Below the pieces are notes generated by a model that searched no databases, was not told the origin of the DNA, and saw only the letters and a list, made by a program, of their open reading frames with translations. Below are positions 1-64,000 of a stretch of 64,000 bases of DNA, in pieces; the first letter of the stretch is position 1, and every line of letters starts with the position of its first letter. The position numbers and the translations under genes are program-made. Origin of the DNA: Acidobacteriota bacterium (lineage in GTDB: Bacteria > Acidobacteriota > CAIWXX01); contig JBFMAF010000004.1 of NCBI GenBank assembly GCA_040755995.1, positions 32,001 to 96,000 of the forward strand. The letters run 5' to 3'.

Positions 1-3000
1 CTCGGCGTAGCTCGTGACCTCGATCTCGCGGGCTCGATCGCTGTTGTTGGTCACGGCCAGCCGGCGCACCTCGACGTCATGCTCGTTCGAGACCGCAATG
101 TCGAGCTGCGTCACGATGTCGTCGTCGCGGCGCCGGAAGGTGGCTTTCTCCGGCAGGAAGGTGACCACGTAATCCTCGGCCTCTTTCCCTACAGGGTGGT
201 AGGCGGCTGACCACACCGACCCGCTCCGCACGTCACGCAGATAGATGAACTGGCTTCCCGGGTCGCGCGTAGCATCCTGCCGGTATCGCGTCACGCCGCG
301 GCCCCGGCAGAAGCTGGCGCCTCCTCCCGCGTTCGTCACGACGGCGGTGTAGTTGCCGTTGGACAGGAACTGCGCGTGCGGGAAGAGCGTGTGCGGCGAC
401 CGTAAGCGGCGAACCGCCGCGGCGGGAACGAGCGCCGGCACACGCGTCTCCTCGACGGGCCGCGGCTGAATGATGGGCGCCAGGCGCGGCACGCGCTCCT
501 GCAGCAGCAGCTCCGTCGCCTGCACACGCGGGTCGGCATGGAAGCGCTCCACCATCGGGTGGCCGAGAAGGGCGTTGGTGAGTGAGACGAGGCTCATACC
601 CTGGTGATGGGCCAGGAAGGTCCGCAGGACGACTCCCGGCGAAGGGCCCGTATCACTCGCAGCGCGCTCGATCTCCTCGGCCTTCCCGTGCGTGTAATCG
701 ACGGCTTCGTAGTAGCCATAAGCACCATCGAGCCCTTCACGGGACATGCGCCGCATGTTCCGGGAGGCCTGCCAGGGATCGATCATCGCACCGAGCGCGG
801 TGGCGTACGGAGCCACCACGAGCTCGTCGCCCAGGCCCCGTTTCAGGCCGAGGCCTGGAACGCCGAATGCTTTGTACTGGTAGTTGTCGTGCCGGTCCAC
901 GAGGTTGTAGGCGGACTCCGAGATCCCCCAGGGCACCCCACGCTCGGTCGCGTACTGCATCTGCCTGCGCACGGCCATGCGGCACGACTGGTCGAGCAGC
1001 GTTTTTGGATAACTCTTCATCATGAGGAGCGGCATCAGGTACTCGAACATGGTTGCACCCCACGACAGAAGCGTGGGGGTCCCGTCGACACTGGTGACGA
1101 GCCGCCCCAGGTGGAACCAGTGCGTCTCGGGAAGATCGCCCTTGGCGATGGCGATGAAGCTAGCTAGCCGCGATTCGGAGGCCAGGAGGTCATAGTACGA
1201 AGGATCGAGACGGCCCGGTCCCTCTGCGTCCGCGAGACGATAGCCGATCGAGAGTATCCGGCGCTGCGGGCTGTAAAGGAAGCGGAAGCTCATTCCGTCC
1301 GCGAACAGGGCGGCGCGCCTCGACAGGCTCTCGATGCGCGCGGAGAGCTCGGATTGCGGCTCGCGGCTCAGTCGGCGCAGCCCTTCGGCGAGAGTTATCA
1401 GCGCGCCTGCGAGATTGCCACTGTCGACTGTCGAGACGTACCGCGGCGGAAGCGGAGCCAGGCTCAGCGTGTCGTACCAGTTGAGCAGGTGGCCTTCGTA
1501 GCGTTCCAGGCCTTCCATGGTGAGCAGCGTGGCATCGATCCTCTCGACCAGCTCCTCCGTTGGGATGAAGCCGAGGTCGTGCGCCGCAAGGGTCGCGAGC
1601 AGCCCCATGCCGATGTTCGTGGGGGATGTCCGGTGGGCCACTCGTGGATCGGGTGTCTCCTGGAAGTTGTCCGCGGGCAAGCCGTGGTCCTCGGGGCCCA
1701 TGAACGTCTCGAAATATCGCCATGTCTTACGGGCGACGAGAAGGAGAAACTCGCGGTCCTCTGCATTGAGAGGGGCGCTTCGCTGAGTTGTCGGCTGGCT
1801 CAACCAGTAGGCCATGAGCGGTGCCGCAGCCCAGATGGCCAGCACGGGGACGGCCTCGATGAGCGCGCCTGGGCGTTGCACGGCAACCAGGAGGAGGCCG
1901 GCGAGCGCGATCGAAGGGCTCGCGATCATCTCAACAAGGAATGACTTAGCACCGGTCCGCCTCGCCACGCCGGAACCCCTGGCCGCACTGGCCGCGGCCG
2001 TCTCCCACTCGAGCAGGCCGCGCTGGGTGAACGCGAGGCGCACGAGCGTGACGACGATCGCGTGCACCATCTCATAGGCCTGGTTGGCGACGAACGTGAG
2101 CTGCAGGAGTGTGCGAGCGAGGGCGGTCTTGGCGTCCTCCGACATCGCTCGAACAAACACGCGCCACCCCTGTTGCGGCTCGGGGCCGGCGATAGCTTCG
2201 AGAAGCAGCGGATAGAGCGGAAATGCGAGGGCGGCCAGGACGGCAGCCGTCCACACTGCCGGGCTTCCCGGCAGGAGCGTCCAGGCCAGCAGAAGCAGAG
2301 CGACGGTTGCGGGGGCAGCGAGGCTGCGGCGCAGGTTGTCGAATATCTTCCAGCGCGAGATGAGAGGCAGGCGGTTGCGCTGCCACCCCGTGCGTGTGGG
2401 GACGAAGGGAAACAGCCACAAGAGGATCTGCCAATCGCCCCTCACCCAGCGGTGCTGGCGCCGCGCATGGGCAAGGACGCTCGAAGGATAGTCGTCCACC
2501 AGCTCGACGTCCGTGACCAGCGCCGTGCGGGCATGGACGCCCTCGAAGAGGTCGTGCGACAGCAGGGCGTTTTCGGGCACGCGCCCCTCGAGGGCTGCCA
2601 TGAAGGCGTCCACATCGTAGAGCCCTTTGCCCGCGAAGATCCCCTCACCGAACAGGTCTTGGTATGTGTCCGACACGGCGGTCGTGTACGGGTCGACTCC
2701 GGTGTGGCCGGCGTAGATGCGAGCGAAGAGCGAGCCGGCGGCGCTCGACATCGTCACGCTGACCCGCGGCTGCAGGATCCCGTAGCCTTCGGTCACGCGG
2801 TCGCGGTCCGGGTCGAAGTGAGGGCGGTTCAAGGGGTGGGCGATAATCCCGATCAGCTTCTTCGCGGCGTCGCGCGGCAGGCGCGTGTCGGAGTCGAGGG
2901 TGATACAGTAGCGCACGCTGGAGAGGATCGCCGGGTCGCCGACCTGTATGTGGTAGCTCGTGTCCGTGGCCCCTCGCAAAAGGCGATTGAGCTCCTCGAT

Positions 3001-4758
3001 CTTCCCGCGCTTGCGCTCCCAGCCCATCCACACGCTCTCCATCGGGTTCCAGAGTCGCACGCGATGGAAGAGATAGAACCGGTCCGATCGCCCTTCGCCG
3101 AACCGGATATTCAAGGCCTCGATGCCCGCCCTGGCGGCGGAGAGGATCGCGTCGTCTTGCGGCATCTCGCGAGCGGGAGCGTCGGCAAAGTCGCCAAGGA
3201 TCGCGAAGTGGATGCGCGGGTCGAGGTTCCCGAGAGCCAGGACCTCGACGTGCTCGATCAGCTTGTTCACCTCGGCAACACTCGTCAGCAGGGTGGGCAC
3301 GACGACCATGGTTCGCGCGTTCTCGGGAATTCCCGCCTGGAAATCGATTCGTGGGAGGCGCCGCGGCGGCGCCAGACGAACGACCAGGCGCTGAACAAAG
3401 GCGATGGCCACCTCGCTCGCGGGCAGCAGCAGGAGCATCACCACCCCTGCTTGTGCCCAAACTGCTCCGCCGTGGTAGCGGACGTAGGCGAGTCCGAGGC
3501 CGAGCAGAAACGCAGTCACGAATGCGATCGATCCGAGGTATGCGCAAGTGGCATGAGCGAAGACCAAGCGGCGGGCCCGTTTGGTGAGGCGGGGACGATA
3601 GCCGAGGTCGGTCTCGAGGTCGCGACGGCCTTTGCCGATGAGATGCCAGCCGACGTGCGCGGCACGCTCGGCGGTCGAGCCGCTTTCTGCGGCCAGGCGT
3701 GCGCTCTCGACCGCCCGCAGGGCCACGCGCAATTGTGCCTCTCCGGTGGGCTCGGCGAGCTCCTCCACGGCCTGCCGGTAGCGGTCCCGGCTCAGAAAGT
3801 CCATGTTGCTGTACGCACCGGCCGGGTCGCGTTGCAGCACCCGCTCGACGGGGCTCACGTCTTCGAAGTACTGGCTCCAGTCGAGAGTTGAGCAGAGCCG
3901 GAGGCTGGTTATGACGTTGGCCACGGAGACCTGGGCTGCGGCCTGCCGCTGGTGCTCGCCTCGGATCGCGTCCTCCGAGGTCATGTTCTGGGCGGCCAGG
4001 TGCTCGTCCACGGCCAGGCGGACAGCGGAAAGGCGCGGGCCGTACTCGCGCATGAGCTGGAGCAGCTGGACGACGTAGGCTGTGTGGAGGACAGGCGGCA
4101 ACGGCCGCGGCGCCTTCCGCCCGCCATTGTCGATCTGAGCCACATAGGCGACTGCGGCGCGGCGAGCCTCGTGAGATTCGAGCATCTCCTCCGCCAGCCG
4201 CCGCAGGTTCTCGATGAGCGCGAGCTTCAGCATGCTCGGCCATGCCCACAGCTCGCCGATCGTCAGCGGCGCCACGGTCTGGTAGCTGTTCATGAAGCGC
4301 AAGAGCTGTTGCCGGTCCAGGCGGCTGTCGCTGTGGCGAATGAGCTCGACGGCCATGGCGTAGACACGGGCGTGGCCCGCCAGCTCGCGCAGGGCGAGCT
4401 TGGGCAGCTCACGGTAGTAGCCGCGCGGGAGATTCCGGCGGATATCCCGGATCTCCGATGCCACGAGGTGGAAGTTGTCGAGGAGCCACTCCGCCGCCGG
4501 CGGAACGAACTCCCCCCGGTGCACATCGTCGGCCATGGTGCGGTAGGCCTCGCGCAGGAGGCGAGCGTTGTCGTCGAATCGCGGGAAGACATTCCGCGCC
4601 ATGCGCCGCGGATTCGGGTGGACCGTGAATCGGGCCGCGAGGGCCTTGGCCCTCTCTTCCAGCCGCTCGATGCTCAGCAGCTCGTCGCGCAGGGGCGCCT
4701 CGGCCCTCGGCGGACGGCCTCCGAGCAGACTGAGCAGCGCCTTGAACGTCTCAACCAC
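1..4758 (-). CDS. cgs: Cyclic beta-1,2-glucan synthase (Cgs/NdvB, GT84 + glucoamylase-like + GH94), 5' ~1586 codons; runs off left edge
   Basis: Not in the ORF track because it has no stop in the window. Manual minus-strand reading from GTG 4758 (MVETFK...) gives WLLDNFH, GWERKRGK, ITLDSDTRLP, GEGIFAGKGLY and ends REIEVTSYAE at base 1 in the same frame. An alternative in-frame ATG lies at 4788. Confidence 0.92.
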   Translation of the reverse strand, partial: MVETFKALLSLLGGRPPRAEAPLRDELLSIERLEERAKALAARFTVHPNPRRMARNVFPRFDDNARLLREAYRTMADDVHRGEFVPPAAEWLLDNFHLVASEIRDIRRNLPRGYYRELPKLALRELAGHARVYAMAVELIRHSDSRLDRQQLLRFMNSYQTVAPLTIGELWAWPSMLKLALIENLRRLAEEMLESHEARRAAVAYVAQIDNGGRKAPRPLPPVLHTAYVVQLLQLMREYGPRLSAVRLAVDEHLAAQNMTSEDAIRGEHQRQAAAQVSVANVITSLRLCSTLDWSQYFEDVSPVERVLQRDPAGAYSNMDFLSRDRYRQAVEELAEPTGEAQLRVALRAVESARLAAESGSTAERAAHVGWHLIGKGRRDLETDLGYRPRLTKRARRLVFAHATCAYLGSIAFVTAFLLGLGLAYVRYHGGAVWAQAGVVMLLLLPASEVAIAFVQRLVVRLAPPRRLPRIDFQAGIPENARTMVVVPTLLTSVAEVNKLIEHVEVLALGNLDPRIHFAILGDFADAPAREMPQDDAILSAARAGIEALNIRFGEGRSDRFYLFHRVRLWNPMESVWMGWERKRGKIEELNRLLRGATDTSYHIQVGDPAILSSVRYCITLDSDTRLPRDAAKKLIGIIAHPLNRPHFDPDRDRVTEGYGILQPRVSVTMSSAAGSLFARIYAGHTGVDPYTTAVSDTYQDLFGEGIFAGKGLYDVDAFMAALEGRVPENALLSHDLFEGVHARTALVTDVELVDDYPSSVLAHARRQHRWVRGDWQILLWLFPFVPTRTGWQRNRLPLISRWKIFDNLRRSLAAPATVALLLLAWTLLPGSPAVWTAAVLAALAFPLYPLLLEAIAGPEPQQGWRVFVRAMSEDAKTALARTLLQLTFVANQAYEMVHAIVVTLVRLAFTQRGLLEWETAAASAARGSGVARRTGAKSFLVEMIASPSIALAGLLLVAVQRPGALIEAVPVLAIWAAAPLMAYWLSQPTTQRSAPLNAEDREFLLLVARKTWRYFETFMGPEDHGLPADNFQETPDPRVAHRTSPTNIGMGLLATLAAHDLGFIPTEELVERIDATLLTMEGLERYEGHLLNWYDTLSLAPLPPRYVSTVDSGNLAGALITLAEGLRRLSREPQSELSARIESLSRRAALFADGMSFRFLYSPQRRILSIGYRLADAEGPGRLDPSYYDLLASESRLASFIAIAKGDLPETHWFHLGRLVTSVDGTPTLLSWGATMFEYLMPLLMMKSYPKTLLDQSCRMAVRRQMQYATERGVPWGISESAYNLVDRHDNYQYKAFGVPGLGLKRGLGDELVVAPYATALGAMIDPWQASRNMRRMSREGLDGAYGYYEAVDYTHGKAEEIERAASDTGPSPGVVLRTFLAHHQGMSLVSLTNALLGHPMVERFHADPRVQATELLLQERVPRLAPIIQPRPVEETRVPALVPAAAVRRLRSPHTLFPHAQFLSNGNYTAVVTNAGGGASFCRGRGVTRYRQDATRDPGSQFIYLRDVRSGSVWSAAYHPVGKEAEDYVVTFLPEKATFRRRDDDIVTQLDIAVSNEHDVEVRRLAVTNNSDRAREIEVTSYAE

Positions 4759-4844
4759 GGCTGATCGCAGTGGCGATATCGACCTCATCCTCGCTCATCC
4801 AGTCCCCTCTCTTCACCGCATGCTGCCAAAGCGCGGCAGAGGTG

Positions 4845-5234
4845 TCAACTCCCCATTCGTCTGTCCCCGTTCGGCACAGCCACCGATTCCGTCTGCGACC
4901 TATGGGAACGGCCCCACGCCGGGTCATCACCGTGGCCGACGACTTCAAGGATGTGACGAGCGGGATCCGCAAGGGCCGCGAACCGATCGGATTTGAGTTT
5001 CGCCACTTTCGTGGGCACCGGCAAGTAGCTTGTGGCTCGGTCGAGGAGTCGGGTGTAGATCCGCCCTCCACCGTCAGCACCGTAGAGCTCGATCCACTCA
5101 GCCAGAGCCGCAGACGCCTCGATGTTGATGCGCGCCATCTCCCCGTCGCTGATGCGACCGACATTCTCCGAGGTCACCTCGGGCAAGGCGCGAATGCAGT
5201 CAGATGTCGTCGCGAGAATCCTGAAACACATCAA
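4845..5234 (-). pseudogene. Fragment of a hypothetical protein (GRISDGEMARINIEASAALAEWIEL...)
   Basis: ORF track 129 aa. Its second copies (23369-23531, 26167-26297) differ largely at third codon positions in this frame, which supports a coding origin. The 5' end overlaps the IS91-like remnant. Confidence 0.5.
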
Positions 5235-5574
5235 ATACCATTTCGAGGTCCTCCAGCTCCCCGCTCGCGCCCCCCCCGTCTCATTCCTCTCCCCGGAGCC
5301 CCAGCCGGACCTTTCTGATTCCTATTACCTGTAGCCCCACTCACAGGTTCTGCCGCGAGAGCTCTGCCCGGCTTTCGGAAACACTTGACACAAAGGCACC
5401 TCAGCCCTACCCTCTAGCCGTGTCTTCCCCCAATCGCCGCAAGTTCATAGCCAAACGCGCCCATCCTCCGTCCCCGGGGACGGAGGATGGGTCTCTCTGC
5501 CGTTATCTCCATGCCGGAGTTACTACTTCAGTAGTATTTCCGCTCTCCGGTCGGAAAAGCAAGTTCTTATGTTC
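5195..5574 (+). mobile_element. IS91/ISCR-like rolling-circle element remnant (transposase C-terminus plus oriIS-like end)
   Basis: Plus-strand peptide VVARILKHI...PARAPP resembles the C-terminal tail of IS91-family transposases. It is followed by hairpins (5460-5491, 5521-5536) and AAAAGCAAGTTCTTAT then GTTC, resembling the TTCCTAT ori end and GTTC target tetranucleotide. Confidence 0.55.
5460..5491. repeat. Perfect 32-bp palindrome
   Basis: CCCATCCTCCGTCCCC|GGGGACGGAGGATGGG with no spacer. Confidence 0.95.
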
Positions 5575-5703
5575 ATCCTAGTAGTTAGTTTGGGCAATGA
5601 GTCAGGTACCAGCATGACCATGTGGGGAACAAAGCTTCGTGATGCGAGAGTGTAGTTCACGGAACATCGCCGCGGAACGGCGTGCAGGCAGCGGGAGGGT
5701 GCG

Positions 5704-7734
5704 ATGACAAGACGACTGGGCGCGACGGCAGTGTTCTGCCTGGGACTGGCACTGGTGGTTGCTGCGGGGACTCCGGCTGCGGCCGATTTGCCACCGCTCA
5801 TTCCCAGAGACGTGCTCTTCGGGAATCCGGTGAAGGATGTGCCCTGCATCTCGCCGCACGGATCCCTGCTCGCCTATCTCGCCCCTTCAAAGGAAGGTGT
5901 GCTGAACGTCTGGATCAAGACCATCGGCCGGGATGACGACAGGATGGTGACGGAAGATCGAGGCAGCGGAGTTGTCATCTGTGGATGGGCTTTCGACAGC
6001 AGGCATATTCTCTTCATGCAGGATACGGAGGGGGATGAGGACTACCATCTCTTCTCCGTGGACATCGAGAGTACAAACATTCGCGACCTTACGCCGTTCA
6101 AGGGCGTGACGGCCGAGAACCTGATGATGGATTTGAACCACCCGAACGAAGTCATGATCGGGATGAATCTGCGCGACCGAGCGCTCTACGACATGTACCG
6201 TGTTGACCTGACGAGCGGTGCGGTGACGCTAGAGGCGACCAATCCCGGCGACGTGCTCGGATGGACCGCCGATGCCGGGTTCGTCATCCGGGCGGCGACC
6301 GCCTTCCGGCCTTCGGATCTGGCCACCGTGATCCGTGTCCGCGACACCAAGGACGGGCCATGGAGGGATCTCGTGGTGATGCCGTTCGAAGAGGCGCCGT
6401 TCCTGGGGCAGGTCAACGGAGGAAACCTGGTGAGCGGCTTCGCGCCCGATGGCAAGTCTCTATACCTCGCCACATTCGGCCGGACTGACACCATGCGGCT
6501 CGTCAGTGTGGACGTCGCGACCGGAGAGGAGATCGAGACGCTGGCCTATGACGGCCGCGGCGACCTCAAGCAGGTCTGGACCTCCGAGGGCAGCCTGCGC
6601 TACAGCGTGCTCATCCACCCCCGGACGCACAAGGTGCAGGCGGCCACGTTCGAGTACCTCAAGCCTGAGGTGAAGGTAATCGATCTTGACATCGGTCCGG
6701 ACTTCCAGTTCTTGGGTAACTCTCACCCAGGGTTCTTCTTCCTCGGGAGCCGCGACACCAGCGACCGCAGGTGGGTTGTGGGATACGAAGTGGACAACGG
6801 CCCGGTCTCTTACTACCTCTACGATCGAGGACGCCGGAGCCTGGAACTCCTTTTCGATGATCAGCCCGCGCTCAAGGGCTATCGGATGCCCCATATGGAG
6901 CCGCTGGTCATCCGGGCCCGGGACGGAGTGGAGCTGGTGAGCTATCTGACGCTGCCACTGGGGGTACCTGCAGAGGGACTGCCGATGGTACTCGATCCGC
7001 ACGGCGGGCCCTGGTGGCGCTATTCGTGGGGGTACGATCCCCGGGTTCAGTGGCTGGCGAACCGTGGCTATGCGGTTCTGCAGGTGAACTTCCGGGGATC
7101 AACTGGATTCGGCAAGACGCACTTCAACGCGGGTACCGGGCAGTGGGGCGTGGGCGGCATGCAGAACGATCTGACCGATGCCGTCAAGTGGGCGATCGGC
7201 AAGGGCATCGCAGACCCCAAACGAGTTGCGATCATGGGGGCCTCGTACGGCGGCTATGCGACACTGGCCGGTCTGGCGTTCACACCGGACCTCTACGCCT
7301 GCGGAGTGGAGTCGGTGGGCATGTCGAATGTCGCCACAGACCTCGAGTCGATCCCTGCCTATTGGGGACCCGTAAAGAAGCGCTGGTTCCGCCGCATCGG
7401 CTTTGTGGAGGGCGACGACGAGCTCAACGACGAGCTCAATCGTCGGATCTCTCCGCTCTTCCATGTTGATCGGATCCGGGCACCGCTCCTGGTCGCCCAC
7501 GGCGCCAACGATGTCCGATGCAAGCTCAGTGAGTCGGAGCAGATCGTGAAGAGCATGCGCGAGCGCCATCTCCCGGTCAGCCTCGTGGTGTACCCCGACG
7601 AAGGGCATGTCTTCGCACGACCGGAAAACAAACAGGACTTCTACGGACGTGCCGAGGAGTTCCTGGCCAAGTACCTGGGAGGCAGGGCGGAGCCTTGGAA
7701 CGAGGTCAAGGGGACGTCGGCGCAGCTCAGGTGA
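5704..7734 (+). CDS. S9 family (prolyl oligopeptidase/acylaminoacyl) peptidase, secreted
   Basis: Signal peptide, beta-propeller region, PHGGPW, nucleophile GASYGG, D in GANDVRC, H in DEGH. RBS GGGAGGG upstream. Confidence 0.95.
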   Translation: MTRRLGATAVFCLGLALVVAAGTPAAADLPPLIPRDVLFGNPVKDVPCISPHGSLLAYLAPSKEGVLNVWIKTIGRDDDRMVTEDRGSGVVICGWAFDSRHILFMQDTEGDEDYHLFSVDIESTNIRDLTPFKGVTAENLMMDLNHPNEVMIGMNLRDRALYDMYRVDLTSGAVTLEATNPGDVLGWTADAGFVIRAATAFRPSDLATVIRVRDTKDGPWRDLVVMPFEEAPFLGQVNGGNLVSGFAPDGKSLYLATFGRTDTMRLVSVDVATGEEIETLAYDGRGDLKQVWTSEGSLRYSVLIHPRTHKVQAATFEYLKPEVKVIDLDIGPDFQFLGNSHPGFFFLGSRDTSDRRWVVGYEVDNGPVSYYLYDRGRRSLELLFDDQPALKGYRMPHMEPLVIRARDGVELVSYLTLPLGVPAEGLPMVLDPHGGPWWRYSWGYDPRVQWLANRGYAVLQVNFRGSTGFGKTHFNAGTGQWGVGGMQNDLTDAVKWAIGKGIADPKRVAIMGASYGGYATLAGLAFTPDLYACGVESVGMSNVATDLESIPAYWGPVKKRWFRRIGFVEGDDELNDELNRRISPLFHVDRIRAPLLVAHGANDVRCKLSESEQIVKSMRERHLPVSLVVYPDEGHVFARPENKQDFYGRAEEFLAKYLGGRAEPWNEVKGTSAQLR

Positions 7735-7786
7735 GTATGCTGCCCCGCGCACTCCGCTTGGCGGGCCTGATGCAGGCGAGCGGCTC

Positions 7787-8194
7787 GTGGCATGAGCGAA
7801 CACGAAGCGGCGGGCGCGTTTGGCGAGGCGGGGACGATAGCCGAGGTCGGTCTCGAGGTCGCGACGGCCTTTGCCGATGAGATGCCAGCCGACGTGCGCG
7901 GCACGCTCGGCGGTCGAGCCGCTTTCTGCGGCCAGGCGTGCGCTCTCGACCGCCCGCAGGGCCACGCGCAAATGCGCCTCTCCGGTGGGCTCGGCGAGCT
8001 CCTCCACGGCTTGCCGGTAGCGGTCCCGGCTCAGAAAGTCCATGTTACTGTACGCACCGGCCGGGTCGCGTTGCAGCACCCGCTCGACCGGGCTCACGTC
8101 TTCGAAGTACTGGCTCCAGTCGAGAGTGGAGCAGAGCCGGAGGCTGGTGATGACGTTCGCCACCGAGACCTGGGCTGCGGCCTGCCGCTGGTGC
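7787..8194 (-). pseudogene. Internal 408-bp fragment of cgs (third allele)
   Basis: Colinear with 3548-3955; about 13 mismatches by manual count, no start or stop of its own. Confidence 0.93.
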
Positions 8195-8238
8195 GTGAAT
8201 GCATGGTGCTATGACTATGAATATGAATGCATGGATCG

Positions 8239-8267
8239 TTGACAATCTACTCGCTGTAGCCTATGTT
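8239..8267 (+). promoter_or_regulatory. Sigma70-type promoter upstream of hsdM
   Basis: TTGACA-N17-TATGTT. Confidence 0.65.
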
Positions 8268-8433
8268 CTGACGGTGAGCCTCTGTCCTGTCGGCGAAGCG
8301 CCGACCGGCGTCCATCGCCCCCGGGAGGACAGAACGATGAGAGCATTTGATTATTCTCCGGCGGGCCGGCATTCTCTCCTCCGAAGGCGATAGTGGCAGC
8401 TTTGTGTGTCACACGGCGCACAGGAGCTCCTGA

Positions 8434-10893
8434 TTGGCCCTGAAGAAATCCGAGCTCTACTCATCGCTCTGGGCCTCCTGCGACGAGCTGCGCGGCGGCA
8501 TGGATGCCAGCCAGTACAAGGACTACGTCCTCGTGCTGCTGTTCGTGAAGTACGTCAGCGACCGTTACGCCGGCCAACCCTACGCTGCCATCACCATCCC
8601 CAAAGGCGCGAGTTTTGCCGACATGGTGGCGCTCAAGGGCAAACCCGACATCGGCGACCAGATCAACAAGAAGACCCTCGGACCGCTCGCTCAGGCCAAC
8701 AATCTCTCCGACATGCCGGACTTCAACGACCCGGCCAAGCTCGGCAGCGGGAAGGAGATGGTCGAGCGGCTCACGAACCTCATCGCCATCTTCGAGAACC
8801 CGGCGCTCGACTTTTCGAAGAACCGCGCCGACGGCGACGACCTGCTCGGCGACGCCTACGAATACCTGATGCGGCACTTCGCCACCGAGAGCGGCAAGAG
8901 CAAGGGTCAGTTCTACACGCCGGCCGAGGTGAGCCGCGTCATCGCGCAAATCCTGGGCATCCGCCAAGCGAAGGCCACGGCCAACACCACCGTCTACGAC
9001 CCCACCTGCGGCTCCGGGTCGCTCCTGCTCAAGGTGGGTGCTGAAGCCGCCCACGGCCGCGATGTGCGCGTGACGCTCTACGGGCAGGAGAAGGACAACG
9101 CCACCGCCGGCCTCGCCCGCATGAACATGATCCTGCACGACTACGCGACGGCCGACATCAAGCAGGGCAACACACTTGCCAGCCCGCTCTTTCTCGATGG
9201 CGACAGGCTCAAGACCTTCGACTACGTCGCCGCCAATCCGCCTTTTTCCGACAAGCGATGGAGCACGGGTCTCGACGCCGAGCACGACACGCACCAGCGC
9301 TTCCAGCCATACGGCGTGCCGCCCGCCAAGCAGGGCGACTACGCCTATCTGCTGCACATTCTGCGATCGCTGAAGAGCGGCGGCAGGGGCGCCTGCATCC
9401 TGCCGCACGGCGTGCTGTTCCGCGGCGCTGCCGAGGCTGCCATCCGACGCAACCTCATCCAGCGCGGTTACATCAAGGGCATCATCGGCCTGCCGGCGAA
9501 CCTCTTCTATGGGACCGGCATCCCCGCCTGCATCGTCGTGCTCGACAAGGAAGGCGCCGCCGCCCGCAAGGGCATCTTCATGATCGACGCCTCCAAGGGC
9601 TTCGTGAAGGACGGCCCCAAGAACCGCCTGCGCGAACAGGACATTCACCGCATCGTGGATACATTCACGAAACAGACGGACGTGCCGCGCTATGCCCGCC
9701 TGGTCCCGGTGGCCGAAATCGCCGACCCGAAGAACGACTACAACCTCAACCTGCCGCGTTACATCGATTCGACTGAACCCGAAGACCTACAGGACATTGA
9801 TGCACACCTGCGCGGAGGCCTCCCCGAGCGCGACATCGACGCGCTCGATCGATTCTGGCAGGTGATCCCCGGCGTGCGCATCACGCTTTTCGAGGCGGCC
9901 GGCCGACCCGGCTACTCCCGGTTGCGGCTTCCCATAGCCGAAGTGAAGCCCGCGATCCTCCGCCACGCCGAGTTCACAACGTTCACCGAATCCGTGAACA
10001 GGCTCTTCGGCGAGTGGAAGAGGGCCAGCACGCCGGCGCTCAAGAGCTTCGCCCAGGACGGCCATCCCAAGGCGATCATCGAAGACATCGCCGAGAGCCT
10101 GCTCGCGACCTTCAAGGCCGCGCCGCTGCTCGATGCCTACGATGTCTATCAGCACCTGCTGGACTACTGGGCCGAGACCATGCAGGACGACTGCTACCTC
10201 ATCGCCGCCGACGGCTGGAAGGTGGCCGCCCAGCCCAGGCTCATCGTCGAGGACAAGAACAGGAAGACGAAGACCAGGCCGGACTTCACCCTGGGCAAGA
10301 AGAAGTACCAGGCCGAGCTGATCCCGCCCGCACTCGTCATCGCCCGCTGGTTCGCGAAGGAGCAAGCCGCGGTCGATGCGCTGGAGGCGCAGGTCGCCGC
10401 GCTCGAGCAGCAGATGGAGGAGATGGCTGAGGAGCACGGCGGTGAAAACGGGCTGCTGGCCGAAGCTGCAAACGACAAGGGCAAAATCACGAATGCCAGC
10501 GCCGCGACTCGCCTCAAGGAGATCAAGGACGACGCGGAAGCAACTGATGAACACAAGGCGCTCAGCGAGTACCTTGCCCTTGCCGAACAGGAAGCCGATG
10601 CCTCCGCGAAGCTCAAGGCTGCGCAAGAAGCCCTGACCGAACAGGTTGCCGCGAAATACCCCAAGCTCACCGAGGACGAGATCAAGACGCTTGTGGTGGA
10701 CGACAAGTGGCTGGCCACGCTCGCCGCCGCGGTGCAGAGCGAGCTAGACCGCGTTTCGCAGACCCTCACCGGCCGCATCCGCCAGCTCGCCGAACGCTAC
10801 GCGACGCCGTTGCCGCAGCTTGTTGACGAGGTGGGGGAGCTTTCCAGGCGCGTTGACGAGCATCTGAAGAAGATGGGGGCGGTGTGGAAGTGA
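8434..10893 (+). CDS. hsdM: Type I R-M methyltransferase subunit
   Basis: LWASCDELRG, GQFYTP, motif I DPTCGSG, motif IV NPPF. TTG start after GGAG. Confidence 0.97.
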   Translation: MALKKSELYSSLWASCDELRGGMDASQYKDYVLVLLFVKYVSDRYAGQPYAAITIPKGASFADMVALKGKPDIGDQINKKTLGPLAQANNLSDMPDFNDPAKLGSGKEMVERLTNLIAIFENPALDFSKNRADGDDLLGDAYEYLMRHFATESGKSKGQFYTPAEVSRVIAQILGIRQAKATANTTVYDPTCGSGSLLLKVGAEAAHGRDVRVTLYGQEKDNATAGLARMNMILHDYATADIKQGNTLASPLFLDGDRLKTFDYVAANPPFSDKRWSTGLDAEHDTHQRFQPYGVPPAKQGDYAYLLHILRSLKSGGRGACILPHGVLFRGAAEAAIRRNLIQRGYIKGIIGLPANLFYGTGIPACIVVLDKEGAAARKGIFMIDASKGFVKDGPKNRLREQDIHRIVDTFTKQTDVPRYARLVPVAEIADPKNDYNLNLPRYIDSTEPEDLQDIDAHLRGGLPERDIDALDRFWQVIPGVRITLFEAAGRPGYSRLRLPIAEVKPAILRHAEFTTFTESVNRLFGEWKRASTPALKSFAQDGHPKAIIEDIAESLLATFKAAPLLDAYDVYQHLLDYWAETMQDDCYLIAADGWKVAAQPRLIVEDKNRKTKTRPDFTLGKKKYQAELIPPALVIARWFAKEQAAVDALEAQVAALEQQMEEMAEEHGGENGLLAEAANDKGKITNASAATRLKEIKDDAEATDEHKALSEYLALAEQEADASAKLKAAQEALTEQVAAKYPKLTEDEIKTLVVDDKWLATLAAAVQSELDRVSQTLTGRIRQLAERYATPLPQLVDEVGELSRRVDEHLKKMGAVWK

Positions 10894-12071
10894 GACCGGG
10901 CTATTCGCTTACCGATCTTGGCATGCTCCCGTCTGAGTGGCAAGTTGATGAGCTCGGCTCTCTGGACCCATTCGTGACAAGTGGGTCCCGCGGTTGGGCC
11001 ACGTATTGCGCCGACAGTGGGGCGCCTTTCATTCGAATCACGAATCTGTCGCGCGACTCAATCTACATCGACCTGACCCATTTGAAGCTGGTGGACCTTC
11101 CTCCTGATGACCGAGAGGGCATCCGAACACGACTTGACGCCGGAGATCTGCTCTTCTCGATCACAGCTGACATCGGGATCGTCGGGTACGTTGACAGCCG
11201 CATACCGCGGCCAGCGTACATCAATCAGCATATAGCTCTCGTGCGGTTCGATAGGTCCAAGATCGACACGCAGTTCCTAGCCTACTTTCTGGCCGGCGCG
11301 AATGCGCAGAGGGTGTTCCGCGCGTCGACTGACCAAGGCGCCAAGGCCGGGATGAACCTTGCCGGAGTTCGGAAGATTAGAGCCGCATTCCCACCGCTCC
11401 CCGAACAATGTGCCATCGCGAAGGCGCTCGGGGATGTGGATGCGCTGCTGGGCGGGCTGGAGCGGCTGATCACCAAGAAGCGCGACCTCAAACAGGCTGC
11501 CATGCAGCAGCTCCTCACCGGCCAAACCCGCCTGCCCGGGTTTGGCGGCCAGTGGGAGGTGAGGCAGTTGAGGGACATTTGTCGGATGAAGAGCGGTGAA
11601 GGGATTACTAGCGCTGATATTGATGAGTATTCACCGTTTCCCTGCTATGGTGGCAATGGGCTGCGTGGATACACGAAGCGATTCACTCATGACGGGGACT
11701 ATGCCCTCATCGGGCGACAAGGCGCTTTATGCGGCAACGTGGTTCTCGCTGCGGGGAGCTTCTTCGCTTCCGAGCATGCTGTCGTGGTCACTGCGAACAG
11801 GCAAACGGACATTCACTGGCTATATCGAGTTCTCATCCGCATGAACTTGAACCAGTACACAGAGTCTACGGCCCAGCCCGGGCTATCGGTTGCCAAGTTG
11901 TTACTCCTTGAGTGCCCCGCCCCGTCTTATGAGGAACAAACCGCGATAGGCGCGGTGCTCTCCGACATGGACGCGGAGCTGGCGGCGCTGGAAGCGCGAC
12001 GTGACAAGACCCGGGCGCTCAAGCAGGCCATGATGCAGGAACTGCTCACCGGCAGGACGCGGCTCATATGA
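10884..12071 (+). CDS. hsdS: Type I R-M specificity subunit
   Basis: Two variable regions separated by conserved PPLPEQ..IA..L and KQAxMQxLLTG repeats; overlaps the hsdM stop. Confidence 0.96.
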   Translation: MEVRPGYSLTDLGMLPSEWQVDELGSLDPFVTSGSRGWATYCADSGAPFIRITNLSRDSIYIDLTHLKLVDLPPDDREGIRTRLDAGDLLFSITADIGIVGYVDSRIPRPAYINQHIALVRFDRSKIDTQFLAYFLAGANAQRVFRASTDQGAKAGMNLAGVRKIRAAFPPLPEQCAIAKALGDVDALLGGLERLITKKRDLKQAAMQQLLTGQTRLPGFGGQWEVRQLRDICRMKSGEGITSADIDEYSPFPCYGGNGLRGYTKRFTHDGDYALIGRQGALCGNVVLAAGSFFASEHAVVVTANRQTDIHWLYRVLIRMNLNQYTESTAQPGLSVAKLLLLECPAPSYEEQTAIGAVLSDMDAELAALEARRDKTRALKQAMMQELLTGRTRLI

Positions 12072-13486
12072 GAGAAGCTCACAACGTCGAATGGAAGGAG
12101 TCGTGGCGCGACGAGTATCTCCGCTGGATCTGCGGCTTCGCCAACGCCGAGGGCGGCGTGCTACACATCGGGCGGAACGAGAAGGGCGAAGTGGTCGGCC
12201 TGTCCCATGCGGCGAAGCTTCTGCAGGACATCCCGAACAAGGTGCGCGACATCCTCGGCATCCTCGTGAAGGTAAACCTGCGCACGCAGCGGGGCAAGGA
12301 GTGGCTGGAGATCGTCGTGGAGCCCTATCCCTACCCGGTGAGCTACAAGGGCGAGTACCACTTGCGCAGCGGGAGCACGAAGCAGGAGTTGAAGGGCGCG
12401 GCCCTGGACCGATTCCTGTTGCGCAAGCAGGGGCGCACCTGGGATGGAGTGCCGGTGCCCGGTGTGTCTCCCCGCGACTTGTCCAAGGAACCGATGGCGA
12501 CATTTCGCAAGTTGGCGAAGGATAGCCGCCGGCTGGACACCACGGCGTTGCGCGAGCCCGCCGCCGGGCTGCTCGACAAGCTCAACCTCTTCGATGGCGA
12601 TCGCCTCAAGCGCGCGGCGCTGTTGCTGTTTCATCCCGACCCCGAGCGTTTCGTCACCGGAGCGTTCGTGAAAATCGGCTATTTTCGTACCGAATCGGAG
12701 CTGCTCTACCACGACGAAGTGCATGGCGACCTGTTCACCCAGGCGCAGCAGACGATGGACCGATTGCTTACCAAGTATCTCAAGGCGGCGATCAGCTACC
12801 GGGGCATCCAGCGGGTGGAAGCGCTGCCTGTGCCGGAGGCGGCGCTGCGGGAGGCCCTGCTCAACGCAATCATCCACAAGGACTACGCCAGCGGATCGCC
12901 GATACAGATCCGGGTTTACGCAGACAAGCTGAAGATCTGGAACGCTGGAGAGCTGCCGGGCAACTGGACGGTCGAAGACTTGCGCAAGCACCACCCGTCA
13001 CGTCCGTTCAATCCATCCGTGGCCAACGCTTTCTTTCGTTCGGGGCAGATCGAAGCGTGGGGGCGAGGCTTCCAGCTTATCTTCGATGCCTGCCGGGAAG
13101 AGGGGGTGCCCGAGCCCGCGATCGGCTACCAGCCCGGTGACGTGTGGATTGAGTTCCCCTTCCGGGCCGCCTATCTGGCGGTGATCCCCACGGAGACCAC
13201 CGAAGTCGCCACCGAAGTCACCACCGAAGTCACCACCGAAGTCGCCGCCGCGAGGCGCCTCCTGGCCGCCCTGCGCGGAGAGATGAGTCGGCAAGCGCTG
13301 CAGGCCGCGCTGGGGCTGGCGAACGACACGCACTTCCGCAAAGCCTACCTGCAGCCTGCGCTGGCCGCGGGCTTGATTGAAATGACAATCCCCGAGAAGC
13401 CTACGAGCCGGATGCAGCGATACCGCCTGACGAAGAAGGGAAGCGCTGCACTGAAGGGCGGCGCCCAGAGTGGAGGCGAAATGTGA
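12068..13486 (+). CDS. AlbA_2 (Schlafen-like) DNA-binding domain + ATP-binding domain + C-terminal HTH protein
   Basis: N-terminal ExxxVEWK...CGFANAEGG, central REALLNAIIHKDY and IEAWGRG, C-terminal YLQPAL...IEMTIPEKPTSRMQRY. Translationally coupled on both sides. Confidence 0.88.
   Translation: MREAHNVEWKESWRDEYLRWICGFANAEGGVLHIGRNEKGEVVGLSHAAKLLQDIPNKVRDILGILVKVNLRTQRGKEWLEIVVEPYPYPVSYKGEYHLRSGSTKQELKGAALDRFLLRKQGRTWDGVPVPGVSPRDLSKEPMATFRKLAKDSRRLDTTALREPAAGLLDKLNLFDGDRLKRAALLLFHPDPERFVTGAFVKIGYFRTESELLYHDEVHGDLFTQAQQTMDRLLTKYLKAAISYRGIQRVEALPVPEAALREALLNAIIHKDYASGSPIQIRVYADKLKIWNAGELPGNWTVEDLRKHHPSRPFNPSVANAFFRSGQIEAWGRGFQLIFDACREEGVPEPAIGYQPGDVWIEFPFRAAYLAVIPTETTEVATEVTTEVTTEVAAARRLLAALRGEMSRQALQAALGLANDTHFRKAYLQPALAAGLIEMTIPEKPTSRMQRYRLTKKGSAALKGGAQSGGEM
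13196..13243 (+). repeat. 4 x 12-bp in-frame tandem repeat (T/A-T-E-V linker)
   Basis: (A/G)CCACCGAAGTC x4. Confidence 0.95.
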
Positions 13487-16400
13487 GTGCCATCGGCAAG
13501 CCCGAACGTGTCACGCAAGACCGCGTTATTGCGCTCTTTCGCAAGAACCTCGGCTACCGCTACCTTGGCAACCGGACTGACAGCGAGAACCGCCATATCG
13601 ACGAAGACCTGCTCGCGGATTGGTTGAAGGGTCGCGGCCTTTCCCCGGAACGGATCAGCCGCGCGCTGGACATCTTCAGTCGCGAGGCCAACAACCCCGC
13701 TCGCAGCCTCTACGACAACAACCAGGCCGTCTACAGCCTGCTGCGCTACGGCGTTCCGGTGAAGACAGCAGCCGACGAGAACACCGAAACCGTCTGGCTC
13801 ATCGACTGGCGCAACCCGGAGGCCAATGATTTAGCGCTGGCCGAGGAAGTGACCCTGAAGGGCACGCACGAGAGGCGGCCGGACCTGGTCCTTTACGTCA
13901 ACGGTCTTGCCGTCGGTGTGATCGAATTGAAGCGCAGCGCCGTGAGCATCGGCGACGGCATCCGCCAGCTCATTTCGAATCAGTCGCCGGAGTTCAACGC
14001 ATGGTTCTTCAGCACCGTGCAAATCGTCTTCGCCGGCAACGACAGCGAAGGGCTGCGCTACGGGGCCATCGGCACGCCGGAGAAGATGTTCCTCGCCTGG
14101 AAAGAAGACGAGGCCGACAACGCCGGCTACAAGCTCGACAAGTACCTTCTGAAGCTCTGCAACAAGTCGCGCCTGATCGAGCTGATGCGGGACTTCGTGC
14201 TTTTCGACGGCGGCGTGAAGAAGCTGCCGCGCGTGCATCAGTATTTCGGTGTCAAGGCCGCGCAGCGCCACGCGCGCGAGTACAAAGGCGGGATCATCTG
14301 GCACACCCAGGGCAGCGGCAAGAGCATCGTCATGGTGCTGCTCGCCAAGTGGATTCTCGAGAATCTCCCGAAAGCGCGCGTGCTGATCGTCACCGACCGC
14401 GAGGAGCTCGACAAGCAGATCGAGCGAGTTTTCCAGGGAGGGGGCGAAGCCATCTACCGTACCCGGAGCGGGGCGGACCTCATGGCGCAGCTCGGTCAGG
14501 CAAAGCCGCGCCTGCTCTGTTCCCTCGTGCACAAGTTCGGCCGGAGAGGGGTGGAGAACTTCGATGCGTTCATCGAGGAGCTGAAGCAGAAGCCCAGTCC
14601 CGCCGTTGGCGAGCTATTCATTTTCGTGGACGAGTGCCATCGCACGCAGAGCGGCAAGTTGCACAAGACGATGAAGGCGCTGCTACCAGGAGCGGTGTTC
14701 ATCGGCTTCACCGGCACGCCGCTGCTGAAGGCCGACCGGCAGACCAGCCTGGAGGTTTTCGGCGGCTACATCCACACGTACAAGTTCGGGGAGGCGGTGG
14801 AGGACGGCGTCGTGCTTGATCTCGTCTACGAGGCCCGTGACATCCCGCAGGAGCTCGGTTCCCAGGACAAGGTCGACCAGTGGTTTGACGTGAAGACCAA
14901 AGGACTGAATGACTGGCAGAAGGCGGTCTTGCGCGAACAGTGGGGCACGATGCAGAAGGTGCTGAGCTCACGCTCGCGCATGGAACGCGTGGTCGAGGAC
15001 ATCGTCTTCGACTTCAGCGTCAAGCCCCGACTGGCGAGCCAGCGGGGCAACGCGATGCTCGTGGCCTCCAGCATCTACGAAGCATGCCGCTACTTCGAGC
15101 TGTTCGAGAAGACCGCATTCAAGGGCCGTTGCGCCGTCATCACGTCCTACGATCCGAAAGCACAGGACGTGACCAAAGAGGACACCGGCGCGAATACTGA
15201 GACCGAGAAACAGTTCCTCTACAATGCGTACACTGCCCTGCTGAAGGACGTCGTGCCGAAGCCCGGCAAGACAAAGACTGAGACCTACGAGGACGAGGCG
15301 AAGGAGAAGTTCGTCAAGCAGCCGGCCAGCATGCAGCTGCTCATCGTGGTGGACAAACTGCTCACCGGTTTCGACGCGCCGAGCTGCACCTATCTCTACA
15401 TCGACAAGTCCATGCAGGACCATGGCCTGTTCCAGTCCATCTGCCGCACCAACCGGCTCGACGGGGAAGACAAGCCCTTCGGTTACATCGTGGACTACAA
15501 GGACCTCTTCAAAAAGGTGCAGGGTGCGATGGCCGTATACACGTCCGAGCTCGACACGGCCGACGGCGGCGTGAGCCCGGAGATCCTGCTGGGGGACCGG
15601 CTGGCCAAGGGCCGCGAGCGGCTGGAGGAGGCGCGCGAGGCTCTCGCGTTGCTGTGCGAACAGGTGCAGCCTCCGAAGAGTGACCTGGAGCAGATCCACT
15701 ATTTCTGCGGCAATACCGAGATCACAGACGATCTGGCGCAACACGAACCGCAACGAGTCGCGCTCTACAAGGGTGTGGCGTCGCTGGTGCGCGCCTATGC
15801 GTCCATCGCCGACAACCTCCCGGAAGCAGGCTACTCGGTAGTCGAGGCCAGAGCCATCGAGAAGGAGCTTGCGCGCGCTGTCGAGCTACGCGAGGCGATA
15901 CGCAGGGCGAGCGGCGAAACGCTCGACCTGAAGCCATACGAAGCCGACATGCGTCACCTGATCGACACCTACATCAAAGCGGAAGAGGCGCGCAAGATAT
16001 CGGACTTCGGTGAGATGGGCTTGCTCGATCTGATCGTGAAGAGCGGCATCGCCGAAGCGATCAACAGCCTCCCCAAGGGCATCAGGGGCGACCGGGACGC
16101 GGTTGCCGAGACGATTGGCAACAACGTGCGCAGCAAGATCATCCGCGAACATCTTCACGATCCGGCCTTCTACGACAAGATGTCCAGGCTGCTCGCCGAG
16201 GTGCTGGCCGACCTGAAGGCACGGCGCATCGACTACGAGGAATTCCTGAAGCGCGTGGCCGCGCTGGCCGCGCAGGTCCATGCCGGCAGGGCGGCCGACA
16301 CACCGGAGGCACTGAGGCGGAGCCGGGGGCTTCGAGCCATCTACAACCTGCTGGAATCTCCACCATCGAATCGAGCCGGTGAGGGCGAGCCGGCCTACGA

Positions 16401-16593
16401 GGGCATAGCGTCAACCAAGAGGCTGGATCTCGCGCAAAGCATCGATACGAAACTTCGTGGAAGTGCCCCTGATGGATGGCGCGGCGTGCTGGCCAAGGAG
16501 CAGGTGGTGAAGCACCTCATCTACGATGTGGTGCAGGACATTGCACTGGTCGAGCAGCTATTCCCAGTGATCAAGGCGCAAGCGGAATACTGA
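13483..16593 (+). CDS. hsdR: Type I R-M restriction subunit
   Basis: PD..IELK nuclease motif, HTQGSGKS Walker A, DECH box, FTGTP, LTGFD, QSICRTNR. Confidence 0.97.
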   Translation: MSAIGKPERVTQDRVIALFRKNLGYRYLGNRTDSENRHIDEDLLADWLKGRGLSPERISRALDIFSREANNPARSLYDNNQAVYSLLRYGVPVKTAADENTETVWLIDWRNPEANDLALAEEVTLKGTHERRPDLVLYVNGLAVGVIELKRSAVSIGDGIRQLISNQSPEFNAWFFSTVQIVFAGNDSEGLRYGAIGTPEKMFLAWKEDEADNAGYKLDKYLLKLCNKSRLIELMRDFVLFDGGVKKLPRVHQYFGVKAAQRHAREYKGGIIWHTQGSGKSIVMVLLAKWILENLPKARVLIVTDREELDKQIERVFQGGGEAIYRTRSGADLMAQLGQAKPRLLCSLVHKFGRRGVENFDAFIEELKQKPSPAVGELFIFVDECHRTQSGKLHKTMKALLPGAVFIGFTGTPLLKADRQTSLEVFGGYIHTYKFGEAVEDGVVLDLVYEARDIPQELGSQDKVDQWFDVKTKGLNDWQKAVLREQWGTMQKVLSSRSRMERVVEDIVFDFSVKPRLASQRGNAMLVASSIYEACRYFELFEKTAFKGRCAVITSYDPKAQDVTKEDTGANTETEKQFLYNAYTALLKDVVPKPGKTKTETYEDEAKEKFVKQPASMQLLIVVDKLLTGFDAPSCTYLYIDKSMQDHGLFQSICRTNRLDGEDKPFGYIVDYKDLFKKVQGAMAVYTSELDTADGGVSPEILLGDRLAKGRERLEEAREALALLCEQVQPPKSDLEQIHYFCGNTEITDDLAQHEPQRVALYKGVASLVRAYASIADNLPEAGYSVVEARAIEKELARAVELREAIRRASGETLDLKPYEADMRHLIDTYIKAEEARKISDFGEMGLLDLIVKSGIAEAINSLPKGIRGDRDAVAETIGNNVRSKIIREHLHDPAFYDKMSRLLAEVLADLKARRIDYEEFLKRVAALAAQVHAGRAADTPEALRRSRGLRAIYNLLESPPSNRAGEGEPAYEGIASTKRLDLAQSIDTKLRGSAPDGWRGVLAKEQVVKHLIYDVVQDIALVEQLFPVIKAQAEY

Positions 16594-16604
16594 CGGGTGT
16601 TGCG

Positions 16605-17309
16605 GTGCAGTTGGGCGAGATCCGCATCGAGGTGCGGCGCAAGGACATCAGAAATGTCCACCTGAGCGTCCATCCCCCGTCCGGGCGGGTACGCATCGCT
16701 GCGCCGCGGCACCTGAGCGACGACGCCATCCGGTCTTTCGCTATCGGCAGGCTCGGATGGATTCGGAAACAACAGAAGAAACTGCAGGAGCAGGAACGTG
16801 AGACGCAGCGCGAGTACCTCGATCGCGAGACTCACTACGTGTGGGGCCGCCGCTGCTTGCTCAGGGTCGTCGAAAGGCAAGCGCCTCCGTCGGTCGAGTG
16901 GCGGGCCCACCGGTTGACGCTCTGCCTGCGACCGGGCACTGGGACCGCCCGACGCGCTGGGTTACTGGAGGCGTGGTACCGTGCACAAGTCAGGAAAGCC
17001 GCAGCGCCGATCGTCGCCAAGTGGGAAGGTCTCATGGGTGTCACCGTGAGCAGGGTCTTCGTTCGGCGGATGAAGACCAAATGGGGGAGCTGCAATCACT
17101 CCGCTGGCAACATCCGCCTGAACACCGACCTCGCCAAGAAGCCGCGGCAGTGCCTCGAGTACCTTGTCGTCCACGAGCTGGCGCATCTGCTGGAACGGAC
17201 GCACAACGTGCGCTTCCTGGCGCTGATGGACCGGTTTCTTCCCTCGTGGAGATCCGTCCGCCTGGATCTCAACCGCCTGCCCGTTCGGCACGAGAACTGG
17301 GAATACTGA
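16605..17309 (+). CDS. YgjP/DUF45 (M48/SprT-like) metal-dependent hydrolase
   Basis: MKTKWGSC and VVHELAHL..H zinc motif; usual position after hsdR. Start uncertain (CTG 16590 or GTG 16605). Confidence 0.9.
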   Translation: MQLGEIRIEVRRKDIRNVHLSVHPPSGRVRIAAPRHLSDDAIRSFAIGRLGWIRKQQKKLQEQERETQREYLDRETHYVWGRRCLLRVVERQAPPSVEWRAHRLTLCLRPGTGTARRAGLLEAWYRAQVRKAAAPIVAKWEGLMGVTVSRVFVRRMKTKWGSCNHSAGNIRLNTDLAKKPRQCLEYLVVHELAHLLERTHNVRFLALMDRFLPSWRSVRLDLNRLPVRHENWEY

Positions 17310-17349
17310 CCCACTGCAGCGAAGCGCCCGAAGCTCGGTACTCGGGAGA

Positions 17350-18051
17350 TCACCTGCGCCCGGCAAAGAGCTCCGGCTTCATCGTGCGCAGCGATGTGTA
17401 GCACGAGCTCCCGAGCACGATGTGGTCCAGGAAGCGCAGGCCGGCGGCGGTGAGCGCGCATGCCACGGCGGCCGTCAGGGCTTCGTCCGCCCCAGAGGGC
17501 GCCGGATCGCCAGATGGGTGGTTGTGTGCGATCAGGACGGCCGAGGCGCGCACGGCCAGAGCGCGTTCGAGGATCTTGCGCGGGCGGAGCATAGCCTCGT
17601 CCGGGGTCCCACCCGCGATCACCTCGTGCGCGAGCACGCCGTTCTTCGCATCGAGAAAGAGCAGGTGCACCTGTTCCTCGCGGTCCTCGACCAGGAACTG
17701 TCCAAGGTAGCTTGCAGCGTCTTCAGCCGATGCAATGCGCAGGCGCGTGCAGCGCCGTTCGGGTCGTGATGCCTCGGACCGCAGAGCCGATGCCAGGCGG
17801 AGCAGCACGAGCGCTGACGGGCCCAGACCCGGAACCTGGAGCAGAACTTCGTCCGGTGCGCCGAGGACGCCTGACATGCTCCCGCACTCGGCAAGCAATC
17901 GCTTGGCCAAGGGCTTCACGTCGCGCCTGGGAATAGCATATGTGAGCAGCAGCTCGATCAGCTCATGGTCGGAGAACGCACCTGCCCCGCAGCTCAGAAA
18001 TCGCTTGCGAAGGCGATCCCTGTGGCCTGATGTATCTACAGCGTCTTTCAT
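17350..18051 (-). CDS. radC: RadC family JAB-domain protein
   Basis: GHRDRLR, ELIELLL, AHNHPSGDPAPSGAD, LDHIV. ATG 18051 chosen for its RBS. Confidence 0.95.
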   Translation of the reverse strand: MKDAVDTSGHRDRLRKRFLSCGAGAFSDHELIELLLTYAIPRRDVKPLAKRLLAECGSMSGVLGAPDEVLLQVPGLGPSALVLLRLASALRSEASRPERRCTRLRIASAEDAASYLGQFLVEDREEQVHLLFLDAKNGVLAHEVIAGGTPDEAMLRPRKILERALAVRASAVLIAHNHPSGDPAPSGADEALTAAVACALTAAGLRFLDHIVLGSSCYTSLRTMKPELFAGRR

Positions 18052-18194
18052 GTTCCTACCGGCTCTGTTGGGCGGGAGACATTGTAGCACCGATACCATG
18101 CAGGAGCGCGACCTCCCGCAGGGGGGCTCGCGTCAGCTCCGCCTGATCAACATTCCCATCAGATGGCACCGCGCGGGGGCGGAATGATGTTCCA

Positions 18195-18307
18195 TCGTGT
18201 TCGATCCGCTCCATCGAGGCCAGCAGCATTATCGGTTTGTGTGGTGCCTTGAGCCCTTGCATCCGCCCTACGCCCGGCGCGCGCCTGATTGATGCCAGTC
18301 TCTCGCA
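18195..18307 (-). pseudogene. N-terminal relic of an SBD (sulfur-binding domain)/HNH restriction endonuclease
   Basis: Frame reads CERLASIRRAPGVGRMQGLKAPHKPIMLLASMERIE; APHKP-hydrophobic is the typical N-terminal signature of that family. No HNH domain seen. Confidence 0.6.
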
Positions 18308-20567
18308 GGTCCTGGTACGTGTCCGACACGGCGGTCGTGTAGGGGTCGACTCCGGTGTGGCCGGCGTAAAGGCGAGCGAAGAGCGAGCCCGCGGCGCTCG
18401 ACATCGTCACGCTGACGCGCGGCTGCAAGATCCCGTAGCCTTCGGTCACGCGGTCGCGGTGCGGGTCGAAGTGAGGGCGGTTCAACGGGTGGGCGATAAT
18501 CCCGATCAGCTTCTTCGCGGCGTCGCGCGGCAGGCGCGTGTCGGAGTCGAGGGTGATACAGTAGCGCACGCTGGGGAGGATCGCCGGATCGCCGACCTGT
18601 ATCTGGTAGCTCGTGTCCGCGGCCCCTCGCAACAGGCGATTGAACTCCTCGATCTTCCCGCGCTTGCGCTCCCAGCCCATCCACACGCTCTCCATTGCGT
18701 TCCACTGTCGCACGCGATGGAAGAGATAGAACCGGTCCGATCGCCCTTCGCCGAACCGGACATTCAGGGCATCAATGCCGGCCTTGGCAGCGGAAAGGAT
18801 CGCGTCGTCTTGCGGCATCTCGCGAGCGGGAGCGTCGGCGAAGTCGCCAAGGATCGCGAAGTGGATGCGCGAATCGAGGTTCCCGAGAGCCAGGACCTCG
18901 ACGTGCTCGATCAGCTTGTTCACTTCGGCAACACTCGTCAGCAGCGTGGGCACGACGACCATGGTCCGTGCGTTCTCGGGGATTCCCGCCCGGAGCTCGA
19001 TGCGCGGGAGGCGCCGCGGCGGTGCCAGACGAACGACCAGGCGCTGGACAAAGGCGATGGCCACCTCGCTCGATGGCAGCAGCAGGAGCAACGCCACACC
19101 TATCTGTGCCCAAACTGATCCGCCCTGGTAGCGGGCGTAGGCGAGCCCGAGGCCGAGCAGAAAGGCTGTCACGAATGAGATCGATCCAAGGTAGGCGCAA
19201 GTGGCATGCGCGAAGACGAAGCGGCGGGCCCGTTTGGCGAGGCGGGGACGATAGGCGAGGTCGGTCTCGAGGTCGCGACGGCCTTTGCCGATGAGATGCC
19301 AGCCGACGTGCGCGGCACGCTCGGCAGTCGAGCCGCTTTCTGCTGCAAGGCGTGCGCTCTCGACCGCCCGCAGGGCCACGCGCAATTGCGCCTCGCCGGT
19401 GGGCTCGGCGAGCTCCTCCACGGCTTGCCGGTAGCGGTCCCGGCTCAGAAAGTCCATGTTGCTGTACGCACCGGCCGGGTCGCGTTGGAGCACCCGCTCG
19501 ACCGGGCTCACGTCTTCGAAGTACTGGCTCCAGTCGAGAGTGGAGCATAGCCGGAGGCTGGTGATGACGTTGGCCACCGAGACCTGGGCTGCGGCCTGCC
19601 GCTGGTGCTCGCTCCGGATCGCGTCCTCCGAGGTCATGTTCTGGGCGGCCAGGTGCTCGTCGACGGCCAGGCGGACAGCCGAAAGGCGCGGGCCGTACTC
19701 GCGCATGAGTTGGAGGAGCTGCACGACGTAGGCCGTGTGGAGGACCGGCGGCAACGGCCGCGGCGCCTTGCGCGGGCCATTGTCGATCTGCGCGACATAG
19801 GCGTCGGCGGCCCGGCGAGCCTCGTGGGATTCGAGCATCTCCTCCGCCAGCCGCCGCAGATTCTCGATCAGCGCCAGCTTCAGCCCTGGCCGGCGATGAG
19901 GGCGCATCTGCTGCGTCGCCCGCGTCGCTGCGGTGCTCACGTACAAGGGCGTACGCTGCGCTCCTCGCTCCTTGGCTCCTTGCAACTGCACCCTTCTCGC
20001 CGGCCAGGGTGCGTTGTTGCGGGATTAAGGTTCAGGCATGCTCGGCCATGCCCACAGCTCGCCGATCGTCAGCGGGGCCACTGTCTGGTAGCTGTTCATG
20101 AAGCGCAGGAGCTGTTGCCGGTCCAGGCGGCTGTCGCTGTGGCGAATGAGCTCGACGGCCATGGCGTAGACACGGGCGTGGCCCGCCAGCTCGCGCAGGG
20201 CGAGCTTGGGCAGCTCACGGTAGTAGCCGCGCGGGAGATTGTGGCGGATATCCCGGATCTCCGAGGCCACGAGGTGGAAGTTGTCGAGGAGCCACTCGGC
20301 CGCCGGCGGAACGAACTCCCCCTTGTGCACATCGTCTGCCATGGTGCGGTAGGCTTCGCGCAGGAGGCGAGCGTTGTCGTCGAATCGCGGGAAGACATTC
20401 CGCGCCATGCGCCGCGGATTCGGGTGGACCGTGAATCGTGCCGCGAGGGCCTTGGCCCTCTCTTCCAGCCGCTCGATGCTCAGCAGCTCGTCGCGCAGGG
20501 GCTTCTCGGCCCTCGGCGGCTGACGGCCTCCGAGCAGACTGAATAGCGCCTTGAACGTCTCAACCAC
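18306..20567 (-). pseudogene. Second, 3'-truncated cgs copy interrupted by a 153-bp insertion
   Basis: 18306-19883 is colinear with 2653-4230 and 20037-20571 with 4231-4762 (one 3-bp indel). Differences are mostly synonymous; the insertion brings an in-frame TAA. Confidence 0.95.
19884..20036. mobile_element. MITE/REPIN-like palindromic insertion (153 bp)
   Basis: Absent from the intact cgs at 4230/4231. About 28-bp imperfect inverted repeats CCCTGGCCGGCGA...TCGCCGGCCAGGG (19884-20009) with a nested palindrome around GTAC..GTAC, plus a 27-bp tail. Confidence 0.8.
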
Positions 20568-20918
20568 GGCTACGCCTGCTCACCGGCCGTACACGTTGAG
20601 CGGCTATTCTTGGGTCCCGGGTCTGGCACTAGGCACATCCTACTCTTGGCGCTGCCTGCGGGCTCATGTCGTAGAGTAAGGGATACCTGCACAGAGCAGC
20701 TGGCCTATTCCTAATCCTATACTACTTTGGCTGACTCTGTGAACGATGTCGCATCGCGTGGGACCCGGAGCCTCCTGGATGTCCAGCTGCTTCATTACAC
20801 TTTCTGAATCGGGGGGGCCGGGGCGTGAGAAGCCGGCGGGCACTTCTTGCGGAAAGAAACGCTGCGTGTCTTGTTGGTGTGGATGGGCTGAGTCGATATG
20901 GCCTCCTTGCCTGGCAGG

Positions 20919-21170
20919 TTGATTTTCCTCAAGGATGCGGTACATCGTGCGGATCGAGCAGAAGTAGCTACCCTCATCGAGCGGCCTGGCGTAGGCCTCG
21001 GCCGGAGCCTTGTGCACGAAGCGCTCCGAATGCAGGGCATCGAGGACCTGGTGTCTCTCAGCAGGAGTGAGCGCGCGCTCCGGGATCGGGCGTGGTGTTG
21101 GTACAGGCTGGGTCCGACGGCGACGGTAAGCCGTGGCTCGCGCCACGCTCAGGCCGGCGCCGATGCAATG
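20919..21170 (-). mobile_element. IS3-family transposase remnant
   Basis: RALTPAERHQVLDALHSERFVHKAPAEAYA..LDEGSYFCSIRTMYRIL matches the OrfB N-terminus of an IS3-family group. No DDE core or ends found. Confidence 0.75.
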
Positions 21171-21643
21171 GCGGGAGGTTCGCTCACTCGGCGATACGCC
21201 ATGGTGACGGCCGAGGGACTTCGCGCCAATCGCCGTCCGATCTCGACACAGGATTGAGCTGCAGGTCCCTCGTCCCAAGCGAATACCTTCCGAGCCATGA
21301 CAACTCGTGACGAGAAGAGAAGACAGGCTGAGCGGAATTCAACGACGCGAGAACGCTACCCCAGGAACCTGGATCTGCCGTATTGGGGGACGCATGTCGT
21401 AAGGGAAATCCTCTTGCGCCGGGATCCACGACGGGAGGGACGGAAGTAGGAATTGCTGGCCTACATCCTCAACCCGAACGGTCCCCCGCTGGACGTTTCC
21501 AATCCGGAACGACTGGCATTTCTCCTCTGATGTTCTCGCGAATTCGTAAGGAGACAGCCCGTGAACGTCCATCCACTCAGAGTTTCCAAGCGGCCCCATC
21601 TGCCTCATAGCGTGTCCCTTGCGGCTAAAACGTAGCACACCAC

Positions 21644-22771
21644 CTAGGCCTTCGCAACCAGGGGGAGTGGGGAGAGGGAGATCCTCCTCCACCGGGCTTC
21701 CTCGTCAGTCATGGATAATCTGATTTCGCCAGATGGCAGGCGAGCAGCAGATACCTTACCACTCGAACGAAATTCGGCGGCGACTCGTGGGCCCTCAATG
21801 ATGGCGTTCACGATGGAATAGGCAACCTCCACCCCGGAACACTGGGAGTTTTGGAGAGCTCGATTCACCGCAGCATTCCACACCTGCTCAGCCACCTGAG
21901 GCGGAGTGTTCGCAGGTAGCAAGAGGGGGGCTGAGGGCGTAAGGGAGGCGGCGGCTCTTGGGTCAGAGAGGAACAGCGCGAGAGGGTTGAACGGAATCCG
22001 CAACTCCATGTAGTCCTCGATCCCCAAGTACGCATCCCAGAGAAGCTTCTCAAGGACAGGGTCGGGCCCGGCTACCTGCAGATCAAGCTTGCGCGCACGC
22101 TTTCTCGTCACAGCGTCACCGTGGGCAAAGAAACTCTTGTTCAAGTTCAGAGCAATTTGTCTTGCCTTGCGATCATCGTCGAGATGCGTCGAGAGTAGGC
22201 GCTCCCCGACCTCTGCAGACAACTCGCTCGCCCGCTTGGCAGCACCAACGATCAGCGGATCCATAGCCGAAAAGAGCTTCTCCACCACCGTGGTCACGTG
22301 TTGCTGCTCAGTCAAACGAACATCGTGATGGAGGAAGCTGAGAAAAGCCCCCATGTCTTCGTAGGCGAATTGCCGGGCAGTGCCATCGGGGAGTCTGACC
22401 GCGATCTGGGGGTCGATAGGGCCGAGTGACGCGTATGGATGCATCACGATCTCGTCGGCTCCGAGCGAGAATACAGTGGCTGCACTGAAGGCCGCAAAAG
22501 GAACGAGAACCCCGATCTTGACAAACCGCTCGCGTAGGGTGGCCATGAGCTTCCAGGCGGTCAACGCGTCACCGCCCATGCTGTTGATAAGCACGTCAAT
22601 CGCATCGATTCCCAGAGGAATCGCCTCCACTTGATCAATGAATTCACGCACAGCATCGCCCGCCATTGCAGCCCGGACACCAGCGCGCGTCGAGGTGGCG
22701 TAAACGATCAACGGGCGCTTTCGGTAGTCCTCGATTGCTGTGTAACGCTGAATACGTTCCTCGATCTTCAA
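21644..22771 (-). CDS. SDH-family Clp-fold serine proteinase-like protein
   Basis: IDVLINSMGGD, VPFAAFSAAT, ADEIVM..YASLGPIDPQ, later FFAHGDAV. Confidence 0.85.
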   Translation of the reverse strand: MKIEERIQRYTAIEDYRKRPLIVYATSTRAGVRAAMAGDAVREFIDQVEAIPLGIDAIDVLINSMGGDALTAWKLMATLRERFVKIGVLVPFAAFSAATVFSLGADEIVMHPYASLGPIDPQIAVRLPDGTARQFAYEDMGAFLSFLHHDVRLTEQQHVTTVVEKLFSAMDPLIVGAAKRASELSAEVGERLLSTHLDDDRKARQIALNLNKSFFAHGDAVTRKRARKLDLQVAGPDPVLEKLLWDAYLGIEDYMELRIPFNPLALFLSDPRAAASLTPSAPLLLPANTPPQVAEQVWNAAVNRALQNSQCSGVEVAYSIVNAIIEGPRVAAEFRSSGKVSAARLPSGEIRLSMTDEEARWRRISLSPLPLVAKA

Positions 22772-23331
22772 CCCCGTGCCTTCCTCTCAAACTGCGTGAA
22801 TATGGTGGTCGACAACCAACAGCAACTACAGACTACTGAAATCGCGTCGGATTTGTCAATGACTACAAAGACTGCCGAGGGACGCCACCGTCGTAATGAC
22901 ATCCCCACGCGGACGGGGCGAGCGTCTCAGGCTCCGACCCAGGAACGGGTCTCCATCGAGCTTGAAAGGGCACGGCTGCGCACGCCCCCGCCCGATGGAA
23001 ACTCCGCCCAGGTGCCCGCTCCGGTTCTCTGGATCGCATCTGCACATTTCATGCTAGCCCGCCATCACGAGTCAATTCGGCCGAAACACGAATCAATCCG
23101 CTGGCTAGCAGGTTTCCGTCATACGAGAACCTTGGTCCATCACGCCAGTTCGTCTCCGCGTCCTGGTGGTGCAACCGTGCCCGGCCGCGCCAAGGCTCTC
23201 ATGTTCGCTCCGACCCTTTGCGTGGCGCCCACAGGGGCCTTGACGCGTCCCCTGGGCGAACAGATTTCAAGGCGCGGAGCAAAATCACGGCCGAGTGTTC
23301 GAATTCAAGGCGTCATCGATGATCATCAGCT

Positions 23332-23369
23332 GTAGAGCCCCTTGCCAGCGAAGATCCCCTCACCGAACA
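23332..23369 (-). pseudogene. 38-bp cgs fragment (FGEGIFAGKGLY)
   Basis: Matches 2617-2654 with two synonymous changes. It is exactly the sequence that should continue the truncated copy beyond 18306. Confidence 0.85.
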
Positions 23370-23531
23370 TGTGACGAGCGTGATCCCCAAGGGCCGCGAA
23401 GCGATCAGACTTGAGCTTCGCCACTTTCGTGGGCATCGGCAAGTAGCTGATGGCTCGATCGACGAGTCGCGTGTAGATCCGCCCTCCACCGTCAGCACGG
23501 TAGAGCTCGATCAACTCAGCCAGAGCCGCAG
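23369..23531 (-). repeat. Diverged direct copy of 4951-5113
   Basis: 163-bp ungapped alignment by eye. Confidence 0.93.
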
Positions 23532-23539
23532 CGAGCCCC

Positions 23540-23688
23540 TCCATCGCCGGGATGTGCACACACGCTGCAACCTCGGCGGACGTCATCGGTGGGCCATCGA
23601 ATCCGGGTTTCTCGTCGAGAGGCGTCATGGCTGTAACTACGAACACTGCTTCTCGTTCGACTGGAAAGCCATGAAGGGATATCACTAA
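23540..23688 (+). mobile_element. DDE transposase remnant (IS4-superfamily/ISNCY-like C-terminal region)
   Basis: RCNLGGRHRWAIESGFLVERRHGCNYEHCFSFDWKAMKGYH contains the R-W-x-I-E catalytic glutamate motif. Confidence 0.65.
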
Positions 23689-23908
23689 TGCCGCACGAGT
23701 GTTCCAGAGTGAGCGTGAGTCACATGAAGCCAATTACTACGCTATGTTGACTGCGGCCGACGAGGCCGGCGAAATGGCTCGCATTCCGCGAAAGGAACAT
23801 ACATTGCGAGACGCCGAGGAGCCCGAGGTAAGTGATGACGCCCCGGAGCGTTCGCTTGCCGAGCGCCGATTCGCTTGCCGTGGACGGTCCTCCTGATGGT
23901 GAGATTGG

Positions 23909-25546
23909 CTAGCCCGAGCGCTCGGCCTGGGCGAGCAAGTCAACGATCGCGGCATGGCCCAAAGTCTGAGCCCATTGACGTGCCGTCTCACCCTTTTCAT
24001 CACGTGCGTGCGGATCAGCGCCCGCATAAAGCAGCAGTCGTACCGCATCTTCTTTCCCGGAACGGGCCGCCTGCATCAGAGCCGTAGAGCCGTATTGAGA
24101 TTTCAGGCCCACGTTTGCCCGGGCATCGATAAGCACACGCGCGACTGCCGCACTTCCCTTGACCATCATCAGGGCCGTTTCACCGGAGTTGTTCACGGCA
24201 TCGACATCCGCTCCGCCGGTAACGAGCGCCTGCACAATGTCCGCTTTTCCGTCCAGTGCTGCAGACATCAAGGCGGTCGCCCCGACATTGTTGCGCGCGT
24301 TGGCATTTGCGCCATGGCTCAGCAGGAACTCTATATCCGTTGGCTTCCCTCTACTGGCGGCTGTCATTAGCGCGGTGAAACCGAGCGACTGCTTCGCGTT
24401 GACATCGGCGCCGTCCTTCACTGCAGCGATCGCAGCATCAACATCACCGTTGTCGACCGCTTCGAGCAATCTTCGTGTGGCTTCTTCAGTCATGCGCTGG
24501 CCGGGAGGCGCCGCAGGCTTTGCGGCACTTGCTGCGCGGTAGCGGATCCGCGCCGTCGCCGGCGTCACGAGATCCGCGAACTGCTTGACACGCCACATTA
24601 CCTGCACCTCCACGTAGTATGTTCTGGGCTTTCTGCCAATTCCGAGGAATCCGGAGGAGCCTTTCTGCACGCACTCGTACTTTCGGATCGAGATGTCCTC
24701 CCACGGCACGTCGTCGAACTGCGAGCGCACCTGTTCCCTAATGAGATTGCCGACCTGCGCTTCGTTGTTCGCACGGCTGAGGTCCAGGTTCATTTCCAGG
24801 GATCGAATAGTCCCTTGTCGAATTATCTCCCGATCCGTGACTATCTCACCCCGGGCAAAGCACTTCCTCGCCCGCTCCGTAGCTTCATCCGCCGTGCTCC
24901 CGCTGCCTGTGGCACAGACTCGCTTTGTATTGCCGGGCACCGCCTCTTCCGACTGAATCTCTGCACCGGCCGGCAGCAGTGCCCGTCCAGCCTGAAGAGC
25001 CTCTTCGGGCGACGCGCCCGATGCGACTTGCTCCTGGGGCACACGCGCCAGCACGGAGGCATTGAAGGCCTGATCGTGCCCTACAATGCTGTAAACGTGC
25101 TCGTCGAACAGTTTGCCATAGGAATCGAAGCTCTCGCCGCATGCCAGGCAGCGGTAACTCTGCGACTTCAGCCCCTCGCTCAAGAAGAATTCGACAACCA
25201 TTGCCGATCCGAGCAGGCGCTCAAATCCTGGGAAACGCTTTGACGGCCACTCTTTCCAATCGTCTTGCGGTGGCAACCCGACGGATCTGAAATAGTCATA
25301 CCATGACCAGGTATGGTCCAGCGGCTTCGGCAGCTCGGGGACGCGGAAGCCAGTGCCAATAAACATTAGAATGCTGTACCCACAGCCGTCGCGTATCAAA
25401 GCTACCGCTGACTTCAGTGGAATCGGGACTTCATTGTTCAGCATGGCCAAGTAGACATATCGTGCTGTTTCCTCATTGCGAAACTCGAATAGCTGGACAT
25501 AGTGAAGCTCGTCGCGATCTATCATCGACCTCAGAATCTCGCTCAT
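23909..25546 (-). CDS. Ankyrin-repeat protein with C2H2-like zinc finger and Jag_N-like middle region
   Basis: About five C-terminal GxTALMxAA repeats, CLAC-x12-H motif, KGSSGFLGIGRKP motif. RBS AGGAGGGG. Confidence 0.85.
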   Translation of the reverse strand: MSEILRSMIDRDELHYVQLFEFRNEETARYVYLAMLNNEVPIPLKSAVALIRDGCGYSILMFIGTGFRVPELPKPLDHTWSWYDYFRSVGLPPQDDWKEWPSKRFPGFERLLGSAMVVEFFLSEGLKSQSYRCLACGESFDSYGKLFDEHVYSIVGHDQAFNASVLARVPQEQVASGASPEEALQAGRALLPAGAEIQSEEAVPGNTKRVCATGSGSTADEATERARKCFARGEIVTDREIIRQGTIRSLEMNLDLSRANNEAQVGNLIREQVRSQFDDVPWEDISIRKYECVQKGSSGFLGIGRKPRTYYVEVQVMWRVKQFADLVTPATARIRYRAASAAKPAAPPGQRMTEEATRRLLEAVDNGDVDAAIAAVKDGADVNAKQSLGFTALMTAASRGKPTDIEFLLSHGANANARNNVGATALMSAALDGKADIVQALVTGGADVDAVNNSGETALMMVKGSAAVARVLIDARANVGLKSQYGSTALMQAARSGKEDAVRLLLYAGADPHARDEKGETARQWAQTLGHAAIVDLLAQAERSG

Positions 25547-26166
25547 TGCCCCTCCTATCTCACCGGCCTGGAAAGTCTGCTTGACATGCTTAAAATGTAG
25601 GACGAGACGATTGAAGCGTCAAGCTCATGTGGATTTTCGGATGAAGTTGAGAGAGCGCTCGCTGAAGACGTTGAAGGGCTATGCCCAAGCTCACATGTTG
25701 AGCAAACGCGTCGACAGCCCAAGCTTCGGGAGGCTGCAGCATCTCATAATGATGCGATCCGGGCTGCTCCAACGCATCAAAGAACTCGTCCAAGCCGACG
25801 TAGTCAAGTAGTGACTTCTTGCTCCATGCCCGTTGCGGATCGGGCACTGACTGGAATTTGGGGGCAATCATGGGTACATCTCCATGAATGACGACGTGTC
25901 GATGAAAGGAAAAAGGTCGACGGCAGTGGGGTCACTGGACTCCGATGAGCGCGGGCAACCCACAATCGCATGATACTCGGCAAGATACGCCACCATAATG
26001 CACTCCTGGTACTCGGCGGGAACGTTTGCGAACTGCGGCTCGATCGCGAGCGCGGCGAGCTTGAGTAGCAGGGACGCGAACAGCCCAACAGGAATCTTTC
26101 TACATCTTAACCAAATCAGGCGCATCCAGCCCCGTTCTGCCGACTACTCCAAACGCGAATGCCTAC

Positions 26167-26297
26167 GAGGTGTCAACTCCCCATTCGTGCGTCCCCATTC
26201 GGCACAGCCACCGATTCCGTCTACGACCCATGGGAACGGCCCCATGCCGGGTCATCACTGTGGCCGACGACCTCCAGGATATGACGAGGGGGATCCG
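26167..26297 (-). repeat. Diverged direct copy of 4839-4969
   Basis: 131-bp ungapped alignment by eye. Confidence 0.93.
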
Positions 26298-26356
26298 GCA
26301 GACCGCACCCTGAATGCGTCCCGGGGGGTGCGCCGGCAAAAGATCATTTTCGCCCC

Positions 26357-26399
26357 TTGACAGACGGAGCTTTTCCGCCTATATTTAACCGAGCGGTTA
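26357..26399 (+). promoter_or_regulatory. Sigma70 promoter with adjoining TetR-type operator
   Basis: TTGACA-N17-TATATT followed immediately by palindrome TAACCG-AG-CGGTTA. Confidence 0.8.
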
Positions 26400-26445
26400 G
26401 TTATATAACCGCGTCGGAACGAAGCCGGGATGCAAAGGAGTGGGC

Positions 26446-27093
26446 ATGCCAAGGACAGGCGGTGAGAAGACGCGCAGACGGATACTGGAGGTCGCGGAGA
26501 GGCTCTTTGCCGAAAAGGGCTTCAGTGCGACCAGCGTGAACCAGATCGCCCGCCATGCCCGCGTGAACAAGGCGCTGATCTATTACCACTTCAAGGACAA
26601 GAGGGATCTCATCCTCAAGCTCTTCACGAGCATCATGGACGAGCTCGGCCAGAAGCCCCATGCGCCCGCAGACACGAGTCCTGCCGGGGATTCGGGACCC
26701 GGTCTGAAGCAGGAGATGCGGAAGGAGCTCGAGTTCCTGGCGAGCCGGGGGAGGATCCTCTCCCTGATGCTCGCGGAGGCCCTGCGCACTGCGGATCGTG
26801 ACGATTACCTCTTCCGCTGTGCCGAGATGGTGGCGGAGCGCGAACATCCCGGAGCCGAGGAGACCGGCGGGAAAGGACGGCGGCGCCCGGGGCAGCGCGG
26901 CCTGACCCGGGAGCAGCAGCGGTACTGGGTCCATGAATTCTTCACGGGGTTCATTCCGGTGATCGCCTTCTCCGCGCTGCGCGAAAAATGGTGCCGGTAT
27001 TTTCAAGCCGATCCCGCGTCGGTGCAGGAGCACTTTCTCGATGCGTTCGAGAGCACTCACGTGGCGTCGCAGCTGAAACGCCCGCGGGCGTGA
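26446..27093 (+). CDS. TetR/AcrR family transcriptional regulator
   Basis: RILEVAERLFAEKGF...IARHARVNKALIYYHFKDK HTH. RBS AAGGAG. Confidence 0.95.
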   Translation: MPRTGGEKTRRRILEVAERLFAEKGFSATSVNQIARHARVNKALIYYHFKDKRDLILKLFTSIMDELGQKPHAPADTSPAGDSGPGLKQEMRKELEFLASRGRILSLMLAEALRTADRDDYLFRCAEMVAEREHPGAEETGGKGRRRPGQRGLTREQQRYWVHEFFTGFIPVIAFSALREKWCRYFQADPASVQEHFLDAFESTHVASQLKRPRA

Positions 27094-27129
27094 GGTGAGC
27101 AGAATGTGCCATCAGGCATTTTTGGAAAC

Positions 27130-27150
27130 TATAACTAACTGGCCGGATAG
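27130..27150. promoter_or_regulatory. Second putative TetR operator
   Basis: TATAACTAACTGGCCGGATA resembles the reverse complement of the first site (TATAACTAACCGCTCGGTTA). Confidence 0.6.
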
Positions 27151-27204
27151 TAAACAACAAGCCGGCGACCACGGCGTTCGCGCGGGGAGGAAAGGAGAAG
27201 AAGA

Positions 27205-28350
27205 ATGCAACCCGAAGTCATGATCGAGGAGTCAGAGGAGCGGACCGCGAAGAGGACCTCCCTGACGGTCGCCGCATTCTATGCGCTGATCGCATTCGAG
27301 TTCTTCTACATGGCGAGTCCATTCGCCGCTTACTTCTACGCCGGCTACCTGCCGGGACTCAAGATTCTCCAGCTGTCTTCCGTGACGGCCAGGCTCACCG
27401 GCTTCTTCCTCCCGCATCTCGTCACCGACACTTCCTCCTTTCTGGTCAATTCCGCGCCCTTCCTGGGAGCTTTCCTGACTGCCGTCGGCCTGGCGGGCTT
27501 TGCATTCGGCGCCGTGCAGATCTACTCCCGCAAGCTCCGCAAGATGGGAGCAGCCACCGGGGGAGTCTACAAGGTCCTGCGGCATCCGCAATATGCATCG
27601 CTGATCGTCGCGGGAGCCGGCCTCCTGCTGCTCTGGCCCCGCAATTTGATGGCCGTTCTTTTCGTGACAATGCTGTTCGTGTATACGATTCTGGCCAGGA
27701 TCGAAGAACAGGAATGCCTGCGTCTTTATGGCGATTCTTATCGTGATTACATGATGCGGGTTCCGGGGATCCTGCCGGTGAAAATACCTCTGATCGGGTG
27801 CATTCCGAAGCCGCGGACCGGAGTCGGGCGGGTCGCAGCCCTCCTGGTTCTCTATGTTGCTGCTCAGGCACTGACCCTCGCCACGGTCTTCGCCGTTCAG
27901 AACTACACGATTGCGCAGCTGCATGCCGTTGCCGGCAGGGATTCCGTCTATGTGGCGCTCGACCGGGTCGAAGCCTCACGAATTCGGGACCTGGCCGGAA
28001 TGGCCGAGACGGATCCCGGTGTTCGAAGCCGCTTGTCGGCATTGCGGCAAGACGGCGTCCGTTTCGTGAATTATGTCATGCCGCAGGAGTGGGCCGTCTC
28101 GGAGATCCAGATGAACGGGCCGAGGACTCATGAGACGCCTGCTGAATACAACAGGAGCAAGTTCAAGATTATCTACACTCGTGCTATTCTTCCGGCCCCG
28201 GGCGATGTCAGCGGGCAGGCCATCCTGAAACAGGCCTCGGGGACCAGAGCTCTGTTCGAAGCCTGGGTCGGTGAGGACGGACAGATCGAGAAGATTCTGG
28301 AACCGCCGGCGAAGGCCTTCTATGGAGATGTACCTGTTCCAGTCTATTAG
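27205..28350 (+). CDS. Isoprenylcysteine carboxyl methyltransferase/PEMT-family membrane protein with C-terminal extension
   Basis: Several TM helices, GVYKVLRHPQY and IEEQECL..YGDSY motifs. Confidence 0.82.
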   Translation: MQPEVMIEESEERTAKRTSLTVAAFYALIAFEFFYMASPFAAYFYAGYLPGLKILQLSSVTARLTGFFLPHLVTDTSSFLVNSAPFLGAFLTAVGLAGFAFGAVQIYSRKLRKMGAATGGVYKVLRHPQYASLIVAGAGLLLLWPRNLMAVLFVTMLFVYTILARIEEQECLRLYGDSYRDYMMRVPGILPVKIPLIGCIPKPRTGVGRVAALLVLYVAAQALTLATVFAVQNYTIAQLHAVAGRDSVYVALDRVEASRIRDLAGMAETDPGVRSRLSALRQDGVRFVNYVMPQEWAVSEIQMNGPRTHETPAEYNRSKFKIIYTRAILPAPGDVSGQAILKQASGTRALFEAWVGEDGQIEKILEPPAKAFYGDVPVPVY

Positions 28351-28377
28351 CGTCCTACGAGCGGAATCCTGACACTA

Positions 28378-28433
28378 GCGAGGCGGGGCCTCAGACCGAT
28401 GAACCATGCCAGGCCGCTTTGGCCCCGCCTCGC
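28378..28433. repeat. 13-bp inverted repeat after the operon (terminator- or REP-like)
   Basis: GCGAGGCGGGGCC ... GGCCCCGCCTCGC. Confidence 0.6.
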
Positions 28434-28577
28434 GTCGAGAGTCGACAGTCGAGAGTTGGGAGTGACTACCGTGGGAATTCAGAGCCAATGACGCGACGTG
28501 GCAAACTTGACTCAATCGCAACATTTTTTTCCCCTGAAGCCCGCTAGGCGCTAACGCGCCTAGATGGCAAGACCCCG

Positions 28578-28646
28578 TTCACCGCGGAGACGCAGAGGAC
28601 GCAGAGTCGAATGAACCCTCTGCGCACTACGCGCCTCTGCGGTGAA
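28578..28646. repeat. REP-like palindromic element
   Basis: TTCACCGCGGAGACGCAGAG...CTCTGCG...CTCTGCGGTGAA imperfect inverted repeat. Confidence 0.7.
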
Positions 28647-28706
28647 AGGGCATGCTCATTGAACCTCCCTGTTTGGTTGCGGCTGTGCCGCGTTAGGAGT
28701 GGATCG

Positions 28707-29795
28707 ATGATGACCCGAAATCTCTTCATTCTCCTTCTTCTCGCGGTGTGCGCAGTGCTTCTGATCGCTGCTGCGATCAGCATGCGGCCACGGGCCTACA
28801 GGGGGCCTGTTTCGGATCACTTCGACGGCGCCCGCTTCTTCAACGCCGAGCCGGAACACTCGGCAGGCGACACGATCAAGTGGCTCTGGGAGATGAAGAC
28901 CGTGGATTGGCCCGGCTGGATCGACGACCCTCACCACCCGCCCCCGCCCGAAACGGTGCCCGCTGGCGCGCTGAGAGTCACGCACATCAACCATGCCACG
29001 GTCCTGTTGCAGCTGGACGGGTTGAACATCCTGACCGATCCGATTTGGTCGAAGCGGGCGGGTATCGCGCCCTGGCTCGGCGTGCGGAGGGTACGGGATC
29101 CCGGAGTTGCATTCGACGATCTCCCGCCGATTGACGTCGTCCTGATTTCGCACGATCATTTCGACCATCTGGACGTCCCGACGGTGAAAAGGCTGAATGA
29201 GATTCACCACCCGCTTTTCATAGTCGGGCTTGGGGTGCGAGCCTTTCTGGAGTCGAAGGGCGTTCAGCGGGTGATCGAGCTGGATTGGTGGCAGCCGCAC
29301 GAGCTCCCGGGGAGCACCCTCCGGCTCACCTTCGTTCCGGCCCGGCACGGGTCCGGCCGGATGCCTCTCAGCGCGAACCGCACGCTCTGGGGGGGCTTCC
29401 TCATCGATTCACCTGGCGGCCAGGTCTATTTCGCGGGCGACTCGGGGTGGGGGTCTTCTATCGACAAGCTGGCGCAGGAATTCGATCGCATCAGGCTGGC
29501 GGTGCTGCCGATCGGCAGCTATGAAAAGCGATGGTTCATGAAATCACAGCATTTCAATCCTGAAGATGCCGTCCGGCTGCTCTTGAAGACGAACGCCCGA
29601 CAAGCCGTCGGAATGCATTACGGAACATTTGCGGAACACCCCGAACAGGATATCCAGGCTCACGAATTGGATCTCGCCCGGGCGCTGCGCGAATGCAAAG
29701 TCCCGCCGTCGAGATTCTGGATTCTCTCTTTCGGGGAGGGACGTGATGTGCCGCCCCTGGCGGAAGACGGCGTTACCGGGGGTCCATGTCCATAG
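28707..29795 (+). CDS. MBL-fold metallohydrolase (NAPE-PLD/RomA-like)
   Basis: N-terminal TM, SDHFDG.RF.N, LTDPIWS, SHDHFDHLD, YFAGDSG, GMHYGTF. Confidence 0.93.
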   Translation: MMTRNLFILLLLAVCAVLLIAAAISMRPRAYRGPVSDHFDGARFFNAEPEHSAGDTIKWLWEMKTVDWPGWIDDPHHPPPPETVPAGALRVTHINHATVLLQLDGLNILTDPIWSKRAGIAPWLGVRRVRDPGVAFDDLPPIDVVLISHDHFDHLDVPTVKRLNEIHHPLFIVGLGVRAFLESKGVQRVIELDWWQPHELPGSTLRLTFVPARHGSGRMPLSANRTLWGGFLIDSPGGQVYFAGDSGWGSSIDKLAQEFDRIRLAVLPIGSYEKRWFMKSQHFNPEDAVRLLLKTNARQAVGMHYGTFAEHPEQDIQAHELDLARALRECKVPPSRFWILSFGEGRDVPPLAEDGVTGGPCP

Positions 29796-29819
29796 AGTCC
29801 ATCCAGAATTCCGACAGCT

Positions 29820-30038
29820 GGCGATGGTGAGGCGGGCACCCAGCGAGCGCTCGATCCAGTCGCATAGCCGCGATGTTTGATCTTCCGTCCACGGCGTATT
29901 GATGAGTGCCGCCTCCTTCCCCTCGATCACCACCAGTCCGTTCGACGGAAATTCTCCGTTGAAGCCCGGTGTCTCGAACCAGAAGACGTGCCGCCAGATC
30001 CCCGGCGCCAGCTGTTCGACATCCAGGTCGTCGGCGAG
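29820..30038 (-). pseudogene. Fragment of a subclass B1 metallo-beta-lactamase
   Basis: LADDLDVEQLAPGIWRHVFWFETPGFNGEFPSNGLVVIEGKEAALINTPWTEDQTSRLCDWIERSLGARLTIA aligns by eye with the NDM/VIM-type N-terminal half. Homology ends just before HxHxD. Confidence 0.8.
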
Positions 30039-30044
30039 ATGACT

Positions 30045-30470
30045 CGACGATACGGCCCGCGCTGTCGATAACCGTGCCCGACAGCTTGTACCCCTTCTTC
30101 AGCTTCAAGTTGAGTGTCTTGTCGCCACTGATCGTGAAGTTGCTCGTTGTAAAGGCCGCCGGCACCGGCTGAAAGCTGCTCGAGAACACCATCACGGGGA
30201 TCAGACGAGTCTTGTAGCTGCCGGAGGGGAGGGCGATAGCATACTGAGCGAAGTTGGTGGCGTCCGTGCCGAACTGTGCGAGATGGTATGCGAAGGTGCC
30301 GCCATTTGTGGCAAGAGTCCACAGGAGGGCGGTCAAGACGCTCACGCTGCCAGAAGGCGGCAGCACCTTGCCGCTCAGGATGTGGCCCGATGGAATCGTG
30401 ATTGTGCCGGCCGACGAGATGCTACCACATGGCTGCTTTGCAGCAGGCACCGGAAGAGAGCATAATACCG
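30045..30470 (-). pseudogene. Fragment of a beta-rich exported protein (carboxypeptidase-regulatory-like repeats)
   Basis: Coding-like stretch GHILSGKVL...LNLKLKKGYKLSGTVIDSAG with no credible start or stop; joined out of frame to the B1 fragment. Confidence 0.5.
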
Positions 30471-30593
30471 CCGCCGGCCCGAGGCTGCGGGTACCGCTGG
30501 TGATCCACGGGAGTGGAGCAAATGGATACCCAGCTCGGGCGATGCGGCTCGTGTGTGGGTGCACAGGCTTGCGGTTACCGCGGAGGAGGTATC

Positions 30594-31043
30594 GTGCGCA
30601 GAGTAATTCTGACCGTCTCGATTGTCATCATCGTATGCGTGGTGGCGACTTCTGTTCTTGCGGCGGACGAACGTAAGGTGTTCTATTTGGGCGAGAAGCC
30701 CGCCGATCTCCCGTTCAGCCCGGCGGTTCTGGCTGACGACACGCTTTACGTCTCCGGGCTCCTCGCCGTGAATCCCGAGACGGGGAAGTTCGAAGGCGGA
30801 ACGATGACGCAGCAGGCCGAGCGTGTGCTGGCGAACATGGAGATCCTCCTGAAGAAGGCCGGAATGGGGCTGGAGGACGTCGTTCAGGCGACCGTCTACA
30901 TCACGGACTTCGCGGAGTTCGCCGAGTTCAACGCCGTCTTCCGCAAGGTATTTCCACAGGCACCGCCGGCTCGGGCCACCGTGCAGGTGGCCAGGCTGGC
31001 CATGGATGCCAAGATCGAGATCTCGGCGATCGCGGTGAAATAG
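30594..31043 (+). CDS. RidA/Rid family protein with N-terminal signal peptide
   Basis: PFSPAV...LYVSG, FAEFNAV, PPARATV, KIEISAIA. RBS GGAGGAGG before GTG. Confidence 0.93.
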   Translation: MRRVILTVSIVIIVCVVATSVLAADERKVFYLGEKPADLPFSPAVLADDTLYVSGLLAVNPETGKFEGGTMTQQAERVLANMEILLKKAGMGLEDVVQATVYITDFAEFAEFNAVFRKVFPQAPPARATVQVARLAMDAKIEISAIAVK

Positions 31044-31132
31044 CCGCCGGCCGGCTGGATGCGTGACGGAGCAGCCATACAGAGGCGCACTTTCCGGCCG
31101 CGCCACCCGGCGCCACGGCGGGTCCAAATGTG

Positions 31133-31816
31133 ATGGGCGGCGATAACACTTACTATGACGAGAAGCTCGCCGCGGAGCGCTTGAGGCGCTGCTACGAGAT
31201 CGCGCCGCCCAGGGTACAGCAGTACTTGAGGGCCGAGGTGGCCCACGTCCTCAGCAGCGTTCGCCCGCACGATCTGGTGCTCGACCTCGGATGCGGATTC
31301 GGCCGGGTCATGCCGCGGCTGGCCGCGGCGGGGCGGCGGGTAATCGGAATCGACACTTCGCATGCAAGCCTGAGGATGGCCGGGAACCTGCTCGAGCATC
31401 TCAGCAACTGCACGCTGTTGGAGATGAACGCGGTACAGTTGGCATTTCGCGATTCGGTGTTCGACGTGGTGCTCTGCGTTCAAAACGGAATCTCGGCGTT
31501 CCACGTGGACCAGCTCGCGCTGATCCGCGAGAGCCTGCGCGTCACGAGAGCAGGCGGCACCGTGCTGTTCTCGTCGTATGCCGGCGGCTTCTGGGAACAC
31601 CGGCTGCGATGGTTCGAGTTGCAGTCGGAGGCCGGACTGCTCGGAGAGATCGACTACGCCAAGACGCGCGATGGCGTGATCGCGTGCAAGGATGGCTTCC
31701 GAGCCACGACGGTCGACTCGCGCCGGTTCATGGAGCTCACGTCAGGCTTGGCGGCTGAGGTGAGTGTCGAAGAGGTTGACGAATCGAGTCTCCTCTGCCG
31801 TCTGGTCAAGCGCTGA
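31133..31816 (+). CDS. Class I SAM-dependent methyltransferase
   Basis: VLDLGCGFG motif I, FDVV, LRVTRAGG. Confidence 0.9.
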   Translation: MGGDNTYYDEKLAAERLRRCYEIAPPRVQQYLRAEVAHVLSSVRPHDLVLDLGCGFGRVMPRLAAAGRRVIGIDTSHASLRMAGNLLEHLSNCTLLEMNAVQLAFRDSVFDVVLCVQNGISAFHVDQLALIRESLRVTRAGGTVLFSSYAGGFWEHRLRWFELQSEAGLLGEIDYAKTRDGVIACKDGFRATTVDSRRFMELTSGLAAEVSVEEVDESSLLCRLVKR

Positions 31817-32191
31817 ACTCCATCGTCGAGTCGGCGATCAATCCTGGGAGCCGGCGCTTCCCGAGCCTGAGGTATTCCGGCTCGATCTCAATGCCGATCG
31901 AAGATCTGTGCATGTGAATGGCTGCAAGGGTCGTGTTGCCGGTACCCCAGAAGGGGTCAAGCACGTCACGATCAGATGCACCAAGGTGCCGCTCTCAATC
32001 CCGGTAAACTCGCGGGCATCGCCGAGGTATACGCGATGATGGTTTCGGAGGATGGATGGGTGCAGAGCCCATACGGCGCGGCTCGCCTCGAACTTGTCCT
32101 TCACGGTGGCTTCGCTGGAACGACGATACGGAGAGCCCGTCTCCTCAGCTTCAAACAGCAATGCGCCCGTTCGCGCTTCTTTCTTGCTCAT
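31806..32191 (-). pseudogene. Internally deleted beta-class N4/N6 DNA methyltransferase
   Basis: N-terminus ...HRVYLGDARE...VHLIVT stops where SPPY is expected. At 31964 the frame shifts to VLDPFWGTGNTTLAA...SIGIEIEPEY (motif I) and reaches a stop at 31806. Confidence 0.8.
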
Positions 32192-32370
32192 GATCCGGCC
32201 ATGTTGTTCGGCAATGATGAGATCACAGAATAATCCCGGCCGTCTCCCAAAGCAAATGCGACCGCCACCGGTCTGGCGGCCGGCCAGCCCGCCAACCAGC
32301 CAACCACCGAGCTTGTCCTGGTTCCGTGACTCAACGTATACTCCGTGTTCCTGGCGGCAAAGGAGAAGCG

Positions 32371-33855
32371 ATGCCAAAGGTGGACATCTTTCGCGATTTC
32401 ACGCGGACGTTCTGGATATCGAACGTGTTCGAGCTGTTCGAGCGCGCGGCCTACTACGGGCTGAACTCCGTGCTGGCCGTCTACCTGACGGGGAAGGTGG
32501 CTGACGGGGGCCTAGGGTTCGGCGAGCAGGCTGTGGGATTCCTCCAGGGCATCGTCTATGCCGCGACATACGTGATACCGATTCTGGGCGGCGCGCTCGC
32601 CGATCATTACGGCTACCGGCGGATGCTGATGGTGGCGTTCTCGCTGCTGGCCACCGGGTACTTCGCCGCAGGCCACATGTCGGTCTACGCGCTGGTGTTC
32701 CTCTCGCTGCTGGTCATGGCCACGGGTGCCGGTCTCTTCAAGCCGATCATCTCGGGTACGATCGCTCGCACCACTGGTGAGCGCACATCGTCGATCGGGT
32801 TCGGCATCTACTACTGGATGATCAATCTCGGCGCGTTCATAGCGCCGCTCGTCGTGAGCGTGCTCAAGGGATTCTCGTGGCGGGCGGTCTTCATGGCCTC
32901 CGCCGCCTACACCGGCGCCATGCTGCTGCCCACCATCTTCCTCTACCGTGACCCGCCTCGACCCGAGAGCACCAAGCGTCTCAAGGAGGTGCTGGTGGGA
33001 GCGGCCGAGGTGCTTAGCGACGCGCGATTCATGCTCATGATCGTGGCGTACTCAGGGTTCTGGATTCTCTACTTCCAGAATTTCGGCTCGGTGCTCTGGT
33101 ATCTCCGGGATTTCATCAATCGAGATCCGGTCAGCGCCGCGGTGACGTCGCTGCTGAGCACGATCGGGCTATCGTGGAAGTTCGTATTCGACGCCGAGCA
33201 CGTCACGGTGATCAACGCGGGCATGATCATTCTGCTCCAGGTCCTGGTGAGCCGCATCGTCAAGGACCGCAAGGCGCTGCCGACCATGGTGACCGGGATG
33301 GCGCTCGGCGCAGTCGGTTTCCTGCTGCTCGCTTCGTCTCGCAACCCGTGGATCTTCATCATGGGCATCGCTGTCTTCTCGATCGGCGAGATGACCGCCC
33401 ACCCGAAGTACTACAGCTTCGTCGGGCTGGTGGCTCCCGCCGATCGCAAGGCCGTGTACATGGGGTACGCCTTCCTGTACGGCGTCTTCGGATCGCTCCT
33501 CGGCAGCAACCTCGGCGCATTCCTCTACGAGCGGATGCTGAAGCCCCTTGTCGGGAACGCCGTTGCCGCCGGAACCGTCAGGCTCTTCTGGCTGCTGTTC
33601 GCAGCGCTCGACATCCTGGCAGTGATAGGACTCGTGCTCTTCGCGCGCAGCTTCACCGAAGACACGCCCGAGACGCGGCGCAAGGCCGGTCTCATCATGA
33701 ATGGCGTCTACGCGCTCATTCTTCTGCTGGGTATCGTGTTCCTGGCATTCGCGGTGCTATCCTCGCCGGTGCAGCCCAAGACTGCGGTCCAGGCGGTGAT
33801 CTTCCTACTACTCGGAGCAGGCGGGCTGATCATGAACCGGCGGCGCCGGCGTTGA
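32371..33855 (+). CDS. MFS transporter (POT/peptide-like)
   Basis: ELFERAAYYG motif, GGALADHYGYRR, about 12-14 TM helices. Confidence 0.92.
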   Translation: MPKVDIFRDFTRTFWISNVFELFERAAYYGLNSVLAVYLTGKVADGGLGFGEQAVGFLQGIVYAATYVIPILGGALADHYGYRRMLMVAFSLLATGYFAAGHMSVYALVFLSLLVMATGAGLFKPIISGTIARTTGERTSSIGFGIYYWMINLGAFIAPLVVSVLKGFSWRAVFMASAAYTGAMLLPTIFLYRDPPRPESTKRLKEVLVGAAEVLSDARFMLMIVAYSGFWILYFQNFGSVLWYLRDFINRDPVSAAVTSLLSTIGLSWKFVFDAEHVTVINAGMIILLQVLVSRIVKDRKALPTMVTGMALGAVGFLLLASSRNPWIFIMGIAVFSIGEMTAHPKYYSFVGLVAPADRKAVYMGYAFLYGVFGSLLGSNLGAFLYERMLKPLVGNAVAAGTVRLFWLLFAALDILAVIGLVLFARSFTEDTPETRRKAGLIMNGVYALILLLGIVFLAFAVLSSPVQPKTAVQAVIFLLLGAGGLIMNRRRRR

Positions 33856-34931
33856 CCAGACGTCCGCCAGAATGTGAACTATTGAGCGCCGCATAAGTAA
33901 TGCAACACTCATGGCAAAAAAGGGGGGAAGGTCGGATTCCTGGATGCATCCACGCAGAAGGGCCTGGGAGGAGGCCAGTCGGCAGACTTCCGAGGCGATC
34001 AGATCCATCAGCTCAGCCTTGTTGTCCGGACGCCCGTTGGCCAGCCTGCCCTTGATGTGGTGCCACACGCCCTCGTCTGGATTCAATTCGGGAGCGTAGG
34101 CAGGAAAGGGAACAAGATGGAGGCGCGATGTGTGGCAGAGAAGCTCCTGCACAGGCTCGGCTTTGTGGATGTTACCATTATCCAGGACAACGATGAGGTG
34201 GCCGGGCACCTGGCGCAAGAGGTGCCGGAGGAACGTAGCGACCTCCTCGCCCTGGATATTGTCCTCGAAGAGCAGGCAGTACAGCGTGCAGTGGAAGCGG
34301 CGCGGACTGACAGAGATCCCGGAGATGGCAGAGATCCGGTCATGAGCATGCCGATGATGCAGAATGGGGGTCTGCCCGACCGGACTCCATGTCTTCCGCA
34401 CCGATGGCATGAGAAGGAAGCCCGACTCGTCGATGAAGATCAAATGGGCCGCCAGCCTTGCGGCGTTTTTTTTACCGCGGGCCAGACGCTTCGCTTCCAT
34501 TCTCGGATCGTTGCCTCGTTGCGCTCAACCGCACGGCGTTCAGGCTTCTGGTGGCTCCACCCCAGCTGATGGAGCAGTTTCCCCACATGGTTCCGATGAA
34601 ATCTGACTCCCAGTTTCAGCTCGATCAACTCAGAGATCCGTTGCGTCGTCCACAAGTCCGTCCGATAGCCGTTGGCCATGGCCCCTTTGCTCAGAAGGCG
34701 AATCAACCGCTCCCTCTGCCTCACGCCCAGTCTCGGCGGTCGGCCGGCCGCAGGCTTCGCCTTCAGTGCGCCGACACCTCCCAACCGATATGCATTGCGC
34801 CACCGCAGGACACTGCTAGCATGACAGCCTATTCTCCGGGCGATTTCATGAAGCGAGAACTTCTGCCTGAGAAGACCAACAACCCTGCGACGCCTTTCTT
34901 CCAGGTAACTCGGAGATCCTCTCGGTCTCAT
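33808..34931 (-). CDS. IS630 transposase (HTH ORF + DDE ORF joined by -1 frameshift)
   Basis: A8 run at 34466-34473 links VKK to KKNAA. FIDESG, LDNGNIH and PAYAPELNPDE catalytic motifs. Confidence 0.9.
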
Positions 34932-34988
34932 CGTGGCACCCCCTTTCGGGATGCCCATAGTATGTTGCATTACTTATGCGGAAGTCAA
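33882..34988 (-). mobile_element. IS630-family insertion sequence (1107 bp)
   Basis: Terminal IRs TTGA(GCG/CTT)CCGCATAAGTAATGCAACA, flanked by TA at 33880-33881 and 34989-34990. Confidence 0.95.
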
Positions 34989-35025
34989 TAATTACGGTCC
35001 GTAGCTCCATCCAGCCGTGGCGCCG

Positions 35026-35925
35026 CTACTTCGCGGCCGCCTCGACCGGAAGCTCCTCGATGCTGCTCCATTCGTTGAAGCTCCCGTCGTAGTTCTTGAC
35101 GTTCGGAAAATCGAGAATGTACTTCAAAGTGTAGTACACGTGGCTGGACATCAATCCCTGCCCGCACGATACTATGACGGCCTTGTCCCGAGTGATACCC
35201 ACCGACTTGTAGGTCTGCTCCAAATCCGCCTTCGACTTCCACGTGCCGTCCGCTTGCAGGTCTTCCAACCAGAAGTGATGGACGGCGCCCTTGATGTGGC
35301 CCTTGCGTTTCCATGCGCCGTCTTTGCCGCTATAAAGGTCCGCAGGGCGCGCGTCGAGCAGAATCGCATCCCCCTTTTCCACCACCGACTTCACGGCGGC
35401 CAGGTCCGCCCGGACGGCAGCGTTCACCTTGCCGGGCGCGTGGTAGGCCACGGCCTCGATCCGCGGATAGTCGAACGTGGCAGGCAGTCCCGACTTCGCC
35501 CACTTCTCGAACCCTCCATCCAGAATCCCCCAGCTCTTGTGCCCGATGTAGTCCAGCGCCCACCCCAGGTAGGTTGCTTTGAAGTCGCTCCGGTCCGAGT
35601 AGATCGCGACAAATGTCTGCGGAGTCACGCCCGCGTGGCCCAGAATCGCGATCATCGCCTCCGGCGCGGTCAGCATCGCGGGCACGCCGTGATCGGGCAT
35701 CTTCAGCGAGTCGACGTTGAGGAACACTGCTCCGGGAATGTGCCCCCGCCAGTACTCCAGTACCGTGCTGCGAACATCGACGATGCGGATGTCTGCACGG
35801 GCCAGGTTCTGCGCGAGCCACTCCGCGGAGACCAGTCGCGGTGTATCGGCCGCCGGGACCGCGACGACCGAGCTCAGAAACAGACAAATCACCAATCCAA
35901 ACCGGCCCGCCATGCGCTTAAACAT
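35026..35925 (-). CDS. Tandem-domain sulfurtransferase (rhodanese), exported
   Basis: GHIPGA, LDGG, LLDAR, active-site SCGQG, YDGSFNEW; signal peptide; RBS GGAGGAGG. Confidence 0.94.
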   Translation of the reverse strand: MFKRMAGRFGLVICLFLSSVVAVPAADTPRLVSAEWLAQNLARADIRIVDVRSTVLEYWRGHIPGAVFLNVDSLKMPDHGVPAMLTAPEAMIAILGHAGVTPQTFVAIYSDRSDFKATYLGWALDYIGHKSWGILDGGFEKWAKSGLPATFDYPRIEAVAYHAPGKVNAAVRADLAAVKSVVEKGDAILLDARPADLYSGKDGAWKRKGHIKGAVHHFWLEDLQADGTWKSKADLEQTYKSVGITRDKAVIVSCGQGLMSSHVYYTLKYILDFPNVKNYDGSFNEWSSIEELPVEAAAK

Positions 35926-36045
35926 ATTCACCTCCTCCGCTCGCTCAATCTGCACCCCGCGGCGCCGATTCCGAGCGTCGCCGGCAAAGCATAGCCGCTG
36001 GTGCCGTAGGATTACAACACGACCCGGCCGCCCTATACCTCTTGC

Positions 36046-36426
36046 TCAGCGAGACCGCGCCCGGCGCTTCTTCCCGGGCTCTACACCGATCCGTGGATCA
36101 CGATCGAGAATGGCCCTGACAACCGCTCTCGATCTCTCCTCGAATTGATCGTTCGCACACGAGAGATAGAGCCACTTGCCCAGAACGGGATGCGCCGCGA
36201 GCCCGGGGAAATGACCGCACAGCGATGCATGCTGGCTTTTATCGGTTGGCACGAGCACACCGTTCCAGGGCTCCTCGCCGCTCGCCAGCACCATCACGAG
36301 CTTTCCATGAACATAGCAGGCGCGACACCCGAACATGGGCTTGTCGAAATACGACGGCTCATCGGCGAGCGGATCGCACACCCACTGCAGCGGATGGATC
36401 GCTTTCTTCGGGGTCGGTCGACGCAT
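36046..36426 (-). CDS. Hypothetical protein (TfoX-N-like)
   Basis: KPMFGC.ACY.HGKL, HPVLGKWLYL, DPRIGV; lies directly behind the radical SAM gene. Confidence 0.7.
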   Translation of the reverse strand: MRRPTPKKAIHPLQWVCDPLADEPSYFDKPMFGCRACYVHGKLVMVLASGEEPWNGVLVPTDKSQHASLCGHFPGLAAHPVLGKWLYLSCANDQFEERSRAVVRAILDRDPRIGVEPGKKRRARSR

Positions 36427-36443
36427 TCCAATTCCGCGCTTCA

Positions 36444-37319
36444 TCACGTGCCACGCATGAAATACGGCCGCAACGGCACGGACCCGCGCCGCGCGGCGGC
36501 AATCGTCGCCAGCAGTTCCTCGCGGTCGCGCGAGAGACGGCCTCCGATCGGGAGAGGATTTGAAGCGTGGTTCGCACGGAACACCGTGTCCTTGAGGTCG
36601 AGTTTCTGGACCAGCAGGTGGAGCTCGGCGAGGATTCCGTCGTCGTCCGGCAGCTGGAAGGTCCCACGTTCCAGGAGTCGCCACAGCGGGGCCTGGCGAA
36701 CGGGCATCCATGTCAGAGCCGAGAGATAAGCGGGCTGGATTGCGTTACAAGCCTCGGCCGTCGCGACCGCATGATCCTCCGAGCCTTCAACGCCTCCCAG
36801 CCCAAGCAGCACCATGATGGACGACCTCAGTCCTGCCTCATGCCCTCTCCGGACGGCCTCGACCGCCTGCTCGGGCGTCACCCCCTTCGCCTGGGCTTTC
36901 AACACGCGGGCGCTCCCCGATTCGAGACCGAGGTAGAACAGTTGAAGCCCTGCCTCGCGCAGTGCCACCAGCTCGGATGGGCTCTTCTCCAGCAGGTTCT
37001 GCGGAGTCGCATACAGGCTGATTCTGCGGAGCTTCGGCAGATGGCGTCGCAGCAGTGCGATGACATCGAGCAGAAACGGCGTCGGCGCGGCCAGCGCGTC
37101 GCCGTCGGCCAGGAAGACCCGTGGTATCTCGGGCAGACGCTCGGCCGCATACTCTATCTCCGAGGCCACTTCTTCCAGTGGCCGCACCGCGTACTTCTTG
37201 GTCCGGTACATCGCGCAGAAGACGCACGTGTTGTGCGAGCAGCCGAGTGTCACCTGCAGGATCAGGCTGTCTGCCTCCGACGGCGGCCGGAACACCGGTT
37301 CGGCGTATCGTATTCCCAT
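36444..37319 (-). CDS. Radical SAM protein
   Basis: RPPSEA, CSHNTCVFC (CX3CX2C), FLADGDAL, GLESG, FRANHASN. Confidence 0.93.
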   Translation of the reverse strand: MGIRYAEPVFRPPSEADSLILQVTLGCSHNTCVFCAMYRTKKYAVRPLEEVASEIEYAAERLPEIPRVFLADGDALAAPTPFLLDVIALLRRHLPKLRRISLYATPQNLLEKSPSELVALREAGLQLFYLGLESGSARVLKAQAKGVTPEQAVEAVRRGHEAGLRSSIMVLLGLGGVEGSEDHAVATAEACNAIQPAYLSALTWMPVRQAPLWRLLERGTFQLPDDDGILAELHLLVQKLDLKDTVFRANHASNPLPIGGRLSRDREELLATIAAARRGSVPLRPYFMRGT

Positions 37320-37529
37320 GCCAATGGCAAAGATAGCGCGGGATTGGACCGAGGTCAACGTGGACGTTGTTGTCCTTGCGCAGGTGGCAGCGCGCGTCCT
37401 TCACACTCGAGGCGGCAGGCCGCGGATGAAGCGCATGTAGCGGGGCTGGCTCGATCCGATGAATCGGGTCTATAATGGCGGCCGCAGGTGAGGCCGGTAC
37501 TGGAGCTCTTGACTGGAGGGGGTCTTGTG

Positions 37530-39005
37530 ATGCTGATGAGATGTGTTGTGGCGCTTCTCGTACTACTCGGAATCGCTCAGCCAGCGGGTGCTGAGCCGCC
37601 GTTCTCGCGCAGCCGGTGGATCGAAGAGAACATGGGAAGGCTCAGGTTCTCGGGCGGAGTCCTCCCGACCGAGCGAATCCGAGTACCACCGGCTTCGCTG
37701 CTTGCGCTTCCGGCTGCCGCCGGGCTCCCGAATTTCCGCGTGAGCTTCGACATCGTGCAGGGACCGCACGGCAACGGACAGCCGGAGACGCAGGCCGAGC
37801 CGCACGTCGCGATCAACCCGGCGAACCTAAATCATCTGCTGGGCGGCTATCAGGAGGTCCGATTCGACACCGGCGGGGCCCGCGCGCTCGTCTATGCATA
37901 CAGCACGGACGGCGGGCGCAAGTGGAAGGAGGCCATGGTGCCCGGGCTGACCACCGCGTCGGGCGGCCGCTTCGATCGGGCGAGCGACCCTTGGGTGGCA
38001 TTCGGCCCGGACAACCGCGCCTACTTCGTCTGCATCGCCTTCAACGAAACCAACGCGAGAAACGGAGTGTACCTGAGCGTGTCGAAGAACGGCGGCAAGA
38101 CGTTCGGGGCGCCGGTGACGGTTCACGAGAACAACTCGATCGCTTATTTCGACGACAAGGAATCGATGGTCGTCGACACGAGCTCCACCAGCCCATACCG
38201 TGGATACGTCTATGTCGGGTGGGACGACGCGGGAACCGGCACGATGTACGTAAGCCGATCCACCAATGGAGGCGCCGATTTCCAGACCCCCGTCGTCGTG
38301 GACACCAACGGTTCGCCTATCGCCATCGTCATGGTTGTCGCTCCCAGCGGCTACGTGTACGCCTTCTGGTATCGGTCGATCGAGCTCAGGCCGGCTGAGA
38401 TCGTGTGCTCTAGATCCACCGACGGAGGGGCGATCTGGAGCGCTCCGCGGCGCGTCGCCGAGGATCGCGCCACGGGGGTGCCCGAGCTGCGCACCGGCGA
38501 CATCGTGCCGATGGCGGCGGTGGATGCGCGGACCGGGGCCCTGTACGTTGTCTGGCAGGACGCGAGATGGACACCTGGGGTTGACCAGGTACTGCTCTCC
38601 CGCTCCACCAATGCGGCCGCGTCCTGGAGCACCCCGGTGCGAGTCTCCGACGGCCCCAACGACGCGGCAAACTTCACTGCCGCAGTCGCGGTGTCAGGAG
38701 AAGGCAAGGTGGGAGTGTGCTACTACTCCTTGCGGAATGATCCGGCGCGGAGATACCTGGTGGACGAGTACATGGCGATATCATCGGACAAGGGAAAAAC
38801 GTTCGGCGCCGGCAGACGCGTGAGCAAGGCGACGTTTGATGTGCGCCTGGCGGCCCAGGCGCGCGGCTACTTCCTCGGCGATTACCAGGGAATCGCGGCA
38901 GGCGCCAGGGTGTTCCATCCGTTCTTCGTCGCCACGCTCAGGAATTCTGTCGAGGAACCATCGCACAAGCAGCCGGACACATTCGCATCGAGAGTGATCC
39001 CGTAG
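37530..39005 (+). CDS. Secreted BNR/Asp-box (sialidase-family) protein
   Basis: Signal peptide and repeated SxD/NGGxTW/F Asp boxes; C-terminal FLGDYQG. Confidence 0.88.
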   Translation: MLMRCVVALLVLLGIAQPAGAEPPFSRSRWIEENMGRLRFSGGVLPTERIRVPPASLLALPAAAGLPNFRVSFDIVQGPHGNGQPETQAEPHVAINPANLNHLLGGYQEVRFDTGGARALVYAYSTDGGRKWKEAMVPGLTTASGGRFDRASDPWVAFGPDNRAYFVCIAFNETNARNGVYLSVSKNGGKTFGAPVTVHENNSIAYFDDKESMVVDTSSTSPYRGYVYVGWDDAGTGTMYVSRSTNGGADFQTPVVVDTNGSPIAIVMVVAPSGYVYAFWYRSIELRPAEIVCSRSTDGGAIWSAPRRVAEDRATGVPELRTGDIVPMAAVDARTGALYVVWQDARWTPGVDQVLLSRSTNAAASWSTPVRVSDGPNDAANFTAAVAVSGEGKVGVCYYSLRNDPARRYLVDEYMAISSDKGKTFGAGRRVSKATFDVRLAAQARGYFLGDYQGIAAGARVFHPFFVATLRNSVEEPSHKQPDTFASRVIP

Positions 39006-39236
39006 GCCGTCGCGCGCGCGTGCAAAGCCCGGATCCGGTGCCGTCCAAGTTGTGGGGTCCCACCAGAGGCAAGGGCGGTGAGCAAGACGCAGAAGGGTTG
39101 CTGCGCTTGACTGAGGTGCATTCGTAGCCAGGCGTGATGGGGCGTGCGAGGACACACGCCCGCTTTCGGCGGCCAATTACACGAGCCGCGCCGCCGGCTG
39201 GTTGTGGAGCGGGAGTGGAGGTGGTCGAGCTCGCTG

Positions 39237-39554
39237 CTAGGGGATAGCCCGTTCGACGCTGGCAGCCGGGCCTCTCTTCTGCTGCTGGTAGCAACTCGAG
39301 CAGTAGACGGGCCTGCCCTGGGTCGGCTTGAACGGGACCGTGGTTTCCTTGCCGCAGGAAGCGCAAACAGCCGTGGTTCTCACCTTGTCTCGCTTGGCGG
39401 TGTCGGTGCGGGTCCCGCGCACAGCCTTGCACTCCTTGCAGCGTTTCGGTTCGTTCTGGAAGTTCTTCTCGGCGTAGAAGAGCTGTTCGCCTGCGGTGAA
39501 GATGAACGGTTTCCCGCACTCGACACACGTCAGCGTCTTGTCCCTGTATTCCAT
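39237..39554 (-). CDS. Zinc-ribbon CxxC-x17-CxxC domain protein
   Basis: DKTLTCVECG..F.FT.GEQ.FY, PKRC..C, CASCG..PFKP..GRPVYC..C. Confidence 0.93.
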   Translation of the reverse strand: MEYRDKTLTCVECGKPFIFTAGEQLFYAEKNFQNEPKRCKECKAVRGTRTDTAKRDKVRTTAVCASCGKETTVPFKPTQGRPVYCSSCYQQQKRGPAASVERAIP

Positions 39555-39577
39555 CCTCGATGCTCCTTGGGTACGAT

Positions 39578-39775
39578 CTACTCGGCCTCGCGCCGCTGCT
39601 TCTTCCGGCTGCGCTTCCGTGCGAGTGCCTGTTTCACCCTTTTCTTCTCACCAGGCTTCAAGTAGTACGAATGTCTCTTGATCTCCTTGATGATGTCCTC
39701 TTGTTGGACTTTCCTCTTGAATCTCCGGAGAGCGTTCTCGATGCTCTCGCCCTCCATCAGCTTAACTTCCGCCAA
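39578..39775 (-). CDS. rpsU: 30S ribosomal protein S21
   Basis: GESIENALRRFKRK...YYLKPGEKKR; RBS AAGGAGGT before TTG. Confidence 0.97.
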   Translation of the reverse strand: MAEVKLMEGESIENALRRFKRKVQQEDIIKEIKRHSYYLKPGEKKRVKQALARKRSRKKQRREAE

Positions 39776-40038
39776 ACGCTAACACCTCCTTGAACTCACC
39801 GCTTCGAAACGAAGCTTATAGATAGTATGGATGTGATGAAGGTGTCAAGTCGCCTGGTCTGCCTGTCGCCGTCACAGTAGTGCGGGCATGCGGTGTCGGC
39901 CGGGTCGGCGGGGCGGATTGGGATTTCTTCGCGCCTCACGTCGACATCCACCTCCACGAATGCGGACACAGCGGGGGCTCTTGCGGAGCCGGCCGAAACA
40001 TAGCAGAATCCGTGTGCATGCGAGGAAGGGGGACAGGA

Positions 40039-40620
40039 ATGAGCGCGGCGACTCGGAGGAAGTTGGCGAAGGTCAGCCACCATTTCAGGGAGATCATCAA
40101 GGCGCTGGATTTGGATCTCCAGGATCAGAACCTGACGGACACGCACAAGCGGGTGGCACAGCTCTATCTCGAGATGTTCCAGGGACTCGAAGAGGGCAGC
40201 GCGCCCCGGTTCACCACGTTCCCTAACAAAGAACGGTACTCGAGCATGGTGTTCGTCAAGGATATTCCATTCTACTCGATGTGCGCACACCACTTCGTGC
40301 CGTTCTATGGCAAAGCGCACATGGGGTACATCCCGAAGGACAGAATCCTGGGGATCAGCAAGCTGGCGCGCCTGCTCGAGTTCTACGCCAAACGCCCGCA
40401 GGTGCAGGAACGGCTGACGGAGCAGTGCGTGGACTACCTCTGGAACACCCTGAAACCGCTAGGGGCGATGGTCGTAATCGAAGCGCACCACCTCTGCATG
40501 GAGATGCGAGGCGTGAAGAAGCCCGGGAGCATAACGGTCACGTCCGCCATTCGCGGATGCTTCGAGGAGAAGGAGGTGCGCGAGGAGTTCCTGGATCTGC
40601 TGGACCGCCCGTCATGGTGA
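40039..40620 (+). CDS. folE: GTP cyclohydrolase I
   Basis: SMCAHHFVPF, GISKLAR, RPQVQERL, HLCMEMRG. Confidence 0.96.
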   Translation: MSAATRRKLAKVSHHFREIIKALDLDLQDQNLTDTHKRVAQLYLEMFQGLEEGSAPRFTTFPNKERYSSMVFVKDIPFYSMCAHHFVPFYGKAHMGYIPKDRILGISKLARLLEFYAKRPQVQERLTEQCVDYLWNTLKPLGAMVVIEAHHLCMEMRGVKKPGSITVTSAIRGCFEEKEVREEFLDLLDRPSW

Positions 40621-40723
40621 GCATCCGGCTTCGTATGACCACCGGCCGCGGGTGTCCGGCGATTGCCACTACCTTCTTCAGCAACCGGAAGCCAGCCGGC
40701 GTCTTGTACCGCTGGGACTGAAC

Positions 40724-41545
40724 ATGATCGGCTCGACGCCCGTCGTCCGTCTGGAACGGAAATTCTTCTTCGAGGCATCGCACCGTCTGTTCGTGCCGTC
40801 GCTCACCGAGGACGAGAACAGGGCCCTCTTCGGGCGCCGCGCCGGCCGGTTCGGCCACGGGCACAACTACGAGGGCTCGGTCACAGCGATCGGACCCATC
40901 GATCCACGGACCGAGTTCCTCGTCAACATCGCGGATCTGGACCGAGAGATACGCGCCGTCGCCAAGACCGTGGATCACAAGTATCTCAATCTCGATGTCG
41001 AAGGCTTGCGAGGCTCCAACCCCACCTGCGAGCAGCTGGCGCAGTATCTGTTCGAATGCTTCGCGACGCGGCTGCCGGTGGAACGGCTGGAGCTGATCGA
41101 GGACGTTACTACTACTGTAGAGTATTTTGGGGAGGGGTGTCCCATGCTGGTGACCCGCTGCTTCACGTTCAGCGCAGCCCATCGGTTGCAGTCCGCGCGG
41201 CTGTCAAAGGAGGAGAACGAGGCCGTATTCGGCAAGTGCAACAACCCGTACGGACACGGGCATGACTACCGGATCGAGGTCACCGTCGAGGGGTCGCCGG
41301 ATCCGGTAACCGGCCTGGTCGCGCCGTTGGGCGCTGTGGAGGCCGTGGTCGACCGCGAGGTGGTCGAGCCGATGGACTGCCGGCACCTGAACGAGGAAGT
41401 CGAAGAGTTCCGGACGCTCAATCCTACCAGCGAGAACCTGGCCGTCGTCATCTGGAACAGGCTCGACGGGAGGCTTCCGGCGAAGCTCCACCGCGTCCGC
41501 CTCTGGGAGACGCGCAAGAGCTGCTTCGAGTACCGCGGCGAATAG
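40724..41545 (+). CDS. Tandem-domain 6-pyruvoyl-tetrahydropterin/6-carboxytetrahydropterin synthase (COG0720)
   Basis: Two repeats of FxAxHRL...HGHxY...NPTxExLA; the second domain has C-X5-HGH. Confidence 0.92.
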   Translation: MIGSTPVVRLERKFFFEASHRLFVPSLTEDENRALFGRRAGRFGHGHNYEGSVTAIGPIDPRTEFLVNIADLDREIRAVAKTVDHKYLNLDVEGLRGSNPTCEQLAQYLFECFATRLPVERLELIEDVTTTVEYFGEGCPMLVTRCFTFSAAHRLQSARLSKEENEAVFGKCNNPYGHGHDYRIEVTVEGSPDPVTGLVAPLGAVEAVVDREVVEPMDCRHLNEEVEEFRTLNPTSENLAVVIWNRLDGRLPAKLHRVRLWETRKSCFEYRGE

Positions 41546-41597
41546 CCGCGTCCCTCTGCGAGGCCCGCGACGACTCGCTACGGGTATTCTCCCCGCG

Positions 41598-43658
41598 TCA
41601 GGGTGTCTCCGCGCCTGCGGAGAGAAAGGCGCCCAGCCATCGCCGGTCACGCGATGCCGGATCGCGATCCGAGGGCCGGAATCCGTCGGGTATCTTGTAC
41701 ACAATCTCGAATGCGCTGGCTCTGTCGCCCTGGTCCATGTGGAGCGGCAGGGTGAGAATCCCGGATGAATCGGGGAAGAACTCGCGGCCGTCGCATGTGA
41801 TGACCAGGCCGCCGCGGTCTTGGACACGAAGCACGATCTCCGTCATCGACGCACTTGGGACCATCCACGCACGCCCCGAGACCGAGCCTCTCAGCCACAA
41901 CCCGCCCGGCTCGACGTAAGCGTCTGCGCCGTCCAGAAGCTGGATCTCGACCGAGCCGAGCCTCGCCGTCTGGTAGACCTTGGGCCACGCGGCGGTCCAG
42001 ACCAGCCAGGCAAAGACGGTCGCGAACGCTGCGAGGCTCAGGCCGCCGGTTGCACCGGCTGTGGAACCGCGGCGGGCAGTCAGCAGCAACGCCGCCAGAC
42101 AGACCAGGACGATAGCCGTATTCCGCCACTCGACGACGCCCGCTGTCGTCAGCACCGGGAGGTAGTCGCTGAGCTTGAAGAAGGGGGTGTCGAAGTAGAA
42201 CGCGAGATTGCTGACCTCGCGACTCTCGGTGTAGATCAAGTTGTGGTAGAAGAGCGGGGCGGCCGCCAGGGTCGCGCACGCCAGCACACCGGTGCTCAGC
42301 AGCAGCAGCGTGCGTGTATAGACGTTTCGCCAATCCACCAGGCCGGCGGCCAACGGCAGGGAGGCCAGGGGGAGCAGCGGGAGCACCGGGCGGCCCGGCG
42401 GGCAGAACCCGCCCATGTAATTGGTGTATGAGTAGAGGCCGAGGTGGAGCGCAGCCGGGAGAAGCACGACGACGTAGCGGCGCCGTTCTGTGGCGCGCGC
42501 CATCGCAACGGCTCCGAGAAGCGCGATGACGAGCGCGGGCGAGTAAAACAGGACTCCGCCCTTCTGGTCCACCAGGTCGGCAAGCAGCGTTTGCGGCATG
42601 TAACGGAGCTTCTCCAATGTGTCGTGGGAGAAGTACCGTACGATGTTCTCGACAGGAGACTCCTTGGCCGCCACGGCGCGACCTCCGGCCGCCGCCGCCG
42701 GCGAGAACGAGCCGTAGAACACCCAGAGGAACATCTCGTAGGCGAGCAGGCTCGGGGTGGCCGCCAGGACGACCGCACCAATGGCGCGGGCGCCCCGGCG
42801 CCACGCGCGGAGGCGGCGGCAGTCCCACACTGCCTGGCCAACCAGTGCCAGCATCATTCCGAGCATCATCGCGTTGAACTTGACGCCGAACCAGGGGAGA
42901 AGCGAGGCCGTCGCCGAACAGACCGCCCACCGGGTAGGTGTCGAGAACATGAAAAGGAGGAAGACCGCGAAAAGGAGCGCGACGCCGGTCTCCGGGTAGA
43001 CGAGGCCTGCGTAGTTCAGGATCGGCGGTGAGAGGGCCGTCAGCGATGCGACTCCCAGCGCGAGCCGTCGATCGACGGAGAGGGTGCGGAGGAGCAGGAA
43101 GAGCGCCGCGGCGAGCGTGGCGGCCACAATGGCCATGCCCAGCCGTATGGCGGCTACCAGCTTCGTCCCGCCGCCGAGGATACTACCCATGTAGTAAAAT
43201 GGAACCAGCCAGACCGACACCGCCACCCCGTGCACAGGATAGCCGGCTGCGTCGCGCCCTCGTGTCGTGCGCTGAAAGAGCTTTCCCGGGTAGAAATCCA
43301 GGTAGTCCCGGCGGGCGAAGTTGTTCTTCAGGCGGATGTCGCCGTCGCGGATGATGCTGGCGGTGGCCATCAGGTAGTTGGGCTCGTCGCCGGTGAACTC
43401 GCGAGTCTCGCCGAAGAGGCCGAGTGATGCTGCCGTGTAGATCGCGTAGGAGAGTATGGCGAGGGCCGCCGCTGCGTTTCGATCGCGGACCGCGCCCAGA
43501 CGGTCGAATGGCAGCCGATCGCGCCACAATACGATCAGGGCGACGGCGGACAGCGCGAGAGTCCATCCGAAGGTGCTGTAGAAAAGCAGCCGCGACCAGA
43601 ATGGATAGCTCGCAAGCGGCAGGAGAGCCAATCCGGTCTTCAGATAGTTCGCTCTCAT
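41598..43658 (-). CDS. Polytopic membrane protein, GT-C glycosyltransferase-like
   Basis: TGDEPNY in the first loop, many TM helices, YPE and GVLFYSP motifs. Confidence 0.7.
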   Translation of the reverse strand: MRANYLKTGLALLPLASYPFWSRLLFYSTFGWTLALSAVALIVLWRDRLPFDRLGAVRDRNAAAALAILSYAIYTAASLGLFGETREFTGDEPNYLMATASIIRDGDIRLKNNFARRDYLDFYPGKLFQRTTRGRDAAGYPVHGVAVSVWLVPFYYMGSILGGGTKLVAAIRLGMAIVAATLAAALFLLLRTLSVDRRLALGVASLTALSPPILNYAGLVYPETGVALLFAVFLLFMFSTPTRWAVCSATASLLPWFGVKFNAMMLGMMLALVGQAVWDCRRLRAWRRGARAIGAVVLAATPSLLAYEMFLWVFYGSFSPAAAAGGRAVAAKESPVENIVRYFSHDTLEKLRYMPQTLLADLVDQKGGVLFYSPALVIALLGAVAMARATERRRYVVVLLPAALHLGLYSYTNYMGGFCPPGRPVLPLLPLASLPLAAGLVDWRNVYTRTLLLLSTGVLACATLAAAPLFYHNLIYTESREVSNLAFYFDTPFFKLSDYLPVLTTAGVVEWRNTAIVLVCLAALLLTARRGSTAGATGGLSLAAFATVFAWLVWTAAWPKVYQTARLGSVEIQLLDGADAYVEPGGLWLRGSVSGRAWMVPSASMTEIVLRVQDRGGLVITCDGREFFPDSSGILTLPLHMDQGDRASAFEIVYKIPDGFRPSDRDPASRDRRWLGAFLSAGAETP

Positions 43659-44072
43659 CCTGTGAAGTGTATTGCACAGAGGGGCGCGGTGTGAAGTGCC
43701 GAACTTAGCCGGTTGCATTGCCTCCGGCTCGACCACGGGCATCGCGATCGCTTCTCTCTCCGATCAAGGCGTGCGAACGCGCACGACAGGGCGTAGAGTT
43801 GTGTGGCTTTGAGTCCGGAATGCTCGGGGCGGAAGACATGTGAAGATTGAGCCGACCTGTTGAAGCGGCGCGTCAGCGTCACACCTGGGCTGTCCACTCT
43901 CCACTCTCTACTCTTCCTTCGAGGCCTCGCCTCGCTGACTGTTGAAGGCCGTCTCGCGGTTCTGGTATATTTCCCGAGCGCAGATGTGCCGACGGGAAGG
44001 AGGGCCTGCGGCGGACGGAGTCTGGTGTGTTGGAGGTCCTGGGCAGCAGGCTGCTCAGACTCCGCGGGAATC

Positions 44073-44576
44073 ATGAGCAACAACATCTACCTGGTGGGTC
44101 CGATGGCGGCCGGCAAGACGACGGTGGGCAAGCTGCTCAGCCGTGAGCTTGGCTGGGGATTCGTGGATCTGGATTGCCTGGTAGAGAAGGGGACTGGGCA
44201 TTCGGTGACCGAGATCTTCCGGGCTGAGGGTGAGGGGCGGTTTCGGTCGCTGGAGAAGGAGGCGCTGGTGGAGGCTGCATCGCGCAGCCAGCTCGTGGTG
44301 GCGCTGGGAAGCGGCACGTTCGTGGACCCGGAGAACCGCGCGATCGCGATGGCCACGGGGCCCTGCGTCTTCCTCGACGCGCCTCTGGAGAAGATACTCG
44401 AGCGGGCGCGCGAGCACGAGAGCCGCCCGCTGAGTGCCGGGATCGAGGACTTGAAGCGCATCATCGAATTCCGCCGGGCCTCATACATTCTGGCCGACAT
44501 CCACGTGGACGCCGGCGCGAGTCCCGAAAGGGTTGTCGAGGCGATTCTCGAGAAAGTCGGGAAGGCGCGGGGATGA
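44073..44576 (+). CDS. aroK: Shikimate kinase
   Basis: NIYLVGPMAAGKTTVG, FVDLD, EGEGRFRSLE, RPL. Confidence 0.94.
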   Translation: MSNNIYLVGPMAAGKTTVGKLLSRELGWGFVDLDCLVEKGTGHSVTEIFRAEGEGRFRSLEKEALVEAASRSQLVVALGSGTFVDPENRAIAMATGPCVFLDAPLEKILERAREHESRPLSAGIEDLKRIIEFRRASYILADIHVDAGASPERVVEAILEKVGKARG

Positions 44577-45316
44577 GGTATCTGATCTTCAGCGACATCC
44601 ACTCCAATTTGGAGGCGTTGGAGGCGATGTTGGCCTGGTCGAAGCGGAAGAGGATCGACAAGTACGTGATGCTGGGGGATCTCGTGGGCTACGCCGCCTC
44701 TCCGAACCAGGTGGTGAGCCTCGTGCGGAAGCTACGCCCGCTGGAGATCATCCGGGGCAACCACGACAAGGTTGCCGCGGGTGTGGAGAGCGGGGAGGAT
44801 TTCAACGCCGCGGCCCTGCGCGCCGCCACCTGGACCAACGGGAAGCTGACGAAGCCCAACCTGGGCTTCCTCCGTGATCTATCGAGGGGGCCTCGGACGG
44901 TCGACGGACGGTTCGTGATCTGTCACGGCACCCCGTTCGACGAAGACGCGTACATGTTCAGCGAATACGACGCGATGCAGGCCTTTGCTTCCTTCGATGG
45001 TGAGATCTGCTTCTTCGGGCACACCCACATCCCGAGGATCTACGTTCAGAACGGCTCGGGCGGCATCGGGTTTGCGCCGATACTGGGCGATGAGTCGCGG
45101 ATCGAGCTGCAGAATGGGTATCGATACTTGATCAACCCGGGCTCGGTCGGCCAGCCGCGGGACAGAAACCCCAAGATCTCGTTTGCGGTCTTCGACGGCG
45201 ACAGGCGTACGCTGACGGTGTATCGGCGTCCGTACTCGATTGAGCGCGCGCAGTTCAAGATCGAGCGGGCGGCGCTGCCGCAGGTGCTCTCGGCGCGGCT
45301 CAGCGTAGGCGTCTGA
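44573..45316 (+). CDS. Metallophosphoesterase
   Basis: SDIHSN, GDLVGY, GNHD, GHTH, NPGSVGQPRD. Confidence 0.95.
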   Translation: MRYLIFSDIHSNLEALEAMLAWSKRKRIDKYVMLGDLVGYAASPNQVVSLVRKLRPLEIIRGNHDKVAAGVESGEDFNAAALRAATWTNGKLTKPNLGFLRDLSRGPRTVDGRFVICHGTPFDEDAYMFSEYDAMQAFASFDGEICFFGHTHIPRIYVQNGSGGIGFAPILGDESRIELQNGYRYLINPGSVGQPRDRNPKISFAVFDGDRRTLTVYRRPYSIERAQFKIERAALPQVLSARLSVGV

Positions 45317-45413
45317 GCGGCCCGGCGATTCTCGCCCGGCGGTACAAACGCGGCAGAGCATCGCCGCCGAATCGGGGAAACCAGTTGGGGCGAATGTCGA
45401 GACGGGGTGGCGA

Positions 45414-45578
45414 CTACTCCTCCTCGTCTCCGAAGAAGAAGAGGTCAGCGCAGATCTTGGAGCAGAACAGGCGCCCGTGGCGGTTGACCTGGCAATCCTC
45501 GCAGAAGAACTTGAAGCAGATGGGGCACTTCATCAGGCGCACTTCTTCGTCCGTTTTCTGACAGGTGACGCATTCCAT
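45414..45578 (-). CDS. Small Cys-rich zinc-finger protein (54 aa)
   Basis: CxxC...CxxC-x4-CxxC...CxxxC, acidic tail, RBS AAAGGGGA. Confidence 0.75.
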   Translation of the reverse strand: MECVTCQKTDEEVRLMKCPICFKFFCEDCQVNRHGRLFCSKICADLFFFGDEEE

Positions 45579-45660
45579 CGCTTGTCCCCTTTTTGGTGTA
45601 ATATAGCATAGCGCCCGGGCCGCTGCACGACTAGAAAGGGAGAGGACTTCTGACTGCGTC

Positions 45661-46131
45661 ATGAAGAAGAACGGTGGGGATCTCAAGGTGCTCGCCACCA
45701 ACCGCAAGGCCCATCACGATTATTTCATCCTGGAGACTTACGAGGCCGGCATGGCGCTGCTGGGCACCGAGGTCAAGAGCGCGCGGGAGGGGAAGATCAA
45801 TCTCAAGGAAGCCTTCTGTGCCGCGCAGAGGGGCGAGCTGTTCCTCGAGAACTGCCACATCAGCCCTTACGGCCACGGCGGCTACCAGAACCACGATCCT
45901 CTCCGCCTCCGCAAGCTGCTGCTGCACAAGAGGGAGATCACCAAGCTCGCATCCAAGATCGCCGAAAGGGGGCTGACCATAGTCCCGTTGCGGGCGTACG
46001 TGAAGGACGGCAGGGTCAAGCTTGAGATCGGTCTGGCCAAAGGAAAGAAGTCGTGGGACAAGCGCGAGGACATCAAGCGGCGCGAGACGGATCGAGAGAT
46101 ACGCCGCGGAGCCAAGGACGTGGAGCGGTGA
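45661..46131 (+). CDS. smpB: SsrA-binding protein
   Basis: NRKAHHDY, EAG..L.GTEVKS, RKLLLHKREI, GKK.WDKRE. Confidence 0.97.
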   Translation: MKKNGGDLKVLATNRKAHHDYFILETYEAGMALLGTEVKSAREGKINLKEAFCAAQRGELFLENCHISPYGHGGYQNHDPLRLRKLLLHKREITKLASKIAERGLTIVPLRAYVKDGRVKLEIGLAKGKKSWDKREDIKRRETDREIRRGAKDVER

Positions 46132-46318
46132 GGGTGCTAGACTTCCGGCGCAATGCGAGGGACGCGGTGACGCGGAGAGTGGGAGACGCGGAGAGTGGCG
46201 AGTGGTCTCGCTGCCTGTCCGGGTGCTCGCCTCTGGCTGGCGGTCTAGTGGGGGCGGTCGGACCGGGCGTCGCGGAGCTGGTCGAGTGTAGTTACAAGAA
46301 ACACGTGGAGGGTGGCAT

Positions 46319-48871
46319 ATGATCACGCGTCTGGAGACATTCCAGGTTGTACCGGCGATACCTGAGCGATTACTCGGATTGCAGGAGCTTGCATATAACC
46401 TTCTGTGGTCATGGGACGAGGAGATGCGTGTCGTCTTCAGCCGTGTGGATCGCAACCTCTGGCTCGGAACGAACCAGAATCCCGTGGCGCTGCTGGGCCT
46501 GGTCTCGCAACAGCGCCTCGAGGAACTTGCGGCCGACGACAGCTTCATGTCCTTTTACGAGCGCGTGTACGAGCGATTCAAGGCGTATCTCAAGGAGACG
46601 ACCTGGTGGGACAAGCGCTACCAGGAGCGGCCGCTGGTCGCCTATTTCTCGACGGAGTACGGCCTGACCGAGTGCCTGCCGATCTACTCAGGCGGCCTCG
46701 GCGTGCTGTCCGCCGATCATCTCAAGAGCGCGAGCGACCTGGGCCTGCCGCTGGTCGGCGTAGGATTGCTCTATCAGCAGGGCTATTTCCGCCAGTACCT
46801 GACCTCAGACGGCTGGCAGCAGGAATCCTATCCGATCAATGATTTCTACAACCTGCCGATTTCACGCGTGCAGGATGCGCAGGGCAACCCGTTGCGGATC
46901 GTGATATGGCTGGCCGGCGAACGGCTGCTGGTGGAGGTCTGGAAGGCGCAGGTGGGGAGGCTCCCTCTCTATCTCCTCGACACCAACGCGCCCGAGAATC
47001 CGAAGCACCTCCAGGACATCACCGACCAGCTCTACGGCGGCGATCAGGAGACCCGTATCCGCCAGGAGATAGTGCTGGGCGTGGGCGGTCTTCGCGCGCT
47101 CCACGCTATGGGACTGCGTCCTTCGGTCTGCCACATGAACGAGGGGCACTCGGCTTTTCTGTCGATCGAGCGGATCCGGATCCTGATGAAGGAGAACGGG
47201 TTGACTTTTGCCGAGGCGCTGGAAGCCGCGCGCGCTGGGGCGGTCTTCACCACCCACACGTCCGTGCCCGCCGGCTTCGACATCTTCCCGCCCGAGCTCG
47301 TGGACAAGTACTTCGGCGAGACCATGCGCGAGATGGGCGTATCGCGCGACGTACTCCTGGGGCTCGGGCGCAACGTTCCCACCGACCCGCAGGAAGGCTT
47401 GAACATGGCGGTGCTTGCCGTGCACTGCTCGTCCTCTGCCAACGGAGTCAGCAGGCTGCATGGGGAGGTATCCCGAGCTCTGCTGCGCCAGTGCATGCCG
47501 AGCGTCCCGGAGCACGAAGTTCCGGTGGGGCATGTGACGAACGGCGCGCATACACGCAGCTGGATTTCACGCGAGATGGCTGCGCTGTTCGACCGGTATC
47601 TCGGTGCCGAATGGTGGCGCCGTCCAGGGCAGCCCATCACATGGGAAGGGGTGGACAGCATACCCGACGAGGAGATCTGGGCCACTCACGAGCGGCGGCG
47701 CGAACGGCTGGTCTCGTTCACCCGCCGCAGGCTCGTGCGCCAGCTGGAACAACGCGGCGCCGCGCAGGCCCTGATCGAACGCGCCCGCGGCATCATGGAC
47801 ACTCGCACCCTCACGATCGGCTTCGCGCGCCGCTTCGCGACGTACAAGCGGGCCAACCTGCTGCTCCGCGACCAGCAGCGCCTCAAGAAGATCCTGCTCG
47901 ATCCCAATCGCCCGGTGCAGCTCATCTTCGCCGGCAAGGCACATCCCAGGGATACCGAAGCGAAGGAGATCCTCAAGAGCATCGTGGGCTTCTGCCAGCA
48001 GGATGACATGCGTCGTCACGCGGTGTTCCTCGAGGACTACGACCTCGTCATCGCACGATACCTCGTGCAGGGGTGCGATGTGTGGCTGAACACGCCGCGA
48101 CGCGGGATGGAGGCGAGCGGCACCAGCGGGATCAAGGTGCTGCCAAACGGAGTGCTCAATCTGAGCATCCTCGACGGGTGGTGGTGCGAAGGCTTTCAGC
48201 CCGACGTCGGGTGGGCTATCGGCAAGGGCGAAGACTACCAGGATCACAGCTACCAGGACTACGTCGAGTCGAATGCGCTCTTCGATCTGCTTGAGAACGA
48301 CATCGTCCCGCTCTTCTACCAGAGGCAGGCGGACGGGCTGCCCCGAGGCTGGATCGCGCGGATGAAGCGGTCCATGAAGACTCTCTGTCCCGCCTTCAGC
48401 AGCAACCGGATGCTGTGGGAGTATGCGGAGCGGTACTATCTGCCCGCGGCGCGTTACTACGCCTCTCTGACCGAAAACAACATGGCGCGGGCGCGCGACC
48501 TCGCCGCCTGGAAGAAGCGCCTTCGAGAGGGGTGGAGCCAGGTGAGGATCGAGGGAGTCGAAGCCACCGACTCGGGTACGCACCGGGTCGGCGAGGGGTA
48601 CGAGGTGAAGGCCAAGATTCGACTCGGATCGATAGCGCCGGCCCACGTCAGCGTCGAGCTCTACTATGGCGCCCTTGACGCGCAGCGTCAGATCGTGGAG
48701 CCGCGGGGTGCTCCGATGCGGCTCGACGCTTCCCTGCAAGGTGGACTGCACCGGTACGTCGGTGTCATCCCGTGTGATCGGAGCGGCTTGCAGGGGTACA
48801 CGGTGCGTGTAATCCCGTTCCACCCGGACACCAACAACACCATGAGCATGGGGCTGATTGCCTGGTGGTAG
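46319..48871 (+). CDS. glgP: Alpha-glucan (glycogen) phosphorylase
   Basis: YSGGLGVL, HMNEGH, FARRFATYKR, PLP site EASGTSGIK. Confidence 0.96.
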   Translation: MITRLETFQVVPAIPERLLGLQELAYNLLWSWDEEMRVVFSRVDRNLWLGTNQNPVALLGLVSQQRLEELAADDSFMSFYERVYERFKAYLKETTWWDKRYQERPLVAYFSTEYGLTECLPIYSGGLGVLSADHLKSASDLGLPLVGVGLLYQQGYFRQYLTSDGWQQESYPINDFYNLPISRVQDAQGNPLRIVIWLAGERLLVEVWKAQVGRLPLYLLDTNAPENPKHLQDITDQLYGGDQETRIRQEIVLGVGGLRALHAMGLRPSVCHMNEGHSAFLSIERIRILMKENGLTFAEALEAARAGAVFTTHTSVPAGFDIFPPELVDKYFGETMREMGVSRDVLLGLGRNVPTDPQEGLNMAVLAVHCSSSANGVSRLHGEVSRALLRQCMPSVPEHEVPVGHVTNGAHTRSWISREMAALFDRYLGAEWWRRPGQPITWEGVDSIPDEEIWATHERRRERLVSFTRRRLVRQLEQRGAAQALIERARGIMDTRTLTIGFARRFATYKRANLLLRDQQRLKKILLDPNRPVQLIFAGKAHPRDTEAKEILKSIVGFCQQDDMRRHAVFLEDYDLVIARYLVQGCDVWLNTPRRGMEASGTSGIKVLPNGVLNLSILDGWWCEGFQPDVGWAIGKGEDYQDHSYQDYVESNALFDLLENDIVPLFYQRQADGLPRGWIARMKRSMKTLCPAFSSNRMLWEYAERYYLPAARYYASLTENNMARARDLAAWKKRLREGWSQVRIEGVEATDSGTHRVGEGYEVKAKIRLGSIAPAHVSVELYYGALDAQRQIVEPRGAPMRLDASLQGGLHRYVGVIPCDRSGLQGYTVRVIPFHPDTNNTMSMGLIAWW

Positions 48872-48925
48872 GAGTGGGAGCCGAGCGTAACCCGGCGGCA
48901 CCGCCCGTGCATTTGTGACGCTGCC

Positions 48926-49987
48926 GTGAACGTGAACGGATCGTCGCGGTATGCACCGTTCAGGTGCCACAGGGCGATCGGAATTCACCTCGGCCGCTTG
49001 ATCGCACTGCTGCTGCTGCTCGCCCCGGCCCTGTCCGCGGCGGGTGAATCTCAAACCGGCTCCCCGTTCATGCGGGGCGTTGCGCTCGGGCTCTTCTCAC
49101 AAGACAGGTCTTACAACTACGAGCGCGAGATCGACCAGATAAAGGCGCTGAACGCGAACTACATCTCTCTCGTCGTCAACATGGTCCAGGACAATGTGAA
49201 GTCGGAGGGCGTGTACCGCCCCGAGAGCGCTCCATCCGATGAGACGATTGCGCGGGTTGCGGCCGTGGCCCACTCGCGCGGGCTTTCGGTCTTCCTGTTT
49301 CCGATCATTTACGTTGTGGACGTGCGGCCGGGGAAATGGCGCGGCACGATCGATCCGCCCAGTTGGGACCGGTGGTTCGAGTCATACAACCGCATCCTGT
49401 TCGACTATGCCGATCTGGCGCAGAAGCACGGCATCGAGCTGCTGCTGGTGGGCTGCGAACAGATCAGCTCGGAGAAGCGCAACGATCTCTGGCTGAAGCT
49501 GATCGCGGGCATTCGACAGCGATACCACGGCAAGCTCATCTATTCGTCCAACTGGGACCGGTTGTCGAAGGAGAGCTTCCTGGACAAGCTCGATTACCTC
49601 GGTTCGAACGCCTACTTCGAGCTCGCGCGCTCGAACCACCCGAACAAGCAGGAGCTCTTGTACAACTGGAAGCGAATCCAGCAAAGGTACGATGAATGGC
49701 GGGCGAAGTTCCACAAGCCGCTCGTCTTCACCGAAATCGGCTACCCTTCGGCCGACGGCTGCAGCCAGAACCCATGGGACTACACCACCAACGCACCGGT
49801 GGACCTGGAGGAGCAGGCGCTGTGCTATGAGGCATTCTTTCAAAGCTGGAAAGGGATCGAGTATCTGCACGGGGCCTTCGTCTACGCATGGTGGGGAGAC
49901 GGCGGCCCGCTCGACCGCAGCTACACCCCCCGTGGAAAACCAGCAGAGGCAGTTCTGAAGGAGTGGTTCCTCCACCGCTTCCCCTAG
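48926..49987 (+). CDS. GH113-family glycoside hydrolase
   Basis: WRGTI, VGCE, YSSNWD, FTEIGYPS, EQA.CY. Start uncertain. Confidence 0.8.
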   Translation: MNVNGSSRYAPFRCHRAIGIHLGRLIALLLLLAPALSAAGESQTGSPFMRGVALGLFSQDRSYNYEREIDQIKALNANYISLVVNMVQDNVKSEGVYRPESAPSDETIARVAAVAHSRGLSVFLFPIIYVVDVRPGKWRGTIDPPSWDRWFESYNRILFDYADLAQKHGIELLLVGCEQISSEKRNDLWLKLIAGIRQRYHGKLIYSSNWDRLSKESFLDKLDYLGSNAYFELARSNHPNKQELLYNWKRIQQRYDEWRAKFHKPLVFTEIGYPSADGCSQNPWDYTTNAPVDLEEQALCYEAFFQSWKGIEYLHGAFVYAWWGDGGPLDRSYTPRGKPAEAVLKEWFLHRFP

Positions 49988-50154
49988 ATCATCCGCCGGC
50001 GGCTCTCCACAGCGCGACTCATGTCGCGCTGTATGACGGGCCTCCGCCGTGCCGAGCCAGAACTGTCACCCGGGGATCAAAGAACAAGTTGAGTCCACCA
50101 TGGCAGTTCTGGTACTATCGGTCCCTGGTTGCTTTCGCAAAAGGAGAGGGTCTT

Positions 50155-51498
50155 GTGGGCGCGTGGTGTCTGAGAGTCCACCTGTCGCTGGCCTTGTTGG
50201 CTGCCTGCCAGAGCCCTGCGCTCTCACAGCAGGTCGCGTGGTCGCTGCGATGGGGTGGGGTCGAGGCGCGAGACGCTGCGCAGGGGATCGGGCTGGACGC
50301 GACAGGCGGTCTGTCGGTGGGCGGCGATACGATGGGATTGGGAGCCTACCCCGGCACGCACGATCTGCTTCTGCTGAAGTACGATCCTGCGGGCGCGCTG
50401 CAGTGGGCACGCACGTGGGGTGCGCAGGGCGAGGATTATGGATACGACGTGGCGGCCGGTCCCGGCGGCGAGAGCACGCTGGTCGGTCGATCCGACTCGT
50501 TCTCCAGCTCGTTCGATGCGCTGATCGTCAAGTACGATCCGCAGGGCAACCTGGTGTGGGCTCGCACGTGGGGCGGGCCGGGCGGCGAGGCTGCCACCGG
50601 CGCAGCCCAGGATCCGGAAGGGAATCTCTACGTAACGGGGTACACGACAAGCTTCGGCGCCGGCGACTACGATCTATTTCTGTTGCGTTACGATCCCGCG
50701 GGGAACGTTCAGTGGGCCAGAACGTGGGGCGGGCGGGCCAATGACACCGGCTACACGGCATACCAGCCCGACGTCACGCTCGACGTGTTCGGCAACGTTT
50801 ACGTCGTCTCCAGCACCTATAGCTTCGGTTCGAACGCAGGCTTCGGGGAAGATGTCGTCGTGCTGAAGTACGATCCAACGGGTGTGCTGCAGTGGGCGAA
50901 GACCTGGGGCACCGGCGCGGAGTTCGAAGAGGCCCAGGCTGTGTCGGTGGACGCGAGAGGCAACCTCCTGATCGCGGGCATGGTCACCTCGGATGCGTTG
51001 AGCTACGACGCTTTCGTGCTGTCGCTAGACTCTTCGGGCTTTCTGAACTGGGGCCGCCGCCTGGACGTGAGCGGCGACGACGAGCTCATCACGATCGACC
51101 TCGACATCGAAGGCAACATCTATGCCGCCGGCATCTCCGCGGGATCCTCTTATGATCTGCTTCTCGCGAAGTTGGACGGCGCGGGCGACACCATCTGGGT
51201 CCGTAAGTGGGGTGCCGAGGGCAACGACTACGCCTGTGCGGCGGTGTGCTCGGAGGCCGGCCTGACGCTGGCCGGTGTGGACTACAGCGTCGGAGCCGCC
51301 GTACTCGAGTCGCCCGAATTCACCATGAGCGCATTGCCGCCGGTTTCAGCGGCACCCGTCTCCGGCGCAATCGAGACGACGCCTGTCGCCGTCGAGTCGA
51401 CGCCACAAGGCACTCAGACCGCCCCGTCCGGCGCCAGCGAAGGCTCCGTAAGCGGCAACGTGCTGGTGCTGGCGCTGCGGACGCGCGATACCAACTGA
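50155..51498 (+). CDS. Secreted SBBP-type beta-propeller repeat protein
   Basis: Repeats of D..LLKYDP.G.LQWARTWG; GTG start after AAGGAGAGG. Confidence 0.85.
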   Translation: MGAWCLRVHLSLALLAACQSPALSQQVAWSLRWGGVEARDAAQGIGLDATGGLSVGGDTMGLGAYPGTHDLLLLKYDPAGALQWARTWGAQGEDYGYDVAAGPGGESTLVGRSDSFSSSFDALIVKYDPQGNLVWARTWGGPGGEAATGAAQDPEGNLYVTGYTTSFGAGDYDLFLLRYDPAGNVQWARTWGGRANDTGYTAYQPDVTLDVFGNVYVVSSTYSFGSNAGFGEDVVVLKYDPTGVLQWAKTWGTGAEFEEAQAVSVDARGNLLIAGMVTSDALSYDAFVLSLDSSGFLNWGRRLDVSGDDELITIDLDIEGNIYAAGISAGSSYDLLLAKLDGAGDTIWVRKWGAEGNDYACAAVCSEAGLTLAGVDYSVGAAVLESPEFTMSALPPVSAAPVSGAIETTPVAVESTPQGTQTAPSGASEGSVSGNVLVLALRTRDTN

Positions 51499-51557
51499 AC
51501 AGGGGCTGTCGCGGCCCGGAGCCCTGGTCGTCTGCCTGTGTTCGTTTGTCCAGAAGG

Positions 51558-54218
51558 CTAGGTCGAGCTCAAAGCTTCGCGGATCTTGATCGCAAGCTCG
51601 ACCCGGCTGAACGGCTTCTGGAGGAACGGCACTTGGGGATCGAGCTGGCCATGGCGGAGGATGGCGTCGCCGACGTAACCCGATGTGTAGAGCACCTTGA
51701 GATTTCGATGCCTCCGCACCAGACGTTCCGCCAACACCCGCCCATCCATCCCGGGCATGACCAGGTCAGTGACAAGAAGGTCAGGCCTTAGACCCTCTTC
51801 CTCGACCGCGATCAGCGCCTCGCCGCCGTTGGCCGCCGCTCTCACCCGGTAGCCCAGGTTCGCAATCATCCGCTCGAAGAGGCTCCGTAGAACCGGCTCG
51901 TCCTCGACCACCAGCACCAGTTCTCCTTCGCCGCGGGGCGCCCTGGTTTCAAGCATGACGCCCTGCGTCAGCTCAGCATCCACCCGCGGCAGGTACACTT
52001 TGAAAACGGTGCCCTTCCCGAGCTCGCTGTAGACCCATATGTTTCCCTCGGACTGTTTGACGATGCCGTAGACCGTCGCGAGCCCGAGGCCCGTGCCTTC
52101 TCCATGGCCCTTGGTAGTGAAGAAGGGCTCGAACAGCCTGCTCTTTGTTCTCTCGTCCATCCCGCAGCCCGTGTCGGAGATCGCCAGCATCACGTGAGGT
52201 CCGGCGGTCGCGTCCACATGGTTCCGAGCGTATTCCTCGTCGAGCATGACGTTGGCGGTCTCGATGGTAAGCGTGCCACCCTGCGGCATGGCGTCGCGCG
52301 CATTTACAGCTAGGTTCATGATGACCTGTTCGATCTGGCCAGGATCGGCCCTTACCCTGCCCAGGCCGTCGTCCAGCGCCAGCACGAACTCGATGTCTTC
52401 GCCGATCAATCGCCTGAGCATCTTCTCTATGTTCCCCACCAGAACGTTCAAGTCCAGCACCTCGGGCTTCAGAGTCTGCTTGCGGCTGAAGGCCAGCAGC
52501 TGGCGCGTGAGCGCCGCCGCGCGCTCGGCGCAGCCTTTGATCTGTATCAGATCCTTGGCGAGAGGGTCTTCATCCCTCAGGCCGTGCATCATGAGGTCGC
52601 AGTAGGCCATCTGAGCGGTGAGTATGTTGTTGAAGTCATGCGCCACGCCGCCCGCGAGTCGCCCTACGGCTTCGAGTTTCTGGGCCTGCCTGAGCTGTTC
52701 CTGGGCGTCCGCGAGGGCCGCAGTGGACTTGTCCCGCTCGTTCCCAATCTCTATGCCGCGCAGGGCGAACGCGAGATCGCCCGCTGCTTCCCTCAGCAGA
52801 TCCTGCTCCTCCCGGCTCCCGGTCAAGTCGGCCGGGAGGCAGGTCACCATGAATCCGTACGACTTTCCCTCCTGTTCCAGGCCGATGACCATGATGTCCC
52901 GGTCAATGCACATCTCGGCCGCGCCCGGGCATGACCTGCAGAGCCGATCACGATTCTTCCGCACGACACTCCTGCGGCTTGACATGGCCCGCCGGGCGCA
53001 ATGGGGCACATCCCCGCGCTCCAGCATTTCGCGCAGATAAGCCAGCTCTCGTCCCGCGCCCGCGTGCGCCAGAACGCGCCCGCCCGTCGCGTCTGTCAAC
53101 CCCACCACGACGGAATGGAATCCGCGGGCCTCCACGAGCAGGTCGCAAGTCTTCTGGATCAGGCGGTCCCGGTTCTTCTCTTTGGTGATGAGCTGGTTCA
53201 CGCTCCTGATGCCGCGCAGCACGGCGTTGAGGTGCGCGATCCTGGCTTCGGCCTGCCTCTTCGCCAGAAACACGGCTACATGGTCGGCGATCCGCCTGTA
53301 CAGGGCGATCAACTCCGGCGTGAAACGCCCTCGCTGCTTGTCGTTGAACTGTATCAGCCCGAACGTCTCCTTGCCGGAACGCATCGGGATGAGAGCCACA
53401 GACTCGTAACCCACGCTGTTGCAGCGGTTGCGCGTGCGCGCCAGCCGATCCTTGTCGGTCGTGGTCGCGAGCAGCTCGGTCGTGCAATTACTCCAGAAGC
53501 TGCCGTCGGTCGTGAAGAAAGTCTTCGAGGGGTCGAATTTTCCGCAGAGGATGTTGCCGCACATGCAATCCAGGATAGGATTGCCTTCGGCGTCGCACTC
53601 AACTTCACCTTCCTCGTTGTATGAGCATAGATGTCTTTCCATCCGAACGAATTCCTCGGGAAATCCCGAGGTCAAGAAATAGGGGAAGTCCGACCCCTCT
53701 TTGAGCCGGATGCCGACAGCCTCGCACTGAGACCAGCTCCTCAGGCGGCCTAACATGGATTTCAACAAGACTTCACCGTTCTCGGCTGTGTTGATCAGCT
53801 GCAGCACTTCGTACATGACGCGCTGTTCCTCTTCGGCGCGCTTGCGCTCGGTGATCTCCAGAGAGAGGATGAACACGCCCTCGGGCACCGGCTCGAACCT
53901 GAGCTCGAACCATCCCCTGGACCCGTCGGGGAAGGTGAACTGGTTTTCCATCCGATGCGGAATCCGAGCATCCATGCATTGCCGGAGGACGGGGAACATC
54001 GGCGCGTACTCGATGCCCGGATAGGCGTCCATCACTGTACGGCCGAGAAGCTGCTCCTTCGGCCTGCGCCCCTGGCGGCAGGCGGCCTCGTTGACGTACA
54101 GGTACCGCCAGTCGGGGCCGATGATCTGGCAGCCTTCGAGGAGGTTGTCCAGGATGTCATGGGAGCTGCCCGCGAGCGGCGACCGGGCGATCCCTGGTTC
54201 ATGCGATTCCTTCGTCAT
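51558..54218 (-). CDS. Hybrid sensor histidine kinase (PAS-GAF-GAF-HisKA-HATPase-REC)
   Basis: AHDFNNIL H-box, NLAVNARDA, DTGCG, GTGLGL, VVEDE...TDLVMP...KPF. Confidence 0.95.
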   Translation of the reverse strand: MTKESHEPGIARSPLAGSSHDILDNLLEGCQIIGPDWRYLYVNEAACRQGRRPKEQLLGRTVMDAYPGIEYAPMFPVLRQCMDARIPHRMENQFTFPDGSRGWFELRFEPVPEGVFILSLEITERKRAEEEQRVMYEVLQLINTAENGEVLLKSMLGRLRSWSQCEAVGIRLKEGSDFPYFLTSGFPEEFVRMERHLCSYNEEGEVECDAEGNPILDCMCGNILCGKFDPSKTFFTTDGSFWSNCTTELLATTTDKDRLARTRNRCNSVGYESVALIPMRSGKETFGLIQFNDKQRGRFTPELIALYRRIADHVAVFLAKRQAEARIAHLNAVLRGIRSVNQLITKEKNRDRLIQKTCDLLVEARGFHSVVVGLTDATGGRVLAHAGAGRELAYLREMLERGDVPHCARRAMSSRRSVVRKNRDRLCRSCPGAAEMCIDRDIMVIGLEQEGKSYGFMVTCLPADLTGSREEQDLLREAAGDLAFALRGIEIGNERDKSTAALADAQEQLRQAQKLEAVGRLAGGVAHDFNNILTAQMAYCDLMMHGLRDEDPLAKDLIQIKGCAERAAALTRQLLAFSRKQTLKPEVLDLNVLVGNIEKMLRRLIGEDIEFVLALDDGLGRVRADPGQIEQVIMNLAVNARDAMPQGGTLTIETANVMLDEEYARNHVDATAGPHVMLAISDTGCGMDERTKSRLFEPFFTTKGHGEGTGLGLATVYGIVKQSEGNIWVYSELGKGTVFKVYLPRVDAELTQGVMLETRAPRGEGELVLVVEDEPVLRSLFERMIANLGYRVRAAANGGEALIAVEEEGLRPDLLVTDLVMPGMDGRVLAERLVRRHRNLKVLYTSGYVGDAILRHGQLDPQVPFLQKPFSRVELAIKIREALSST

Positions 54219-54917
54219 GCCCTCTCAATGCTCCAGTTGCATGCATCCTGCCGTGAACTCTATGTGCGATTCAGTGGCGAAACAGCCGGCAGCCGCTCGC
54301 CCACACGCGTTCTAAGAGGCATCACGGCATCTGGTGCGTGCAAACGAATCGTTGCTTGAGCCCCCGCTCTTGAGCACACCGCTCAGAGACGGCCGCAGTC
54401 TATATTTGACCGAGGCTTGCGGCGTGCACTCACATCGCCCGTCGTCTGCCCTCTCGAGTCATGATAGCAAGGCGGGCCGGGGATCTCAACGCCGCGATCT
54501 CTCACTGGCCCCGTTCGCAGCCGAGACATCGGCGACGGCCCCTCTTGGACCCGAGGCCCGCCCCCGTACTCGTCCACCACATCCTCGATCCCTCGACGCG
54601 CCATGTCGGTTCTGGGCATCTCACACCTCCCCTACTGCAGGAAGATTTGGCGAGAAGGCCACATCTTGCGCCGGGCGGTAAAGAAAAGCGAAAAAGTGGT
54701 CCCACGAGGGTGGGAATACCCACGTACCATCGGCAACGCGATGGTCGCGATCGGTAGGTAATCGAGGCGGAAGTGGGTGCCCTGCGCTCGCGCAGCTGAG
54801 AGGACGCAACGGCACTGCCTGGAGCTATCCCGGCGGGCGGCGCGTCACCCGGCCTGGGTTGGCCGGAACACTTGTTGTGGACCTATGCTCCGCGATGCTC
54901 GCGCCCCAGCGACAGCC

Positions 54918-55913
54918 TCACCCGTTCAGGTGGCGCATCGCCGACTCGGGGTAGCGCTGCCCGGCAGCCGCACCTTTGGGTGCCGCCGAGTCAATGCGCT
55001 TGAGCTCCTCTTGAGAGAGGACGATGTCGATGGCGGCGACGTTCTCGTCGAGGTGATCGCGGCGCGCCGTGCCGGGGATCGGGACAATGTCAGCGCCCTG
55101 CGCGAGCACCCAGGCGAGTGCGAGTTGGGAGGGCTTCACGCGCTTCTCGAGCGCAAGCTCGCGGACACGGTGCACCAGCTCCAGGTTCTTCGCAAAATTC
55201 TCGCCCTGGAAGCGGGGCGAATGCCGGCGATAGTCGCCCTCGGGGATGTCCTCGAACCGCCGGAAGCGTCCCGTGAGGAAGCCTCGGCCCAGCGGGCTGT
55301 AAGGCACGAAACCGATGCCGAGCTCGCGGATAGTGGGAATGATCTCATCCTCCGGATCGCGACTCCAGAGCGAGTACTCCGTCTGAAGCGCCGAGATGGG
55401 ATGGACCTTATGGGCGCGGCGGATCGTGGCCGGTGCCGCCTCGGAGAGCCCGAGGAAGCGCACCTTGCCGGCGCGCACGAGCTCGGCCATTGTGCCGACT
55501 GTCTCCTCTATCGGAATCGTCCGATCCACGCGATGCTGGTAGTAGAGGTCGATGTGGTCCGTGCCAAGACGTTGGAGCGACGCTTCGCACGCCTCGCGGA
55601 CGTATTCCGGTTTGCCGTTAACGCCGGCCCAGCTGCCGTCCGGGCCGCGTAGATTCCCGAACTTCGTGGCGAGGACCACGTGCTGGCGGCGGCCGCGGAT
55701 CGCTCGTCCGACCAGCAGCTCGTTCTTCAAAGGCCCATAGACGTCGGCCGTGTCGAGGAAGTTCACGCCAATGTCGAGGGCGTGCTGTATTGTTGCGACA
55801 GACTCAGCCTCCGTCGCCCCCGCGTAGAACTCGCTCATGCCCATGCAACCCAAGCCAAGCCGCGAGACCTCGGGCCCCGAGGCGCCGAGTTTCCGATATT
55901 TCATGTTCTTCAT
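54918..55913 (-). CDS. Aldo/keto reductase
   Basis: [34 protein letters not shown]. Confidence 0.96.
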
Positions 55914-56145
55914 TTTGACTTCTCCTTAGAGAGTGAGCTTACCAACCAAAGGGCCGTCGCGCCACCCCCCTGCCGAGGGGAGCCGCGACCAGATCTATTT
56001 CAGGAGCGATGGGTTCGGCTGCGTACCCGTGGCCCGACCTGTTGCAGATTGCGACCCCGGTCGGGCATGGGGCCGGCCTTCGACCTGGGAAGGGGAACGA
56101 TAGGAGCTTGCCGGTCCGAGCCTGAGGGGGCATCGCTAGCCGTGC

Positions 56146-56172
56146 TAACTTTTTCTCGATATGGTTGTCTAA
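56146..56172 (+). promoter_or_regulatory. Putative ECF (sigmaE-like) autoregulatory promoter
   Basis: TAACTT-N16-TCTAA, 27 bp upstream of the ECF gene start. Confidence 0.65.
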
Positions 56173-56199
56173 GTATCACGGGAGGGAGAGAGGCGCACA

Positions 56200-56745
56200 G
56201 TGAGATCTGACGAAGAACTGATCGAGGCAACGATCGGCGGCGACTTCGAGGCCTTCGATGAGCTGATGCGGCGATACGAGCGGCTGGTATACCGCGTGGT
56301 CTTCGGTTTCGTGGGTTGTCGGGAGGCGGCCATGGATGTTACACAGAACGTCTTTCTCAAAGCGTTTCGCGGCCTGCGTGGATTTCGCTCGCAAGCCAGC
56401 TTCAAGACCTGGCTGGTTCGAATTTCCTATAACGAGAGCATGAACTGGTCGAGATCCGATCGCCCGCATGCCGATGGCAGAGAGTCGATCGAGGATTTCG
56501 ACGACAAGATCGCCGTGAACGCCACTCAGGAGGGGGAGCTGCTCGCGAACGAGCGGCTTGCCGGCGTGAAGCAGGCGATGGGAAAGCTGAACGATCGCTA
56601 CCGGCTCGCACTTGTTCTTCGCTACTTCCAGGGCCTCGGCCTGGGCGAGATCGCCGAAGTTCTCGGCTGCACGGAAGGGGTTGCGAAGAGCATTCTTTTC
56701 CGCAGCGTCCGATCACTGCGTGAGACGCTGCAGGGAGCCGTTTGA
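56200..56745 (+). CDS. ECF RNA polymerase sigma factor
   Basis: DVTQNVFLKAF, SFKTWL, EIAEVLG...KSILFR. Confidence 0.95.
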   Translation: MRSDEELIEATIGGDFEAFDELMRRYERLVYRVVFGFVGCREAAMDVTQNVFLKAFRGLRGFRSQASFKTWLVRISYNESMNWSRSDRPHADGRESIEDFDDKIAVNATQEGELLANERLAGVKQAMGKLNDRYRLALVLRYFQGLGLGEIAEVLGCTEGVAKSILFRSVRSLRETLQGAV

Positions 56746-56755
56746 GGCAAACACC

Positions 56756-57709
56756 ATGGAACAGGACATTTGCAGGCAACACCAGGAAGCGATGGAACTG
56801 TTGTCCGAACCGAACGCGGGTGTCGAGGAGACCGAGCGTCTGTTGGTGCATATCGGAGAGTGCGCCGATTGCGCTGCGCACTGGGAGCTGCTGGGCCAGC
56901 TCCGCAGCATGGTCGGCGCAGATCTGCCGGCCGCGCATGAGTTTCGAGCTATGCGGCGAGCCGTGATCAAGGAGGCCGCCGGGGGCGCTCGGATCAGCCT
57001 CGGCGCGCGCCTCTCAGCGTGGTTCATGAGGCCGTTGTATGTAGCGGCAGTCATCGTCGCAGCAGTGGGCGTCGGGCTCCTCGGCGGCTGGTTCGCGGGC
57101 GGCAGTCGCGTGATCACCCGCCAGCCGGTGGTGCCGGCAGCCGACGACCTGTTTCTCCATCAGCTCAAGCTGGCCGCCGATCGGCCGGCCGGCATCGATG
57201 ACATCGAGAAGGCGCCTTATGCATATTCGAACGTCTCGATCCGCGGTGCGGGTGAGGGCACGGTAGATCTTTCTTTCAACGTCACTCGTCGCTTTGACGT
57301 GACGCTGCCCAAGAACGACCCGCTGGTCGCCGAAATCCTCGTGCAATCGCTTGTCGCCCCGGTGCCGGTCGGGACCAGGATCCGCGCCATCGACTTCTCA
57401 CAGGACCTGCCGAGTGCCAGGGTTGAAGCGGCGCTGATCCGGGCGATGCTCAGCGACGCGAATCTCGGCGTAAGGTTGAAGGCACAATCGCGGTTGCTGG
57501 AGCGCCCGGCCGACGCGGAGATACTGAAGGCCTTGCTGGAGGTTCTGCAGACTGAGGAGTCGGTGCAGATGAGACTGAAGGCGATCGACTATCTGGCCAG
57601 AAACGCCGTCGACCTCAAGGTACTTGAAAGCGCGGTCGAGCGCCGCGGTGGGGACGCCACTCCCGACGCGGTGTACCTGAAGACGATCGAGCATCGGAGG
57701 GCGAAGTGA
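56756..57709 (+). CDS. Putative anti-sigma factor (zf-HC2, TM, HEAT repeats)
   Basis: C...HIGECADC, one TM, D.NLGVRLKA / E.VQMRLKA HEAT-like repeats. Confidence 0.85.
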   Translation: MEQDICRQHQEAMELLSEPNAGVEETERLLVHIGECADCAAHWELLGQLRSMVGADLPAAHEFRAMRRAVIKEAAGGARISLGARLSAWFMRPLYVAAVIVAAVGVGLLGGWFAGGSRVITRQPVVPAADDLFLHQLKLAADRPAGIDDIEKAPYAYSNVSIRGAGEGTVDLSFNVTRRFDVTLPKNDPLVAEILVQSLVAPVPVGTRIRAIDFSQDLPSARVEAALIRAMLSDANLGVRLKAQSRLLERPADAEILKALLEVLQTEESVQMRLKAIDYLARNAVDLKVLESAVERRGGDATPDAVYLKTIEHRRAK

Positions 57710-57741
57710 GGCAGCATCTTTTATAGTGCAAGGAGGAGTGT

Positions 57742-58857
57742 ATGAAAAGCGCGTGGATCGTAGTGGCTCTTGGAATGGCTTCAGGGGCGTGGGCGGAAGT
57801 GATCGACAAGAAATTCGAGGTGAGTCCGGGGCAGTTGCTCACGGTGGAGCTCAAGACGGGCGGAGACATAGTCATCCGTGGCGACGGTGGTAATACAGTG
57901 TCCGTGAAGGCGGAGACCAGCGGTCGCGACGCCGGCAGGATAGAGGTACAGATCGAGAAGACGGCACAGGGCGTTCGCGTGGGGTCGCGCTACTCGGGGT
58001 CGAGCCGCAGTACGAGCGGTTCAGCCGATCTGGAAATCAGCGTGCCTTCGAAGTTCGATGCACAACTGAGCACGATGGGGGGAGAAATAAGCATTGACGG
58101 CGTCGAGGGGGACTTCTCCGGATCGACCATGGGTGGAGACATAGACCTGACGAACCTCACGGGTACCGCGAACCTGTCGTCGATGGGCGGAGACATAGAG
58201 GTCGCCGGGTCGCAGCTGAGCGGCGAAGTCAGCACGATGGGCGGCGACATCGACCTCAAGGACCTCAAGGGCACGCTCAAGGCCAAGACCATGGGCGGAG
58301 ATGTCGTCTACGACAACGTCCAGGTGTCTCAGGCCGATGGCAAGCCGGTCGAGATATCGACTATGGGCGGAGACATCAATGTAGCAAACGCCCCCGCAGG
58401 CGCGAAGGTCAAGACCATGGGCGGCGACATCACGATCGGCTCCGCAAAGGTGTTCGCCGATGCCACGACCATGGGTGGGGACATCAAGATCGAGGAAATC
58501 GACGGATCTGTCAAAGCGAGCACGATGGGCGGCGATATCGCCGTGGTCATGATAGGCGACCCGGCCGCCGGCGACAGGAGCGTGGACCTCGACACCAAGG
58601 GGGGCGAGATTCGTCTTGCGGTGCCGGCGGCACTCTCGATGGATATCGACATCCAGATCGAATACACGAGGGACAGCAGGTGCGTGTGCAAGATCGTCAG
58701 CGACTTCGCGATCAAGACCACGGAGACGCCCGAATGGAGCGGCAGCAGGTTCGGCGAACCGCGCAAGACGATCACGGGAACCGGAAAAACCGGCGCCGGC
58801 AAGAACAAGATCGTGATCCGCGCCGTCAACGGAAGCGTCTATCTGACCAAGAAGTAG
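57742..58857 (+). CDS. Secreted DUF4097-type beta-strand repeat protein
   Basis: Signal peptide and about 10 (S/K/T)TMGGDI repeats. Confidence 0.88.
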   Translation: MKSAWIVVALGMASGAWAEVIDKKFEVSPGQLLTVELKTGGDIVIRGDGGNTVSVKAETSGRDAGRIEVQIEKTAQGVRVGSRYSGSSRSTSGSADLEISVPSKFDAQLSTMGGEISIDGVEGDFSGSTMGGDIDLTNLTGTANLSSMGGDIEVAGSQLSGEVSTMGGDIDLKDLKGTLKAKTMGGDVVYDNVQVSQADGKPVEISTMGGDINVANAPAGAKVKTMGGDITIGSAKVFADATTMGGDIKIEEIDGSVKASTMGGDIAVVMIGDPAAGDRSVDLDTKGGEIRLAVPAALSMDIDIQIEYTRDSRCVCKIVSDFAIKTTETPEWSGSRFGEPRKTITGTGKTGAGKNKIVIRAVNGSVYLTKK

Positions 58858-58864
58858 TCGCGCA

Positions 58865-58904
58865 CCGGGCCCGGCGGAGATCCCCCGGGCCCGGCTACCC
58901 TTTT
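58865..58904 (+). terminator. Probable intrinsic terminator
   Basis: CCGGGCCCGG...CCGGGCCCGG stem followed by a short T tract. Confidence 0.5.
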
Positions 58905-59208
58905 CGCGACGGCGCGTGAGGCTTTATCTTCGCGACCGCGATGGATCTCCATGCGGCCCCTGAGACTATCTGCCGAACCCGTTCTGCAGCCTCGAGTGCC
59001 GTAGGGACCATGATGGACGAAATGACAGCCTGCCGCTACACGTGAATTCGCGCCGATCGCGGATGTAAACAGCTGCACGCGCCGGCGGCCGGCTCGGTCG
59101 GTATCATGACACATAGAAGTGTGCAGCCACCGCACCGACACCGAGCCCATGTGCTATCATGTGTACACGATCTGTCGGCGTCGGGCGGATGGTCAGGCGA
59201 GGAGCACA

Positions 59209-60663
59209 GTGGCACGCGGTCACAAGCTGATTGTCATTGCTCCCGTCGTCGTTGCAGCCGCCTGGCTGACGTACTTCCTCGCGGGATATTCGAGATCGCC
59301 CGGCTCAGGCTACGTCAGCCCCATTGCCGGACTGTACGGAGAGGACGCGGTCGGTCGGGCACTGTTGGATGGAAGGGACTACGATCGTGCGTTGGTCGCT
59401 TACTGCGGCGACCCCAGGCGGATGAGCGTGGAGTTGCTCCAACGGATCCACCGCGCCGGCATCTGGTCGGCTGGAGCACTGGATTTGTGCGACGCTTTTC
59501 TCCAGTATTTCCCATTTGGCGAGACCCGATGGCTGGACCAGCGCGACGAGTATGCCGAGGTTGTCGCCCGCCGCGTCAGATTGCTAGGGAACCTTGGCGC
59601 GCAGGTCGATCCTGCGGGGCAACAAGACATAGCCGCAGCAGCCTTGGGACTGGACCTCGGAACTCTGCGAGTGGGCCAACAACCTGCGCGGAGCGAGTTC
59701 GTTGAGAAGCTGGAGGCCGCGGCGCCGGATATCGTTGCCAGGTTCCCCGCTAGCCACCTTGCGCCATTGGCTGTGGCACAGTGCGCCGAGTCAGCCAAAC
59801 ATAGGATAGCGAAACACTCGACCGCCGGCGGAAGCCCCAGGGACTTCGGACAGCTGGACGAATACCTCAGATCTCTGATCACCGCCCGAGCGCCCGGGCG
59901 AACGCTGGTCCTGGTCAAGCTGGCATTGGCGGAGTGCGCAGGAGATGACTCCGCCAGAGCCCGGGACCTGTTCGAGCAAGTGGCTCGGGAAACTGGACTC
60001 AAATGGGAAAGGCGAGAGCTACTGCTCCGAGCAGCGCTGTGTGCTCATGAGGTCGGTCGCGCCGACGACGCCCGGGCCCTCCTGGAGCAGTCTATGGGCA
60101 TCTTGCGGGAATGCCAGGCATCATCCGCCGCGAACATCGACTTCTCCAGTCCACTTCTCGATACCGCCGTCGCCTGTTCGAGGCTGGAGGACGATCGATC
60201 TGCCCTGGCGCTACTGGCTGAGATCGATCGACAGTACGCGTGGGGCGAATGCGCGCCGCTCGCACACCTGGCTATGGCTGATATCTTCGAGAAAGCGCGG
60301 GCCGAACAGAAGATGATCCAGGCCCTCAGGAAGGCAGCAGCAGCGCCGGCTGTCAATACGTTCGCGGACGTCCTGGATGCAAGCAATACGCGCAGCAGAG
60401 CGACCGAGCGACTCGGTCTGTACTACATACGCAGTGGTGAATGGAGCCTCGCTCTGGATTGTTGGAAACGATGGCAACCAACGTCGTGGTGTAGCACCTG
60501 CGAGAAGTCGATGATGAGTGAGCGCAGCAGGTTCATCAGAACGTGCCGCTGGAGGCTTTGTGTTCGTTGGGCAACAGATCACCCGGTCTGGATCTTCACA
60601 ACGATGGTGATTGTCGCCGCGGCGGTTCTGTTTGGGTGGCCTCGGTCCCGACCGGCGCCTTAG
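59209..60663 (+). CDS. Hypothetical membrane-anchored helical-repeat (TPR-like) protein
   Basis: N- and C-terminal TM segments, Ala/Leu-rich helical repeats, WCSTC motif; GTG after GAGGAG. Confidence 0.7.
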   Translation: MARGHKLIVIAPVVVAAAWLTYFLAGYSRSPGSGYVSPIAGLYGEDAVGRALLDGRDYDRALVAYCGDPRRMSVELLQRIHRAGIWSAGALDLCDAFLQYFPFGETRWLDQRDEYAEVVARRVRLLGNLGAQVDPAGQQDIAAAALGLDLGTLRVGQQPARSEFVEKLEAAAPDIVARFPASHLAPLAVAQCAESAKHRIAKHSTAGGSPRDFGQLDEYLRSLITARAPGRTLVLVKLALAECAGDDSARARDLFEQVARETGLKWERRELLLRAALCAHEVGRADDARALLEQSMGILRECQASSAANIDFSSPLLDTAVACSRLEDDRSALALLAEIDRQYAWGECAPLAHLAMADIFEKARAEQKMIQALRKAAAAPAVNTFADVLDASNTRSRATERLGLYYIRSGEWSLALDCWKRWQPTSWCSTCEKSMMSERSRFIRTCRWRLCVRWATDHPVWIFTTMVIVAAAVLFGWPRSRPAP

Positions 60664-60840
60664 GAAGGCCTGGGGTCCAGCGCAGGCCTGCGCCGAGGGT
60701 TCCTGGCTTCATGCGCTTCTCTAACCCGAACTGAGGCTCGCTTGGCCCACGCTCGCTGCACACCGCCAACCTACAACTGTTGTCGCAAGATCGGCGCTCA
60801 CGCGCCTAGCCGTTTCCCATCAATGCTTCGTCGTGCCCCA

Positions 60841-61992
60841 CTATTCTCCGATCCTCTCGTCAATCCACTCCCTCATCACACTGAGGGCGAGCCCGATATT
60901 GCCGATCTGGCAGTGATTCTCGGCGTGGTCCTCTCTTGTGAACACCCTATCGGTGACCGACCCAGCCGCCGTGAGGCGCCGGAGTTGCTCGCGATGAAGG
61001 CGGAAGGGGATGAAGTGGTCTTCCCCTGAGGCTAGGACCAGCACATGTTGTCTGACGAGATCCGAGTGGAGGTTCTCCTCGTTGAGTTGAAGGGCGAATT
61101 CGAGGGCGGCCATCGGCTCGTCCACACCAAGGACGTACATCAGATGACTGATGTTCCACGACTCCATACCGCCCTTCCTGATCTTCCACAACGACAGCCG
61201 GTTGGTGAGCTCGCGGAAGTGGTCGTGGAAGAACACGAGGATCGCGGTGGCGGGCGCCCGCGCCACCCTGCGATAGTCGAAAGCGTGTCCCGATGCGATT
61301 ACCCTTTTTACCCGGGGTTCGAGTGCCGCCGCCCGCAGTGCGAAGTAGCCCCCCATGGAGAGCCCGATCAAAGTCACGTCATCCAGCCCCAGGCGATCCA
61401 GTACGGCCCCGACGGGCTTCTCCCAGCGGAAGTCGAGTGGCAACCCGGCCTTGCGCCGAGCCGCTCCCTGTCCCGGTCCGTCAAAGCCGATGACCCTGTA
61501 TCCGGCTGCCGCAAAATACAACATCAGGGAATAGAATTCCTCGATGAAGGAGTCATAACCGCCGTGAAGTACAATGTGGCCCCTGGGTTTGCCTTCGGGG
61601 CGTATTGCGATGGCCGGCAGATGCGTCCCGCCGTAAGGAACCTCGAGCCGCTCGATCCCGTGGTCCGCGAAGGCGCGATAGAACGTCTCGGAGAACCGGT
61701 CGTACAGAGGCTGCTTGTCGGGGTCGTCCGGGAACGTGTAGAACTCGGCCGCCCGGTAGTAGAAGGCCGAGTTCACCAGGCGGCCGGCCGCGCGCGCCTC
61801 GGCCGCCAGCCGCAGCATCTCGGTCTTCCATTCGGCGAATGTGCTGATTCGCCGACCGGCTTCCCGAAGATCCTCGATACGGGCGTAACCCAGCGAGTAC
61901 GGACGATTCAGCTGGTAGTTGAACAGCTGATCCTTGTGAAACCGATGGTACCCCACGGGGAAACTGACGCTGCTGGTTCTCTCAGGGTCCAT
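60841..61992 (-). CDS. Alpha/beta hydrolase (FrsA/DUF1100-like)
   Basis: YYRAAEFY, HGGYDS, DGPGQG, GLSMGG, ENHCQIGN. Confidence 0.9.
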   Translation of the reverse strand: MDPERTSSVSFPVGYHRFHKDQLFNYQLNRPYSLGYARIEDLREAGRRISTFAEWKTEMLRLAAEARAAGRLVNSAFYYRAAEFYTFPDDPDKQPLYDRFSETFYRAFADHGIERLEVPYGGTHLPAIAIRPEGKPRGHIVLHGGYDSFIEEFYSLMLYFAAAGYRVIGFDGPGQGAARRKAGLPLDFRWEKPVGAVLDRLGLDDVTLIGLSMGGYFALRAAALEPRVKRVIASGHAFDYRRVARAPATAILVFFHDHFRELTNRLSLWKIRKGGMESWNISHLMYVLGVDEPMAALEFALQLNEENLHSDLVRQHVLVLASGEDHFIPFRLHREQLRRLTAAGSVTDRVFTREDHAENHCQIGNIGLALSVMREWIDERIGE

Positions 61993-62181
61993 GGTGCTCC
62001 GCGCCTCCTGCGGCCTGCCGCCATGTTATCACACCGTGCGCACACAGCAGGGCGCATTACGACCCGTTATGGCGCGCCGCCAGCACACGGCTCCCGGCGG
62101 CTCCCTCCTGCGCCGGCCCTCCGGACCCACTCGCCGTGTCCGGAATTCAGGACCGCTCAGACGGTCCCGAGATTGCAGCCG

Positions 62182-62673
62182 TCAGTCTTCACACATTGTT
62201 CGCTGGCGGCGGAAGATCGCGTTGTAGATCATTGACGGAATGCAGATGTCAGTCGTGCTCACAAGCACAGCGACCGCCGTAAGCGCAGCGCCCGCGATGT
62301 AACCGGCAACCAGCGCGCCCGACTGAAACGCCAACGCCGTCGTCACCAGCCAGGCGGCGCCGACGCCGCAAGCGAAACGCGACTGCACGCGGCGCCTGGG
62401 CAGCGGGTCGGTATACCGCAGATAGCGGATGCCATGATTGTAGATCAGATCGAACGGATGCACCGGAAATATCGCGGCGAGCGCCGCCACGGCAGTCAAG
62501 GCCCACAAGATCGCCGGAGACGCCAACGCCGTTCCCGCCCCGGCCAGGACTGCACACATCCCGAACGCCATCCGAAGCCACGGTGCGACTTCGGCCAGGC
62601 TCTCATCGTCCACGTCGCCGAACCCCTGGACATTCAATCGCCGTCGCGTGGTCATCGATAGTGTATGGTTCAT
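62182..62673 (-). CDS. DUF4395-like membrane protein
   Basis: Four TM helices, HPFD, RFACGVG, DICIPS; RBS AAGGAGG. Confidence 0.75.
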   Translation of the reverse strand: MNHTLSMTTRRRLNVQGFGDVDDESLAEVAPWLRMAFGMCAVLAGAGTALASPAILWALTAVAALAAIFPVHPFDLIYNHGIRYLRYTDPLPRRRVQSRFACGVGAAWLVTTALAFQSGALVAGYIAGAALTAVAVLVSTTDICIPSMIYNAIFRRQRTMCED

Positions 62674-62727
62674 CTCACTTCCTCCTTGGGTCGATTCTCC
62701 TTCGCCCATAGCCGATGGGCTGGGCCT

Positions 62728-63519
62728 TCAGGTCACGAGCGTCTTCACGGCTGTCATCATCACGGCCTTGACGCCGTACGCTTCAGCGGCATCCTGCGTC
62801 GAATTCTTGCGGAACCGGAACCCCGGCACCACCGCCGAGCGCACCCGCTTGAAGCCAGTCTCCTCGAGCAACCGGAACATCTCTCCCTCCGGGAGAGCGC
62901 CGCCGATTCAGCTCGCCCAGAGCTTGGGATCATGGACGATCGATTGGGACAGCTGCTTTGCGCTCACAATGTCCGTGATCGAGATCCGCCCGCCCGGCCT
63001 CAGCACACGAAGCATCTCCTCGACCACGCGGCGCTTGCGGAAGGAGAGATTGATCACTCCATTGGAGATCACGACGTCCACTGAGGCGTCGGAGAGCGGG
63101 ATGGCCTCCATGGATCCCTCGCGGCATTCCATCCGTGTACCGGCCGCGGTGGCATGGGCTTGGGCCTTCATGCACATGGTGGGGTTCAAGTCCACGCCCA
63201 CGACGCGGCCCGTCGGGCCGACGCGCCACGAGGCGACGATCGCGTCAAGACCGGCGCCACTGCCCAGGTCGAGCACGGTCTCGCCCGGCTGCAGGTTGCT
63301 GCGCTCGTGTGGGTTCCCCACCCCGGCGAACGACGCGACCGCAGCGGCCGGCGCACGGTCGAGCAATTCGGCCGCATAGCCGAATCGCTCCGCGGCTTCC
63401 CGCCCGTGGAAGAAATGGAACGTGCTCTCCGGCTTGTCGGCAACCTCCTGGTACATGCGGATGATCTCGTCCTTGAGGACGACTTCCAAGGACGCCTGGT
63501 TTGTGGATAGATCTGTCAT
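62728..63519 (-). CDS. ArsM-like SAM methyltransferase, predicted selenoprotein (263 aa, Sec204)
   Basis: SFAGVGNP, VLDLGSGAGLD, ISNGVINL. In-frame TGA at 62908-62910 in LWAS-U-IGGAL aligns with the conserved Cys of ArsM W..C..GAL; 59 further sense codons follow. Confidence 0.9.
62881..62897 (-). promoter_or_regulatory. Putative bacterial SECIS element
   Basis: CUCUCCC-GGA-GGGAGAG hairpin starting 10 nt after the UGA; G-initiated loop 17 nt downstream. Confidence 0.8.
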
Positions 63520-64000
63520 AGTCAAGCTCCTTTCATGATCGGTGAGACCGCCGCTCGCAGCGCGCGATCTGACGCCCGGCTCCACCCGGCGGCTCATACG
63601 GGGCTCGCCTGCTGCGTGGCCGAGGGGCCGACTGTGCATGGCTGCCGCGCAGGCAGGCCGCACGCGCCGACCGGATGCAAGCCGTGGCCAGTCAACGCCT
63701 CTGGTCGCAGCTACGCTCCGCCCTTGCGCTTCACCCCTGATTCAGCGTGACTTGTTCGTCAGCCTGCGTGGGGCTGACCATCTCGGGCACGAGTACCAGG
63801 AAGTCGTCCGCCCGTCCCGTTCGAACGTCCTGAGCCGGCATCCAGTATGTATTGTTCTTCATGTCGCATCCCGATTTCTCGCCCCTTCCTCCAGAAAATA
63901 CATCGCGTATAGGATCGTTTCAAGATGTTTGCCATCGAGCGAGGCTGCGCGTCACACCCGTGAGGCCTGTCACGGTTGGAGCGGTGCAGCCTCGAGTCCA

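Follow-up and report, generated by a model that had tools for sequence, protein, structure and literature searches.

Integron cassette arrays and islands at tRNA sites carry tandem units of cargo at a single locus. The same arrangement is found beside a gene called cgs in an Acidobacteriota bacterium, yet this locus differs from both in having no attC core, tRNA, common att core or integrase, and in unit ends that differ each time. Integrase-free additive gene gain is an explanation usually reserved for toxin arrays and for resistance integrons. Our literature search, which mostly covered papers outside subscription, returned none that describes stacks of this kind at a housekeeping gene.

For T6SS and Rhs arrays, an anchor combined with an illegitimate join has been proposed (accessible text of PMC5361080). 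The effector-immunity arrays treated there have a conserved anchor, one non-homologous join and no integrase shown, and new DNA enters beside the working gene while old ends are pushed outward; the cgs locus would resemble them on each count. Two further features of such arrays recur at cgs: the intact gene has partial copies in direct orientation close by, with foreign genes between them, and the displaced copies, judging from their dN/dS values and freedom from stops, appear to be alleles of other lineages. What sets the cgs locus apart is that a metabolic housekeeping gene serves as the anchor, with stacking to its left and right. The 5′ half of cgs and its promoter make up the displaced pieces, and the restriction-modification, protease and ankyrin genes carried as cargo have no relation to the anchor.

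In integrons with ISCR1, a circle followed by homologous recombination yields partial duplications (PMC7707992, in its accessible part). As in these complex class 1 integrons, a partial direct duplicate lies around cargo at cgs, with an IS91-family end between intact copy and cargo; unlike them, the locus has no integron, no intact transposase in the genome and no tetranucleotide enrichment, and most units have no IS91 end. Merodiploids of Streptococcus pneumoniae, as far as the available portion of PMC3784515 describes them, arise from linear DNA by unequal crossover, giving a direct duplication with a junction as from a popped-out circle, much as at cgs. In them, however, both crossovers fall in repeats and leave identical, unstable duplicates, whereas the cgs locus has one non-homologous join and diverged alleles. 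Region B of yeast (PMC3053389, in part) has permuted ends with 2-3-nt microhomology, a likeness limited at cgs to one block; it occurs in several permutations at unrelated sites, whereas the cgs case is a single instance beside its own homologous gene.

The intact gene, its displaced copies and their cargo

The window is a 64,000-nucleotide stretch of contig C4 of genome G000; other C numbers denote other contigs of the same genome. Intact cgs occupies 1..4761 on the minus strand and extends left of the window to C4:28505, a stop-free frame of 2763 codons. We take its product to be cyclic beta-1,2-glucan synthase-like, as did the original prediction. Ahead of it lies a promoter/start segment, p (4763..4850, minus strand), which resembles C49:28384-28464 and recurs in that form in loose contig ends of X1 and X3. 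These are sequencing runs: X1-X6, six of the 11 listed, are mixed-sample contigs of relatives from other studies rather than the source sample, and the share of the region present in any listed run is at most 0.12. Segment c (4851..4969, plus strand) is part of a presumably transglutaminase-like gene, of which an intact version lies at C17:14140ff.

An internally deleted IS91-family element follows at 4965..5570 (plus strand). It consists of a fragment of an ORF, d, on the minus strand, a transposase C-terminus and an oriIS-like end, then GTTC at 5571-5574; oriIS is assigned from position and target and is thus putative. Letters like GTTC or GTCC follow most other copies of this end. The d fragment resembles an ORF at C9:77150ff, and in a relative, G001, d and an intact transposase (PF14319+PF04986) lie ~170-300 bp apart. 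In tblastn, the G001 transposase matches 5185-5322 at 59% and, elsewhere in our genome, fragments only. Sequence comparison marks this c/d joint at ~4965-4969, rather than the right end of the second block predicted originally, as derived; by eye the c/d joint shows microhomology (ATCCG) with the G001 d gene. The left end of d was considered as terIS and dropped, since d runs on natively in C9 and G001.

Upstream of intact cgs, cargo is interspersed with partial copies of 2617-5113, five in number and all in direct orientation. Beyond an S9 peptidase gene (5704..7734, plus strand; PF00326, E 1e-44) lies e′ (7787..8194, minus strand), a displaced fragment equivalent to 3548-3955 and identical at 395 of 408 positions. 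Type I restriction-modification genes (PADLOC MTase_I, Specificity_I and REase_I), two more ORFs and radC (PF04002) occupy 8434..18099. The displaced 5′ half b′ (18306..20571, minus strand) is equivalent to 2653-4762 and has no stops; its parts 18306-19884 and 20028-20571 match at 94-96% by self-BLAST and ungapped alignment, on either side of a 143-bp multicopy insert (19885-20027) that is flanked by an imperfect repeat of 9 bp. Segment Q1 (20572..23331) holds an alternative cgs upstream region, a transposase-like relic (weak HTH_32, E 0.017) and an SDH/ClpP-like protease gene (21644-22771, minus strand; PF01972, E 6e-16). Then come a′ (23332..23369, minus strand), a 38-bp cgs fragment equivalent to 2617-2654 (36/38 identical), and c″d′ (23369..23531), a copy of 4951-5113 that includes the derived c/d joint (149/163). 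The next cargo segment (23532..26166) comprises a transposase-like relic at ~23535-23687 resembling C24:367604ff, an ankyrin protein gene (23909-25546, minus strand) with ankyrin repeats in profile search, and further DNA. The last copy, c′ (26167..26303, plus strand), joins a copy of 4839-4969 (120/131 over 26167-26297) to native continuation, and a tetR-family gene (26440..27093, plus strand; PF00440, E 2e-18) forms the right flank of the stack. Profile matches thus bear out the Clp-fold protease and ankyrin protein named in the original prediction.

Two 3′ cgs copies lie left of the window (C4:26012-27227 and 21756-22612); like e′, they were absent from the original prediction. Identity to the intact side, read outward, is 96.8% (e′), 93.8-97% (b′), 94.7% (a′), 91.4% (c″d′) and 91.6% (c′), so it drops roughly with distance from intact cgs. 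On the 3′ side, dS is 0.25, then 0.30 in the outer copy.

Divergence of the copies and evidence at the joints

The cgs copies long enough for the test have dN/dS values of 0.10-0.22 and no stops. Third positions take 68 of the 96 changes in the left part of b′ (dN/dS 0.15 over 522 codons), 8 of 14 in its right part and 12 of 13 in e′ (dN/dS 0.10); the 3′ copies give 0.22 and 0.20. Divergence under purifying selection argues that these are former working alleles rather than decayed local duplicates, and the dN/dS result makes an origin in sister lineages likely. When donor, b′ and e′ are compared three ways, sites are interleaved (8 donor-like, 8 b′-like, 5 unique), and no usable crossover point emerges. 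Across the genome, 59 local direct duplicates reach 250 bp or more; 25 of them, at 12 loci where the copies may be partial or full paralogues, show codon-phase bias (p<0.01), whereas in the C55 transposase-relic array none of 16 does.

The original prediction saw two adjacent circularly permuted blocks (18306-23369 and 23369-26297), left by two circles that entered one position through short cores. Self-BLAST and ungapped alignment confirm that block 1 starts with the equivalent of cgs 2653 onward and ends with that of 2617-2654; rejoined, its ends give the in-frame peptide ...VSDTYQDLFGEGIFAGKG... of the intact gene, with CA shared. For block 2, the copies of 4951-5113 and 4839-4969 do exist, but their source is a mosaic and not cgs: the cgs frame runs leftward from ~4761, and 4839-5113 lies outside it as a patchwork of promoter/start, c and d. 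Nor is this block permuted with a right joint at 26297, as the match to the intact C17 gene continues to ~26303; the ~19-bp direct repeat offered as its core is where two distinct copies overlap. With a native right end to block 2, the coincidence of its two ends does not count as a joint in its own right, and successive entry of two circles at one position finds no support there or in the two cores, which have no motif in common.

Contigs of relatives bear on several joints. One from X5 bridges 18306, and 23531 is bridged in X1, X3 and X6. An X1 contig matching 26246-27103 has 58 bp of c and then tetR, against the 18-bp core that the empty site of the original prediction would carry. In X1 and X3 the donor's p stands ahead of 26167, and in X1 and X5 the native c gene follows 26303. 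Among the run-contig matches listed, no piece bridges 23332 or 23369, and alternative continuations occur at several joints in relatives' short contigs. In run X2 a joint 20571-26167 has 27 letters on its shorter arm, and a piece across 20571 in X1 has 27 letters; neither is long enough to be counted. Run-contig joints that go back from 23367 to 18306 are native cgs of relatives rather than free circles. X1 and X5 have no cover of the protease and ankyrin cargo among the matches listed, which would fit the model we prefer and is not counted as evidence. The region 2400-5700 is matched in 15 of 41 genomes (G000 included). Two same-family genomes hold no orthologous stack, and cgs in G001 is a short broken fragment. 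A metagenome pattern scan for c gave one match, unrelated by BLAST, and self-BLAST found no second copy of the block-1 unit elsewhere in G000.

How far the coincidences reflect chance was gauged by random placement of five fragments. An end meets a start almost exactly (-2 to +3 bp) in 2-4% of placements and overlaps one within 26 bp in 10-18%; both tight coincidences occur together in 0.2-0.6%. With high-copy repeats and matches below 80% dropped beforehand, the genome has 16 abutting permuted pairs within -6..+8 bp, a density of ~1.1 per bp, whereas no other bin exceeds 0.26. We draw no support from this excess, since such pairs arise from mosaic donors and in repeat arrays. The C22/C11 pair, fully examined, has a mosaic donor, and those at C55 and C23:77-90k sit in repeat arrays. 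The genome scan proposed earlier thus yields permuted pairs, but no second clean case is established among the 16, C23:265252-268531 being at most a candidate.

The absence of a tRNA att site, attC and integrase from the window, noted originally, holds at the locus and, for tyrosine recombinases, on the contig. An Rfam scan of the window gave no matches, no tRNA or tmRNA lies at the locus, and none of the genome's 20 tyrosine-recombinase (PF00589) matches falls on C4. The motif GTTRRRY, which we take as the attC core, is found within 20 bp of none of the ten joints. Fragment ends all differ and have no motif in common, which leaves neither a common att core at unit boundaries nor the shared crossover motif that had been envisaged.

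Possible routes to the stack

We consider it probable that the stack consists of the scars of repeated homology-anchored insertions from sister lineages, nested and accompanied by deletions. Each incoming piece would comprise part of cgs (or of p-c) and a sister strain's upstream cargo; one end would recombine through cgs or p-c homology and the other would close by a non-homologous join. Entry could occur as a closed circle or by unequal crossover between sister chromosomes, with an identical product, and would require no integrase or att site. The gene itself would survive whole and gain new DNA upstream, while its former end would move outward. An intact ComEC-family gene in the genome makes DNA uptake possible.

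By parsimony alone, the order may have been as follows. From an oldest state cgs-p-c-tetR, with c′ as the oldest presumed anchor, a unit of p-c/d, relic and ankyrin gene (the earlier circle 2) would have entered through the 131-bp p-c anchor, followed by a unit of cgs2617-4762 and Q1 (the earlier circle 1) through 2.1 kb of cgs. The displaced copy would then have lost 2655-4950, creating the 23369 joint with its 38- and 18-bp stubs, before units running from cgs2653 to radC and from cgs3548 to the S9 peptidase entered, the last being trimmed later. The idea of a circle-like unit was a fair one: the contents proposed for the circles (5062 bp and ~2910 bp) would be two insertion units here too. 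The a′/c″ joint is colinear with donor order, as expected of a deletion of 2655-4950, and the 23369 joint would read simply as a plain 2.3-kb deletion. Against this model stand the short p-c anchor, whose longest perfect tract today is 25 bp, and the rarity of anchor-plus-illegitimate events, orders of magnitude below ordinary recombination (accessible text of PMC5361080). That the deletion end at 2654 meets the b′ start at 2653 would be chance, at the 2-4% estimated for the locus.

The same coincidence is what a hybrid scheme accommodates, in which block 2 enters through the p-c anchor and a single reciprocal crossover at CA, within the native reading frame, yields both the 18306 and the 23369 joint. 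A circle of cgs and protease would have integrated there, or a 15.6-kb circle would have been excised from the duplicate and re-entered via cgs homology. Permuted insertions with 2-3-nt microhomology, as at yeast region B (PMC3053389, in part), are a precedent. The second site would nevertheless have to coincide exactly with an older derived joint, or lose DNA as far as that joint; homology of 2.1 kb to cgs should have led a circle to enter by that route; and, by a rough estimate, one clean case among ~12 loci is near chance. We regard this scheme as unlikely. Rather unlikely, too, is a genome-wide process of integrase-free accretion at about a dozen housekeeping genes, in which circles of core-gene pieces and a neighbour strain's cargo, possibly excised by IS91-type rolling-circle transposases, would stack like cassettes, with cgs 2653/2654 as a re-used crossover point. 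An ISCR-like variant of the preferred model would have the IS91-family element at 4965-5570 make the circles, by one-ended rolling-circle transposition into cgs with homologous re-entry. The relic beside cargo, with GTTC after its oriIS-like end, is a feature of ISCR-type capture, and the order cgs-b, element, oriIS-like end/GTTC, cargo, partial b′ mirrors 3′-CS, ISCR1, cargo, partial 3′-CS (PMC7707992, accessible part). GTCC lies 3 bp from the b′ start, GTCC and GTTC being IS91-family targets (PMC13181058, in part), and intact transposases exist in G001. Yet those of G000 are relics only by tblastn, IS91 tetranucleotides occur at 13 of 55 fragment ends against a 22% background (p = 0.45), and neither blocks 1 and 2 nor the sat, C16 and C55 arrays contain an oriIS-like end. 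Candidate motifs sought on both strands (GAAC 2650-2653, CAAG 4946-4949, GTCC 18309) were rejected for their 1-3 nt offsets and lack of enrichment. The motif searches lend no support to the relic as possible maker of the joints, and we hold the variant distinctly improbable.

Entry of two circles at one att-like position, with CA and 19 bp as cores, gains from both blocks being formally excisable as circles and from the low joint frequency of the two coincidences. It is very improbable all the same: block 2 ends in native sequence, no shared core, attC motif, tRNA or tyrosine recombinase accompanies the blocks on the contig, e′ and the 3′ copies are left out of account, and the X1 contig keeps more of c before tetR than the predicted empty site would. 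Relatives of the protease, 18 in other genomes and distant (31-64%), lie near cgs in 0 of 18 loci, and unrelated circles would both have been anchored in the same 2.5-kb stretch and landed non-homologously 13-18 kb from their own homology. Local tandem duplication with neutral decay and deletion, mentioned originally as an alternative, would explain why all copies are direct and local. Codon-biased divergence and stop-free truncated copies, set against the unbiased C55 relic array, count against it; from dN/dS it is taken as refuted for the cgs copies, the non-coding c/d stubs lying outside that test, and as a whole we give it almost no credence. Misassembly or chimeric reads, the other alternative then raised, is least credible of all. 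The joints 23332 and 23369 and the ankyrin-cargo side of 26167 do rest on one assembly, but the copies differ by 3-9% with codon bias, and bridging of 18306, 23531 and ~26304 by contigs from three studies speaks against it.

Meaning of the displaced gene ends

Repeated homology-anchored insertion, our preferred reading, would give the cgs footprint its interest: it lies to the left and right of an ordinary metabolic gene, and its cargo is of a defence type (type I restriction-modification). Codon-biased divergence offers an easy way to tell, from sequence, imported alleles apart from duplicates of local origin. As a single locus, cgs is a clear but modest example. If the same were true across a dozen loci, displaced gene ends would date and order the acquisition of cargo in uncultured lineages.

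Partial copies of the glucan synthase region

Self-BLAST recovered every repeat listed in the original prediction, which had read 18306-26297 as two adjacent, circularly permuted blocks left by DNA circles. In this genome of 7.7 Mb and 56 contigs, the cyclic-glucan synthase-like gene cgs is intact on the minus strand (1..4761, running on left of the window), with 2763 stop-free codons. Five donor pieces are distinguished here: a (2617-2654), b (2653-4762), p (4763-4850), c (4851-4969) and d (4965-5184). Their copies are b′ (18306-20571, from b, with a 143-bp insert), a′ (23332-23369, from a), c″d′ (23369-23531, from parts of c and d) and c′ (26167-26297, from c plus the final 12 bp of p). The prediction had overlooked a fifth copy, e′ (7787-8194), and to the left of the window there are two more, each matching part of the cgs 3′ end.

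These 3′ copies (21756-22612 and 26012-27227 of contig C4) each have their own cargo, restriction-type and radical-SAM-type ORFs as judged by eye; the farther copy and a protease-like gene downstream lie in a single frame of 1522 codons. The insert in b′ (19885-20027) is MITE-like, flanked by a 9-bp imperfect repeat, related to sequence at 14 other genome places, and absent from cgs in relatives' contigs from other studies' sequencing runs. Upstream sequence differs between b′ and intact cgs. Immediately left of a′ (23308-23331) is an 8-bp match to donor 2603-2610, with a palindrome-rich 17-bp patch between; a′ may start at 2603. Elsewhere, a ~190-bp repeat (28367-28563 and 63933-63998) has dozens of genomic copies, many at contig ends, and ORF 49888-51498 contains direct repeats of 37-55 bp (50372-50897).

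Relatives' contigs (runs X1-X6) bridge the joints at 18306 (X5, 18147-18683) and 23531 (X1, X3, X6), and the passage from c′ to the right-flanking gene tetR (X1, 26246-27103); among the contig pieces listed, none bridges 23332, 23369 or the cargo side of 26167. X1 and X3 carry the donor's p ahead of 26167, which is what a cgs-p-c starting state would predict.

Divergence of the copies

Compared with intact cgs, 68 of 96 changes in b′ fall at third codon positions (dS 0.18, dN 0.028), as do 12 of 13 in e′ (dS 0.11); the 3′ copies have dS of 0.25 and 0.30, with dN/dS about 0.2, and none of these copies contains a stop codon. Such selection is impossible in copies now truncated, so the divergence happened within working genes, most simply, we infer, in sister lineages. 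Identity is, in rough terms, lower the farther a copy lies from intact cgs. Genome-wide, codon-phase bias occurs in 25 of 59 local direct duplicates, whether partial or full, spread over 12 loci; in the array of the gene sat, five of six pairs show it. An array on contig C55 (221953-240320), where transposase relic fragments, which we take to be IS110-like, alternate with defence-type cargo, shows bias in 0 of 16 duplicates, and its history is therefore neutral, different from that of the cgs stack.

The proposed permuted blocks and a probable stepwise growth

Block 1 (18306-23369, protease cargo) is formally permuted as proposed: joining a′ to b′ restores an in-frame cgs peptide, with CA common to both ends. 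When the five fragments were placed at random, ends met this closely in 2-4% of trials. Block 2 (23369-26297, ankyrin cargo) does not hold as a permuted piece of cgs, its donor being a mosaic: p resembles a C49 gene start, c is a fragment of a gene whose intact form lies on C17, and d is a fragment of an ORF present on C9. Its supposed 19-bp repeat is the overlap of two separate copies, ~90% identical like the remainder. The match of c′ to the C17 gene extends ~7 bp past 26297, and after 26303 the X1 and X5 contigs (two studies) carry letters fitting that gene by eye; the native sequence thus continues, and it is the donor, at its c|d join, that carries the derived joint. At 23369, a and c stand in donor order, as after a deletion of 2655-4950. 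Piece p is similar to the promoter and first codons of the unrelated C49 gene, and contains a short ORF with its stop overlapping the start region of cgs.

Five nested steps, anchor-guided insertions or deletions, are enough to produce every fragment. Starting from cgs-p-c-tetR, a unit of p-c|d, relic and ankyrin gene would have entered via p-c, presumably by homologous crossover, followed by a unit of cgs 2617-4762 plus 20572..23331 (alternative cgs upstream region and protease) via cgs. The displaced copy would then have lost 2655-4950, before entry of a unit spanning cgs 2653 to radC and, probably last, one from cgs 3548 to an S9 peptidase, its displaced copy then being trimmed. The first two units are the DNA of the predicted second and first circles, respectively, and to that extent the two-circle interpretation survives; integration of att-site or integron type is not supported, both tests at the stack being negative. 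The repeats, the codon bias and the native continuation of c′ are observed, while homologous crossover and the order of the steps are inferred. Circular and unequal linear entry are indistinguishable from the product, because pop-out and tandem duplication have one junction in common (PMC3784515, available text).

The weak point of the stepwise model is that the third step ends where the fourth starts. One reciprocal crossover at CA would explain this coincidence, but has to strike an older joint exactly, so that each reading costs one coincidence. Abutting pairs peaked in a genome-wide scan for further permuted blocks, but no second clean case was established; the pair examined in full derived from a mosaic donor. 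C23:265252-268531 (3.3 kb) is a candidate, its ends abutting at C23:254715/254716 with zero overlap.

Possible agents and related systems

In G001, a relative of the same family and a different genus, the d ORF adjoins an intact IS91-family transposase (PF14319 E 9e-19, PF04986 E 4e-10); the stretch 4965-5570 corresponds to this element with an internal deletion. Our genome holds relics only; the right end of 4965-5570 occurs >10 times, mostly followed by letters like GTTC or GTCC, targets of the IS91 family in the available text of PMC13181058. At fragment ends such tetranucleotides are not enriched (13/55 vs 22%, p = 0.45), leaving this element a possible, unproven circle-maker. Its ends form a family (4965-5570, C41:162-573, C18:30424-30744, C52:108612-108828 and others) that carries a perfect 32-bp palindrome (5460-5491 in the window) and has intact members in G001; the conserved passenger ORF d matches no Pfam family. 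An intact ComEC-family gene is a possible route of DNA entry.

The protease has 18 distant relatives across phyla, 0 of 18 near cgs, and our literature search found no stack of this kind described at a housekeeping gene. As far as the available portions of these sources go, block 1 alone is like yeast region B (PMC3053389), and the proposed mechanism of the stack resembles both ISCR1 circle re-entry (PMC7707992) and that of Rhs/T6SS displacement arrays (PMC5361080).
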